Positions 1-64,000 of a DNA stretch of 64,000 nt are shown piece by piece. Position 1 is the first letter of the stretch. Every line of letters begins with the position of its first letter. Both the position numbers and the translations under genes were made by a program. The DNA comes from Candidatus Babeliales bacterium (GTDB taxonomy: Bacteria; Babelota; Babeliae; Babelales; JACPOV01), in contig JAGVLQ010000013.1 of the NCBI GenBank assembly GCA_020054235.1, positions 3,571 through 67,570 on the forward strand, written 5' to 3'. A model generated the notes under the pieces. It had not been told where the DNA came from. It searched no databases and was given only the letters and a program-made list of their open reading frames with translations.

Positions 1-77
1 AGCATCTTGCAGGATTTTTAATTGGTGGTGCCAGCACCGATTTTCAAGAATTGAAAAAAATTATAGAATTATTGTAA
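1..77 (+). CDS. tpiA: triosephosphate isomerase, C-terminal fragment (gene begins upstream of window)
   Basis: The frame starting at nt 3 reads HLAGFLIGGASTDFQELKKIIELL and stops at TAA 75-77. The GGAS motif plus short tail is the usual TpiA C-terminus. tpiA followed by secG is a common bacterial arrangement. Confidence 0.55.
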   Translation, partial: HLAGFLIGGASTDFQELKKIIELL

Positions 78-160
78 AACAATAGATATTTTTTTACAAA
101 CAAAGAAAAAAAAGATATTCTTTAACCCAAATCTGATTATTCTAAATCTTGGAGATCTCA

Positions 161-463
161 ATGATTATCGTAGGATTACTTACCGCACTCTTCGTTTTTG
201 TCTGTCTTTTAATGATTCCTCTCATTCTTTTACAAAAAGGAAAAGGAAGCATGGGCCTTGGATCCATGGGCGGCAGTGCTCAAATGCTTTTTGGCGGCGC
301 CGGTGGCCAAGATCTTTTTCAAAAAATGACCTGGATTCTGGGTGCTCTTTTCATGGGCGGCTCATTGCTAATTTCAATCATGAAAACACACCATTACAGT
401 TCTTCTCGCTATTTGACCAAACAACAACCAATTGTTCAGGAAGCTCCTGTCTTACCAGAATAA
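161..463 (+). CDS. secG: preprotein translocase subunit SecG
   Basis: GGAGA at 151-155 precedes ATG 161; the track ORF starts at TTG 149. The roughly 100-aa product has two hydrophobic segments and a Gly-rich loop (LLQKGKGSMGLGSMGGSAQMLFGGAGG), as in SecG. Confidence 0.8.
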   Translation: MIIVGLLTALFVFVCLLMIPLILLQKGKGSMGLGSMGGSAQMLFGGAGGQDLFQKMTWILGALFMGGSLLISIMKTHHYSSSRYLTKQQPIVQEAPVLPE

Positions 464-478
464 GAGCATTTTTAAGCC

Positions 479-1255
479 ATGCTTTTGGTTTTAATACATG
501 GACTTGGCACTTTAGTGCTCTCCAAATGTTTTGTTATTGGTGATTTTTTTTTATTTTTATGGATAGCATTTAAAACCCTTTTCATCACCAAGCTCAATCT
601 CAAAGGAATTTTTATTCAAATAGAACGCATTGGTGTTAATTCCCTAGGGATTGTTATTTTAACAGGAACTTTTGCTGGCGCTGTCTTGGCGCTGCAAAGT
701 TATATTGGTTTCAAGCGATTTGGCGGGCAAGATTTTATTGGTCCAGTTGTTGCTCTGAGTATGACGCGGGAATTAGGACCTGTACTGACTGGTCTTATGG
801 TAACAGGGCGTGCTGGTTCAGCAATTGCAGCAGAAATCGGTACCATGCAAATTACTGAACAAATCGATGCGTTACGTACCATGTGCATCAATATTTGGCA
901 GTATTTGATAGTGCCACGTATTTTTGCAAGCACCTTTATCATGCCCTTTTTAAGTCTTTTTACCATGTTCTTCGGAACTCTCGGAGGCTATTTAATTGGG
1001 GTTTACATTCTCCATATTAATGGCGAAGAATATCTTATCAATATAAAACGTTATGTTGAATTTTCAGATGTGCTCAATGGATTGATAAAATCAGCTATGT
1101 TTGGATTGATTTTCTCTTGGGTCGGTTGCTACAAAGGAATAACAACCGAAGGTGGTGCACGAGGTGTCGGCAGAGCTACAACCAAAACAGTCGTTCTTGC
1201 TTCTGTCATGATTTTAATTGTAAATTATTTTTTAACGGCACTTCTGTTTGAATAA
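479..1255 (+). CDS. mlaE: MlaE-type ABC transporter permease (phospholipid/lipid asymmetry family)
   Basis: Contains the MlaE/YrbE core LSMTRELGPVLTGLMVTGRAGSAIAAEIGTMQITEQIDALRTM. It is followed by the cognate ATPase gene. Confidence 0.8.
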   Translation: MLLVLIHGLGTLVLSKCFVIGDFFLFLWIAFKTLFITKLNLKGIFIQIERIGVNSLGIVILTGTFAGAVLALQSYIGFKRFGGQDFIGPVVALSMTRELGPVLTGLMVTGRAGSAIAAEIGTMQITEQIDALRTMCINIWQYLIVPRIFASTFIMPFLSLFTMFFGTLGGYLIGVYILHINGEEYLINIKRYVEFSDVLNGLIKSAMFGLIFSWVGCYKGITTEGGARGVGRATTKTVVLASVMILIVNYFLTALLFE

Positions 1256-1263
1256 AATAATCA

Positions 1264-2019
1264 ATGATTCAATTAAATGATGTACGTAAAAAATTTGGCT
1301 CAACATGGATAAGCAAGGGAGTTACCCTTGAAATCCCTCCTGGTCAAATGACCGTTATTATTGGTCGTTCTGGCGAAGGAAAATCAGTTCTCTTGAAACA
1401 AATTATTGGGCTTATAAAACCAACTTCTGGTCAAATAATGGTAGATGACATTGATGTTACTAAGCTAACAAATAATGAATTATCTATTATTTTCAAAAAA
1501 CTCGGTTATGTTTTTCAATTTGCCGCACTATTAGATTCACTCAATGTTTTTGAAAATATTTCCATAAAGCTTTTGCAGGATGGTATTAATAAAAATGAAG
1601 CCCTTGCAATAGCAAAAGAAAAATTATCACTCGTTCATTTGCCACAAAATATTTTATGGAAATATCCTTCTGAGCTTTCTGGTGGTATGCGTAAGCGTGT
1701 TGGCCTTGCACGCACCTTGACCACTAATCCAGAAATCATTTTATATGATGAACCAACTACCGGTCTTGATCCTGTTACTACTCGTGTTATTCATGAACTT
1801 ATGTATGACATGCAACAACGACTTAAGGTTACCTCAGTGGTAATTTCTCATGATATTGAAATTTTTAATTATGCTGACAATATCGCACTTTTACATGAAG
1901 GACAAATTCGATTTTTTGGTGATGCAAAAACAATTTGGCAATCAAATAATCCTTTTATCTATCAATTTATTCGCGGTCTTTCCGAAGGACCTATTCAAAC
2001 CGAAACACCTCAGTTGTAA
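1264..2019 (+). CDS. mlaF: MlaF-type ABC transporter ATP-binding protein
   Basis: Walker A GRSGEGKS, ABC signature LSGGMRKRVGLAR and Walker B ILYDEPTTGLD. Sits directly downstream of mlaE. Confidence 0.8.
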   Translation: MIQLNDVRKKFGSTWISKGVTLEIPPGQMTVIIGRSGEGKSVLLKQIIGLIKPTSGQIMVDDIDVTKLTNNELSIIFKKLGYVFQFAALLDSLNVFENISIKLLQDGINKNEALAIAKEKLSLVHLPQNILWKYPSELSGGMRKRVGLARTLTTNPEIILYDEPTTGLDPVTTRVIHELMYDMQQRLKVTSVVISHDIEIFNYADNIALLHEGQIRFFGDAKTIWQSNNPFIYQFIRGLSEGPIQTETPQL

Positions 2020-2083
2020 GATCTTTTTTCCATGATACACTAAGAAATATACAAATATTATTATTGAATAATAAGGCCACGTT

Positions 2084-3073
2084 ATGGAAACACAACAATT
2101 AAACAATCAATTTATTGAAGCAATAAAAGAAGAAGGTAACCACTTAGAACTTCTTAAACATGAAGTTAGTAAATTAATTGTTGGCAATGAAAAAAGCATA
2201 GATTTTATCATAATAGCATTGCTCTGTAATGGTCATATTCTTTTAGAAGGTGTTCCTGGTGTTGCAAAAACAACCACCATCAAAACAATTGCTCAAGCTC
2301 TTGGATTAACGTTTAAACGCATTCAATTTACTCCTGATCTTTTACCGGCAGATTTACTGGGTACTTTAATTTTTAATCCTAAAACCCATGAATTTGAAAC
2401 AAAAAAAGGTCCTATTTTTGCAAATTTAATATTAGCTGATGAAATCAATCGTACCCCAGCAAAAGTACAAGCAGCCTTGCTTGAATGCATGCAAGAACAA
2501 CAAGTCACTCTTGGCTCAACAACCTACAGTCTTGATAAGCCTTTTCTAGTTTTTGCCACTCAAAACCCTATTGAACAAGAAGGTACCTATCGATTGCCCG
2601 AAGCTCAAATCGATCGCTTTATGTTCAAATTAATTATCGAATATTTAAGCCCTGAACAAGAAAAACAAATTATTCAAAAATCAGGCATTAAAACCGTTAT
2701 TAATCCTGTATTTACTAAAGAATCTCTTTTTCAAGCACAAAAACTTGTGCAACAAATATATGTTGATCAAAAAATTATTGATTATATTATCGCGATTGTT
2801 TTTGCAACCAGAAATCCTCTTGACTATAACTTAAAAAAAATAAAGTCATTTATTCAATATGGTGTTTCACCTCGCGCAACTATAGCACTTCACCATGCGG
2901 CACAAGCCCAGGCATTTTTGAAAAAACGTCATTTTGTTATTCCCGATGATATAAAAGCTATTGCTCCAGCAATTTTGCGCCATCGCATCTCATTAAGTTA
3001 TGAAGCTGAAGCTGAAGAAGTTTCTCAAGATGAAATTATTACTACAATTCTCAATACTATTCCATCTCCTTGA
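2084..3073 (+). CDS. MoxR-family AAA+ ATPase
   Basis: LLEGVPGVAKTT (Walker A), LLADEINRTPAKVQAALLECMQEQQVT (Walker B/sensor region) and GVSPRATIAL are typical of MoxR/RavA-like ATPases. Confidence 0.8.
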   Translation: METQQLNNQFIEAIKEEGNHLELLKHEVSKLIVGNEKSIDFIIIALLCNGHILLEGVPGVAKTTTIKTIAQALGLTFKRIQFTPDLLPADLLGTLIFNPKTHEFETKKGPIFANLILADEINRTPAKVQAALLECMQEQQVTLGSTTYSLDKPFLVFATQNPIEQEGTYRLPEAQIDRFMFKLIIEYLSPEQEKQIIQKSGIKTVINPVFTKESLFQAQKLVQQIYVDQKIIDYIIAIVFATRNPLDYNLKKIKSFIQYGVSPRATIALHHAAQAQAFLKKRHFVIPDDIKAIAPAILRHRISLSYEAEAEEVSQDEIITTILNTIPSP

Positions 3074-3125
3074 GAAAAATTCCTCCAAATGACAAGTCAG
3101 CTCTTATAATCAATCTACATTCCGC

Positions 3126-3155
3126 TTGACAAAAAATAATTATGAAGGGTATTGT
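3126..3155 (+). promoter_or_regulatory. possible sigma70-type promoter of the secretin cluster
   Basis: TTGACA at 3126-3131, an 18-nt spacer, then TATTGT at 3150-3155. Sequence match only, in AT-rich DNA. Confidence 0.3.
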
Positions 3156-3185
3156 GTGAAAGTAATGTCAAAAAAAGGAATATTA

Positions 3186-4346
3186 ATGAAACATCCTTTT
3201 TGGCTGGTAAATAGTACTCTCTTATTGTTCTTTTTTGCCGCGCTATTATTTGCGTTTTTTTCTTGGCAACCAACTCCGATACGAGTTTCATTTGAACCAC
3301 GAGAAGAGTTAAAGCCAGTAAAAAAAGAACTTGCAAAAATTGATCTGAGCAAAATTTATACTAATGATCTTTTTAATACCTATGTCCAGCCATTGCCGAT
3401 ACCAAAAGAACCTGATTACACTAAACCCCTACCACAACCTCCTATGCCAAAACCACCAGCAATACCGGCAACGCCACCTATTAAATTTTTGGAGCCTTTA
3501 AAAATTAATTTACGAGGTATTATCGTTGCCACCGATGAACGGATGAATATCGCAGTTATTGAAGATGCAAAAACTACCCTAGCAAAAAATTATAAAATCG
3601 GTGATATGCTTGAAGATGCACAACTCATTCGTATTTTAAAAAATAAAATCATTCTTATTAGATCAAATGGCCAACAAGAAACTTTATATGTAACTCAACA
3701 TGATGCAGAATTAGAACAACTCCTACTACCAATAAATAATTGGTCATCTGTTATTAAAAAAGTAAGTGAAACTAAATACAATATAGATCCTGAGCTTTTT
3801 GTAGAAAAAATAAGAAACTTAGCTCAATTTATTGACGCATTAAATTTAATTACGGTATACCGTCAAGGAGAAAGTATTGGTTGCCGTGTTGGCAAATTAG
3901 AAAATAATTCATTAGGTATTGCACTTGGCTTAATGCAAGGAGATATTATTCAATCAATTAATAATATTCCTCTAACAACAACTGATAATCGCTTTGAAAT
4001 TTATAAATCAATTTTAGGAATGGTGCCAATAGGTAGTTTTACAGCAGTAATATTGAGAAAAAATCAACCTTTAACCATAACCTACACTTTAAATAAAATT
4101 GATGCCTTAAGCGAAGTTGAAACATCTACAGCAATAAAACCTATAATAATTAAACCTGATGAAAAATCACCAGAACAAATTGAACGAGAACAAAAAAAAA
4201 TATTGGAAGAAAAATATCGTTTTGCACCAACCGCTGAAGAATTACAAAAAAAAGAAAAACAAGATATGCTCAAAATGAGTCAAAAAAATAGTCGACTTCG
4301 TGAACGAAAAAACCGCGGAGTACTTTTAAATAACGTGAATGCATAA
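3186..4346 (+). CDS. GspC/PilP-like secretin-docking protein with C-terminal PDZ domain
   Basis: N-terminal TM segment (LVNSTLLLFFFAALLFAFF), Pro-rich linker, a GspC-HR/PilP-like beta domain (LRGIIVATDERMNIAVIEDAKT...IILIRSNGQQETLYV) and a PDZ-like segment (GCRVGKLENNSLGIALGLMQGDIIQSINNIPL). I prefer ATG 3186, which has AGGA at 3176-3179. ATG 3165 and the track's TTG 3126 are alternatives. The stop overlaps the next start (TAATG at 4344-4348). Confidence 0.6.
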   Translation: MKHPFWLVNSTLLLFFFAALLFAFFSWQPTPIRVSFEPREELKPVKKELAKIDLSKIYTNDLFNTYVQPLPIPKEPDYTKPLPQPPMPKPPAIPATPPIKFLEPLKINLRGIIVATDERMNIAVIEDAKTTLAKNYKIGDMLEDAQLIRILKNKIILIRSNGQQETLYVTQHDAELEQLLLPINNWSSVIKKVSETKYNIDPELFVEKIRNLAQFIDALNLITVYRQGESIGCRVGKLENNSLGIALGLMQGDIIQSINNIPLTTTDNRFEIYKSILGMVPIGSFTAVILRKNQPLTITYTLNKIDALSEVETSTAIKPIIIKPDEKSPEQIEREQKKILEEKYRFAPTAEELQKKEKQDMLKMSQKNSRLRERKNRGVLLNNVNA

Positions 4347-6883
4347 TGAAAATTAAAAAATTAATGCATGCTAAAATTTTTTTTCTTTGGTTCTTTAGTT
4401 CTACCTTTTGCATCACTTTGTTTGGCTATGCAAAAAAAAGAAAACCTGTAGAACAAGAAAAAACTATTGAAGCTGATTCTTCGATAACTACTACACAAAA
4501 CTCATTATCATCAAATTACCATGAAAATTATGAAGATAAACAAAAACCAATAAAACCTCCTATAAGACCTGAAAGTGCTACTGATGATAAAGATGATTTA
4601 ATTGAAGTAAATCTAGAAAACACTGATTTACCTAATCTTTTACAATGGGTTTCAGACGTTTTTGAAATAAATTTTCTTTCTGATGATGCACTTAAACCAC
4701 CTCCTCAAGGAGGAAAAACCTTAACTGGTAACAAAATAAGCTTTAAAACACACGCCCCCATAACAAAAAAGGAGGTCTGGGATCTTTTTGTCACGTTCTT
4801 GGATCTTTTTGGTTTTGGACTCGTACAAGGAACCATCCCAAATTTTTATCGTGTTATGCAAAACGATCCAAAAGTTGCTGCTTCCATCACAAAGGCACCA
4901 CTGCCTTCTTATATAAATATTCGTTGGGAAAAATTACCAAATAATGATACGACCATTCGCTATGTTTATTTTGTACAAAATAGTTCTCTTGCAACTATTC
5001 AATCAATCGTTGATGCATTTAGAAGCCAAAATTCTACACTCAAATCACTACCAGATCTCAATGCATTTTTATTAACTGATAAAGCTGCAAATATCCGTGC
5101 TGTTATGCAAGTTGTTGAAGAGCTTGACAGACTAACACAGCCAGAAGCACTTTCTGTATTAAAATTAAAAAATGCTGATGCTGATGAAGTGGTAAAATTG
5201 TATAATAACCTAACACAAGTACAAGATCCTCGAGGCCTTGCTGCGCGTATTTTAGGAACTGCAAAAAAACCAACCAGTGTTTACTTTCCAGAAACATTAC
5301 GTTTAATTGCTGAACGCAGAACCAATACCTTGATTATTCTTGGTGATGCAGAAGGTATTAAAAAAGTTGAAGATTTTATTATTAATTATGTCGATACTGA
5401 ACTCAAGCTTCCTTACTCGCCACTCTATGTTTATGACTTGCAATATACCAATGCTAAAGATATGGCTGATATTTTAACTGCTGTTACTAAGCCCCCAAGT
5501 ACTCCTGCTTCACAATTTGGCGGTGTCCGTGAAGGAGATAAATATTTACAACCTATTATTTTCCAAGCTGAAGAACAAGGTAATCGTTTGCTTATTAAAG
5601 CAGAAAAGGAAGATTATCTAAAAGTTCGTGAAATTATAAAGCAACTTGATGTCAAACAACCGCAAGTTGCAATTGAAGTTTTAATTGTAAATGTTATTGC
5701 AACCGATGATCGTGAACTTGGTGTACAAATTCGTAATAAAGATTCTAATACCGTAAGCAAAAATCTTGATTTCCAAACATCAGGATTTCCACTCACTGGT
5801 GGTTCAAAAGCACCACCACAAGTGCAGCCAGATTCAACTAATAATCCATCAGCCGGATCTTTAATGGCAAACTTAATTTCATTAGCGGTCGGCCAAACGC
5901 CAGGCTCTACCCTATTGTCTATTGCAAACACAAAAGATGGTGTAAATGCTTCTGGTGTTTGGGCAATTTTTAAATTACTCCAAGCCTATGCACGTACAAA
6001 TGTTATCTCTAATCCATTCTTGATAACCACCAACAAATATCCTGCTGAAGTTTCCATTGGCGAAACCCGCCGTGTACAAACTAGTGTTACTGCTGGTACA
6101 CAAAATACCTTTGGGTTCGGTGACGTTTCTGCTAATTTAGCAGTAAAAATAACCCCACAGATTAATAGTATTGGCATGATAAATTTAGCAATTGATATAA
6201 GTATCGACAATTTTACGGAAGCAGCAGATCCAAATGATGCAACCATTGATAGTAAAACAGTTCATACCAATGCTAATGTTGGTAATGGTGAGGTACTGGC
6301 TATTGGGGGATTACTCCAAACAACCGAAGCAGATATGACTGCCAAAGTTCCGATTTTAGGCGATATGCCTTTAATAGGCTGGTTTTTTAAAAGTAAAACA
6401 AAAACCAAAAGAAAAGATAATTTAATAGTATTTATTTCCCCACGCATTATTGAACCTCGTTTAGAAGGTGGCATGAATGAACATACAAAAGTAAAATCAT
6501 GTAAAGCTAAAGACTCATTTGGTGAAATGAGAACGCCAGCTGAAAAACGTGATCCTATTCATCGATGGTTCTTTAAAGATTATCCATGTGAAAATACTGA
6601 ATTTATAGACGATTTTATAGCACATCGTAATAATGAACCTTATTGTCGTGTTGCCTGTGAAGAATGCCCTGAACAAATAGATCCTGATTATGTATGCTGT
6701 CAAGAAACAAAGCGTTTTATTACGTCAGATGACAAAAGTCCAGCAAAAAAAGAGCATCCTATTATTGTAGAAAAAAATACTGATCCAAAGCAAAATTCCA
6801 TAAAGTTGGCAGCGCATAAAAAAAGTACAAAAAAATCGATTACACAATTTTTGCCACCTAAAAATAATGAGGGCGTGGCATGA
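4346..6883 (+). CDS. GspD/PilQ-family outer-membrane secretin, paralog A, with Cys-rich C-terminal tail
   Basis: N0-like domain (IEVNLENTDLPNLLQWVSDVFEINF), repeated N domains and the secretin core (VAIEVLIVNV...TNANVGNGEVLAIGGLLQ...VPILGDMPLIGWFFKSK...LIVFISPRII). Confidence 0.85.
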   Translation: MKIKKLMHAKIFFLWFFSSTFCITLFGYAKKRKPVEQEKTIEADSSITTTQNSLSSNYHENYEDKQKPIKPPIRPESATDDKDDLIEVNLENTDLPNLLQWVSDVFEINFLSDDALKPPPQGGKTLTGNKISFKTHAPITKKEVWDLFVTFLDLFGFGLVQGTIPNFYRVMQNDPKVAASITKAPLPSYINIRWEKLPNNDTTIRYVYFVQNSSLATIQSIVDAFRSQNSTLKSLPDLNAFLLTDKAANIRAVMQVVEELDRLTQPEALSVLKLKNADADEVVKLYNNLTQVQDPRGLAARILGTAKKPTSVYFPETLRLIAERRTNTLIILGDAEGIKKVEDFIINYVDTELKLPYSPLYVYDLQYTNAKDMADILTAVTKPPSTPASQFGGVREGDKYLQPIIFQAEEQGNRLLIKAEKEDYLKVREIIKQLDVKQPQVAIEVLIVNVIATDDRELGVQIRNKDSNTVSKNLDFQTSGFPLTGGSKAPPQVQPDSTNNPSAGSLMANLISLAVGQTPGSTLLSIANTKDGVNASGVWAIFKLLQAYARTNVISNPFLITTNKYPAEVSIGETRRVQTSVTAGTQNTFGFGDVSANLAVKITPQINSIGMINLAIDISIDNFTEAADPNDATIDSKTVHTNANVGNGEVLAIGGLLQTTEADMTAKVPILGDMPLIGWFFKSKTKTKRKDNLIVFISPRIIEPRLEGGMNEHTKVKSCKAKDSFGEMRTPAEKRDPIHRWFFKDYPCENTEFIDDFIAHRNNEPYCRVACEECPEQIDPDYVCCQETKRFITSDDKSPAKKEHPIIVEKNTDPKQNSIKLAAHKKSTKKSITQFLPPKNNEGVA

Positions 6884-8499
6884 TAACTGATATTTTTATT
6901 CCAGAAAAAATTGGTTCCTATTATTTACTCCCAAAACGCATTCTCGGCTTTGATCTAACCAAAACACATGTTTATGCTTCTCAATTATATCTTTCAGGTA
7001 ATTCTATAATTCTTGAAAAATTTTATCAGGAAGTAATAGACCCTGACACTACTAAGCCATACCCTGAACGCGTTGCTCAGGCTATACGCACCATCACTGA
7101 TCAAGCACCACCATGCAATGAAATACGATCGTCACTTTCAAGCATTGTTGTAGTTTTTAAAGAATTAACGGTCCCTTTTTTGGAGCCAGAAAAAATCTCG
7201 ATGATTCTCTACTTTGAAATAGAACAGTATTTACCATTCCCTCTGCAAAATGCTTTAGTTGATTTTATTATTACCAAACAAAATAACGAAGAAAAAACAT
7301 CAACCATTTTTGTAGCTGCAGTTCAAAAAGAATATGTAGCAACACAATTAGCATATTTCGAACTTGCTGGCATAAACCCACAAACAATTACTTTAGATCT
7401 TTTTGATCTCTATGGTTTTTATCGAGAAATACCTGCCTATAATCATTTAGGTAACATTGTGACTTTAATCGATATTGAATTTAATGCAACGCGCATAGCC
7501 TTTATTGTCAATAAACAACTAAAATTAATAAGAACACTACCTCGCGGCATCGCGCATGTGGCAAAGAATATTGCACAAAATCTTAATATACAAAATGGCA
7601 AAGCTTTAGAAGATATAATTCGTTTTGGCTTAGAAAAACTTGATGATGAAAATTATAAAAAAGTTGCATCTATTGCTATGAATGAGTATTTGCAAGATAT
7701 TAAATTTACGCTGCAATCTTTTTTGTCTCAAACAATAAAATATACCGCTATTGATCAAATTTTATTACTTGGAAGAGGATCAGAAATAAATCATATTGAA
7801 AAATTCTTTTCTGAAAACTTACAGATGCATTGCAGCATATTTGATAGTAATGCATTATTAAAAATGTCACAGGTAACTATCAAAAATAGCACTCGAATTC
7901 CTCGTGCTAATGTAATTAGTTTGAGCACAACTTTTCCAAGTCCAATAACAGAAAACTTTAATTTAAGACAACAAGAATTTGCCCCTTCAGCAAATATACA
8001 ATTTTATAAACAATTTTTTTGTATGGTAACACTCACCTGTCTTATCTTAATGACATTATTTGGTCACAGCTACTGGCAAGTACGCAAGCTTCATTTAGCC
8101 GCACAAGCAATGGAACGTTCTGTTATTACCAAATTAAATGAACTTGATTTAACTGATGCAAGAGATTTTAAAAGAGCCATTGATGATGCTGAAGAAAAAG
8201 TCTCAAAAGAAGAAGAGCTCTGGTTTGGCTTTTCTCGCCAAACTCGTTTTTCATTTTTAAAAGCATTACAAGATTTGAGTACTGCCATTGATCGTAAAAG
8301 TCTGGGTCTTCAACTGAAAAAAATGATAATTACCACCACTGAGATTACGATTGAAGGTGAAGTTAAAGGTTTTGAAGAACTCAAACTATTAGAAAGAGCA
8401 TTAAAGGAATCAAAATTGTTTGCGTATGTTCCTACACTACAAGAGCTAAAATTTAGTGAAAAGTTGCTTTTACGAAAAAATAGTGAAGGAGCTCAATGA
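6880..8499 (+). CDS. PilM/GspL-like actin-fold assembly protein fused to a TM segment and PilN-like periplasmic domain
   Basis: ATGA overlap with the secretin stop (6880-6883). PilM-like N-terminus (ILGFDLTKTHVYASQL...), one TM segment near residue 390 (FFCMVTLTCLILMTLFG) and a coiled C-terminal region. Confidence 0.6.
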   Translation: MITDIFIPEKIGSYYLLPKRILGFDLTKTHVYASQLYLSGNSIILEKFYQEVIDPDTTKPYPERVAQAIRTITDQAPPCNEIRSSLSSIVVVFKELTVPFLEPEKISMILYFEIEQYLPFPLQNALVDFIITKQNNEEKTSTIFVAAVQKEYVATQLAYFELAGINPQTITLDLFDLYGFYREIPAYNHLGNIVTLIDIEFNATRIAFIVNKQLKLIRTLPRGIAHVAKNIAQNLNIQNGKALEDIIRFGLEKLDDENYKKVASIAMNEYLQDIKFTLQSFLSQTIKYTAIDQILLLGRGSEINHIEKFFSENLQMHCSIFDSNALLKMSQVTIKNSTRIPRANVISLSTTFPSPITENFNLRQQEFAPSANIQFYKQFFCMVTLTCLILMTLFGHSYWQVRKLHLAAQAMERSVITKLNELDLTDARDFKRAIDDAEEKVSKEEELWFGFSRQTRFSFLKALQDLSTAIDRKSLGLQLKKMIITTTEITIEGEVKGFEELKLLERALKESKLFAYVPTLQELKFSEKLLLRKNSEGAQ

Positions 8500-9065
8500 A
8501 TGCTCTTAATCAAATAAAAGATTATATTGACCAACTTGATAAAAAATATTTCCAGCGTTATGTAATTATCGCTGGTTCATTGGTACTTATTATTTCTTCT
8601 TTAATTCTTTATCGCTATTATAGAAATATTTTCTTTTATAAAAAAAAGATTGAGACCATAAATCACAAGCGAAAAGAAGTAAAAGATATTCTCGAACGAT
8701 TTGAAATGGTAAAAATTCAACAAACTGAAGTTGATAATCTTTTAGAAAAAGATAAAGACTTTAAAATTGGTGGCTATTTTAATGAAGTTATAACTAAAAT
8801 CGGCATTGCTCAAAATAAAACCCGTGAACCAGAAACATCTTCCGAAGAACTTGATAATGGCTATACCGAAAGAAAATTATATGCAAGTTTTTCGAATATA
8901 ACCATGCAAAAATTAACCGAATTACTTGATACCATCGAACAAAATGAACGTATTTATACTAAAGAAGTTGAAATGTATAAACCTGATACAGGCCGAACAA
9001 TCAATGTTAATTTGCTTATTGCAACGCTTGAGCCTAAAATTGAAACAACAGAATTAGCGGAGTAA
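8496..9065 (+). CDS. PilO/GspM-like inner-membrane assembly protein
   Basis: ATGA overlap at 8496-8499. Short cytoplasmic N-terminus, one TM segment (YVIIAGSLVLIISSLILY), a coiled coil and a small C-terminal domain. The call rests on architecture and position only. Confidence 0.45.
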   Translation: MNALNQIKDYIDQLDKKYFQRYVIIAGSLVLIISSLILYRYYRNIFFYKKKIETINHKRKEVKDILERFEMVKIQQTEVDNLLEKDKDFKIGGYFNEVITKIGIAQNKTREPETSSEELDNGYTERKLYASFSNITMQKLTELLDTIEQNERIYTKEVEMYKPDTGRTINVNLLIATLEPKIETTELAE

Positions 9066-9072
9066 TATAGTT

Positions 9073-11667
9073 ATGAACATGCGTTTATATTTTTTGTATT
9101 TTTTCTTTTTTATTAACACCTGGTTTATTCAAAATATCCGTAGCGAAGGTGAACCGGTCACTACAAAAAAAGTTTCTCAAAAAAGAACAAACAAAAAAAA
9201 GAAAATAATCTTCAGTTTTGCCGATAAACCACTGGTCGAAATAATTAATGAACTTGCAGCAGAAAAAAATGAAAATATTATTTTGCCGCAAGGTGCACAA
9301 GCTATCACCACCAAAGTTACCTATCATTATGCTGAACCTTTAACCATTGATCAAGCCTGGCAACAATTAAGTACTATATTGGCCTTGGCTGGCTATAGTA
9401 TAGAGCCAGAAGCAAGTATTCAAACTATTCGTAAAATAGATCAAAATATCAATCGCCAAATTCTTTCTGTCTACATTAATGAACCGCTGGAAAATATACC
9501 GGATACTGAAAATATTATTCGCGCTGTCTTTTATCTTGCCAATATAAATTTAAAAACAAGCTTCCAAGACCTAAAAAACATACTACAGGACATGCTCTCT
9601 CAAACAGCAAAAGACAACGGCATTCTCTCAGATGCAAAAACAAATGCACTTATTTTAACGGATCAAGCAACAAATATAAAAGCAGCAATGCGCATTATTC
9701 TTGAACTCGATAAAGGAGGTATGCGCGATAGCATTGAAATTATTCCTTTATATTACACAAGTTCTGATCTTGTTGAGCGACTATTCAATGAAAATTTACT
9801 TGCTTCAAAACAGCAACCTGGTGCTGGCGCCGGCACTAATGGAGGATCTCAACCTGAACAACCCTCATATTTTCCTAAAAATACCAAAATTATCGGCTTA
9901 CCTCGCAATAATACCCTCGTAATTATGGGAACACCATTTGCAATTGATTTAGTTAAAGATTTTATCATTAAATATATTGATAGGCCTTTAGAATCTGGCG
10001 AATCAATTCTCCATGTCTATGATTTGCAATATCTTGACGCAAAAGATTTTGCACCAGTGTTGCAACAAATTTTGCTATCAGGTCAAATGCCAGGTCAACA
10101 AGCAACTGGTCAAACAGCAACAGGACCAAAACAATATTTTAAAGATGTTATTGTAGTAAATGAAATACCAAGAAAAACAAAGGAACAGCTTCAACCAACG
10201 ACTGTACAAGGCGAGACGGAACAATTTAAAGGATTAGCTCCCTCTGAAGGAGCACAAGTTGGCGGAAATCGTCTTGTTATTGCCGCACGTAAAAAAGATT
10301 GGGTTCGTATAAAAGAACTTATTGAACAGCTTGATAAACCACAATTACAAGTTGCACTTGAAGTTATTGTTTGTGATGTAACGTTAAATAGTAACAAATT
10401 ACTTGGCAGCCAATTGCGTGATAAAGATGGTTTTAATAAAAGCATCTCAGAACGAGTTAATTTTCAAACTGCTCATTTAAGTCAGCCAATTTTAAAAATG
10501 CCATCTGCAGTAACAGATCAAAGACCAGCAAATGCGTTAATGTCTAATTTACTACAGCTTGGAGATCCTTTTGGAGAAAATGAAAACTTAGCAACTTCAG
10601 CTGAACCAGGTTCTTTAGTATTTTCATTAAAAGATTCTGCTAATGGTGGTGTATGGAGTTTTTGGCAGATTCTTAATAATTACACCAATGCAACGCTCAT
10701 TGCTCAACCATTTGTCATAACGCAAAATCATCAGCAGGCAACTGTTACTATTGCACAGCAACGTTTTCTTGCTGGTAAAGCCGATAGTTCAAATGTTGCG
10801 GTAAAAGTAGGTAATGAATGGGTTACTGCATCATTCACCATTGATATTTTGCCACATATAAGTGCTACCGGAAATATTAATCTACAAATTACCGTAAAAA
10901 TAAACCAGTTTGTTGCTGGTGCTGAGACAGGAAATAATACCCGAGTTACTCGAGCCGTTCAAACAAATGCGAACGTTGGCAATGGAGAAATTTTAGCACT
11001 TGGTGGTCTTACGCGAGAAAGTGAAAATATTCAAGCATCTGAAACACCTCCTTTTAGCAATTTTCCCATAATTGGTTGGTTTTTTAAGAAAAAACAACAA
11101 GTTAAGCAACGTAATAATCTTTTAATTCTCATGTCGCCAACGATTATCCAACCTCGCTTGAAAGGTGGTATCGATACCTTTACGGATAAAAAACTTACTT
11201 TTGCACAAGAACAGCTTGATGAAAGTATGTGTTTTGACAATCTACGTGATCCGGTAAACAGATGGTTCTTTAAACCTAATCCTTTTTATGGAAAAGAGAC
11301 CGTAGAGGAATACACGAAAAAAACAACACAAGAAGATATTTCTCAAAATAATCAGGAACAGAAACAGGCAAATAATCAACAAGTAGTAGAAAATTCATAT
11401 GCTCCAACTGTTTGTGTTTCTCGTGGAGAATTATCCGCACAGGCCTGCGCGATGAAAGAACTCGTTAAAAATGAAAAAAATCCTTTAACGTTGCCTATTG
11501 ATGATAAATCCGAAAAACCAATTTTTAGTGCTAAAAAGCAAGAAAAAACCCAATCTTCGAATGATTCACCAAATACACAACAATTAAAAGATTTGCTTCA
11601 AGCGGCCGATAATCCTCTACTTATTCATCAGCAAGAAGAGAAAGGGCCAATTCATCTTCAATCGTAA
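9073..11667 (+). CDS. GspD/PilQ-family outer-membrane secretin, paralog B, with Q/N-rich C-terminal tail
   Basis: N0-like domain (FSFADKPLVEIINELAAEKNENIIL) and secretin core (VALEVIVCDV...TNANVGNGEILALGGLTR...FPIIGWFFKKK...LLILMSPTII). Clearly paralogous to 4346-6883. Confidence 0.85.
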   Translation: MNMRLYFLYFFFFINTWFIQNIRSEGEPVTTKKVSQKRTNKKKKIIFSFADKPLVEIINELAAEKNENIILPQGAQAITTKVTYHYAEPLTIDQAWQQLSTILALAGYSIEPEASIQTIRKIDQNINRQILSVYINEPLENIPDTENIIRAVFYLANINLKTSFQDLKNILQDMLSQTAKDNGILSDAKTNALILTDQATNIKAAMRIILELDKGGMRDSIEIIPLYYTSSDLVERLFNENLLASKQQPGAGAGTNGGSQPEQPSYFPKNTKIIGLPRNNTLVIMGTPFAIDLVKDFIIKYIDRPLESGESILHVYDLQYLDAKDFAPVLQQILLSGQMPGQQATGQTATGPKQYFKDVIVVNEIPRKTKEQLQPTTVQGETEQFKGLAPSEGAQVGGNRLVIAARKKDWVRIKELIEQLDKPQLQVALEVIVCDVTLNSNKLLGSQLRDKDGFNKSISERVNFQTAHLSQPILKMPSAVTDQRPANALMSNLLQLGDPFGENENLATSAEPGSLVFSLKDSANGGVWSFWQILNNYTNATLIAQPFVITQNHQQATVTIAQQRFLAGKADSSNVAVKVGNEWVTASFTIDILPHISATGNINLQITVKINQFVAGAETGNNTRVTRAVQTNANVGNGEILALGGLTRESENIQASETPPFSNFPIIGWFFKKKQQVKQRNNLLILMSPTIIQPRLKGGIDTFTDKKLTFAQEQLDESMCFDNLRDPVNRWFFKPNPFYGKETVEEYTKKTTQEDISQNNQEQKQANNQQVVENSYAPTVCVSRGELSAQACAMKELVKNEKNPLTLPIDDKSEKPIFSAKKQEKTQSSNDSPNTQQLKDLLQAADNPLLIHQQEEKGPIHLQS

Positions 11668-12874
11668 GCAAACGATTGTATTTTGCTAATCGTTCACCGC
11701 GAGATAACCCACCGGCTTTTATTTGACCGGCATTAGTTCCAACCGCCAAATCAGCAATAAAATCATCATTAGTTTCACCAGAGCGATGAGAAATAATTGT
11801 TGTAAAACCATGTTCCTGGCAAACAGCAATTGCTTGTAAAGTTTCTGTAATGGTCCCAATTTGGTTCGGCTTTATAATTGCTCCTGTTGCTAATTGTTTT
11901 ATGATTCCCTGATAAATTCTTCCTGGATCTGTAGCAAAAATATCATCACCTATTATTTGTACTTTTTTACCCAAAGTTTCTGTCAATGTAGCCCAGCCTT
12001 CTAAATCATGTTCTTGAATGCCATCTTCAATTGAACAAATTGGATAATGTTCAACAAGCTTTTGATAGGAAGAAATTAATTCAGTACTATTATACGTTTT
12101 ACCGTACCATGTATAGAGATTCGTTTTGGCATCATATAAATGAGAAGCAGCAACATCAATTGCTATTTTAAAAAAGTCACTACCATTCATTTTTTCTATG
12201 GCTTCTGTTAACAAATCAAACGCCTGTATATCATTTTCAAGCATAGGTGCAAAACCACCTTCAATTCCAATAAGACTTTGATAGTTTCTTTTTTTTAGTA
12301 AATCCTTGAGCGTATAAAAAAATTCAACCCCATATTCAATGACTTCACGAAAATTCTTTGCTCCCATAGGAACAATCAAAAATTCTTGCGTTAATAGATT
12401 ATTATCCGTATGAACACCGCCAGCAATCATATTAAATAAAGGAAAAGGAAGTATTACCGATTCATGACCACACAGTTGAGCAATAAATTCATATAATTCA
12501 AAACCATGCAATGCGGCCTGAGCTTTGACAACAGCAATACTAACAGCCAACATGGCATTTGCTCCAAGTTTACTTTTGTCAGGAGTATCATCAAGCGCAA
12601 CCATGATTTGATCCATAACAACAACATCAGGCTCTTTACCTATAATTGCGGGAGCTATTATATCTTCAATCACCGTAATAGCCTTACGCACACCCATACC
12701 TTGCAAACGCGTACCACCATCACGTAATTCTTTAGCCTCATAACTGCTGGTAGATATTCCTGCAGGAACACTAGAAGTGACATAAAAATCATCTTCCAAA
12801 AACAATTGGCATTCAATAGTAGGAACTCCACGAGCATCAAAAATCTCTCTGGCATGAACTTTAGTTATTTTCAT
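11621..12874 (-). CDS. eno: enolase
   Basis: MKITKVHAREIFDARGVPTIE..., SHRSGETNDDFIADLAVG and KAGGLSRGERLAKYNRLL are canonical enolase motifs. Confidence 0.95.
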   Translation of the reverse strand: MKITKVHAREIFDARGVPTIECQLFLEDDFYVTSSVPAGISTSSYEAKELRDGGTRLQGMGVRKAITVIEDIIAPAIIGKEPDVVVMDQIMVALDDTPDKSKLGANAMLAVSIAVVKAQAALHGFELYEFIAQLCGHESVILPFPLFNMIAGGVHTDNNLLTQEFLIVPMGAKNFREVIEYGVEFFYTLKDLLKKRNYQSLIGIEGGFAPMLENDIQAFDLLTEAIEKMNGSDFFKIAIDVAASHLYDAKTNLYTWYGKTYNSTELISSYQKLVEHYPICSIEDGIQEHDLEGWATLTETLGKKVQIIGDDIFATDPGRIYQGIIKQLATGAIIKPNQIGTITETLQAIAVCQEHGFTTIISHRSGETNDDFIADLAVGTNAGQIKAGGLSRGERLAKYNRLLTIEDELALSLLADE

Positions 12875-13044
12875 TTTTTCCTTTTTTTTCTAAATATTCT
12901 TACCTTATTTCAGCCTACCTCAAGGTTCAGCCTGGACACAAGCAATTTCAGTTAGAATATAAATTTCATGCAAACTATTGACGTTTTTCAAAAAAATATG
13001 CCATTATAAAATAAGCTAGAAAAAAAACAATAAGGAGATTTAGT

Positions 13045-13623
13045 ATGAACTTTAAACATTTTATCTTACTTGTCACAATAGTCACTTCCTATAGCTCTAA
13101 AATTTTTTCTGTAGAAGAAAATGATGTTTATAATGAAAAAAGAGGGAAAAACATGATTTCTTTAGGATTATCCGAAAAAGATAGAAAAAACATTGCAGAA
13201 AAACTCAACATTTTACTTGCAAATGAATACCTTTTGTATACAAAAACACTGAAGTATCACTGGAATGTAAAAGGAAAACACTTTGGTCCACTGCATGCTC
13301 TTTTTCGTGAACAATACGAAGCCTTGTTTAAATTTATTGATGATATTGCTGAACGTTCCCTTGCACTCGGTTTTGATGCAGATGGAAGCTTAGAAATCTT
13401 TGCCAAAAAAGCTACCATTACCGAAAATAACGGCAAAAATCCAGAAGCAGAACAAATGATAGAAAATTTATTAAAAGACCATGAAACAATAATCCAACAA
13501 ATTAGAACTGATATCGTGTTAAGTGCTGAACTTAATGACTGGGGTACTAACAATTTTCTTTCTGACCTGGTTATGAAACACGAAAAAATAGCCTGGATGT
13601 TACGAGCGCATTTGCAACATTAA
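13045..13623 (+). CDS. dps: Dps-family ferritin-like protein, possibly with an N-terminal signal peptide
   Basis: LLANEYLLYTKTLKYHWNVKGKHFGPLHALFREQYE is the Dps ferroxidase-site region. AAGGAG at 13032-13037 precedes ATG 13045. An internal ATG at 13153 would give a conventional-length Dps. Confidence 0.8.
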   Translation: MNFKHFILLVTIVTSYSSKIFSVEENDVYNEKRGKNMISLGLSEKDRKNIAEKLNILLANEYLLYTKTLKYHWNVKGKHFGPLHALFREQYEALFKFIDDIAERSLALGFDADGSLEIFAKKATITENNGKNPEAEQMIENLLKDHETIIQQIRTDIVLSAELNDWGTNNFLSDLVMKHEKIAWMLRAHLQH

Positions 13624-14036
13624 AGTATATAAAAAGTTTGTTTTAAATAACAGATAATGCCATCACGACTTGCATCAAAATGTGGCTGTGGTAATTTTTG
13701 AGGATCAACCCAACGCCATTCTTCACATTTATTAGGCTCCATCAATTTCAGTTGCCCGGTAAATTTTTTGGCAACTAAAATTACTGAAACATAATGTTTG
13801 CCAAATTCTTTGTAGGTCTCAAGATTGTTGGTAATTGCTATTACTTTTGGATCATTAATATTAAGATTGGTTTCTTCTTTAATTTCTCGTACAGCTGCAA
13901 GCTCAAAAGTTTCACCAAGCTCAAGCTTGCCACCAGGTATTGACCAAAAAGGCGCGTGACTATTAATGCGCTTACCAACTAAAATTTTGCCGTCATGCTC
14001 AATAATTACACCAATACCAACACGAACTGTTTCCAT
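13620..14036 (-). CDS. NUDIX hydrolase
   Basis: Nudix box GGKLELGETFELAAVREIKEETNL. Its stop shares a TTAA tetranucleotide with the dps stop. Confidence 0.8.
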   Translation of the reverse strand: METVRVGIGVIIEHDGKILVGKRINSHAPFWSIPGGKLELGETFELAAVREIKEETNLNINDPKVIAITNNLETYKEFGKHYVSVILVAKKFTGQLKLMEPNKCEEWRWVDPQKLPQPHFDASRDGIICYLKQTFYIL

Positions 14037-14038
14037 AC

Positions 14039-15805
14039 TTATTTTTTTATTGGTAACTTCTTGAGACCGTATTCAAGTAACTGCTTGTCATCAACCGGCG
14101 TAGGGCTTTCCATGAGTGGATCATAACCATTTGCCATCTTAGGAAAGGCAATAACTTCACGAATGGATGTTGATTCTGTTAACAACATAATAAAGCGATC
14201 AAGACCTAAAGCTATGCCCCCATGAGGAGGAAAACCAAGCTCTTGCGCTTCTAATAAAAAGCCAAATTTTTCTTTTGTTTGCTCATCAGATAGGCCAAGA
14301 AGTTCAAAAATCCTTTTTTGAATTTCTGGTTTATAAATACGGATAGAACCACCCCCAAGCTCAATACCATTAAGAACAATATCATATGCTCGAGCTTTCA
14401 TCTCTTGCGGTTTAAGATTTTCCCAGCCGTCTTGTGGACTCGTAAAAGGGTGATGCGCAGAATTCCAACGCTTACTTTCCTTATCATATTCAAGTAAAGG
14501 AAAATCAGTAATCCAGGACAAATGCAATACATTTTTAGGTATCATATCTAGAGCATGCGCCACCATCAAACGTAAACGACCCAACAATTCCCAGGCTTCT
14601 TTATACTCACCAGCAATTAAAAATAATACATCACCATGGGCAAGGCCGGGCACTACCGTTCTTAATTGTTCATAAAAATCTGCCGGCAAAAATTTGGCAA
14701 CAGGTGTTTCAATTTTATTTTCTTCAATTTTCATCCACAACAAGCCTTTTGCGCCAATTTCTTGCGCTCGGTCAACCCAACGGACCAATTCTGAACGAGA
14801 AATATCTTTGCCCTGGACATAAATACCACCAATTTTGCCACCTTTATCAAGGACATCACGCAAAAATTTAAGCTCCGTTTTTTCAAAAAGCTTGGTAAAA
14901 TCTTGAATTTGCATTCCAAACCGCAAGTCCGGTTTGTCTGACCCATAATGCGAAAATGCATGATCATAGGTCATGCGCGGCAGGGGCAACTGAATAGTTT
15001 TGTTAAATAGTTTTTTAAAAAGAAAAACAAAAAGCTGCTCGATTAAACTTTGTACATCTTGCTCTTTAATAAATGACATTTCAATATCAAGCTGCGTAAA
15101 TTCTGGTTGACGATCAGCGCGCAAATCTTCATCACGAAAACAACGAGCTATTTGAAAATAACGCTCAAGGCCACCCGCCATTAAAAGCTGTTTATATAGC
15201 TGGGGAGATTGCGGCAATGCATAAAAATAAGTTGGTTTATGTCGCGAAGGAACTAAAAACTCTCGCGCCCCTTCTGGTGTATTTTTTGTCAAAATAGGAG
15301 TTTCAATTTCATAAAAACCCTGGCTTTGCAAAAATTCGCGCATAGCAAAAATTACATCATTGCGCAGGCGCATGCGTTCTTGCATATAAGAAGTACGCAA
15401 ATCAAGATAGCGATATTTCAAACGTAGTTCTTCATCAACATGAGAAGCTTCATCTAAGGAAAATGGGAGTGTTTTTGCTTTATTTAAAATAGTAAGATCA
15501 GTAACTTGTATTTCAAAATTACCCGTTTTTAAATCAGGATTTTTTGTCTCTTGTGCACGCTCAATAACCTTACCATTAATAGTAATAACAAACTCTGACC
15601 GTAAGGAATGGGCTAAGTCATGGCTATTTTTAGAAATATCAGGATTGAAGACTAATTGTACGATGCCGCTACGATCGCGCAAATCAATAAAAATCAAACT
15701 TCCATGATCTCGACGACGCTGCACCCAACCAGCAAGTTTTACTTCTTTGGATAGCTGTGTTTTATCAATTAACCCACAACCGGTAGTTCTCTCATAATAA
15801 TACAT
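14039..15805 (-). CDS. aspS: aspartate--tRNA ligase
   Basis: Bacterial-type AspRS motifs [34 protein letters not shown] and GIALGLDR. I prefer ATG 15805 over the track's TTG 15832. Confidence 0.9.
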
Positions 15806-15889
15806 GCAAAAACCCTTTATGCAATTGCTCAAAACTTACGAATTATTGTAGCAAATAGCCCAAAGAAAGCAATTTGAAAGCAACTATGT

Positions 15890-16999
15890 TTAATTTTGTC
15901 TAAATTTGTCCTTTTTTGAAGTCAAAAGCACTTCTAAATTAGCTTGATAAACTTTGCAATCATTGGTCTTTATTGTCAAAGAATCTTCAGACCAAAAAAT
16001 TGAGCGTATGGCTTTTTTAACTTTAAAAAAACAATCAGCACATTGGGACTCAAGATTGCAAATACTGAAGGAATCTTGAGCCCCAACAGCTAGATATTTT
16101 CCAGTTGGATCAAACCCTAAAGAAAGTATTTCATCGTTTCCCTGTTTTATCCTTATTGAAGGATCATTTGAATTTTTCTCTAAATCCCATATTTCAATAA
16201 ACCCATACTCATTACCCGCTGCAATTAATTTTTCATTATAATGAGCTAAGGTTTTTATAAAATACTTACTATTCAACTCTCTCATATAATCGCTAGAAGG
16301 ATCAGCATCCATAATAATAACGCTATTACTATAAGAAACAGCGTACACTACTTTTTTGCTTATCGGTAAACCAATAAAAGATTTTTTTTTGCATTTTTCA
16401 TCGAGCATACCTGTAACAAAAACTTTGTTATCCTTTGATTGATAAGTGTTCGCCTTTTTTTCTAGTTCTTCTAATTTGGCCATACGAATTGGCGATAAAA
16501 GGTCGGAAGATTTAAATGTCAAAATATTATACTTAACTAATTTTTCAGTCTTTTGAAGTTCACTACACTCCTTTTCTTTTTTCATGTCAAAAAACTTAAC
16601 TACCTGATTGTTAATAAAACAAAAAATGAGACTTTTTTCATCACAAAATGATAAATTTTCTTGCGATAACTTACCAATACAAAATTTTTGTGGTGTATTA
16701 AGAGATGGGTTTCTTATCTCTAACCAAGAATTCTCCGAAGGAGGAGCTGTCAATGAAACAATTTTTTTTTTATCAGGACTTGTTGCTGTCAAAAAAAAAT
16801 CAGGCTCTGTGTTAAGAAAGTAGAAGGGCTTTGCTGTATTTTCTGGAGAGAAGTTTGTTGACTTTTTTTCTGTTATTCCTCTAAGATCATCTCCCAGTTT
16901 TGGAATTAATTGTTTTTTTTTCAGCTTTGGCGTCTCTGGTTCCATAGCTATTAAATACAATGGAGCAAAAGTAATTAAAAGAAAAAAAAAATTTTTCAT
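15890..16999 (-). CDS. exported WD40-like beta-propeller protein
   Basis: N-terminal signal-like segment (MKNFFFLLITFAPLYLIA) and WD-type blades (GFIEIWDLEKN; EILSLGFDPTGKYLAVGAQDSFSICNL). I prefer ATG 16999 over TTG 17020. Confidence 0.45.
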   Translation of the reverse strand: MKNFFFLLITFAPLYLIAMEPETPKLKKKQLIPKLGDDLRGITEKKSTNFSPENTAKPFYFLNTEPDFFLTATSPDKKKIVSLTAPPSENSWLEIRNPSLNTPQKFCIGKLSQENLSFCDEKSLIFCFINNQVVKFFDMKKEKECSELQKTEKLVKYNILTFKSSDLLSPIRMAKLEELEKKANTYQSKDNKVFVTGMLDEKCKKKSFIGLPISKKVVYAVSYSNSVIIMDADPSSDYMRELNSKYFIKTLAHYNEKLIAAGNEYGFIEIWDLEKNSNDPSIRIKQGNDEILSLGFDPTGKYLAVGAQDSFSICNLESQCADCFFKVKKAIRSIFWSEDSLTIKTNDCKVYQANLEVLLTSKKDKFRQN

Positions 17000-17145
17000 A
17001 AAAAACCAAAACTTGCGCAATTTTTAATTTAAATTGATAATTAAAAATTGCATTTATCATGCATAATAAAAATATAAAAAGATGATTCTATCTTAACTTA
17101 GAAAGTTTCAAAATCAGTGTCAATAATCTTTGTTGTTAGGCAATC

Positions 17146-19143
17146 TTAAAAACGATACTCAATACCAACGTTGAAAGTAAAAGCAATATTATCACTTAAC
17201 AAAGGATTTAAATCGTTAGTAATACCGGTGGCATCAGGACGATCAATAAGCCGCAACTCTTCTCTCGTTAGAGGGGTCCCTTTGATATCAGTGTAATGTC
17301 CGCCAGGGATAAATGCAGAACTTACGGCATAAATTTTACAACTATCAAGCATGGTTGCATCAAACATTATATTCAACTCCAAGCCTAAATAGTTTCTAGC
17401 AAATTTATCTGGAAACGACAATCTTGTTTCGCGATTAAATGCTTTTGTAGCTTTTTGCTGCCAATAAGCTATAGCATTCGGATTCACATTAAAAGTTCTA
17501 TCACAATAACGACCATGATAATGCAAAGCAGACCCAACAAAAATAATATTGCTAAAACCTGAAACAACTGAGGGTAAGCGCTCTATAACATCAGAAGATA
17601 TTGGCAAAGATAATGGCCGAGGCGCTCTGCCAACGCCACCAAGTAAAAATACACTGCGCACCCTGTAACCAGAATAAATTTCTTGCAAACCAATAAATCC
17701 TTTAAAATCACCATCAACATCACTTGAATTTGGATTATCAAGATCTTGATTTGGGTTTTCATCACCAGATGCAACCCCCACTGTTGCAGCAAGTTTTAAA
17801 TCACCCTTTGAATCCAATTTATATCCTGCATCAATTACAGACATCCACCCTTTAAAGGTATTGGTTGATGGGTTGCGGAATCGATTAATATCATTTACTA
17901 AAGTTGTTCCGTTGACAATGCCTATTGGCTGCCCATTTTGTGACGCATCTTGCGCAGAAGTATTCACCAATTGTTGGGCTTGGCTATTAGGAACATAAAT
18001 TGTTTTTGAACCATTTACCGCATTATCTCGTACACGTGAATTAACAAGCGTCACAACTCCATTTCGGTTTTCAAACTCAACCTGATTACGGTCAATACCG
18101 CGCACTTTTTGATGCCCAAAGTTTTTACCAACATCAAAACCGAATTCAAAGTCGCTAAAATAACATTCTCCCGCTAAACCAAGTGTTGCTAATTTACTGT
18201 TAGCCGAAGCATCAATTTCAACGCGCTGCTCAGGTGCATTATTGTAAAGAATATATGGCTCAAAAATAACCTTACTTCCTGGCTCCTGAATTGGATACCA
18301 TCGCAATCTTCCGGCCACAACAAAATCTATAACCCCTGGACCACGCTCCTGCAATCTTCTTCTGCCAAACTCTTGGCCTCGAACCTTTAATGCTGTATTG
18401 GCAAGACTATCACTTTTATTTTGCAAAATTGCTCCATAAAAATCATACAATAATTTTTGAGCAACAACATCACCGGAAAATTTAAAACCAAAAGCATATT
18501 GATCAATCACGTTATTTGAATAGAACCCTAAAACTCGAGGTCCTACCGCAAATGCATTGCCTAAAGAAATACCTCGACCTAATTCAAAAGGAAAAGCACC
18601 TAAAGTGAAGAAATGTTTATTTTCAAAATTGACACCAAACGCATTATTAATACAGAATTTTAACCAAAGTTCTCGAATCCAAATAATGTGGCGTGATATA
18701 AAATGTCTATGCTCACCAAATACCGCCTCAAGAATTTTTAAATTCGTATCAGTTGTTTGTGCTATACTTTCAGTATTTCCCCAAACACCCTTATTACGAA
18801 AGGTAAGAAAAAATTCGCTTACATCATAACCAAAAAAATCTTTACCGTATAAAAGGTTAAAATTAAAATCTATCGTATGTCGATTAACTATAATCTTGTC
18901 AGAACGATTAAGATTATTTAAAAGATTAGCATTTTTTAGATAAAAACTTTCAGGTCTAAATTTAATTTGCGTACGAAATTCTAAATTTCCAAGATGAACA
19001 AAAAGAGGTTCTTTCGCCGAACTTTTTGTTATTGCACTATGATCCCTTCCAACTTTTTTATCTTCTGCCAAAGAAATAGTATTAAAACAAGTAAAAATAA
19101 ATAAAAAAATATAGAAAAGATTAAAAAACATGGAAATCCTCAT
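17146..19143 (-). CDS. large outer-membrane beta-barrel protein, family unassigned
   Basis: Signal peptide ending SLAEDKK, alternating amphipathic beta-strand pattern, many G/N/Y/F residues, and a C-terminal ...NVGIEYRF with terminal Phe as in OMP beta-signal sequences. Confidence 0.6.
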   Translation of the reverse strand: MRISMFFNLFYIFLFIFTCFNTISLAEDKKVGRDHSAITKSSAKEPLFVHLGNLEFRTQIKFRPESFYLKNANLLNNLNRSDKIIVNRHTIDFNFNLLYGKDFFGYDVSEFFLTFRNKGVWGNTESIAQTTDTNLKILEAVFGEHRHFISRHIIWIRELWLKFCINNAFGVNFENKHFFTLGAFPFELGRGISLGNAFAVGPRVLGFYSNNVIDQYAFGFKFSGDVVAQKLLYDFYGAILQNKSDSLANTALKVRGQEFGRRRLQERGPGVIDFVVAGRLRWYPIQEPGSKVIFEPYILYNNAPEQRVEIDASANSKLATLGLAGECYFSDFEFGFDVGKNFGHQKVRGIDRNQVEFENRNGVVTLVNSRVRDNAVNGSKTIYVPNSQAQQLVNTSAQDASQNGQPIGIVNGTTLVNDINRFRNPSTNTFKGWMSVIDAGYKLDSKGDLKLAATVGVASGDENPNQDLDNPNSSDVDGDFKGFIGLQEIYSGYRVRSVFLLGGVGRAPRPLSLPISSDVIERLPSVVSGFSNIIFVGSALHYHGRYCDRTFNVNPNAIAYWQQKATKAFNRETRLSFPDKFARNYLGLELNIMFDATMLDSCKIYAVSSAFIPGGHYTDIKGTPLTREELRLIDRPDATGITNDLNPLLSDNIAFTFNVGIEYRF

Positions 19144-19346
19144 ATAAGGAAATTTACTAAAAATTTAGCTCAGTCACTGGTATGCTCAACTACTCTTTTT
19201 TTTGAATAAACCATGAAGAAATCATGGCTAAATTAAGGTAATAAAAGGGTAACGATTTTGCACAAATTGTCAATGAACTTTAATTGTAATCTTTTAGTGC
19301 TTATACTTTAGATTAAAAGCATAAAACTCTTGATTAAAGGACTACT

Positions 19347-20243
19347 ATGACCAAAAAAGAACCACTTCTTTTGGGTGCACATATGTCAATTGCTGGTGGA
19401 CTTGAAAAATCGATTGAACGCGCTGTTTCAATAAATTGTACAACACTGCAAATTTTTACCAAAAGCAATAGACAATGGAAGGCAAAACCAATAAGTGAGG
19501 AAGAAATAACTGCTTTCAAAACAGCGGTTAAAAATAATCCTTTCATAAAATCGATAGCAGTTCATGCCAGCTATCTAATTAATATTGGGTCTTCAGATAA
19601 AGAGCTCAATAAAAAATCTTTAGAGTCTCTTGATATTGAATTTAAACGATGCCAAGCACTCTCCATCCCATATTTAATTTTACACCCAGGCTCCTGTGGA
19701 ACATCAACCCCAAAACATAGTATGGATTCTATAGCAAATAATATAAATACGATACTCTCTAACAACCCTGGCAAAAGTATGATTCTTCTTGAAAATATGG
19801 GCGGCCAAGGAAGTAGTATCGGCTCAACATTTGAAGAACTTGCTGAAATTTACAAAAAAATAGACGAAAAAAACCGTGTTGGGTTTTGCTTCGATACCTG
19901 CCATGCCTTTGTAGCTGGCTATGATTTCAGAGATAAAAAAAGCTATGATTTTTTATGGAAAAAATTCGAAGAAATACTAGGACTAAAAAAACTTAAAGCC
20001 TTTCACATAAATGATTCTAAAAAAGAACTAGGGTCTAAAATTGACCGCCATGAAGATATAGGCAAGGGGAAAATAGGGCTAGAAGCTTTTCGCTTACTTT
20101 TTAATGATGAAAGATTTTTTGATATTCCTAAAATTCTTGAAACACCAAAAGAGGACGATCTTAAAGACGATGTTAAAAATATGCAAACTATAATAAAACT
20201 TATTAACGAACCTACAAAGAAAAAACTTACTATTTTAAGTTAA
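19347..20243 (+). CDS. nfo: deoxyribonuclease IV (endonuclease IV)
   Basis: LGAHMSIAGGL, HASYLINI, LENMGGQG, CFDTCHAF and the DRHEDIGKGKIG motifs of the Nfo TIM-barrel family. Confidence 0.9.
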   Translation: MTKKEPLLLGAHMSIAGGLEKSIERAVSINCTTLQIFTKSNRQWKAKPISEEEITAFKTAVKNNPFIKSIAVHASYLINIGSSDKELNKKSLESLDIEFKRCQALSIPYLILHPGSCGTSTPKHSMDSIANNINTILSNNPGKSMILLENMGGQGSSIGSTFEELAEIYKKIDEKNRVGFCFDTCHAFVAGYDFRDKKSYDFLWKKFEEILGLKKLKAFHINDSKKELGSKIDRHEDIGKGKIGLEAFRLLFNDERFFDIPKILETPKEDDLKDDVKNMQTIIKLINEPTKKKLTILS

Positions 20244-20245
20244 AA

Positions 20246-20319
20246 TAGTAATAGCTCAGCTCCTCATACCGCTAAGAAGGAATTGTGGTAACACAATTCG
20301 AGGCTCTGAGCTATTACTA
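20246..20319. other. 74-nt imperfect hairpin directly after nfo; possible bidirectional terminator or small structured RNA
   Basis: Outer stem 20246-20259 pairs with 20306-20319 (14 bp). CCTC 20262-20265 pairs with GAGG 20300-20303. Inner perfect 8-bp stem GAATTGTG/CACAATTC (20280-20287 with 20292-20299) is closed by a GTAA loop. There is no flanking T-run. Confidence 0.35.
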
Positions 20320-20557
20320 AATATAGCAGTGCGTCTAACCATACTACCTTAGAATCAGCCTGCCACAGGAAATTTCAAAAAAAATGTCAAATGACACCCT
20401 TAATTTTCCTAATAAAGCATATTTTCTGCAATCAACTTTTATATCAAAAAAAAGCAACAACAAAAAAATTCTGTAAATTAAGGAATTTCCGACCATATTA
20501 GATGATTTTAAACAAAAGCAACAAAAAAACAACAACTCTAAAAATGGTGAATATTTT

Positions 20558-21574
20558 TTAAAAACTCCTTCTTCTCGCATTATTCCAAATAGTAATAAGC
20601 CAGAAGAATACTAGCGTTAAAAAAAGAAAGGATAAAAGCGCAAAACTTATCTTATTGAGGGCAAACAAAAGGGAAAGAACCAAAAATAACCCTGAAATTA
20701 CAAAAACAAATGTCAAAATTTCATACTTAGACCAACCACCTTGTTGCAAATATATTGAAAAGTGATCAGGACTTCCATTATAAAAGGGAATTTTTTTATA
20801 AGTTCTTATTAAAATTAAGGTGGTAATTTCCAAGATAGGTATAGCCAATACTATGATTGGTATTATAAATCCCAAAGGGGTATAGCTACTCCAGTTAAAT
20901 AAAAAAGGTACTGTTCCTAAAAAACCCCCAATAAATAAAGATCCTGCATCACCTAAATAAATACTTGCTGGCGGCCGATTGTACCATAAAAAAGCTAGTA
21001 AGGCTCCTAAAAAAATTGCCAAAAGAAGGGCTAATTGATATTGGCCAAAAAGAAATGCCAGAAGCATAAACGTGAATGTTGCACATGTTGCAAGTGTTGT
21101 TGCAAGCCCATCCATAACATCAACCAGATTAAAGGCATTTATAATAGTTAATATCCATAAAAATGAAAGTGGTATTGACCAAAAATTATCTAAAAAGAAT
21201 GCTTCCTTAAGATACAGCCCTGCTTTTAAAAAACAAAGGGCAGTTATAGTTTGCCAAAAAAATTTTTGGTAGGGTTTTATCTGCAACAGATCATCAATAA
21301 GACCTATAAAAAGAAGTAATGTCGAACCAATTAAAAGGAATGTAATTTTGTTGTCAAACGGAAAAACAAGCGCTAACGTTGTTAAAAAACCGAAATACAC
21401 AGCAACTCCACCTAAGTAAGGAACCGGCTTTTCATGTAATTTAACTTTGCCATCAGGTTTATCTAAAACACCAAGCTTATAAGCAATTTTGGAGAAAAGC
21501 GGAACCAAGTAAAGTGTCAAAAAAAAAGAAATAAAAAAAGAAAGTGTAAGCTTCAATATAAAAACAAATGCCAT
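20558..21574 (-). CDS. MraY/WecA-family polyprenyl-phosphate N-acetylhexosamine-1-phosphate transferase (GT4 family)
   Basis: Polytopic membrane protein with LIGLIDDL, NAFNLVDVMDGLA and YLGDAGSLFIGG motifs. At 338 aa its size fits WecA/TagO-like enzymes rather than MraY. Confidence 0.75.
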   Translation of the reverse strand: MAFVFILKLTLSFFISFFLTLYLVPLFSKIAYKLGVLDKPDGKVKLHEKPVPYLGGVAVYFGFLTTLALVFPFDNKITFLLIGSTLLLFIGLIDDLLQIKPYQKFFWQTITALCFLKAGLYLKEAFFLDNFWSIPLSFLWILTIINAFNLVDVMDGLATTLATCATFTFMLLAFLFGQYQLALLLAIFLGALLAFLWYNRPPASIYLGDAGSLFIGGFLGTVPFLFNWSSYTPLGFIIPIIVLAIPILEITTLILIRTYKKIPFYNGSPDHFSIYLQQGGWSKYEILTFVFVISGLFLVLSLLFALNKISFALLSFLFLTLVFFWLITIWNNARRRSF

Positions 21575-21706
21575 AAATCTCCCTTTTTCTAAAGAAGGAT
21601 GCTTATATTTCGCTATTGAGCATAGCAGGAAGATGATGAAAATCTAGAATGAATTTTTAAAAAAAGTAAAAATTAGTAAATAAATAAATCAATTTAAGGT
21701 GCAAAA

Positions 21707-23722
21707 TCACCGTTGACTTTTATTTTCCTCAGGCTTTTCAATATAACATTCAGCACGATCATCGATTTGCCAATCATCAACGCCTTCAACTAAAAATGCA
21801 AATTCAAAACCAGCATGAATCTCTTTAACAGATTTGCGATCTCTTTCAAGGCTCTTTATTAAACCTTCACCTATCTTTTCTTTGCCACGCCAAGCAACAA
21901 TACGACCAGTGCGTGAAAAAATTCCTTCCTTACAATAAGCGCCCGCAATAACACCTACATTTTTTATATGGAAAACTTTTCTGATAACTGCTTCACCTAT
22001 TTTTTTTGCAATCATTTTGACTGGTTCTTCTTTTTTGAGAAGAGCTTCTAAATGCTCTAATAATTTATAAATAATATCAAAGAGCATAATACGTACAATA
22101 TTTTGTTGCGCAGAAATTGTTGCATTAGGCTGAGTTTTTATATGCAGTCCTAGAATAATTGATCCAGTATTGGCAGCAAGAACAACATCACTTTCATTAA
22201 TATCGCCAATACCAGCATGAACAATAAAACTTTTTATAGGGGATTTATCCGAAATTTTCTTTATCGCTTCAAGCAAAGCCTCTTTTGAAGAAGAAGTATC
22301 CGTTTTTATTATTACATTAATTGAATCTTCGCCCGTTCTTTTTTTAGACTCAAGATCAGCTTGAATTGCTCCTGCAGACTTCAACTTTTTATATTTTTCC
22401 TGAGAAATCACCTCGAACTGATCACCAGCATGAGGCAATTCTGAAAAACCCGAAACTTGCACAGGAATCGACGGCCCAACTTCATTAATCCGAACGCCAT
22501 AAGAATTTATCAAGCTACTTACCTTCCCCAAGGCATACCCTGCGCAAAAATGATCACCTATGCGTAAAGTTCCTTGTTGGCAAACAACCGTTGCAACAGG
22601 ACCAAGTCCTTTTTGCAATTTTGATTCTAAAATAAATCCTGAAGCTGGCTGATTAACATTTGTGCGCAAATCCATAAGTTGCGCTTGCAATGCAACAAGC
22701 TCTAATAATTTATCAACTCCAGTACCAAGTTTTGCCGAAATTGGCACAACTATTGTTTCTCCGCCCCATTCTTCTGGCAATAAATCATAACGAGCAAGAT
22801 CATTCCTGATTACTTCCAGCCTACTTGCTTCAACCTTGTCGATTTTATTAACAGCAACAACAATAGGTATACCTGCTTTTTTTGCTTTAGTTATGGCCTC
22901 AATAGTCTGAGGCATTATACTATCATCAGCAGCGACAACAAGAATAGCCAAATCTGCTACATTGACCCCTCTACCTCGAATATTTGAAAATGCTTCATGC
23001 CCAGGAGTGTCAAGAAAGACAAGACGTCCGTGCGCAGTTTCAACTTGATACGCACCCAAATGCTGCGTAATACCACCTTTTTCTTTTTGCGCAACACGAG
23101 TCTTACGAATAAAATCTAACAAAGTAGTTTTACCATGATCAACATGCCCCAAAACAACAACAACGGGCAACCGAATGTCAACGCCTGCCTGTGGAGCTGT
23201 AATGCGTCTCTCTTCTTTTTTTAGTTTAACCGGATAACTATATGAAAAATTATATACCTTAGCCAACATCTCTACAGTTTTTTCAGGCAAAAGTTGATTC
23301 TTTGGACTTACTATTCCCTGCCGAAGAAGCGTCATTATAACTTCGCTTACGGGCTTCTCTGCCTTTTGGGCAAAATCAGCAACAGTCATTGGCTCTATCA
23401 AAAATTTTTGAGGGATTTCTACTTGCAAATCATGATCTATTTCTGTTTTTTTTTCAACAAGAGAATTTGTCTTTTTATTAAGAGCAGGGGAAGCTTTTTT
23501 TTCTTGGAAATCTAAAGCTGGCTTTTCAGATGTCTCTTCAATATCAGATTGAGAGATTCTTTTTGCCGAATCCTTTTTGGAAAAAAACTCTTGAGCAATT
23601 TTTATGGCTTCCTCTGAAAGAGCAGACATATGACTTTTTACATCAAAACCTTTTTTGGCCAAAAAGTCGATAAGCTCTTTATTCGAAATATTTAATAATT
23701 TGGCGATTTCATATATGCGCAT
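21707..23722 (-). CDS. infB: translation initiation factor IF-2
   Basis: G domain VVVVLGHVDHGKTTLLD, DTPGHEAF and NKID, plus a conserved C-terminal domain. Located downstream of nusA. Confidence 0.95.
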   Translation of the reverse strand: MRIYEIAKLLNISNKELIDFLAKKGFDVKSHMSALSEEAIKIAQEFFSKKDSAKRISQSDIEETSEKPALDFQEKKASPALNKKTNSLVEKKTEIDHDLQVEIPQKFLIEPMTVADFAQKAEKPVSEVIMTLLRQGIVSPKNQLLPEKTVEMLAKVYNFSYSYPVKLKKEERRITAPQAGVDIRLPVVVVLGHVDHGKTTLLDFIRKTRVAQKEKGGITQHLGAYQVETAHGRLVFLDTPGHEAFSNIRGRGVNVADLAILVVAADDSIMPQTIEAITKAKKAGIPIVVAVNKIDKVEASRLEVIRNDLARYDLLPEEWGGETIVVPISAKLGTGVDKLLELVALQAQLMDLRTNVNQPASGFILESKLQKGLGPVATVVCQQGTLRIGDHFCAGYALGKVSSLINSYGVRINEVGPSIPVQVSGFSELPHAGDQFEVISQEKYKKLKSAGAIQADLESKKRTGEDSINVIIKTDTSSSKEALLEAIKKISDKSPIKSFIVHAGIGDINESDVVLAANTGSIILGLHIKTQPNATISAQQNIVRIMLFDIIYKLLEHLEALLKKEEPVKMIAKKIGEAVIRKVFHIKNVGVIAGAYCKEGIFSRTGRIVAWRGKEKIGEGLIKSLERDRKSVKEIHAGFEFAFLVEGVDDWQIDDRAECYIEKPEENKSQR

Positions 23723-23775
23723 TTATTCCATTTACTAAAAAAAGCGATTTTAATTGTATTTTTACCACTGAATAG

Positions 23776-24855
23776 CTACTCTTCAACTTCAGCATCAAAA
23801 GCCTCGGCCTCTGACTCAAAAAGCTGTGGCTCTTTGCTAGTTTTTTCCTGTTGCATCAAGTTTATGCTTAAACCTGTTAATTGAGAAGCTAAAAAAATAT
23901 TTTGGCCCATTCGACCAATAGCAAGAGAGCGCTGGTCTTCATCAAGCCAAACATTTGCCGAGCCATGTCCAACCAGCTCTACCCGACCTATTACAGCAGG
24001 CTTGAGGGCATTTGCTATAAGCTCCTCTTTTGACTCGGTCCAAGGAATTACATCTATTTTTTCACCACCAAGCTCTTTAAGAATAGGCTTAATACGAACA
24101 CCTCCGACGCCAACACATGTGCCAACAGGGTCAATGTTTTTTTCATTGGAAATTACAGCAACCTTTGTCTTGTAGCCAGGCGCCCGAACAATCTTTTTTA
24201 TTTCAACAAGCTTTTCAAAGACCTCTGGGATCTCAAGCTCAAATAACTTTTGAACAAAATCCGCAGATGCTCTATCCAAAATAAGCTGATTATCATTACG
24301 AGGTTCGGTCAAAACATCTTTGAGGAGGGCTCTAATTGAAAAGCCAACAACGCATTTATCAGACAAAATAGAAAGAGACTTTGGAAGAAAAGCCAAAGTG
24401 TCACCTACTTTTACGGTCATACCATTGCGCTCACATTTGTGGATAACACCATGAATAATGGTTCCCTTTTTCCCTATGTATTCATCATAAATTGCCGCCG
24501 CCTCAATATTGCGAATCTTTTGGGCTATTACTTGCTTGGCGCGCAAAATCTCAATCCTGCCTATAGGGCGATCAAATTCAGCCAAAACAACATCGCCAAT
24601 TTGAGCCTCAGGATCGATTCCTTTTGCTTTTCTAAGGGATATTTCGGCATCCTCATCATCAACTGTGCTTACAATTCTTTTTTTGACTGCAATCTCAAGC
24701 TCATCAGTCTTCTTATTGTGAGAAATAGAAAACTCCAGGCCTGGGTATTTTTTAGCGTAAGCCGCCATCATGCCTTCACAAATAATTTCACTTAAAAGAT
24801 CTCGATCAAGCCCGCGCTCCTCAACGAGCTCATCAATGACAAGGGAAAGTTTCAC
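23776..24855 (-). CDS. nusA: transcription termination/antitermination factor NusA
   Basis: S1 and KH regions (GDVVLAEFD...; PGYKTKVAVIS...DPVGTCVGVGGVRIKPI). GTG start at 24855. Forms the nusA-infB operon. Confidence 0.9.
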   Translation of the reverse strand: MKLSLVIDELVEERGLDRDLLSEIICEGMMAAYAKKYPGLEFSISHNKKTDELEIAVKKRIVSTVDDEDAEISLRKAKGIDPEAQIGDVVLAEFDRPIGRIEILRAKQVIAQKIRNIEAAAIYDEYIGKKGTIIHGVIHKCERNGMTVKVGDTLAFLPKSLSILSDKCVVGFSIRALLKDVLTEPRNDNQLILDRASADFVQKLFELEIPEVFEKLVEIKKIVRAPGYKTKVAVISNEKNIDPVGTCVGVGGVRIKPILKELGGEKIDVIPWTESKEELIANALKPAVIGRVELVGHGSANVWLDEDQRSLAIGRMGQNIFLASQLTGLSINLMQQEKTSKEPQLFESEAEAFDAEVEE

Positions 24856-25028
24856 GGTAGATTGCCTTTACTCAATGATTCAATAAATAATCCCTAATTC
24901 TAGCAAAAAAATAAAAAAAGGGAAGAAAACGTTTTCTCATGTGTTTTTGTGGAAGCAGAACCAGGGTCGTTTAGTTATTATTAAATTATTATATTACTTA
25001 AGTATTTTTAAAAATAATAATAATAAGC

Positions 25029-25299
25029 TGTGGTGAAATTGTGGATAACTTTGATTTTAAAAGTCTAAAAACATCTCCCCGTGGCACTATTGGCCAACTC
25101 TTTGTTTGTGGATAACCTGTGAATGAGATGTGGATAATCATGTGGATAATTTATTTTGTCCCTTAGAAATAGGGATCAAAATAGCTATTCTGAATTTATT
25201 GCTTTATAGCTACAAACTGGAGCAGTCTTTCTGCACCCCTTTAGAGTTATCCACAAGTTATTCACATTTCATTCACAGGTTATCCACATTTCATTCACA
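25029..25299. promoter_or_regulatory. DnaA-box cluster (candidate oriC or DnaA-binding regulatory locus)
   Basis: Perfect TGTGGATAA at 25040-25048, 25107-25115, 25129-25137 and 25141-25149. Perfect TTATCCACA at 25247-25255 and 25280-25288. Boxes with 1-2 mismatches at 25029-25037, 25118-25126, 25258-25266, 25269-25277 and 25291-25299. A nearly pure A/T tract lies at about 24975-25027. Confidence 0.75.
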
Positions 25300-25314
25300 C
25301 TTTCTATTTGAAAT

Positions 25315-25893
25315 TTAACTCTTATTCAATGAGTCAAGTGCGGTTTTGATATCTTGGACAAAGGTGGGGAGTTCTCGTGGATTGCGAAGGATGTATGCTG
25401 GATGGTATGTAGGTATTAGGGTTATGTTTTGCCATTGCAGAGGGTTTCCGCGCAATTTTGTTATTTTTGCTGTTTGGTCAAGCAGTGATTGCAAAGCGCT
25501 ACTGCCCAAGGTGCAGAGGATTTTCGGTCGAATAATTTTTATTTGTTTTAGCAAAAGTAAGTTTTTGCAGGTATTGCTTTCGATCGGTGTTGGAGGGCGG
25601 TTGTTTGGCGGACGACATTTGACAACATTGGTAATAAAAACTGTTTCACGTGTAATGCCAAGATGCTGAAGTGTTCTGGTTAGCAATTGTCCCGATCTTC
25701 CAACAAATGGCCTACCTTGTTGATCTTCTTTGGCTCCTGGGCCTTCGCCGATGAAAATTATTTGAGCATCGGGATTTCCTTCTCCAAACACAACCTGTGT
25801 TCTTCCTTGTGTACCTAGAGGGCACAGGGTACAATTTTTATAGGGAGCATACAATTGTTCAAGTAGTTGTTGCTTAAATTGTTTTGAATCCAT
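25315..25893 (-). CDS. uracil-DNA glycosylase, family 4
   Basis: CTLCPL, GEGPGAKEDQQGRPFVGRSGQLL and HPAYILRNP motifs. Confidence 0.85.
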   Translation of the reverse strand: MDSKQFKQQLLEQLYAPYKNCTLCPLGTQGRTQVVFGEGNPDAQIIFIGEGPGAKEDQQGRPFVGRSGQLLTRTLQHLGITRETVFITNVVKCRPPNNRPPTPIESNTCKNLLLLKQIKIIRPKILCTLGSSALQSLLDQTAKITKLRGNPLQWQNITLIPTYHPAYILRNPRELPTFVQDIKTALDSLNKS

Positions 25894-25954
25894 TGATCAA
25901 AATTTTTCTTTATTGCAAGGTTATGATTATTGTTAGTATAAATGAATTATGCTT

Positions 25955-27424
25955 TTATGCAGCCAAATAATTTCTTATCAGCGTAAACCATTTATTAGAT
26001 TGAGCAAATTTTGTTTTTTGATAAGACTGATGAATTCTTCTTTCTGGAAAATAAATTGAAATGCCTTGTGTTTTGATAAGATTCTTTCCTGCAACATTTT
26101 CAATAACAATATTTTTTACTATGTCCATACTGATCCTTAATGCTTCTTGCAGTTCTTTAAGAATTTTATTACCAATTTCAATATGAGTGAATTCCATTTT
26201 TTTTGAATTGGCCAGAAGATTTGTGCATAGGTGATGCCAATCTAAGTAGCTTGGTTCATCAAAATGTGTGCAATAAAGTTTATGACGACTCAATTTTATT
26301 GCTTCTCTGACCGAGTTATTTTTTTGAATTTTTATTGCTTCAATTAATAATTCAGCAATACGATCTATGGTTATTTCAAGATCCAAAAAGCCCGACAAGT
26401 CTATTGCAGATTGTGTATAATCATTGGTAATTGTGCTGTAGGCATTTTCATATGATTTGACAATATGTTTAGCAAAGGCTTTAGGTTCCATTGACTCATT
26501 TAAAAATGGTAACAAAATTTTATAGTAATTATAACCGGTGCCTAATTCTACTTCTACTGAAGCTGTCATATAATGAGCATGATTTTTTACGATATTTGCT
26601 ATTTCTATCATTGACATTAAGCAAGCGTCAAAACAAATAATGCTAAATTTTTTACCGCCTAAATAATTCTTGCATATAGTACTTAGGGCAAAATCAAGAT
26701 CTTGATTGTTAAGAGCATGGCCTGTTGAATCATCAAAACAAATTGATCGATGCTCGGGACAGCAGGTAGCTTGAACAAAATCAATAAACGAGATGCTTCT
26801 ATCAAGTTCAAGTAAGTTGCTTTCAGGATTAAACATAAACAGTGGTAATGGATTTATACTGCGATGTCGCACAACATCAAGAGCTCCAGTTCCATGATTC
26901 CAAAGTATAAGAACATAATTTTTTGCAGGATAATTAGTAATAGCCCACTTACAGCAATCGATTAATGTTGCAGGTAAACCACTGTCCATTTTTTGGCTGT
27001 TCGGATCGTTTTGGTTGGTTACGATTAATTTATTTTTTTCAATATAATAACGTTTAGTTACTTTTTTGTTGCCAGCAACACGTGTATCTAGCTGCGTAAC
27101 TATATTTATATATTTGCTGGAGCCAACATCCGACTGTTCTTTTAAATTTTTTCGTGCAAATGGTGCAAGATCATTATCTGCTGCCATATAGGTAATAAAA
27201 GTCCAATCTTTTAATTCAAGTTTTGCCTTAATGGCATGAGCGTTGCTAGGATCAGTGCAAAGATTCTCCTGAGAGTTAGTTAAATATGTATCGGCAAAAC
27301 TTTGCTCTTCGTTTTCCAAGATGGGTAGGGCATGAATACCTTGCTCTAAGCAAAAAGTACTGGAGATAATTAAAAGAAAAATAATTAATAAATTTTTATG
27401 AGGGTTAAATTTATTAAATTTCAT
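25955..27424 (-). CDS. secreted clostripain-like cysteine peptidase (C11 family)
   Basis: Signal peptide, YMAADNDL, LILWNHGTG (catalytic His region) and ICFDACLMS (catalytic Cys region). Confidence 0.65.
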   Translation of the reverse strand: MKFNKFNPHKNLLIIFLLIISSTFCLEQGIHALPILENEEQSFADTYLTNSQENLCTDPSNAHAIKAKLELKDWTFITYMAADNDLAPFARKNLKEQSDVGSSKYINIVTQLDTRVAGNKKVTKRYYIEKNKLIVTNQNDPNSQKMDSGLPATLIDCCKWAITNYPAKNYVLILWNHGTGALDVVRHRSINPLPLFMFNPESNLLELDRSISFIDFVQATCCPEHRSICFDDSTGHALNNQDLDFALSTICKNYLGGKKFSIICFDACLMSMIEIANIVKNHAHYMTASVEVELGTGYNYYKILLPFLNESMEPKAFAKHIVKSYENAYSTITNDYTQSAIDLSGFLDLEITIDRIAELLIEAIKIQKNNSVREAIKLSRHKLYCTHFDEPSYLDWHHLCTNLLANSKKMEFTHIEIGNKILKELQEALRISMDIVKNIVIENVAGKNLIKTQGISIYFPERRIHQSYQKTKFAQSNKWFTLIRNYLAA

Positions 27425-27494
27425 TTTAAGCTCCTCTTTTTTTATTTTTCTTTTTCTTAGTTAGATTTAGTCTATGGAAAAGAAATTATCGTGA

Positions 27495-28619
27495 TCAAGA
27501 GTTTTTAAGTAAAAAGGAGTTTTTGTTGAATGTGCTATGATTTATCCATGTTAGTAAAAAAGTGATGCCAAAGCTGAGTTGAAAATCAAGAAAAAAAAGA
27601 TAGAAAGGATTAATTATAAGGCTGCAAAATGTAATGACCGTTATAGCATGAATTGGATGAATTTGTTTTTCTAAAAATAATCCTCCCTTATACAAAAAAA
27701 AAGTAGCTAATGAGCGAATAAATGATATGCTTGACCAACTAAATAATACGTAAACAAGAGTTAATAGGCACAAAATAGATTGTTTCAAGAGGTAAGTAAC
27801 AGGCAATAATTTCAGTAACATTTCCCATAAAAAAATAAAAATTATTAAATGCAAGCCTGATCGTGCAAGATAATGAGAAATCCCCCAAAATTTAAAATTT
27901 TCTTTAAGAGAGCAGAGATTTTTTTTATCAATTTCTTTATTGCCAAAAAAAAGAAGTGCTAAAAAATTATACGTTTTTTTTGATAATTTTTTTTTGAGTA
28001 CGTTTATAATTTGCAAACGGTATTCAAAAAATAGGCGGCTAAGGCTTTTTGTTGGTCTTTCTATAAGTATACCTTTTGAAGAGGTTATCGTGCCCGCAAT
28101 TTGCTCCTTTAAAAAATATTGTTTGATAGAGTCTTGCTTGGGTATAGAAATAAAACAATTTTCTAGTTTTATGGTATCTCCGATGCGAAATTGGTGATTT
28201 TGGGAGCAATACCATAAGATATTCTGAGAGCCATGAAAAGTTAAATTATTTTGCGCTTCTATGATTTTATCTATAGATCCTGTAATACGATATTTTAGAA
28301 AGCGATGATTTGATTGGGCTATATCTGTAATTGTTATAATGGTATCAATTTTTTTATTTAAAATAATACGATGGAATTGAAGAGCGCGATTTATATTTTT
28401 TTGATAAAGTGCAGAACCAATGATTAATGAACTGCCAAATAAAGCAATAGTAAGATTTTTTTTTAGATAACTTATGAAGATGCTTAGCCCAAAAAAACTA
28501 AAAGGCCAGTAAAAGGAATAATTAAGCGATTGAAAAAAAATTCCAATCATTAAGAATAAGGTTGCAGGCAATAAGGGATGGATGGTAAAAAAAATAAAAT
28601 AGCGACTTAGTGAAAGCAT
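27495..28619 (-). CDS. short ComEC/Rec2-like membrane protein (no metallo-beta-lactamase domain)
   Basis: Polytopic. FWGISHYLARSGLHLIIF matches the ComEC competence-domain ISHLLAISGLH motif. Only about 375 aa. I prefer ATG 28619 over TTG 28628. Confidence 0.55.
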   Translation of the reverse strand: MLSLSRYFIFFTIHPLLPATLFLMIGIFFQSLNYSFYWPFSFFGLSIFISYLKKNLTIALFGSSLIIGSALYQKNINRALQFHRIILNKKIDTIITITDIAQSNHRFLKYRITGSIDKIIEAQNNLTFHGSQNILWYCSQNHQFRIGDTIKLENCFISIPKQDSIKQYFLKEQIAGTITSSKGILIERPTKSLSRLFFEYRLQIINVLKKKLSKKTYNFLALLFFGNKEIDKKNLCSLKENFKFWGISHYLARSGLHLIIFIFLWEMLLKLLPVTYLLKQSILCLLTLVYVLFSWSSISFIRSLATFFLYKGGLFLEKQIHPIHAITVITFCSLIINPFYLFFLDFQLSFGITFLLTWINHSTFNKNSFLLKNS

Positions 28620-28793
28620 AAAAACCAACTTAAAAATTTTTATAAATTTCCATTAGTCTATCATATAATTGGGTGTTTGCCATAAATAAAAATCGTTTAA
28701 AGTCGCGTTTTTTGCTAATTTTTATTAATATACTCAACATTATTACTTATAATCATCAAAAAGCTTTGTTTTATTTTGAGAAGGGTGCGCTTA

Positions 28794-37671: not shown

Positions 37672-39024
37672 ATGATTAAAAAATTTTTTTCATTTCTCCT
37701 ATTTTGTAATTTTCTACTTCATGCAGAAGAGTTAAATCTTATTGAATCAATCAAAGTTTCTAAAGATGCGATAATTATAAAACCAAATAAAGAGCTTTCG
37801 AAGTTATTTTTCATAGAAGATTTTATGCTTCAATATGACGATGTTGCTATCGACTTAACAAAGTTAGATTATTCAATCCTTATTGTGCCTTTTCTTTTAC
37901 ATGTTGTCCCCATTATTTGGCAACAAGATAAAACATATATAATAGAACGAATGGATCAAGATTTGTATGAATCTTTGGGAAAAATAAAAAAAGTGTTCCG
38001 TTTATTTTACCCATCCCGAAATTGGAATGGGATTTTAAAGGCCAAAAACCTCATTAAAAACTCCTATACCCAAGCGCAAGAATTTAATGAAAATCGGAAC
38101 GCTGTAATTATACCATTTAGTGGTGGTGTTGACTCAATTTACAACTCGTTGGCAACAATTGATAAAAAACAATATCTCGTAACGATTTGCGGCGGAGACG
38201 TGCCAATTGCAAGACACGATCAATGGGTTCAAGTAAAAAATCATTGTAGATCATATGCACAGGAATATCATCTGCCGCTTGCGTGTGTACGCTCAAATTT
38301 TGCAGGAATATATAATTGGCAGCAGACTATTAACCATCCTGCTATTTGGACCTATATGACACAGGGGTTAGGCTATACGAGTTTGATGATTCCTTTTATG
38401 GTTGCAAAAGGCATTCCTTTTTGCTTAATTGGCTCAGCAAGTGTTGTTGATTGCCCTTGGCCTTATGGAAGCCATCCTCTTATTGAGCACAACTTAAAGA
38501 TTGCAGGATGCTATTCTTTTCATTTCGGAGCAGAACTTACCCGCTCAGAAAAAATTGGAAAAATCCTTGAAATTTGTAAAGAACATTCACTTAAAAAACC
38601 CAAACTACGCGTATGTTGGAAAAGTGACATAGGAAGCAACTGTTGCGAATGTTTTAGTAAATGTATAGTGACGATGGTTTGTCTTCTTGTAGAAGGCGAA
38701 GATTATGAAGATTTTGGTTTTTCTTTGCCTTTAGATGAAATGGCAGCGCGCTTAAAAAATTATTTTTTAGAAAAACCGCTTGATGAAGAAACTGTCTGGA
38801 AATGGCGTTTTGTCCAGCGTAGAATAAAGAATTTAAAAAATACTAAAAATTATAAGCCAGAAATAGCAGCATTTATAAACTGGCTTGAAGATCTTGATTT
38901 AGACAAATTATCTGATAAAAGTAAAGCACCAAAATTTTCTTCGCGATTACATTCTATCTTTTCTTCATTGTGGTCTGATAGTTTGGAAATAGCGCGCATG
39001 AGATTTAATAATCATTTTGCATAA
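37672..39024 (+). CDS. uncharacterised PP-loop (adenine nucleotide alpha-hydrolase) superfamily protein with a Cys cluster
   Basis: SGGVDS PP-loop at nt 38119-38136, preceded by a beta-strand (AVIIPF). C-terminal cluster LRVCWKSDIGSNCCECFSKC resembles the QueC-type Cys cluster. N-terminal hydrophobic segment. Confidence 0.5.
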   Translation: MIKKFFSFLLFCNFLLHAEELNLIESIKVSKDAIIIKPNKELSKLFFIEDFMLQYDDVAIDLTKLDYSILIVPFLLHVVPIIWQQDKTYIIERMDQDLYESLGKIKKVFRLFYPSRNWNGILKAKNLIKNSYTQAQEFNENRNAVIIPFSGGVDSIYNSLATIDKKQYLVTICGGDVPIARHDQWVQVKNHCRSYAQEYHLPLACVRSNFAGIYNWQQTINHPAIWTYMTQGLGYTSLMIPFMVAKGIPFCLIGSASVVDCPWPYGSHPLIEHNLKIAGCYSFHFGAELTRSEKIGKILEICKEHSLKKPKLRVCWKSDIGSNCCECFSKCIVTMVCLLVEGEDYEDFGFSLPLDEMAARLKNYFLEKPLDEETVWKWRFVQRRIKNLKNTKNYKPEIAAFINWLEDLDLDKLSDKSKAPKFSSRLHSIFSSLWSDSLEIARMRFNNHFA

Positions 39025-39070
39025 GATAAAGTTTGGTAACTAGTATAAAAAAAATACCAAAGGAAAGAAA

Positions 39071-40543
39071 TTGAAAAGAATTTTACGTTTTTCAATATTA
39101 CTTTTACTATCACTATTGGTCTCCTATAATCATAATGCTGTTCAAAACTGTTTATCTATCGAAAATCGTTCTATTTCTGATTTGCATGTAGGATTAGGCA
39201 AAGAATTGTTAACTGCAGCAAAAGAAAATACACCCCAGAAATTTCGTTCGTTACTAAAGCAAGTAGTGCAGCAGTACAGAGGTGATAAAGAAGGCTTTCT
39301 TAAAGTGCTTAATACAAGAGATGAAGATGATTTTAATATTATGCAATTTGGGTCACTTATTAGTGATATTGAGAATGTTTCAGCAATATTTGATGCCCTA
39401 GAAGAATTTTATGGTAATGATACTTATGGGCTTTTTGAATACCTTTCTCAGCGTACCAAACAAGGCTTAACGATTTTGGGTCTTGCTGAATATAGTGCCA
39501 ATAGAAGATTGATTGAACTCATAATGATGCGGATAATGAAGTTATCGGCTGAAAATAAAGAACTTTTTTTAAAATTTATGAATCTTGGTACTTATCAAGA
39601 AAACGAAAGACCTTTGGGTGATGCTTCATTTGATAGTGAATTTGAAAATATAAAAATTATGGTAAAAGTTGCTGCGCATGTTTTGGGCAGAGACTCAAAA
39701 GAATTTGATGAATTTTTAAATGCTCAAGAAAAATCAGGCAATAACGCATTATCCTATGCAAAAGATAATCAAATTAAATTTTTTTTGATGCATTATGGTG
39801 CAAAAATGCCTATAGGGCCAATTGATCCATTAATAACAAAAGCAAATCAAGAAGGCTTAGCATTGAATCATGCAATAAATCATGATCAATTTAAAAAATT
39901 TAATAAAATTTTAAATCTAGCTTCTCAATTTAAAGATAATGACTATGCCTTATTTACTTTCTTTTCAACGAGAAATAGTGCTGGTTGGAATCCCTTTATT
40001 AATGTTGCTGCAGACAATCAAATTAATTATTTAAAAATATTGCTTGAAAAAATAGATTATCTTTTTAAAGAAGATAAAGAAACAAAATCATTATTATTAA
40101 GTAATGCCGATTTTGAAGGAAGGACACCATTACATTTAGCAATTTTGCGAAGAAATTTTGATATAGCACGGTTGCTTATAGATACGATTGTTCGTTACTC
40201 AGTTAATAAACCTTTTTTATATGCTGTTTTAAGTGTAGCTAATGAATTAAATGGTTTTACGCCTTTTACAAATACTATTTATGCAAGTGAAGATTTTGAT
40301 GAAGAAATTTATGAATTTACTAAATTTTTTATTACTCGCGCGGAACAATTATTCGGTAGAAATTCTCGGATGTTTTATTTATTTATGAATACGAGAGATT
40401 ATAATGGTTGGAATCCGCTGGCATATGCTGTTGATACTCCGATGATCAAGTTACTTAAATCCTATGGTGCGGTAGATACTGTTATGCCTTATTATAAAGG
40501 AATTGGTGAATTTAAAAAATTAGAATTTGAAGGCGAATTATAA
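39071..40543 (+). CDS. exported ankyrin-repeat protein (divergent repeats)
   Basis: TTG start with AAGGAAAG upstream. Signal-like N-terminus. ANK-type units (EGRTPLHLAILRRNFDIARLLI; NGWNPLAYAVDTPMIKLLKSYGA; AGWNPFINVAADNQINYLKILL). Confidence 0.55.
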   Translation: MKRILRFSILLLLSLLVSYNHNAVQNCLSIENRSISDLHVGLGKELLTAAKENTPQKFRSLLKQVVQQYRGDKEGFLKVLNTRDEDDFNIMQFGSLISDIENVSAIFDALEEFYGNDTYGLFEYLSQRTKQGLTILGLAEYSANRRLIELIMMRIMKLSAENKELFLKFMNLGTYQENERPLGDASFDSEFENIKIMVKVAAHVLGRDSKEFDEFLNAQEKSGNNALSYAKDNQIKFFLMHYGAKMPIGPIDPLITKANQEGLALNHAINHDQFKKFNKILNLASQFKDNDYALFTFFSTRNSAGWNPFINVAADNQINYLKILLEKIDYLFKEDKETKSLLLSNADFEGRTPLHLAILRRNFDIARLLIDTIVRYSVNKPFLYAVLSVANELNGFTPFTNTIYASEDFDEEIYEFTKFFITRAEQLFGRNSRMFYLFMNTRDYNGWNPLAYAVDTPMIKLLKSYGAVDTVMPYYKGIGEFKKLEFEGEL

Positions 40544-40550
40544 TTTAATT

Positions 40551-43214
40551 ATGAAAGCATATAAAGAACTTATTGAAACTGTTTTACAAAATCTATCTAC
40601 TGACTCTGCCAAAGGCCTTTCTTTTGACCAAGTGATTCAACTTCAAAAACGATTTGGTAAGAATATTTTGCCAAAGATTCAGCGCGATTCGCTCTTGAAA
40701 ATTTTTTTTCGTCAATTTCAAAATCCTCTGATTTATATTTTATTGGTCGCAGCAACAATAATTTTTTTTGTAGGTGACCCTCTTGATGCATTCGTGATTA
40801 GTGGGGTATTGTTTTTTAATGCTGTTATTGGAACTATTCAAGAAGGCAGAACAGAGCGAATGCTTGAAAGTTTAAGAAAATACTTAAAATTTCAAGTAAT
40901 TGTCTTGCGCGATGGGAAAAAGAAGATTGTACAATCATCTGAATTAGTCCCTGGAGATATTGTTATTTTGCAAGAGGGAGAAAAAGTTCCTGCTGATGCT
41001 CGTTTGCTAGAAGCACACCATCTTTTAGTAGATGAGTCAATGTTAACGGGAGAATCAAGGGGAATAGCAAAAGAAATAAAACCAATAACACAAGAAGTTT
41101 CAATTGCTGATCAAAAAAATATGATTTTTAAGGGCACTTATATTCTTAATGGTTTTGCAAAAGCAGTTGTTGTTGCTACAGCAGACAAAACTGAAATAGG
41201 GAGAATAGGCCACGCGATTGAAGAAATTGAAACAGAAATGCCTCTCAAGCGCGAAATTGATCATTTATCAGGGTATATTTTATATTTTATTTTGCTCGTA
41301 TGTTTATTTTTATTGTTGATAGGCGTTTGGCAAGGAAGAACATTTGTTGACATGTTGGTTATTCTTACTGCCCTTTTTATTTGTGTTATTCCTGAAGGAT
41401 TGCCCGTAATTATGACATTAACACTTGTTACTGGTGCCTATCGCATGTCAAAAGAAAATGTTTTGGTAAAACGATTACAAGCAGCGGAAGGTCTAGGACG
41501 TACCGATGTTATAATAATTGACAAAACTGGAACATTGACACGCAATGAAATGATTGTTTCAAAGTTATATGCCGATGATAAATTATATGAGATTTCAGGA
41601 CAAGGATACAAGCCTGAAGGGAATATTTATTATGAACAAAAACCATTAAAAGAATATAGTTCAACAATGCATTTAATGGGATTAGGTTGCTCATTAATGA
41701 ATAAAACAGAAATTGAGTTTGTTCCTGATCTAAAATTATACAATATAAAAGGAGATCCAACGGAAGCGGCATTATTTGTTTTTTCCCAAAAAATTGATAT
41801 AAGTAGCCAAGAAGCTTTATTTGAATATAAACCTCTTTATGAACAACCTTTCGAATCTGTGTTGCGATATCAAGCAGGAATTTATCAAAAAGGAGATGAT
41901 ATTTTTTGTTTTATTGCCGGAGCACCAGAGACGATTATCAATAAGTGTCATAATGCTAAATATCAAACTCAACAAACTTTACAAGAATTAGTTCAAGAGG
42001 GTTTTAGAGTTATTGGTATGGCAGAAAAAAAAATTGATATTCTAAAACTTGCCCCCAATTGGCAGGAGGATTCTAATTTTTTGAAACAGCTATTTGAAGA
42101 TAATTTTAACTTTTTGGGTTTATTCGCTATTGAAGATACTATTCGGCCTGAAGTTAAACGAATTGTAGCACAAGCAAAGTCAGCTGGACTTAATGTTGTT
42201 ATGGCAACGGGAGATCATAGAGATACTGCATTATTTGTTGCGCGTAAAGTAGGTATTTTTCATGATGGAGACAGGGTTATTGAAGGTAAAGAAATTGATT
42301 TGTTGTCTGATGATGAATTATCTTCAAAATTAGATTTAATCAAAGTTTTTGCGCGTGTTTCACCTGAAAATAAATTACGTATTGTTCAATTATTTCGCAA
42401 AAAAGGAAATATTGTTGCTATGACAGGTGATGGTGTCAATGATGCTCCTTCGTTAGTTGCAGCTGATCTTGGTATTGCTATGGGAGCTATTGGAACAGAA
42501 GTTGCAAAACGAGCAGCCGATATGATTTTATTAGATGACTCATTTATGAGTGTTGTGCATGCCATTGAACAAGGTCGGCATATTTTTGCTACGTTGCGGC
42601 GTGTTATTACTTACTTTTTTACCACCAATATGGCAGAAATTTTTATTATTCTTTTTGCGTTGGTTGCCAATATGCCATTGCCTTTATTGGCAGTTCAAAT
42701 TCTTTGGTTGAATCTGATTACTGATGGTTTCCTTGATGTAGCGCTTTCTCTTGAGCCATGCCATGAGAAAGCATTAGCAATAAGCATTCATGTGAAAAAA
42801 ATTACACGGCTTGTTGATTGGAAGGTTTTTCTCAATATGGTTTATCTTTCTATACCGATGGCTTTAGGTTCTTTGTTTATTTTTAATAGGTATTATGAAC
42901 AGAATATTTCTCTTGCAAGAACGATGGCGCTTGTTACTATGGCAATGTATCAGTGGTTTAATGCATGGAACTGCCGTTCAGAAAAGTTTTCAATTTTTAA
43001 GATCGGAATCTTGAGTAATTATTGGCTTTTAATAGCTACCTTTTTTGTTTTAGGGTTGCAAATGATACTATTATACACAATTCCAGGGCAGTATATTTTT
43101 AAGACAGTACCTTTAACCTTTAATCAATGGTGTTTAATATTGTTGCTAACGGCCCCTTTATTTATATTTGAAGAGTTGCGAAAAGTGCTTGTAAACTATC
43201 TTTTTAAAGATTAA
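40551..43214 (+). CDS. P2-type cation-transporting P-type ATPase (Ca2+-ATPase-like)
   Basis: TGES, DKTGTLT, PEGLPVI, MATGDH and TGDGVNDAPSL motifs with ten predicted TM segments. I prefer ATG 40551 over TTG 40527. Confidence 0.85.
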   Translation: MKAYKELIETVLQNLSTDSAKGLSFDQVIQLQKRFGKNILPKIQRDSLLKIFFRQFQNPLIYILLVAATIIFFVGDPLDAFVISGVLFFNAVIGTIQEGRTERMLESLRKYLKFQVIVLRDGKKKIVQSSELVPGDIVILQEGEKVPADARLLEAHHLLVDESMLTGESRGIAKEIKPITQEVSIADQKNMIFKGTYILNGFAKAVVVATADKTEIGRIGHAIEEIETEMPLKREIDHLSGYILYFILLVCLFLLLIGVWQGRTFVDMLVILTALFICVIPEGLPVIMTLTLVTGAYRMSKENVLVKRLQAAEGLGRTDVIIIDKTGTLTRNEMIVSKLYADDKLYEISGQGYKPEGNIYYEQKPLKEYSSTMHLMGLGCSLMNKTEIEFVPDLKLYNIKGDPTEAALFVFSQKIDISSQEALFEYKPLYEQPFESVLRYQAGIYQKGDDIFCFIAGAPETIINKCHNAKYQTQQTLQELVQEGFRVIGMAEKKIDILKLAPNWQEDSNFLKQLFEDNFNFLGLFAIEDTIRPEVKRIVAQAKSAGLNVVMATGDHRDTALFVARKVGIFHDGDRVIEGKEIDLLSDDELSSKLDLIKVFARVSPENKLRIVQLFRKKGNIVAMTGDGVNDAPSLVAADLGIAMGAIGTEVAKRAADMILLDDSFMSVVHAIEQGRHIFATLRRVITYFFTTNMAEIFIILFALVANMPLPLLAVQILWLNLITDGFLDVALSLEPCHEKALAISIHVKKITRLVDWKVFLNMVYLSIPMALGSLFIFNRYYEQNISLARTMALVTMAMYQWFNAWNCRSEKFSIFKIGILSNYWLLIATFFVLGLQMILLYTIPGQYIFKTVPLTFNQWCLILLLTAPLFIFEELRKVLVNYLFKD

Positions 43215-43295
43215 AAAATTTGACGCAAAAAAATAATCGAGTAGATTAAGAGACTACAATATTCATTGCTTGTTAAAATTAATAAGGATTGTTTC

Positions 43296-43979
43296 ATGAA
43301 AAATGCTTCTAAAAATAGGATAATTGTTATTTTTTTCGGAATTTCATTATCTCTTTGTGCTGCACAAACAATAAAAGTTGAGGGTGAAACTAAATCAGCT
43401 AGTGTTGAAAAAGGTCTTAAGAGTGACACGGATTTTATGAAGTCTCCCGATGCTTTGAGAAATTTCATTCGTGAAGAGATACAAAAATCTATTGCCTTTA
43501 TTAACCCCTTTGAGATTCTTGAAAAATCAACAGAATATCGTGATGGCCTCAAGCGTATTGAAAAAGAACTTGATTCGCGCAAAGCGCAACTCAAATCTCT
43601 TGAAGAAACAGCAATCAAGAAAAAAACTGAGCTAGAAACTATGGGGAATGCACTGAGTGAAACTGCGCGTGAGCGTAAACGCGAAGAACTTGTTAATTTG
43701 GAAGCCCAATATCGTATTAAGGTACAAGGTGCCCAAGAATATGCCCAAGGTGCAGAAGAAAAATTGCGTATGAATATTTTGAAAAAAATCCAAGATGAAG
43801 CAGAAGCTTTGGCGCGTGAAGAAAACCGTATCATGGTTCTTGCTGGTGGCATAATTTTTGGTGCTAAACCGATTGATCTAACCCAAAAAGTTCTTACTCG
43901 CTTAAACAAAAAATATGAAGCTGAAAAAGAAAAGCAAAAAAAAGATGAAGGTTCTAAACCAAAAGCAAATGAAGACTAA
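43296..43979 (+). CDS. skp: OmpH/Skp-family periplasmic chaperone
   Basis: AAGGA at 43284-43288 precedes ATG 43296. Signal peptide, long coiled-coil arms, and a C-terminal IDLTQKVLTRLNKKY as in Skp. Confidence 0.7.
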   Translation: MKNASKNRIIVIFFGISLSLCAAQTIKVEGETKSASVEKGLKSDTDFMKSPDALRNFIREEIQKSIAFINPFEILEKSTEYRDGLKRIEKELDSRKAQLKSLEETAIKKKTELETMGNALSETARERKREELVNLEAQYRIKVQGAQEYAQGAEEKLRMNILKKIQDEAEALAREENRIMVLAGGIIFGAKPIDLTQKVLTRLNKKYEAEKEKQKKDEGSKPKANED

Positions 43980-44009
43980 TTTTGCTTATTAATAAGAAAT
44001 AATAAATTT

Positions 44010-44044
44010 TCCCGTCTGTAAGATTTTCTTATGGACGGGATTTT
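44010..44044 (+). terminator. probable rho-independent terminator after skp
   Basis: TCCCGTC (44010-44016) pairs with GACGGGA (44034-44040) and is followed by TTTT (44041-44044). The 17-nt loop is large. The hairpin covers ATG 44031, which argues for the pth start at 44058. Confidence 0.45.
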
Positions 44045-44057
44045 GTTAAGTAATCAT

Positions 44058-44585
44058 ATGGAAAAAAAAACAGACATAAAAGCAATCATAGGGCTCGGTA
44101 ACCCCGGACCAAAGTTTGAACACAATAGGCACAATATTGGCTTTTTAGTTCTTGATGCGCTTGCAGATAAATACAATTTATCTTGGCAGAAAAAAGATAT
44201 CTTCGAGCTGGCTGAATTGTGTATTGATGATAAAACAGTTTTACTTATAAAGCCCCAAACTTTTATGAACACTTCCGGCAAAGTTGTTCCCTTTTTGCAA
44301 AAAAAAGGCATTAAGCCTGAAAACATTATTGTTGTTCATGATGAATTAGAGTTGCCTTTTGGTAAAGTTAAACTTAAATTCGCTGGTAGTGCTAAGGGGC
44401 ATAACGGTTTGCGCTCTATTATCGATTTTATCGGTAAAGATTTCTGGCGTCTTTCTTTTGGCATAGGAAGACCAGAAAATCGTGAAGATGTTGGCAATTA
44501 TGTTCTTTCCAATTTTTCAGAAGGTGCTGATCTTTTGGCTAGCAATATAGGTCAAGCATGCAATTTCTTAGAAAAGCTGCTTTAA
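44058..44585 (+). CDS. pth: peptidyl-tRNA hydrolase
   Basis: IIGLGNPGPKFEHNRHNIGF, VVHDELELPFG and GHNGLRS motifs. Confidence 0.9.
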   Translation: MEKKTDIKAIIGLGNPGPKFEHNRHNIGFLVLDALADKYNLSWQKKDIFELAELCIDDKTVLLIKPQTFMNTSGKVVPFLQKKGIKPENIIVVHDELELPFGKVKLKFAGSAKGHNGLRSIIDFIGKDFWRLSFGIGRPENREDVGNYVLSNFSEGADLLASNIGQACNFLEKLL

Positions 44586-47188
44586 TTTTTTAACCAGTTT
44601 TTAATTTTTTCTTGAAGTACCTGAACATCCAAGAAGGATCCGCCGCCTTGGAGCATTCCTTTTTTGCCACCACCGCGCAATGCAAACGATTCTTGTAACC
44701 AGTTTCCAAATTGCTTAAAATCTATTTTTGATTCATAGCTTTGGGCAATCATGCTCAAGAATGTACAGCGATCATTTTCACAACTTATCAAGAAATAAAA
44801 GCCAGGTTTTTTATCCATGAGTTCTTGTGCGATAGCTCTTAATTCATCGACTGAATAATCAGAAAATGAAAAAAATCCAAATGGCAAACCATTAATTTCC
44901 TTGACGCTTGAAAGCCAAGCAGGCAACTGAACTTTCCAAGTTTCTTTTTTTAACTGTTTTAATTGTGCTTGTGCTTGTTTGAGTTGTTCGCGTTGCTTTT
45001 CAATTGCATCAATAAGTTCATGATGCTGCACTTTATAGTCTTGACTGAGTTTTTTTACAATACCAAAATCTTGCTGATATAGTTCCATTGCGCCGCGCCC
45101 TGTCATCGCAAAAATTCTGCGCTGACCAGCAGATAACGATATTTCTTCGGTAATTTTGAAGGTGCCAATATCACCAGTTCTTCTTACATGGGTGCCACCG
45201 CAGAGTTCCATAGAAAAAGGTGAAATATCAATAACACGAACGCTTTCTGGATTGTATTTTTCACCAAAGATAGCAATTACGCCTTTTTTTATAGCATCTT
45301 GATAGGTAGTTTCGTAGATCGAGACCGAAAGATTTTCACGAATTTTTTCATTAACGCGATTTTCTACCAATTTAATTTCTTCTGGGTTCATTGCTTTATG
45401 GTACGTAAAATCAAAACGTAAATAATCAGGGTGAACTAAAGAACCAGATTGTTTAACCTCTTTGCCAAGAATTTCGATTAGCGCAGATTGCAATAAATGC
45501 GTTGCAGTATGATTATTCATCGTATCAAGACGACGTTGATAAGACACTTGTGACATCGCGCTTTGACCAATTTTTAAATCACATGGCGCAGTAATGTTGA
45601 TTGCAATAGCATTATTAACGCGCTTAAGATCTTCGATGGGCGTTTTTTTATTTTCGATAATTACCATTCCTTCATCGCTTACTTGGCCGCCCTTTTCTAC
45701 AAAAAATGGTGATTCTTGGGTAACAATCCAACATGATTCGCCTTCTTTGATTGTTTCTACTAATTGGTTATCTTGGATAAGGGCAATGATGGGAGATTTA
45801 TGTTCGGTTGTTTCATAGCCAACAAAGGTTGTTTGAATAGTATCTGGCAATGAAATTTTATCAATATCTTGTTTGACTATTTTGCCGCCAGAGCGCTCAC
45901 GTTGTAGCTCCATTTGCGCATCAAAACCTTCAGTGTCAACCGTGTAGCCTTTTTCATGAGCAATAACGCGGGTTAATTCCAAGGGAAAACCATACGTATC
46001 ATACAATTTGAATGCTTGGACACCCGTAATAATTCTATTTTTTTTGGATTCTTCAAAGAATTTTTCTAATATAGTTTGTCCATGCACAAGATTTGTTGCG
46101 AATTTGTCAATTTCTGTTTTGAGCAAATGTTTGATAGCTTTTTCTGCGGGTTTGAGTTCTGGATAAATAGAGCCCATAGAATCAATAACTGCTTGAGCAA
46201 GATCTGGGAAAATATTATTGCTCGTTAATTTTTGTGCAAATAAAGCTGCACGGCGAATTACCTTGCGCAATACATAACCGCGTCCTTCATTTGACGGTGT
46301 AGCGCCATCAGCAATCAAAAAAGTTGCAGCGCGCACATGGTCTGCAATAACATTAAAGGCTGTTCTGATGGGCATAGCAGAATCATAATAGGCAAAACCG
46401 GTCAATTCTTCTGTTTTTTTAATGATTGGTGCAAAAAGGTCAGTTTCGAATACTGATTCTTTATTTTCAACAATAAGGGCTAATCGCTCAAGTCCCATGC
46501 CTGTATCAACACCAGGGTTTTTTAAGGGAACATTAGTGCCGTCTTCTTGGCGATCATATTGCATAAAAACAAGGTTCCAAACTTCTAAAAATCGGTCACA
46601 ACTACAACCCGGAGTACACTCTTTTTTCCCGCAGCCTATTTTTGGACCGCGGTCAACATAAATTTCAGTGCAAGGACCACAGGGGCCGGTATCTCCCATT
46701 TGCCAAAAATTGTCCTTTGCACCAAGTTTAGAGATTCTTTCTTTGGCAACGCCAACGTCTTTGTGCCAAATGTCATAACTTTCATTGTCTTGTTCAAAAA
46801 CGGTAACATACATATTTTTGGGGTCAAAATTAAAATATTTGATAAGGCATTCCCAAGCCCAGCTAATCGCGTCTTTTTTAAAGTAATCACCAAAAGAAAA
46901 GTTGCCCATCATTTCAAAAAACGTAAGGTGACGATTCGTAAGACCGACATTATCAAGATCATTATGCTTACCCCCGGCACGCATGCACTTTTGAATGGAA
47001 ACCGCTCTGGTATAGCTACGTTTTTCTTTGCCTAAAAAGGCGTCTTTGAATTGGTTCATTCCTGCATTGGTGAAAAGAAGGGTTGGATCTTGGGCAGGAA
47101 TTAAAGATGAGCTAGGAACTTTGGTGTGGCTATGTTTTTCAAAAAATTCGAAAAATTTTTTACGCGTTTCTAATGATTTCATAATCAA
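44582..47188 (-). CDS. alaS: alanine--tRNA ligase
   Basis: FTNAGMNQFK, FFEMMGNFSFGDYFK, the HTATHLL editing-domain motif and a C-terminal DHHA1-like GGGK region. Overlaps pth by 4 nt in convergent orientation. Confidence 0.95.
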   Translation of the reverse strand: MIMKSLETRKKFFEFFEKHSHTKVPSSSLIPAQDPTLLFTNAGMNQFKDAFLGKEKRSYTRAVSIQKCMRAGGKHNDLDNVGLTNRHLTFFEMMGNFSFGDYFKKDAISWAWECLIKYFNFDPKNMYVTVFEQDNESYDIWHKDVGVAKERISKLGAKDNFWQMGDTGPCGPCTEIYVDRGPKIGCGKKECTPGCSCDRFLEVWNLVFMQYDRQEDGTNVPLKNPGVDTGMGLERLALIVENKESVFETDLFAPIIKKTEELTGFAYYDSAMPIRTAFNVIADHVRAATFLIADGATPSNEGRGYVLRKVIRRAALFAQKLTSNNIFPDLAQAVIDSMGSIYPELKPAEKAIKHLLKTEIDKFATNLVHGQTILEKFFEESKKNRIITGVQAFKLYDTYGFPLELTRVIAHEKGYTVDTEGFDAQMELQRERSGGKIVKQDIDKISLPDTIQTTFVGYETTEHKSPIIALIQDNQLVETIKEGESCWIVTQESPFFVEKGGQVSDEGMVIIENKKTPIEDLKRVNNAIAINITAPCDLKIGQSAMSQVSYQRRLDTMNNHTATHLLQSALIEILGKEVKQSGSLVHPDYLRFDFTYHKAMNPEEIKLVENRVNEKIRENLSVSIYETTYQDAIKKGVIAIFGEKYNPESVRVIDISPFSMELCGGTHVRRTGDIGTFKITEEISLSAGQRRIFAMTGRGAMELYQQDFGIVKKLSQDYKVQHHELIDAIEKQREQLKQAQAQLKQLKKETWKVQLPAWLSSVKEINGLPFGFFSFSDYSVDELRAIAQELMDKKPGFYFLISCENDRCTFLSMIAQSYESKIDFKQFGNWLQESFALRGGGKKGMLQGGGSFLDVQVLQEKIKNWLKN

Positions 47189-47342
47189 TCAGCTCTTTTG
47201 GAAGGTCTAAAGCTATTTTACCGCTTATTTTAGTATAGTCTTAATTTTAGGATTTTCATACTATCAGCCTTAGAATTTCTTGTCAGAATTTACTGAAGTG
47301 CTACCTTTAATGCAGATGTTTTTTTGACCAAAGGAATTATTG

Positions 47343-48696
47343 ATGAAAAGATTGGTTATTTTTCTTATTTTTCCCTTTTTGTCTGAAGGTATGGAAAGTA
47401 AGAAATTAAATAAAAAAGAAAGATACGGGAAAAAGAAGGTTTGGCAGGTAAAAACTAAAAATAAATCAGAACTTTCAAGCGATTCTTTTAAGTTTGATGA
47501 TTTCTTTTTATCAGAAATGTTACAAAAAGAAGAATTTTTTGGAAAACAAAGACTTCCTGTTTTCCAAAAAAAACCTTCAGGATATTAATGAGCAAAATGA
47601 ATTGGTGGAATTTTTAGAAGATCATACAGTTATCGTTAATTTAGACGATAAATTACCAAAAATTAATACCAAAATAGAAAAAAAGGAATTTTGTACAAAG
47701 CAAGTTTTAATAAAAAATAAAAAACCTAAAAAAAAGAAAAAAAATCAGTCAATTAATTCGATTGTTGCAATGTTGCAAACCGGAGTTATAAATAACAATT
47801 TCCCAAATTTTTTTACTTTGCTGAAGAAACATAAAGAAAAATTAGATAAAGAGAACAAATTTTCTTTATCAACTCTTCTTGTTAGGGATAAAGAAAATTT
47901 TTTAAAATTTGTAGAGGAATCTAATTTAGCAGCAAGTAAAGATGATTACACAAATCTTCTTCATTTACTTATTCAAAAAAAAGCTTTACCTGAATTAATT
48001 GAATGGGCAATTGGTAAAGGTGCTGATATTGATGCATTGGATTCTCAAGGAGTTCCTCCTGCTCAAAGAGCCTTGAGTTCTTATGATATTTTTTCATTCT
48101 TGCTAAGATTTAACCCAGACTTGAATAAACTAAATGCATATGGGGTTTCAACTTTTCATGAAGTTTTGCTTACGCTAATTCCTGAGGCAGATGAAATCTA
48201 TAAAGAAAAAGTAAGAGATTTTGCGAATTATTTAATTAGAAATAATAAAGCGGATGTTAATCGCCCTTTATCTTTGGATGCAGCAACAATTTCTCCGTTA
48301 GCCTATGCAATACGGTGTGGCAGAGATCAAGCTATTTCATTTATTTTAGAAAATAAAGGGGAGTTCTTTTTTCAGGAATATAAGGACAAAAAAATGAGTT
48401 CTGAGTGGCAAAATCATCAGGCGCTTCATTTTGTCGCGGCCAAATCTGCGCCAGAGATTATCGAGCTTCTGGTAAAGACAAAAAGATGGGGTATTAATGA
48501 AATAATTAATGGAAGAACTCCATTACATGAAGCTTTATTAGCAAAAAAGTTAGAAAATGTTGAGAAGTTAATAAATTTAGGAGCTGATACAAGCATAAAT
48601 ATAAAAATCCGTAATCATGAATATACAACAGAGGAGCTTATGCGTGCTTTATGCAGGAATCAAATTATAGAGTTGGGGTCTAAAAATAAACTATAA
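47343..48696 (+). pseudogene. ankyrin-repeat protein gene split by a +1 frame change (pseudogene, assembly indel or slippage site)
   Basis: ORF 47343-47588 (signal-like MKRLVIFLIFPFLSEG...) overlaps ORF 47494-48696 in the +1 frame. The latter carries ANK units (GRTPLHEALLAKKLENVEKLINLGAD; LHFVAAKSAPEIIELLV). An A8 run at 47566-47573 and a T6 run lie in the overlap. Confidence 0.45.
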
Positions 48697-49197
48697 TGCT
48701 AGAATCGATGATTTTAGTTTTTTATAAATTTCATTAAGGTCGATTGATATTTGTTTTGTATTAGCAAGTAATGGCAAAAAGTTTGTGTCCCCAATCCAGC
48801 GTGGAAGTACGTGTTGATGAAAATGGCTTGGTATTCCTGCGCCACTTGCTTTGCCAATATTAAAACCAACATTAACTCCTTGTGCTTTTAGAACATCAGT
48901 TAAAATATTTATGCAACTGTTGGTTAATTCTATTAATTCAATGCGTGCTTCTTTTGATAATTCTTCTAAATTTTTTTTATGATCTAATGAAATAATCAGC
49001 AAATGCCCGGCATTATAGGGATATAAATTAAGCATTATTGCATGATGAGTAAATCGTTTAAAAATAAAATGTTTTTCATCATTGTTATCAGCAAGATTTG
49101 CGCAAAATATACAGTCTTCTTTTTCTATTTTATCATTTTTACCATGGACAACGTCTGTTACATAGTTACTTCGCCATGGCGCATAAAGATGTTTCAT
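48691..49197 (-). CDS. HIT-family nucleotide hydrolase/phosphorylase (Ap4A-phosphorylase-like branch)
   Basis: Histidine triad HFHQHVLPRW followed by GDTNF. ATG 49197 overlaps the upstream stop (ATGA). Confidence 0.7.
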   Translation of the reverse strand: MKHLYAPWRSNYVTDVVHGKNDKIEKEDCIFCANLADNNDEKHFIFKRFTHHAIMLNLYPYNAGHLLIISLDHKKNLEELSKEARIELIELTNSCINILTDVLKAQGVNVGFNIGKASGAGIPSHFHQHVLPRWIGDTNFLPLLANTKQISIDLNEIYKKLKSSILAL

Positions 49198-50714
49198 GTA
49201 AGTTTTTCCTTTTGTACATAAAAAATCTGTTTTTTTTCTTTTAAAAAATATAGCCAAAATGTTAAGGATAATAGCACCATTAATGGCTCAGCCGGCATGC
49301 GTAAACGAGCATATCCAAAACCACCGGTCATGAAAAGTAACCCGCCGATCATCAATCCAGTTTTTATCCACAAATAGGTAGTATCAGATAAAGGTTTTCT
49401 TTGTCGGAAAAAATTAATAAATGCTTGAAGAATAAAAATAATGATGCCACCAATCAAGCCAAACCAAAGTAAAATTGAAAAAAGAAATTCCAACCAGCAT
49501 ATAAAGCGCATTAAAACTGGCATAGGATTTTTATAAAGGCAATTTTTTATTTTTTCGGTTAAAAATTCTTCTATAGGATCATGCATAAAACTATTATTTA
49601 CAAAAGTAACGAGTTGATGGCTATAGAGATCAAAAGTTGTTTTGCATACTTCATAAATCCAATCAATACAAACATAATGAGGATATTTTGTGATAATTGG
49701 ATAGGCAATTTTTTTACAGACAAGCTCTCGAGATACAAAAAGTTCAGGGTTTGTTAGAGCTAACTTTTTTTCTTCTTGTTCAAGTTGGGTTTTTAAGGTA
49801 ACAAATAAATATTTTAAACAATTTTCTAAGGGTTGATTTGTTAGCCGATGAAGAATTTTAGGGGCTGAAAAAGCAAGGTGATAAGCTCCGGACATTGGGC
49901 AAAAAAACCAATAACCAGTAAGATTGTGATTTCGCACATACCAAGGACTTAAGCAGGTAAAAAAGATTGTAGCAAATACTATAATTTTTATACATTTTTG
50001 TCTTAAGGTATTTGCTGAAAATAAAAAAATAAAAAGAGCAATGAATGCAATAAATTCTCCATTTGGTCGCATCCAAGTATAAATAGAAAGAGCTATAGCA
50101 GCAAATACCCAATATATTATTGGGCTATCAGATATTTTTTTTTGTTCTTTCAGAAACGTAAAACTTTTATAAAAAAACAATAAAAAAAGAAGAAAAAAAA
50201 TCATGGCAAGGCCATCAGTTAAAAGATAGCAGCTTGCTAAAATGAATCCTGGATGAAACACAAAAATCAAACTTGAAATCCATGCAATAACAGAAGAACT
50301 CGTTAAAAGTAATGCTAAAAAAAATACTAAAATTGGAATGAACGAGCATAGAAATATTTGAAGCCAAATTGAAATCTTCTGAGCTTTGATATTTCCTTGA
50401 AAGCGTATATCACTAGTACCACAGTATTTATAAAAAATTGCTAAATAGGCTGGGTATCCTGGTGTACGCCAAAAAAGTGGTTTATGATGTTGAGGATGGA
50501 ACATTCCTAAACCTTTTGCCAGACTAAAAGCACAGATGTGATAATCAGATGAATCTGCTTGTTTATATCGTTCATGGTTTTGAACGTAGATATAAAAAGT
50601 TAATCCACGTATAAAAAATGAAACCAGAAAGAGAAGTACTAACTTTTTTTTCTCATAAGGTTGATTAGAAAAGGTATAGATAGCATTCATAGATCTCCTT
50701 ATATTTTTCTTCAT
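49194..50714 (-). CDS. GT-C fold membrane glycosyltransferase (family 39/83, ArnT/PMT-like)
   Basis: More than ten TM segments. First periplasmic loop contains ADSSDYHICAFSLAKGLG. Size and topology are like ArnT/PMT_2 enzymes. Confidence 0.55.
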   Translation of the reverse strand: MKKNIRRSMNAIYTFSNQPYEKKKLVLLFLVSFFIRGLTFYIYVQNHERYKQADSSDYHICAFSLAKGLGMFHPQHHKPLFWRTPGYPAYLAIFYKYCGTSDIRFQGNIKAQKISIWLQIFLCSFIPILVFFLALLLTSSSVIAWISSLIFVFHPGFILASCYLLTDGLAMIFFLLFLLFFYKSFTFLKEQKKISDSPIIYWVFAAIALSIYTWMRPNGEFIAFIALFIFLFSANTLRQKCIKIIVFATIFFTCLSPWYVRNHNLTGYWFFCPMSGAYHLAFSAPKILHRLTNQPLENCLKYLFVTLKTQLEQEEKKLALTNPELFVSRELVCKKIAYPIITKYPHYVCIDWIYEVCKTTFDLYSHQLVTFVNNSFMHDPIEEFLTEKIKNCLYKNPMPVLMRFICWLEFLFSILLWFGLIGGIIIFILQAFINFFRQRKPLSDTTYLWIKTGLMIGGLLFMTGGFGYARLRMPAEPLMVLLSLTFWLYFLKEKKQIFYVQKEKLT

Positions 50715-50840
50715 ACTAATACTAGCAACATAGAATTACATTTCAATCTTGCTATGTGATACCGATATGGTATGTTGCTCAATAAGGTAATATTATAAAT
50801 TTCATTTTTTTAGATTAACCAAAAATATTAAGTAACTTTT

Positions 50841-52025
50841 ATGACACAGCCTGTAATCCTTATTATTGGCACACGCCCCGAAGGTATCAAAATGATACCG
50901 CTTTATTTTGCGCTAAGAAAAGCCGAAATTCCTGTAGTAATTTGTTCTACAACTCAACATAGCGATTTATTACAAGAAGTTTTTGATCTTTTTAATGTGA
51001 GACCAGATTTTGCATTAAATGTTATGGTTCCCGGCCAAGATCTTTTTCACGTACATCAAAAAGTATTAGAGAAGACTAAAGAAATTTTTCAGAATATTAA
51101 ACCTTCACTTGTTATTGTTCAAGGTGATACAACAACAACAATGGCAGCAGCAATGGCAGCTTTCTATTTGCATATTCCTGTAGGCCATGTTGAAGCTGGG
51201 TTGCGTACGGCAACTATCAATTATCCATTCCCTGAAGAGATGAATCGTAGAATTGTTTCTATGCTGGCGAGATTTCATTTCGCACCCACATCTTTTGCCA
51301 CAGCAAATTTATTGTCAGAAAAAAATAATAGGGATCATGTTTTTTGTACTGGAAACACCGTTGTTGATGCTTTACGAATAATGGAAAATTTAATTGCTGA
51401 AAAAAAAGTAGTAATTGATCCTATTGTTCAATCGATTGTTGATGAAAATAAAAAATTGGGGAAAAAAATTGTATTAGTTACGGCCCATAGGCGAGAATCA
51501 TTTAATGGTGGTATAAAATCAATTTTATCAGCGGTCAAAAAATCTGCTCAAGATAATCAAGATGTATTGTTTATATATCCTTATCATCCTAATCCAAATG
51601 TCCTGAAAGCAATTGAAGAAGTTAATTTAAATGATTGTTCCAATATTTTTAAATGTAAGCCCTTGAAGTATAAAGATTTGGTATATATTTTATTGCAAGC
51701 CAATTTAGTAGCCTCAGATTCTGGTGGCATTTGTGAAGAAGCTGTAAGTTTAGGTAAACCAACGCTGATTTTGCGTAATGAAACAGAGCGCATGGAAGCT
51801 GTTTGGGAGGGTGTTGCTCATTTAGTTGGAACCGATGAAGATGTAATTTTTGATATGCTACAGCAGTACTTTGTGACGCGCTTGTTGAATGAACCCCAAA
51901 AACGTACTATTTTTGGTGATGGTTATGCATCAGAAAAAATAGTAACTATTGTCAAAGATTTTATTGAAAAAAAAGATTGCATATTCGAGAAAAAAAATAC
52001 TATATCTATGCAAATTAATGGTTAA
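50841..52025 (+). CDS. wecB: UDP-N-acetylglucosamine 2-epimerase (non-hydrolysing)
   Basis: GTRPEGIKM, VQGDTTT, HVEAGLRT, EEMNRR and SDSGG motifs. Confidence 0.9.
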   Translation: MTQPVILIIGTRPEGIKMIPLYFALRKAEIPVVICSTTQHSDLLQEVFDLFNVRPDFALNVMVPGQDLFHVHQKVLEKTKEIFQNIKPSLVIVQGDTTTTMAAAMAAFYLHIPVGHVEAGLRTATINYPFPEEMNRRIVSMLARFHFAPTSFATANLLSEKNNRDHVFCTGNTVVDALRIMENLIAEKKVVIDPIVQSIVDENKKLGKKIVLVTAHRRESFNGGIKSILSAVKKSAQDNQDVLFIYPYHPNPNVLKAIEEVNLNDCSNIFKCKPLKYKDLVYILLQANLVASDSGGICEEAVSLGKPTLILRNETERMEAVWEGVAHLVGTDEDVIFDMLQQYFVTRLLNEPQKRTIFGDGYASEKIVTIVKDFIEKKDCIFEKKNTISMQING

Positions 52026-52042
52026 GGGCAAAGGAAAAACGC

Positions 52043-53365
52043 ATGAAAAAGGTGTGTGTAGTAGGATTAGGCTATATTGGTTTGCCGACGGCAATAGTAG
52101 CAGCAAAATATGGTTTTGAAGTAATTGGTTATGATATTGATAAAGAAAAAGTAGAGCGCATTAATAATTTTGATCCAGTAATTGAAGAGCCTGAACTTTT
52201 AGAAAAATTACGTGAAGTTCTTTCTTATAATACTTTTCGAGCAACTACTATTATCGAGCAATCAGATTGTTTTATCATAGCTGTTCCAACGCCCTTTTTA
52301 GAAAATAAAGATGCAGATCTTTCTTATGTATGGAACGCAGCTGAATCAATTGCAAGAGTTCTTAAAAAAGGTGATGTTATTATTCTTGAATCAACCGTGC
52401 CTGTTGGAGCTACGGATTCATTAGCACAGCGCTTAGAGGCTTCAAGTAAATTAAAGGCAGGAGTTGATTTTTATGTATCACATTGTCCAGAACGTGTTTT
52501 GCCAGGAAAAATTTTTTTTGAATTAATCAACAATCCTCGGATAATTGGTGGCATCAATCAAGAATCGGTAGAAAAAGCAAAATTATTTTATAAGCAATTT
52601 GTAAAAGCTTCTTTATATTTAACTAATGCTACAACAGCGGAGATGGTTAAACTCGTTGAAAATAGTTCACGTGATGTAGCAATTGCCTTTGCAAATCAAG
52701 TTGCTGCTATGGCTTATAAGATGCGATTAGATCCTTTTGAAGTTATTGAATTAGCAAATAAGCATCCACGGGTTAATATTTTGAATCCATCGTGTGGTGT
52801 TGGTGGTCATTGTATAGCCGTTGATCCTTGGTTTTTGATACAAACGTTTCCTGAGCATACAGCACTTTTAAAAGCAGCACGTCAGATTAATGATGCAAAA
52901 CCTCGGCAGGTTGTACAAACAACACGCCGTTGTATTGAAAATTGGTATCGTAGCCATTTGCAACGTCCAAAGCTTTTAATTTTAGGTTTGACCTATAAAC
53001 CTGATATCGATGATTTACGAGAATCTCCCGCTCTTGAAATTGCCAAAAAACTTTCAATTTTTACTGATATAGATCTTCTGATTTGTGATCCTTATGTTAA
53101 TAATGAAACAATGCATGAGTTATTTAACCAAGAGAACGTTCCTTTAAAACATGGCCTTGACCAGGCCGATATTATTTTATGCCTCGTAAAACATACCCAA
53201 TTTAAAAAAATGGACAAATTAGTCTTGCAGCACAAAAAAATATTAGATTTTTGTGGAGTATTTTATGAACCTCATAGAGAGCATGAAGGGCAAGACCAAT
53301 TGTTTTGGCCAGCAAATAACATTTCAATTGCAACAATAATAGATTATGTGCAAGGAGATTTATAA
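52043..53365 (+). CDS. wecC: UDP-N-acetyl-D-mannosamine dehydrogenase (nucleotide-sugar dehydrogenase family)
   Basis: VCVVGLGYIGLP, the catalytic Cys region GGHCI and the C-terminal LGLTYKPDIDDLRESPA. Adjacent to wecB. Confidence 0.8.
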   Translation: MKKVCVVGLGYIGLPTAIVAAKYGFEVIGYDIDKEKVERINNFDPVIEEPELLEKLREVLSYNTFRATTIIEQSDCFIIAVPTPFLENKDADLSYVWNAAESIARVLKKGDVIILESTVPVGATDSLAQRLEASSKLKAGVDFYVSHCPERVLPGKIFFELINNPRIIGGINQESVEKAKLFYKQFVKASLYLTNATTAEMVKLVENSSRDVAIAFANQVAAMAYKMRLDPFEVIELANKHPRVNILNPSCGVGGHCIAVDPWFLIQTFPEHTALLKAARQINDAKPRQVVQTTRRCIENWYRSHLQRPKLLILGLTYKPDIDDLRESPALEIAKKLSIFTDIDLLICDPYVNNETMHELFNQENVPLKHGLDQADIILCLVKHTQFKKMDKLVLQHKKILDFCGVFYEPHREHEGQDQLFWPANNISIATIIDYVQGDL

Positions 53366-55543
53366 ATGAGACAGGTTTTTTTAGAAAAAGGTATTGTTAA
53401 AGTTAAAGAAGTATGTGAACCAATCCTGAGTGAAAATACAGTTTTGATTGAAGTGTTTTACTCCTGTATAAGCCCTGGAACTGAAGGTTCTACTATTGCT
53501 AATGCACAAAAAAGTTTATTTAGTACTATTCCGCTTAAGTTGCCAAAAGTTATGATGTCAATTGCTAAAAATGGCATTGAAGGAACAAAGGCTCTTATCA
53601 AAGAAAAACTTGCAGGTGATCTTCAGACATTAGGTTATTCGTGCTCTGGCAAAGTAATTGCGGTGGGCAAAAAAATTACCAAATTTAGAGCAGGGGATTT
53701 TGTAGCATGTGCAGGTGCTGGTTTTGCGCATCATGCGGAAATGATAGCGGTGCCAGAAAATCTTGTGGTCAAAGTAACTAATCAAGATTATTTGAAAGAG
53801 GCAAGTATTACTACTTTAGGCGCGATTGCATTGCAAGGACTACGAAGAGCAAATCTTATGTTGGGTGAAACTGTTTGTGTGCTAGGGCTTGGCCTTTTAG
53901 GGCAATTAACGGTGCAGTTAGCAAAACTTTCTGGTTGTAAGGTAATTGGTATTGACCTTATTCCTGAGCGGCTTGAACTTGCAAAAAAAATTGGTGCAGA
54001 CTCTGTATTGAATCCTCGTGAGCATGCCCTGAAAGATGAAATAGATTTTATTACGGCACATAATGGCGTTGATAGTACTATTATAACCGCAGGCTCAAGT
54101 AATAATACCATTATTCAGCAATCGATGGAAATTACCCGCAAAAAGGGACGGGTTGTTTTAGTTGGGGATGTTCCTTTAACGTGTGATCGAAGTCCTTTTT
54201 ATCAAAAAGAAATTGACTTTCTTATTTCATGTTCATATGGGCCTGGAAGATATGATGGTTCTTATGAGCAAAACGGTCTTGACTATCCTTTTGCCTATGT
54301 TCGTTGGACAGAAAATAGAAATATGCAATCAATTGTTGATTTTATTGAACAAAAGAGACTAGATGTTAACAGTTTAATTTCTGAATCAGCATCAATAGAG
54401 CAAGCAGAACAAGCTTATGAGCGCTTAAAAAATCAATCGGCTTTAGCTGTTATTCTCTCATATAGAGAAGAAAAAGAAGCTGCTAGCTATATAAATAAAC
54501 AGGAACAAAAAATTATTCAGCAAAAAAGCCAGCCAACTTTTATTCCTGCATATAAAGATAATGTCCGTGTTGGTGTTATTGGGGCTGGTGGTTTTGCTAA
54601 AGTAAAATTGATGCCCATTATTTCACGCATTAAGAATGTAAAAATTAATGCGATTGTTGATGCTAATATAGCTAACTCAATCACGGTTTCAAAGACCTAT
54701 GGCGCAGCAAAAGCCCTTTCTGATGATAGTAAATTATTTGATGAAGATTTGGTTGATGCAGTGCTTATTGCATCGCCACATAAATATCATTGCAATCAAG
54801 CTTTAGCGGCTCTGGAAAATGGGAAAGCAGTTTTTTTAGAAAAACCTATGGTAACTGATTTTGACCAGCTGAAACAATTTCAAGAATTTTTTCAAAAAAA
54901 TTCGAATATTCCATTTTGTGTTGATTATAATCGCTCTTTTGCTCCCTTTATGCAGAAGATAAAAAAGGAAATTGAAAAACGCACATCACCGTTGGTTGTG
55001 CAATATCGTATGAATGCAGGTTTTATTCCAAAAGATCATTGGATACAAACAGAAGTTGGTGCAGGAAGAATTATCGGAGAAGCATGCCACATTTTTGATC
55101 TTTTTATGTTTTTAACTGATTCTGAACCAGTAGCTGTTTCAGTTGAAGCAATTAAACCAAAAAATGATGATCTTTTTCCTACCGATAATTTCTCTGCACA
55201 ATTTAGTTTTCAAGATGGTTCAATTTGTACTTTATTGTATACTTCCCTTGGTCATAAGGATTTGAGTAAGGAACGGATGGAATTATTTTATGATTCCAAA
55301 GCTATTTTAATGGATGATTTTAAAATATTACAAGGTTTTGGGCTGCCATCTTCTTTTAATGAAAAAGTGATGGTGCCGGATAAAGGTCATGAACATTTGT
55401 TACATGAATTTTTTAATAGAATTCGTATGCCAGACTATCAACCTGCAATTAGCTTAAGACGCTTATCTAAGGTAGCTGAAATTACGTTAATTATTGATCA
55501 ATTGGCTTGTCAGGGTGGTGGTTCACAGGAGATAAATCCATGA
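53366..55543 (+). CDS. bi-domain oxidoreductase (Zn-ADH/MDR-like N-domain fused to Gfo/Idh/MocA-like C-domain)
   Basis: N-half has GDFVACAG and VLGLGLLGQL (MDR Rossmann fold). C-half has VGVIGAGGFAK and EKP (Gfo/Idh/MocA). This two-domain architecture recurs in polysaccharide loci. Confidence 0.7.
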   Translation: MRQVFLEKGIVKVKEVCEPILSENTVLIEVFYSCISPGTEGSTIANAQKSLFSTIPLKLPKVMMSIAKNGIEGTKALIKEKLAGDLQTLGYSCSGKVIAVGKKITKFRAGDFVACAGAGFAHHAEMIAVPENLVVKVTNQDYLKEASITTLGAIALQGLRRANLMLGETVCVLGLGLLGQLTVQLAKLSGCKVIGIDLIPERLELAKKIGADSVLNPREHALKDEIDFITAHNGVDSTIITAGSSNNTIIQQSMEITRKKGRVVLVGDVPLTCDRSPFYQKEIDFLISCSYGPGRYDGSYEQNGLDYPFAYVRWTENRNMQSIVDFIEQKRLDVNSLISESASIEQAEQAYERLKNQSALAVILSYREEKEAASYINKQEQKIIQQKSQPTFIPAYKDNVRVGVIGAGGFAKVKLMPIISRIKNVKINAIVDANIANSITVSKTYGAAKALSDDSKLFDEDLVDAVLIASPHKYHCNQALAALENGKAVFLEKPMVTDFDQLKQFQEFFQKNSNIPFCVDYNRSFAPFMQKIKKEIEKRTSPLVVQYRMNAGFIPKDHWIQTEVGAGRIIGEACHIFDLFMFLTDSEPVAVSVEAIKPKNDDLFPTDNFSAQFSFQDGSICTLLYTSLGHKDLSKERMELFYDSKAILMDDFKILQGFGLPSSFNEKVMVPDKGHEHLLHEFFNRIRMPDYQPAISLRRLSKVAEITLIIDQLACQGGGSQEINP

Positions 55544-56892
55544 ATAAAAATAGCCTAATTTTATTTGTAGCTTCTGTGTTTTTTTGTGTTTTATCGTACT
55601 GCCTTTATTCATTAGCACCCAACAAGGATGCTCGTTTTGATTTAGATTCACCAACGTACGAGCGTATTGGTCAGAATTTTTCTGAAAATAATCATTTGGT
55701 AGATCCTTTTTCTGAAAACGAAATTCCTACTCCAGCATTAGGCTATCCTTTATTTTTAGGAATTTTATATAAATTATTTGGCTCTGATTATTTTTATATA
55801 ATTTTTATTCAAATTATATTGTCGCTTGTCTGTTTATTTCTTCTCTATAAATGTGCTAAAACTCTTTTGAATGAGGATGCTGCTTTATTTGCTGTTATTT
55901 TGGGATCTTTAAATCTAGGTTTTTTTGTATATGCTCAATTTTTTTTAACAGAAACATTGCTTATTACTTTTCTCATCGCTGGTTTCGAACGATTATTAAA
56001 TTTTTTTAAAACTAAACAAACCAATTCTTTGCTACAAGCAGGGATTCTTTATGGCATTTCTGTGATTGTTAAACCAGCAGCGCTTTTTTATGTCTTTATT
56101 TTATTTTTTTTTATAGGTCTTTACGGTGTTATAAAATCATTACCTGTTGTAAAACTATTAGGCCTATTTGCTTGTTGTTTTTATGTGCCTGTCATTGGTT
56201 ACATGGTTCATAACAAAATGCAATTTGGTGTTCTTACGGTTGCCCCATTAATGTATGAGAATATGTATTATTTTTTTCTTGGCGAACTCATAGCAAAGGA
56301 TGAACAAATTATACCAAAACAAGCTTTTGAAAGAATTGAAAAAAGTTATCAAGGAAAAAAAAGAAATGATTCAGCACGATGGATTACTGCAAAAGAAATG
56401 TTGAATAATTTTATTTATAATAGGCCCTTCTTTATTGTACGCATTTGGATGTTAAATATGATAAAAACATTGTTTGGTCTTTATGCAAACCAGCTTAAAT
56501 TTTTAGTTAATCCTCAACTAAAAGGATCAGATAATTCCTTTTTTAGTAAAAAAGGTTCTCTTGGTGAAAAGATTTGGCATTATGTAACAGAGGGAACTGA
56601 TAATAAATTAATTCAAGGCCTTGCTCTCTGGAATATAATTTTTATGGCTTTTCAATATTTTTTTGTCATAATTGCTCTCATTTTGTTATTGAAGCAAAAA
56701 TGCTATTTTCTATTGAGTTTTTTTGTCACTTCAATTAGTTATTTTGTTTTTATTACTGGTCCTGGAGGTTGTGCTCGTTATAGGATGTTGATGGAATATT
56801 ATCTTGTTATTTTAGCTGCTCTTGGAATAATGGTAGCTTATCAATATGTACGAAATAGACGATTTTCCATTGATTATCAATCACTCTTTTAA
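55540..56892 (+). CDS. GT-C fold membrane glycosyltransferase (ArnT/PMT-like), second copy
   Basis: ATGA overlap with the upstream stop (55540-55543). Polytopic. First loop DLDSPTYERIGQNF...ALGYPLFLG parallels the 49194-50714 protein. Confidence 0.55.
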   Translation: MNKNSLILFVASVFFCVLSYCLYSLAPNKDARFDLDSPTYERIGQNFSENNHLVDPFSENEIPTPALGYPLFLGILYKLFGSDYFYIIFIQIILSLVCLFLLYKCAKTLLNEDAALFAVILGSLNLGFFVYAQFFLTETLLITFLIAGFERLLNFFKTKQTNSLLQAGILYGISVIVKPAALFYVFILFFFIGLYGVIKSLPVVKLLGLFACCFYVPVIGYMVHNKMQFGVLTVAPLMYENMYYFFLGELIAKDEQIIPKQAFERIEKSYQGKKRNDSARWITAKEMLNNFIYNRPFFIVRIWMLNMIKTLFGLYANQLKFLVNPQLKGSDNSFFSKKGSLGEKIWHYVTEGTDNKLIQGLALWNIIFMAFQYFFVIIALILLLKQKCYFLLSFFVTSISYFVFITGPGGCARYRMLMEYYLVILAALGIMVAYQYVRNRRFSIDYQSLF

Positions 56893-56907
56893 GGAGGTGA
56901 TCTGCTT

Positions 56908-57615
56908 ATGGCAAAGAATGAAGTTCTTGTTTTTATTCCTACCTATAATGAATTACAAAATGTAGAAATTTTGTATAAAGAAATAAAAAAAAATAAACAC
57001 GATGTCGATATTCTTTTTTGTGATGATAATTCTCCTGACGGTACCGGTAAATTTCTTGATCAGCTTGCAAAAAAAGACCCAACAGTTTTTGTAATGCATA
57101 GAGAAAAAAAATTAGGTCTTGGCACGGCGCATCTGTGTGCTTTTGAATATGCCCAAAAACATAATTATCGTTATTTGTTAACAATGGATGCAGATTTAAC
57201 CCATGACCCTATTTATATTCCTGCTTTACTGGCAAAAAAAGACAGTTCAGACATTGTGGTAGGCTCGCGTTATGCTGATGGTGGTGGCATGTCAGGCTGG
57301 GGAAAAATCCGTTTACCATTTACCTATTTCTGGAAAAATTTAATAAAAAATGGGCTTGGAATGCCGTACGATTGTACTGGTGCTTATCGCCTATATAATG
57401 TAAAAGTGTTAAAGCCAGCTGTTTATCAAAAAGTTCAATCAAAGGGATTTTCTTTTTGCATAGAATCATTATATAGACTTAAGCAAGCAGGATGTAAAAT
57501 TGCTGAAGTACCTATTAAAGCCCGAAACCGTATGTATGGTAAATCAAAGTTATCTATGGCAATTATGAAAGAGGCAGCATTTACGTATTGTCGATTATTG
57601 TTTGAAAGAAAATAA
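56908..57615 (+). CDS. polyprenol-phosphate mannosyltransferase-like GT2 (Ppm1/Dpm1/ArnC family)
   Basis: VFIPTYNE, DDNSPDGT, MDADLTHDP and VVGSRY motifs of the Dpm1/ArnC GT2 subfamily. Confidence 0.8.
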   Translation: MAKNEVLVFIPTYNELQNVEILYKEIKKNKHDVDILFCDDNSPDGTGKFLDQLAKKDPTVFVMHREKKLGLGTAHLCAFEYAQKHNYRYLLTMDADLTHDPIYIPALLAKKDSSDIVVGSRYADGGGMSGWGKIRLPFTYFWKNLIKNGLGMPYDCTGAYRLYNVKVLKPAVYQKVQSKGFSFCIESLYRLKQAGCKIAEVPIKARNRMYGKSKLSMAIMKEAAFTYCRLLFERK

Positions 57616-57634
57616 AATTAAAAATGAGAGTAGT

Positions 57635-64000: not shown

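Follow-up and report, generated by a model that had tools for sequence, protein, structure and literature searches.

Why would a bacterium keep two full-length secretins side by side in one operon? The question is raised by a compact plus-strand operon at positions 3126-11667 of a 64,000-nucleotide stretch of DNA (hereafter the window), which comes from a Dependentiae (Babeliales; TM6) MAG and whose secretin matches are named Candidatus Babeliales or Dependentiae. The gene order is gspC, secretin A, a PilM-type gspL, gspM and secretin B. We argue below that this region is probably the outer-membrane and alignment operon of the Dependentiae T2SS, and suggest more tentatively that its secretins form two homo-oligomeric pores on one platform. 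The features on which the argument draws are as follows.

2084-3073, plus strand: moxR, AAA+ ATPase of the MoxR family (Pfam AAA_3, 9.7e-65; AAA_lid_2, 2.1e-23)
3126-3155, plus strand: promoter-like site between moxR and gspC, TTGACA-18-TATTGT, which matches at 10 of 12 positions and ranks first on the plus strand of 1900-13100
3186-4346, plus strand: gspC, with TM segment, HR domain and PDZ (Pfam T2SSC; PDZ match to DegQ); start probable
4346-6883, plus strand: gspD1 (secretin A), 845 aa (Pfam, NCBIfam, PDB and AF2 fold match)
6880-8499, plus strand: gspL equivalent, 539 aa, with a PilM-type actin-like cytoplasmic domain, a TM segment and a PilN/GspL_C-like periplasmic domain (PilM_2, 1.1e-23)
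8496-9065, plus strand: gspM, 189 aa, bitopic (profile-profile comparison)
9073-11667, plus strand: gspD2 (secretin B), 864 aa (Pfam, NCBIfam, PDB and AF2 fold match)
11659-11678, plus strand: terminator-like hairpin with a trailing T-run, located where gspD2 stops (by position)

The five open reading frames lie where the original prediction had placed them, and its account of their junctions held. The TAA stop codon of gspC (4344-4346) overlaps the ATG of secretin A (4346-4348), ATGA overlaps join secretin A to gspL (6880-6883) and gspL to gspM (8496-8499), and the gspM stop codon (9063-9065) is followed by 7 nt (TATAGTT) and then by the secretin B ATG at 9073. The TTG at 3126, taken earlier as the first start of the cluster, is instead the beginning of the -35 hexamer of the promoter-like site. 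Translation of gspC probably begins at ATG 3186, 3' of an AAGGA, with ATG 3165 a possible alternative; ortholog alignments start at residue 16-21. Because the total count of promoter-like sites does not exceed that in shuffled sequences, the site at 3126-3155 is a lead only; the count of terminator-like hairpins likewise does not exceed shuffles, and position is the sole argument for the hairpin at 11659-11678. Immediately upstream of the cluster, as had been noted, lies moxR, whose product carries both the AAA_3 core and the AAA lid that mark the family. It is probably a separate or additional transcription unit, and no VWA gene, the usual MoxR partner, was seen adjoining it.

Related loci were gathered by a single-protein scan of GTDB genomes, which gave 9, and by a profile scan of metagenome contigs, which reached 80; about 55 related loci were fetched. 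An exact-sequence look-up with secretin A matched no contig. The order moxR-gspC-A-L-M-B occurs in every related locus with sufficient flank, and its recurrence shows that the arrangement is not a product of chance. moxR lies directly 5' of gspC in 39/39 loci that reach that far, typically across a gap of ~90-130 nt, and the ATGA overlaps are kept in 36 of 48 loci between A and L and in 30 of 41 between L and M. Both secretins are retained together in all ~45 complete loci, always in the same operon and with a single gspC, and one lineage (L007) has added a third secretin copy. None of the related loci has the A and B genes in separate complete T2SS and T4P systems, an arrangement that would have spoken against a shared unit. 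L076 and L085, outgroup loci that each have a second secretin, were considered as dual-secretin cases and set aside as ordinary separate pilMNOPQ and T2SS clusters.

To which machine does the operon belong? It had been described as T2SS/T4P-type; the first half of that label stands and the second does not. The assignment to a T2SS follows from a T2SSC match above cutoff, the profile match of GspM, a canonical GspL signature and the gspF-K genes of relatives. The product of the first ORF combines an HR domain with a PDZ domain, as GspC proteins combine theirs with a PDZ or a coiled coil; it scores 38.2 bits on Pfam T2SSC (cutoff 27), and its PDZ matches that of DegQ (E 3.3e-4). The NCBIfam GspC models stay below their cutoffs for this protein (GspC_delta, 92.5 bits vs 150). 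The third ORF had been called a PilM-PilN fusion, which is correct as to domain make-up and not as to identity. It gives weak Pfam matches to T2SSL and PilN, and its ortholog profile finds PilM (3jc8, 7e-30) in the PDB; in L056, a canonical T2SS cluster, GspL bears the same PilM_2+PilN+GspL_C+T2SSL signature, a form of GspL that is normal in non-gammaproteobacterial T2SS clusters.

The fourth ORF, previously left as PilO/GspM-like, has no Pfam match as a single sequence, and its profile gave chance-level matches only in a sequence-profile search of the PDB. Profile-profile comparison identifies it as GspM: the profile of 31 orthologs aligns with a canonical-cluster GspM profile over 169 columns (hhalign 97.6%, E 2.7e-12), the reference being built from 7 proteins, of which 3 were scanned and 3/3 pass Pfam T2SSM. 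Both assembly-platform proteins of a T2SS, GspL and GspM, are therefore encoded here. Four relatives (L025, L058, L095, L096) also carry a gspF-G-H-I-J-K operon, consisting of gspF, gspG and four pilin-like genes with T2SSF, T2SSG and N_methyl matches; in L025 and L058 it lies on the same contig, ~3 kb upstream of moxR.

The features of a type IVa pilus locus are lacking by comparison. PilM and a PilN-like domain are one protein, GspC stands in the place of PilP, the secretins reach 160 (A) and 124 bits (B) on the PilQ model TIGR02515 against a cutoff of 284, and the true pilMNOPQ clusters of L076 and L085 are unlike this operon. Since the Dependentiae ‘PilM’ is the GspL equivalent, part of the T4P signal reported for these bacteria may be an annotation effect.

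The window contains no ATPase, platform or pilin gene, in agreement with the original prediction: a motif scan and tblastn gave none, and tblastn with GspF-K of Dependentiae and two GspE sequences as queries returned nothing below E 0.1 for gspE, gspF or gspG-K. GspE yielded no Walker-A or tblastn match in the window or the Dependentiae flanks; no Dependentiae contig has it within 10 kb of either locus, and in the four relatives it does not lie beside gspF. GspE and the prepilin peptidase were not located, and gspF-K, seen in relatives, is absent from the window; a complete T2SS in this genome is thus putative.

Set against canonical T2SSs (Klebsiella Pul, PDB 6hcg; the delta/Nitrospirota-type clusters L012 and L056-L094), the Dependentiae system shares a GspC with HR and PDZ domains, a GspD with N0-N3, secretin core and helical C-terminal region, a bitopic GspL with an actin-like cytoplasmic domain, GspM and, in relatives, the GspF-G-H-I-J-K operon. 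Unlike them, it encodes two GspD paralogs within a single operon, has its genes distributed among at least three loci (gspE adjoining neither gspD nor gspF) and showed no gspN; its secretins carry a lineage-specific RDPxxRWFF motif, long disordered tails and sub-equivalog scores. MoxR occupies the upstream position at which some outgroup clusters have an AAA_22 (GspA/ExeA-like) gene.

We then ask whether both secretins are intact. Secretin A consists of a signal peptide, a disordered linker, N0-N1-N2-N3, the secretin core, a helical S-like region with RDPIHRWFF and a disordered tail. Secretin B has the same layout, but with a short N-terminal linker and a ~45-residue insertion in N3, and ends in RDPVNRWFF and a disordered tail. 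Pfam and NCBIfam bear out the earlier description of both as full length, with an N0 domain, repeated N domains and a full core: each has three Secretin_N stretches and covers positions 2-169 of the 169 in the Secretin model, A covers 1-591 and B 2-591 of the 600 positions of TIGR02517, and the Pfam N0 scores (A 25.3, B 23.9 bits) fall slightly below the 27-bit cutoff. Both therefore have the N0, N1-N3 and core of a GspD-type secretin. Neither reaches the NCBIfam GspD equivalog cutoff of 351.35 bits (A 280.3, B 227.2), and on these scores A and B are divergent members of the GspD clade, below equivalog level. In the PDB both match the GspD 5zdh (A, for which it is the best match, 2.4e-43, 151.6 bits; B, 6.7e-24, 87.6 bits). 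In AF2 models (pLDDT 72.6 for A, 75.4 for B) the closest fold is PulD 6hcg in both cases (A, 8e-32; B, 2.9e-33 over 732 columns), and the number of core strands is equal.

Might a tandem duplication nevertheless have left one paralog as a remnant that is decaying or forms no channel? B scores below A on all secretin models and is split into two ORFs in two long-read assemblies (L003, L014), although for L014 this reflects misassembly, since the gene is whole (887 aa) on L053, a contig from the same organism. An intact B occurs in 38 loci with each domain conserved, and across both orthogroups every domain is conserved and all members have a signal peptide. Outgroup-conserved sites are retained about equally (A 0.57, B 0.55), purifying selection acts on both genes (dN/dS in the least saturated pair 0.147 for A and, lower still, 0.097 for B), and B models as a complete secretin. 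The original prediction would have been weakened by loss of the gate or lip regions in one paralog; judging from site retention and the AF2 models, neither has lost core regions. The present data contradict a remnant, which we regard as very improbable, and both paralogs are predicted to be functional.

The two secretins had been thought only distantly similar to each other. They are closer than that: BLASTP aligns them at 31% identity over 777 residues (E 4e-112), they are mutually closest outside their own orthogroups, and against 35 GspDs from canonical T2SS clusters they are monophyletic in 100/100 bootstraps. They share 8 derived sites and the C-terminal RDPxxRWFF motif, missing in outgroups. 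On this phylogenetic evidence A and B are sister paralogs that arose by duplication in the Dependentiae stem, the old lineage-specific event that the original prediction had envisaged.

The same genes have been noticed before. Passages of Yeoh et al. 2016 (PMC4776705) record gspD in duplicate in every TM6 genome and the absence of pilQ, leave the function of the pair open, and suggest that one copy fills the role of PilQ; there and in the corresponding passages of Deeg et al. 2019 (PMC6561590) the treatment is of gene content only, and the shared operon, the sister relationship, the GspL and GspM identities and selection data go unmentioned. The literature searched on heteromeric or dual secretins and on Dependentiae secretion gave nothing beyond these two papers. 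What appears to be new is that A and B share an operon, that they are sisters, and that their rates covary tightly, as described below.

The substitution, proposed in both papers, by which one copy (most probably B, which is the more derived) would replace PilQ in a type IV pilus or competence pseudopilus and leave secretion to A, draws some support from a ComEC-like ORF in the window (27495-28628) and from the greater distance of B from canonical GspD (87.6 vs 151.6 bits to 5zdh). Against it, B is sister to A with GspD-type N0-N3, falls far short of the PilQ cutoff while having PulD as its closest fold, and lies directly 3' of gspM in a T2SS operon; the Dependentiae loci showed neither pilN/O/P/Q-type genes nor a second set of pilins, and there ‘PilM’ is in any case a GspL equivalent. 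We consider this substitution unlikely.

There remains the choice between one pore and two. The earlier statement that known systems encode one secretin per platform needs qualifying, as partial exceptions are known. In Pseudomonas aeruginosa, the Xcp system has in XphA/XqhA an alternative GspC-GspD pair (Michel, Durand and Filloux 2007, as relayed in a passage of PMC6567927); there, as proposed here, a second secretin uses existing T2SS inner-membrane components. XqhA is paired with a GspC of its own (XphA), is encoded away from the xcp locus and is separately regulated, whereas the Dependentiae have one GspC, a predicted common transcript and a phylum-wide pair, with neither the second GspC nor the separate locus of an XphA/XqhA-type module. 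The mitochondrial T2SS of some protists has GspD and GspDL (Horvathova et al. 2021, PMC8134430), again two secretin-core paralogs in one T2SS-type system with unexplained roles; it differs in being eukaryotic, in having secretins cut to the C-domain with N domains on separate proteins, and in the strong divergence of GspDL.

Could A and B co-assemble as an obligate hetero-oligomer, mixed or in stacked, nested or interlocking rings, to form the single pore of the Dependentiae T2SS? Several observations point that way: the tight operon spacing, the keeping of the pair in all complete loci despite genome reduction, the single GspC and single GspL/M set, similar dN/dS values, and the authors' reading of the mitochondrial pair as pore elaboration (PMC8134430). 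In a mirror-tree analysis the pairwise distances of A and B covary with a partial r of 0.85 (cores 0.80), far above other operon pairs (0.50-0.59); this signal is suggestive only, because paralogs share fold, composition and membrane environment. On the other side, the searched literature gave no example of a naturally heteromeric secretin. The solved GspD entries have all 15 chains of one sequence, and the odd subunit number rules out 1:1 alternation. An insertion in the N0 of A and that in the N3 of B would mismatch the periplasmic rings, and specialised heteromer interfaces predict sites fixed differently between A and B, of which none was found among conserved sites. Co-assembly is, in our judgement, the main alternative reading, though less likely than not.

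Separate pores are favoured by the homomeric state of solved GspDs, by the near-independent evolution of the A and B N0 domains (partial r 0.20) together with the different subsets of ancestral N-domain residues that each keeps, by the third copy added in L007, and by the XphA/XqhA precedent of a second secretin on one platform. Our preferred reading, which we hold tentatively, is thus of two homo-oligomeric GspD-type pores, encoded on one predicted transcript and served by the same GspC/L/M platform, with subfunctionalised N domains. The predicted shared transcript, strict co-retention in ~1 Mb genomes, covariation tighter than in any other operon pair, and lack of differently fixed sites fit co-assembly at least as well, and one GspC for two secretins is unlike XphA/XqhA.

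From established T2SS knowledge, GspL and GspM would form the inner-membrane platform and GspC would link it to N0 of the secretin. The effectors, envisaged as peptidases and ankyrin and WD40 proteins, would be exported by Sec and, once folded, would reach the host via the secretin, pushed by a GspG pseudopilus that an ATPase encoded elsewhere drives. The division of work between the two secretins is the weakest step of this explanation.

Dependentiae are widespread obligate protist parasites with ~1 Mb genomes, in which a very large share of proteins have signal peptides; with genomes so small and signal peptides so many, the T2SS is probably their main route for host-manipulating effectors. 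To our knowledge, every secretin solved so far is homo-oligomeric, and no LPS genes have been reported in Dependentiae. No pilotin was seen here. A heteromeric secretin may be tied to this unusual envelope. Sister secretins kept side by side through extreme genome reduction offer a natural test of heteromeric pores versus one platform with two pores, and make concrete a question left open in 2016. Two parallel pores would be a neat but small departure from known machinery; a heteromeric secretin would be the first natural one.

Five consecutive ORFs occupy the plus strand of the window (G+C about 33%) where the cluster had been predicted. Profile searches assign them, together with the adjoining AAA+ gene, as follows.

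2084-3073, directly upstream of gspC: MoxR AAA+ gene
3126-4346 as a mechanical ORF, plus strand: ORF1, gspC; T2SSC above the Pfam cutoff, GspC models, and a PDZ domain matching that of DegQ
4346-6883, plus strand: secretin A; N0, three Secretin_N stretches and a complete Secretin domain, with the GspD model covered nearly end to end
6880-8499, plus strand: ORF3, gspL equivalent; PilM_2, with weak T2SSL and PilN matches
8496-9065, plus strand: gspM, 189 aa; no match in a single-sequence profile search
9073-11667, plus strand: secretin B; the same domains as secretin A and likewise near-complete coverage of the GspD model

The junctions lie where the original prediction placed them, namely TAATG at 4344-4348, ATGA at 6880-6883 and 8496-8499, and a 7-nt gap ahead of ATG 9073. 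Its account of two full-length secretins, each with N0, repeated N domains and a full core, of MoxR directly upstream, and of a 64-kb window devoid of gspE, gspF and pseudopilin genes is likewise borne out, while its interpretation of the cluster proves partly right. The start of gspC is probably ATG 3186 rather than TTG 3126, because the region's best promoter-like site (TTGACA-18-TATTGT, 3126-3155) has TTG 3126 in its -35 hexamer, ATG 3186 is preceded by AAGGA, and ortholog alignments begin at residues 16-21. At the other end, a terminator-like hairpin (11659-11678) sits on the stop codon of secretin B. The 3' ends of secretin B and a convergent enolase gene overlap by 47 nt (window 11621-11678), and the hairpin falls within this overlap.

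The two-secretin cluster is real and far from a chance arrangement. Proteins matching either secretin are named Candidatus Babeliales or Dependentiae, and look-ups of encoding contigs, a GTDB genome scan and a profile scan of metagenome contigs together yield about 55 Dependentiae-type loci. The order moxR, gspC, secretin A, PilM-type gene, small gene, secretin B holds in all loci with sufficient flank and extends to the Chromulinivoraceae, whose A orthologs are only 36-37% identical to secretin A of the window. The ATGA overlap between secretin A and gspL is retained in 36 of 48 loci and the gspL-gspM overlap in 30 of 41; gaps at the gspC-secretin A and gspM-secretin B junctions are usually 0-24 nt, and downstream of secretin B most related loci have the convergent enolase. 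MoxR stands directly upstream of gspC in 39 related loci, which are all the Dependentiae loci that reach that far, typically at a gap of about 90-130 nt; no VWA partner was seen adjoining it. Genes on the far side of moxR vary between lineages. The records of two contigs with the Dependentiae-type cluster (L008 and L011) bear the label ‘uncultured Pseudomonadota bacterium’; these MAGs were probably assigned to the wrong taxon.

The metagenome scan also returned about 35 secretin loci of other phyla (24-27% identity), canonical T2SS clusters in which gspD is followed by gspE with pseudopilin genes close by. One of these, L056, runs L, M, an N-like gene, C, AAA_22 ATPase, D, E. The unrelated AAA_22 (GspA/ExeA-like) ATPase that some such clusters place between gspC and gspD (8272-9141 in L056) is possibly a positional analogue of Dependentiae moxR. 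Because the L056 GspL and the window protein agree in their Pfam signature (PilM_2, PilN, GspL_C, T2SSL), and because a 31-ortholog profile for the 189-aa protein matches, over its whole length, one made from seven canonical-cluster GspMs (hhalign 97.6%, E 2.7e-12), profile evidence identifies these two proteins as the GspL equivalent and GspM. All three canonical-cluster GspMs scanned pass Pfam T2SSM. What was proposed as a ‘PilM-PilN fusion’ thus corresponds to GspL, and the ‘PilO/GspM-like’ protein to GspM.

Relatives supply further components of the machine. About 3 kb upstream of moxR, two Dependentiae contigs encode GspF, GspG and four further pilin-like proteins on the opposite strand.

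L025, 1-4501, minus strand: gspF-G-H-I-J-K operon
L058, 1-3120, minus strand: gspF-G-H-I-J-K operon

The same operon occurs in two other genomes (L095 and L096), so that it lies near moxR in some lineages and elsewhere in the genome in others. Genuine pilMNOPQ clusters (L076, L085) look quite unlike the Dependentiae operon. GspL signature, GspM profile and gspF-K operon together make this a T2SS rather than the ‘T2SS/T4P-type’ cluster first described. We did not locate gspE, which lies beside the secretin or gspF locus in no contig and adjoins gspF in none of four contexts. A MlaD gene directly follows gspF-K in L095 (14648-16312) and L096 (14913-16496), and moxR is closely preceded by secG, mlaE and mlaF in the window (149-2019) and in L013; at both loci, then, T2SS genes adjoin genes for Mla lipid transport.

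The secretins had been called only distantly similar to each other. They share 31% identity across 777 residues (E 4e-112), a match far exceeding those to solved GspDs (A 151.6 bits, B 87.6 bits) or to the Nitrospirota GspD of L012 (127 and 77 bits). In a neighbour-joining tree of 124 secretins over 636 columns, A and B form a clade against 35 outgroup GspDs in 100 of 100 bootstraps, and 79 of the 100 recover B alone as a clade. The copies that occupy the A position in one divergent lineage (L045, L046) attach basally to the B group, and the branch involved is very short. This topology indicates an old, lineage-specific duplication that predates the sampled diversity of the phylum. Eight derived sites are common to A and B, one of them in a C-terminal RDP(I/V)xRWFF motif that is near-invariant in both paralogs, some 30-45 residues past the core, and missing from outgroup GspDs.

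Secretin A: motif, residues 736-743, and tail, residues 751-845; together about window 6551-6880
Secretin B: motif, residues 726-733, and tail, residues 746-864; together about window 11248-11664

The tails, of about 100 residues, are K/Q/E/N-rich, poorly conserved and modelled with low confidence. No pilotin gene was seen.

Neither copy is degenerate. Across 98 columns conserved among outgroup GspDs, the mean frequency of the conserved residue is 0.57 in A orthologs and 0.55 in B orthologs, and within the N domains the retained subsets differ in part between the two. Every domain is conserved in both orthogroups, all members have signal peptides, and dN/dS for the least saturated pair is 0.147 (A) and 0.097 (B). 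AlphaFold2 models from 70-sequence alignments (pLDDT 72.6 for A, 75.4 for B) share one set of long core strands in addition to N0-N3 and a C-terminal helical region, and both match PulD (6hcg) best; neither paralog has lost core regions. Two long-read ENA assemblies, with contigs named ‘contig_N’, break secretin B into two ORFs (L003 15137-18242, L014 15138-17804). Since L053, with the same organism and genes as L014, has an intact 887-aa copy, the L014 split looks like an indel or assembly error, not a pseudogene.

According to Yeoh et al. 2016 (PMC4776705), pilQ is lacking and every TM6 genome has two gspD copies, one of which may stand in for pilQ, a question left open there; Deeg et al. 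2019 mention a "derived pulD channel" (PMC6561590). Replacement of PilQ appears less likely, as B is a GspD-type sister of A and is placed after gspM, and as no second pilus gene set was seen close to any of the loci. We tentatively favour separate homo-oligomeric pores of A and B on one platform because solved GspDs are all 15 copies of a single chain, the two N0 domains evolve almost independently (partial r 0.20), insertions differ (N0 in A, N3 in B), one lineage gained a third copy, and XphA/XqhA provides an example of a second secretin working with an existing platform (cited via PMC6567927). That third copy (L007 12583-14925, in one Babeliales MAG) is a full-length, A-like protein of 780 aa with Secretin_N and Secretin domains, inserted after secretin A and ahead of gspL, where stop and start codons overlap. 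The N0 of A tracks the GspC HR domain somewhat better (0.40) than that of B (0.27).

Other observations speak instead for co-assembly of A and B into one pore. Both genes share a predicted transcript, neither is lost in any of about 45 complete loci despite genome reduction, and there is no conserved site at which the two have fixed different residues. With MoxR and enolase distances regressed out, A-B distances co-vary across 21 genomes much more tightly (partial r 0.85; cores 0.80) than those of any other operon pair (0.50-0.59), a measure confounded because fold, composition and membrane environment are common to both.

Elsewhere the window encodes housekeeping functions and eukaryote-like repeat proteins; its remaining genes include the following.

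25955-27424 (minus), 33402-35048 (plus) and 15890-17020 (minus): a clostripain-family (C11) peptidase and two WD40 beta-propeller proteins, all with hydrophobic N-termini; plausible secreted T2SS effectors
27495-28628, minus strand: ComEC-like ORF, 377 aa, match to only part of the ‘Competence’ domain (profile positions 13-145 of 270); a ComEC that is short or truncated, or else one with a miscalled start
17146-19143, minus strand: 665-aa protein with a signal-peptide-like N-terminus, C-terminal ...YRF and no Pfam match; may be a lineage-specific outer-membrane beta-barrel

Our literature search found no paper that covers a heteromeric secretin, the common operon or the fact that A and B are sisters. 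The closest parallels are XphA/XqhA, with a second secretin on an existing platform, and the mitochondrial T2SS with its GspD and GspDL (PMC8134430). The machine itself is of a known kind, and what stands out most in this variant, the presence of two gspD copies, has been published before.

Follow-up and report, generated by a model that had tools for sequence, protein, structure and literature searches.

A predicted chromosomal replication origin upstream of nusA, apart from dnaA, in a Dependentiae/Babeliales bacterium

Adjacency to dnaA is typical of chromosomal replication origins (oriC), but not obligatory. Origins apart from dnaA are familiar from the gidA-mioC locus of Escherichia coli, the hemE locus of Caulobacter and others. 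Transcription of gidA and mioC has been proposed to help the opening of the E. coli oriC. The array model for this origin is reportedly that of Rozgaja 2011, and the basal unwinding system (BUS) of Bacillus subtilis is said to be covered by Richardson 2016/2019. The BUS rule comprises a DnaA box with at most 2 mismatches, a spacer of 0-16 bp (most commonly 13 bp) and at least three consecutive NAN trios with the consensus 3'-GAT-5', on the strand read 3'->5' away from the box; a second, less perfect box and a short step of GC can lie within the spacer (PMC8287927). In the supplementary table of this survey, the B. subtilis module is given in 3'->5' direction as AATAGGTGT TTAGGTGT CCGG GATGATAAT..., hence 5'-TTATCCACA AATCCACA GGCC CTACTATTA-3' on the other strand (PMC8287927). 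The accessible part of its supplementary files held no Dependentiae entry. Within the phylum, GC skew and TTATCCACA boxes led to a predicted oriC of Chromulinavorax destructans at 651641-652233 (593 bp) of the 1,174,272 bp genome (Deeg 2019, PMC6561590), and GC skew was used to assign the origin of Babela massiliensis to a site 152 nt upstream of dnaA (Pagnier 2015, PMC4378268). The leading strand is G-rich, so the cumulative skew minimum marks the origin (Lobry 1996, Grigoriev 1998, summarised in PMC7111523).

The stretch of DNA analysed here, hereafter the window, comprises 64 kb of an AT-rich genome (33.7 % GC). [quoted passage not shown] This reading is based on box enrichment, a canonically spaced unwinding module and a replichore boundary, all of them conserved at one syntenic site. 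The predicted oriC covers the whole nusA-udg intergenic spacer (24856..25314, 459 bp, no strand assigned), as delimited by the ORF limits and supported by 11 DnaA boxes, the skew minimum and the boxes in the equivalent spacer of relatives. On the left, the spacer is bordered by nusA (23776..24855, minus strand; TIGR01953 NusA, E = 3.5e-97), the first gene of the left replichore, with a transcription heading away from the origin and co-directional with the leftward fork. Downstream of nusA follows infB coding for IF-2 (21707..23722, minus strand; TIGR00487, E = 7e-164). The right flank is a family-4 uracil-DNA glycosylase gene, udg (25315..25893, minus strand; TIGR00758, E = 2.6e-57), transcribed toward the origin. 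An earlier note on this DNA had described a spacer of 459 bp between nusA and udg and the lack of dnaA and dnaN in the 64 kb. The ORF limits and the NCBIfam assignments agreed with the spacer and its flanking genes. Of the 59 listed ORFs with 100 aa or more, 50 were scanned against NCBIfam, among them nearly all non-overlapping ones; neither dnaA nor dnaN was found, and the E. coli DnaA and DnaN sequences as tblastn queries gave no match in the 64-kb window. The dnaA-free flanks of the spacer extend over 25 kb to the left and 39 kb to the right. An Rfam search returned no RNA family at the spacer, a terminator scan of the spacer no terminator. The spacer contained one GATC, thus no enrichment of the Dam/SeqA type, and no CtrA-type TTAA-N7-TTAA motif. 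An ORF of 62 aa at 25130-25318 is composed of box repeats and was disregarded.

Exact searches located four perfect TGTGGATAA boxes at 25040, 25107, 25129 and 25141 and two perfect TTATCCACA boxes in the other orientation at 25247 and 25280, in accordance with all six positions of the earlier note. Its statement that six perfect copies in about 250 bp are beyond chance was tested on 100 dinucleotide-preserving shuffles of the window and held: the window contains 8 perfect boxes, compared to a mean of 0.70 expected, and none of the 100 shuffles reached 8. Degenerate boxes with at most 2 mismatches are present as well, although we counted five (25029, 25118, 25258, 25269 and 25291) where six with 1-2 mismatches had been claimed. 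The spacer total of 11 boxes (6 perfect, 1 with one mismatch, 4 with two) compares to about 1.9 at the background density of the window. The Ori-Finder cluster criterion asks for at least three boxes with at most one mismatch; the 459 bp hold six perfect boxes and one box with a single mismatch.

Most boxes are arranged in two tandem arrays. Array A (25107..25149, minus strand) has four boxes at 25107, 25118 (2 mismatches), 25129 and 25141, spaced 11/11/12 bp apart, and is oriented toward the predicted DNA unwinding element (DUE). Array B (25247..25299, plus strand) has five boxes at 25247, 25258 (1 mismatch), 25269 (2 mismatches), 25280 and 25291 (2 mismatches) with a period of 11 bp, in the orientation opposite to array A. 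The opposite orientation of the two groups had been recognised before, but whether they face each other depends on the convention, as the groups point apart when drawn as 5'-TTATCCACA-3' arrows, like R1 and R4 of the E. coli oriC. Strong boxes are interleaved at helical-repeat spacing with recurring weaker variants, TCATTCACA (three times) and TTATTCACA. This alternation is as would be expected for a cooperative filling by a DnaA oligomer. The order on the nusA strand is udg stop, array B, a 97-bp gap, array A, a 58-bp gap, the unwinding module, the A/T tract, about 120 bp and the nusA start. A 14-bp perfect palindrome, AGAAAACGTTTTCT, exists at 24924-24937, as noted earlier, but has no special status: the window contains 9 perfect 14-bp palindromes and none of the eight relatives L001-L008 has this one. 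It was rejected as a feature.

Next to the boxes lies an AT-rich tract (24975..25027, no strand assigned), the predicted DUE, with A/T at 50 of 53 positions. Described in the earlier note as nearly pure A/T, it contains the most AT-rich 50-mer of the window: within the whole 64 kb, at least 48 A/T in 50 positions was reached only by the 50-mers starting at 24975-24977. DnaA-trio repeats were detected on the plus strand at 25009..25026; read 3'->5' from 25026 these are AAT AAT AAT AAT AAA AAT. The four box-proximal trios (25015-25026) fit the consensus 3'-[G/A]AT-5'. Runs of ([C/T]TA)x4 or longer occur twice on both strands of the window, and one of the two is the trio site. The trios are preceded by a BUS box pair (25029..25048, minus strand), consisting of the degenerate box TTCACCACA at 25029-25037 (2 mismatches) and the perfect box TTATCCACA at 25040-25048, both pointing toward the trios. 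The spacer between the perfect box and the first trio has 13 bp (25027-25039) and holds a GC step besides the degenerate box. Written along the nusA strand, the module is 5'-TTATCCACA at TTCACCACA gc TTA TTA TTA TTA TTT TTA-3', with the A/T tract next. Compared with the BUS rule, the site presents a perfect box, the commonest spacer length and six NAN trios including five AAT; TTCACCACA with its 2 mismatches represents the second, weaker tandem box, for which up to 4 mismatches are allowed, between strong box and trios. Judged by its sequence, the module beside the AT tract is a textbook basal unwinding module.

The strand composition of the window changes at the same place. GC skew was negative in the left part of the window (position 1 to about 24,000) and positive in all of the remainder from about 25,000 onwards. 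A skew check had been proposed in the earlier note; run within the window and on the related loci that were fetched, it placed the cumulative (G-C) minimum of the 64 kb at 24900, inside the spacer. The V of the cumulative skew had a depth of 1975; when 500-bp blocks were permuted 5000 times, the depth did not exceed 1085. Third-codon-position skew, in plus-strand letters, was -0.165 for plus-strand genes and -0.233 for minus-strand genes left of the locus, and +0.231 and +0.202, respectively, right of it. The genes nusA and udg are on the same strand and have opposite skew. Since the sign flips on both gene strands, the switch follows the replichore and not transcription. Gene orientation followed the inferred forks to a weak degree, with 45 % of the coding bases co-directional in the left part and 64 % in the right part. 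The earlier observation that gene orientation does not flip at this point is correct and counts against an origin, but is of small weight, as the third-position skew switches on both strands.

NusA similarity was the sole criterion for the choice of ten related genome loci, their NusA proteins being 62-73 % identical. Eight of these (L001-L008) originated from a NusA-based scan of one genome per species; the others were L203 and L205, the latter on a 1.42-Mb contig. The eight genomes are labelled Candidatus Dependentiae or Babeliales or are mislabelled 'Pseudomonadota', and protein matches likewise carry the names Candidatus Babeliales or Dependentiae. All ten loci had the cumulative skew minimum near the nusA start (9500-10000, with the nusA start at 10001) and at least seven boxes in the spacer upstream of nusA. 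According to the earlier note, an absence of the boxes upstream of nusA in relatives would have spoken against an origin; the opposite was found, with boxes in 10/10 genome loci and in dozens of metagenome contigs. In L001-L008, as in the window, a first gap separates 3-5 reverse boxes from 3-4 forward boxes, and after a second gap come a single forward box, the trios, A/T-rich DNA and nusA. The equivalent of array B are the tandem reverse boxes, located directly after the udg stop, and that of array A is the block of tandem forward boxes. L203 and L205 had boxes, trios, AT tract and skew switch as in the window, as well as the same synteny: ComEC-like, C11 peptidase, (UDG), oriC, NusA, IF2, WecA/MraY-like, nfo. 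The box sequence itself differs between the lineages. TTATCCACA is used in the window, L001, L203 and L205, whereas L002-L008 have TTATCCACC, usually with an A after it; the whole set of boxes has shifted from ...ACA to ...ACC in most relatives, with TTATCCAC[AC] as joint pattern. A change of the boxes as a set is as expected for the sites of a co-evolving binding protein.

Metagenome contigs were collected by an exact scan for three tandem TTATCCACCA boxes, which yielded at least 80 loci. Selected on the arrays, this set shows where arrays are located, not the share of Dependentiae having them; the ten genome loci are the unbiased sample. Of the 80 listed loci, 73 had a homologue of NusA, IF2, UDG or C11 peptidase beside the array. 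Among these 80 listed matches, NusA was present 57 times, UDG 52 times, the C11-like peptidase 51 times and IF2 42 times; udg, conserved next to the arrays in these 52 loci, is missing in some lineages. DnaA and DnaN were not detected by tblastn with the E. coli queries in L001-L008 or in the 80 listed metagenome loci (477 kb), nor was the DnaA Pfam family among the genes listed for L203-L206. All 20 metagenome loci with at least 2 kb on each side showed a skew flip at the site, with the flanking genes on one strand; their mean skew was -0.116 upstream and +0.184 downstream. Including the ten genome loci, the skew switch was at the site in 30/30 testable related loci.

The module of box, spacer, trios and A/T-rich DNA was recovered in 53 of the 65 related loci with enough upstream sequence. 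A spacer of 14 bp predominated (42 loci), next to spacers of 13 bp (6 loci), 15 bp (2 loci) and 4 bp (3 loci); the 14-bp spacer of most relatives is not box-like, unlike the degenerate box in the window. Each module had 3-4 [C/T]TA trios, and the following 40 nt were A/T-rich (mean 87 %). The distance from the BUS box to the nusA start was 170-440 bp in the 53 loci. oriC and nusA were neighbours in lineages with NusA identities ranging over 43-73 %, whereas udg was present or absent on the other flank. With the skew minimum, the unwinding module and the conservation in relatives, the earlier suggestion of an origin uncoupled from dnaA is strongly supported.

From these features we infer DnaA binding, unwinding and initiation at the site. 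The high-affinity TTATCCACA boxes would be occupied by DnaA, and the weaker interleaved boxes would be filled cooperatively along the two opposed arrays with their period of 11-12 bp. A DnaA oligomer may then extend from the box pair at 25029-25048 onto the four 3'-AAT-5' trios of the plus strand (25015-25026). Engagement of the trios would open the AT-rich tract for helicase loading, and forks would depart both ways, the leftward one co-directional with nusA-infB.

Three other explanations of the locus were weighed. The earlier note had named a DnaA titration or regulatory site for nusA-infB as alternative, that is a datA-like locus for titration or inactivation of DnaA, or a DnaA operator, with the true origin elsewhere, e.g., beside dnaA. 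The position of the cluster directly upstream of nusA-infB, with dnaA not nearby, is in line with this, E. coli datA is a known example of a DnaA-box cluster outside oriC, and the origin of Babela was assigned next to dnaA. The latter assignment implies that the nusA position is not universal in Dependentiae, or that the Babela assignment is approximate. A datA-like cluster would be expected away from the origin and devoid of an unwinding module, but the cluster is located at the skew minimum and accompanied by trios and DUE. A titration site or operator would not coincide with the sign change of the skew seen in the window and in all testable related loci, nor would it need the module of box, trios and AT-rich DNA at a fixed spacing that the majority of the loci (53/65) have. 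At DnaA-regulated promoters, such as those of dnaA or nrd, boxes overlap the promoter or flank it directly. The boxes in the window are 175-445 bp upstream of the nusA start and none overlaps the candidate promoter of nusA-infB, the nearest box (25029) being about 120 bp upstream of the candidate -35 element (24906). This promoter, TTGCTA-17 nt-TTGAAT (24878..24906, minus strand), lies between the DUE and the nusA start and is itself a weak pattern match, obtained by a pattern scan and assigned with low confidence. A titration or regulatory site explains the boxes, but not the skew switch or the trio/DUE module, and is considered very improbable. Even less credible is a chance clustering, a local inversion breakpoint or an artefact of repeats or mobile elements. 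A genome of this AT content is rich in AT tracts, NAN triplets and short palindromes, as the number of perfect 14-bp palindromes in the window illustrates. But no shuffle reached the observed number of perfect boxes, none of the 5000 block permutations produced a V as deep, the Rfam search was negative at the site, and the architecture with its housekeeping flanks is conserved in dozens of independent assemblies. Conservation and permutation tests refute a chance or artefact origin of the cluster, and its probability is practically nil.

The third explanation adds to the origin reading rather than replacing it. The origin may also be wired to nusA-infB, with DnaA occupancy modulating the nusA promoter or with nusA-ward transcription aiding the opening. 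The short and conserved distance between DUE and nusA, the greater constancy of the nusA adjacency compared with that of udg over the observed range of NusA identities, and the candidate promoter between DUE and nusA speak for such a dual role. Pairs similar to the candidate promoter, TTGCGA-17-TACACT/TACAAT/TAGACT, were present in L004, L006 and L008. The promoter call is weak, however: a loose pattern was matched by 24/66 loci, and a consensus promoter scan of the spacer did not call the candidate, returning weak matches of which several were inside boxes or the DUE. The adjacency may also reflect gene-dosage selection for translation genes near origins, or a simple lack of rearrangement. 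We regard a dual role as possible, but rather unlikely.

The predicted oriC upstream of nusA is new in some respects. The literature searched contained no earlier description, for this phylum, of the conserved nusA-linked position, the variant box TTATCCACC or a clean BUS module. An oriC apart from dnaA as such is already well known, and the prediction from skew plus TTATCCACA in Dependentiae anticipates the site (PMC6561590). Mapped to the base with its boxes, trios and DUE, the site would provide a precise oriC for a phylum whose members are known almost exclusively through metagenomes. The order C11 peptidase-(udg)-oriC-nusA-infB is a conserved landmark, which can serve for the rotation and quality control of Dependentiae MAGs and as a reference point for peak-to-trough estimates of growth. 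Origin predictors keyed to dnaA, dnaN, gidA or hemE give no indicator-gene credit at a nusA site. One more phylum is added to the evidence that the unwinding module of box and trios is ancient and widespread; the general view of how origins work is unchanged by a nusA-linked oriC. A more far-reaching proposal is that in a large clade of Dependentiae the origin was stably uncoupled from dnaA and fused functionally to the front of nusA-infB, with the box shift marking a specificity change of DnaA domain IV. In this full form the proposal is speculative and improbable. If the functional linkage were true, DnaA occupancy or origin opening would gate nusA-infB, or nusA-directed transcription would help to open the DUE, and replication initiation would be tied to how much these obligate intracellular parasites are able to transcribe and translate. 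The joint replacement of TTATCCACA by TTATCCACC in all boxes would then mark a changed DNA specificity of DnaA domain IV.

Among the known systems, E. coli datA shares with the window the cluster of several boxes away from dnaA, but is not at a skew switch and has no unwinding module, whereas the locus in the window has both. Babela massiliensis belongs to the same phylum and has a skew-based origin, located beside dnaA, unlike the nusA-linked loci described here. C. destructans, a cultured member of the Dependentiae, shares with the window the phylum, a GC content of 33.7 %, the presumptive box TTATCCACA and the basis of the prediction; its origin was given as coordinates, without named flanking genes, architecture or conservation (PMC6561590). 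The E. coli oriC (gidA/mnmG-mioC) is apart from dnaA, as in the window, and the polarity is shared: from the DUE at one end, boxes oriented as TGTGGATAA come first and boxes oriented as TTATCCACA second. In E. coli, R1 (TGTGGATAA) is next to the 13-mers and R4 (TTATCCACA) at the far end. In both origins, weaker sites with a period of about 11 bp are interleaved among strong ones. Differences to E. coli are the flanking genes and the lack of 13-mer repeats and GATC enrichment in the window. Further, the BUS/trio signature is strong in the window, while the E. coli BUS score was described as weak (PMC8287927). The origin of B. subtilis is bipartite and flanks dnaA, whereas the predicted origin of the window is a single spacer of 459 bp. 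The trios of the putative module in the window are mostly AAT instead of GAT; the spacer between box and trios has 12 bp in B. subtilis and 13 bp here. Order and orientation are shared with incC of the B. subtilis oriC (boxes 6/7, GC cluster, trios, AT region; Pelliciari 2021, PMC8287927): in both origins a strong box is followed by a weaker box, a short G/C step, 3'-[G/A]AT-5' trios and AT-rich DNA.

The predicted origin, the nusA-udg spacer at 24856-25314, was embedded in a conserved gene order. At 19347-28628 of the window and in the loci L203 and L205, both chosen from related genomes by NusA similarity, genes for a ComEC-like protein, a clostripain-family C11 peptidase and a family-4 uracil-DNA glycosylase (UDG) were followed by the predicted oriC, nusA, infB, a WecA/MraY-like glycosyltransferase gene and nfo. 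Some lineages had no UDG gene, and the C11 peptidase gene directly adjoined the two oppositely oriented tandem DnaA-box arrays, e.g., in L203 and in the metagenome contig loci L105 and L123. A rimP gene upstream of nusA was not found in the window or in any of these loci.

The DnaA box itself varied among lineages. The form TTATCCACA was present in the window, L001, L203 and L205, while every predicted-origin box of the related loci L002-L008 and of most of the metagenome loci listed by a scan for three tandem boxes (L083-L162) had the form TTATCCACC(A), e.g., L002:9474-9781. A few loci were mixed: L094, L122 and L159 had arrays of TTATCCACCA and a TTATCCACA box in the basal unwinding system. 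This distribution, together with the mixed loci, suggests that the specificity of DnaA for position 9 of the box has shifted or relaxed across the lineage. Outside the spacer, the window contained two further perfect TTATCCACA boxes, one on the minus strand (24438-24446), inside the coding sequence of nusA at a distance of 410 bp from its start, the other on the plus strand overlapping the ORF 49194-50714 (49364-49372); they could be chance occurrences or DnaA-regulated sites. A layout different from the two arrays of the predicted origin was present in two contigs of the sample Ga0126342: long tandem TTATCCACCA runs were located at the contig ends (L117:2501-2752 and L154:3-309), with five and seven overlapping triple matches, respectively. 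Homologues of NusA, UDG, C11 peptidase and IF2 were absent from both contigs. These runs may be DnaA-box arrays of another type, or they may have arisen as an artefact of assembly.

Among the other genes of the window, smpB (31835-32287) was closely followed by the tmRNA gene (32535-32907; tag ANQNNGFASAQPAFA). A probably spurious 106-aa ORF on the opposite strand (32478-32798) overlaps the tmRNA gene. A type II secretion/type IV pilus-like cluster (3126-11667) comprised two secretin paralogues (4346-6883 and 9073-11667) with a GspC-like and a PilM-like protein encoded between them. A nucleotide-sugar/glycan cluster on the plus strand (50841-60922) encoded WecB, UDP-ManNAc dehydrogenase, a fused dehydrogenase/oxidoreductase, a glycosyltransferase, mannose-1-P guanylyltransferase, GDP-mannose dehydratase and GDP-fucose synthase. 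For an 895-aa P-type ATPase (40527-43214), the best-scoring family was TIGR01522, that of the PMR1/SERCA-type calcium pumps (E = 1.2e-172), although the score did not reach the curated cut-off; such a eukaryote-like transporter fits an intracellular lifestyle.

The predicted position at nusA differs from that in Babela massiliensis, whose origin has been placed 152 nt upstream of dnaA (PMC4378268), whereas the fetched flanks of the predicted nusA-linked origins in the present clade contained no dnaA. Either the origin or dnaA was relocated within the phylum, or the assignment in Babela was made by convention. Chromulinavorax destructans, with a genome GC content of 33.7 % and the presumptive box TTATCCACA (PMC6561590), equals the window (33.7 % GC) in both features.
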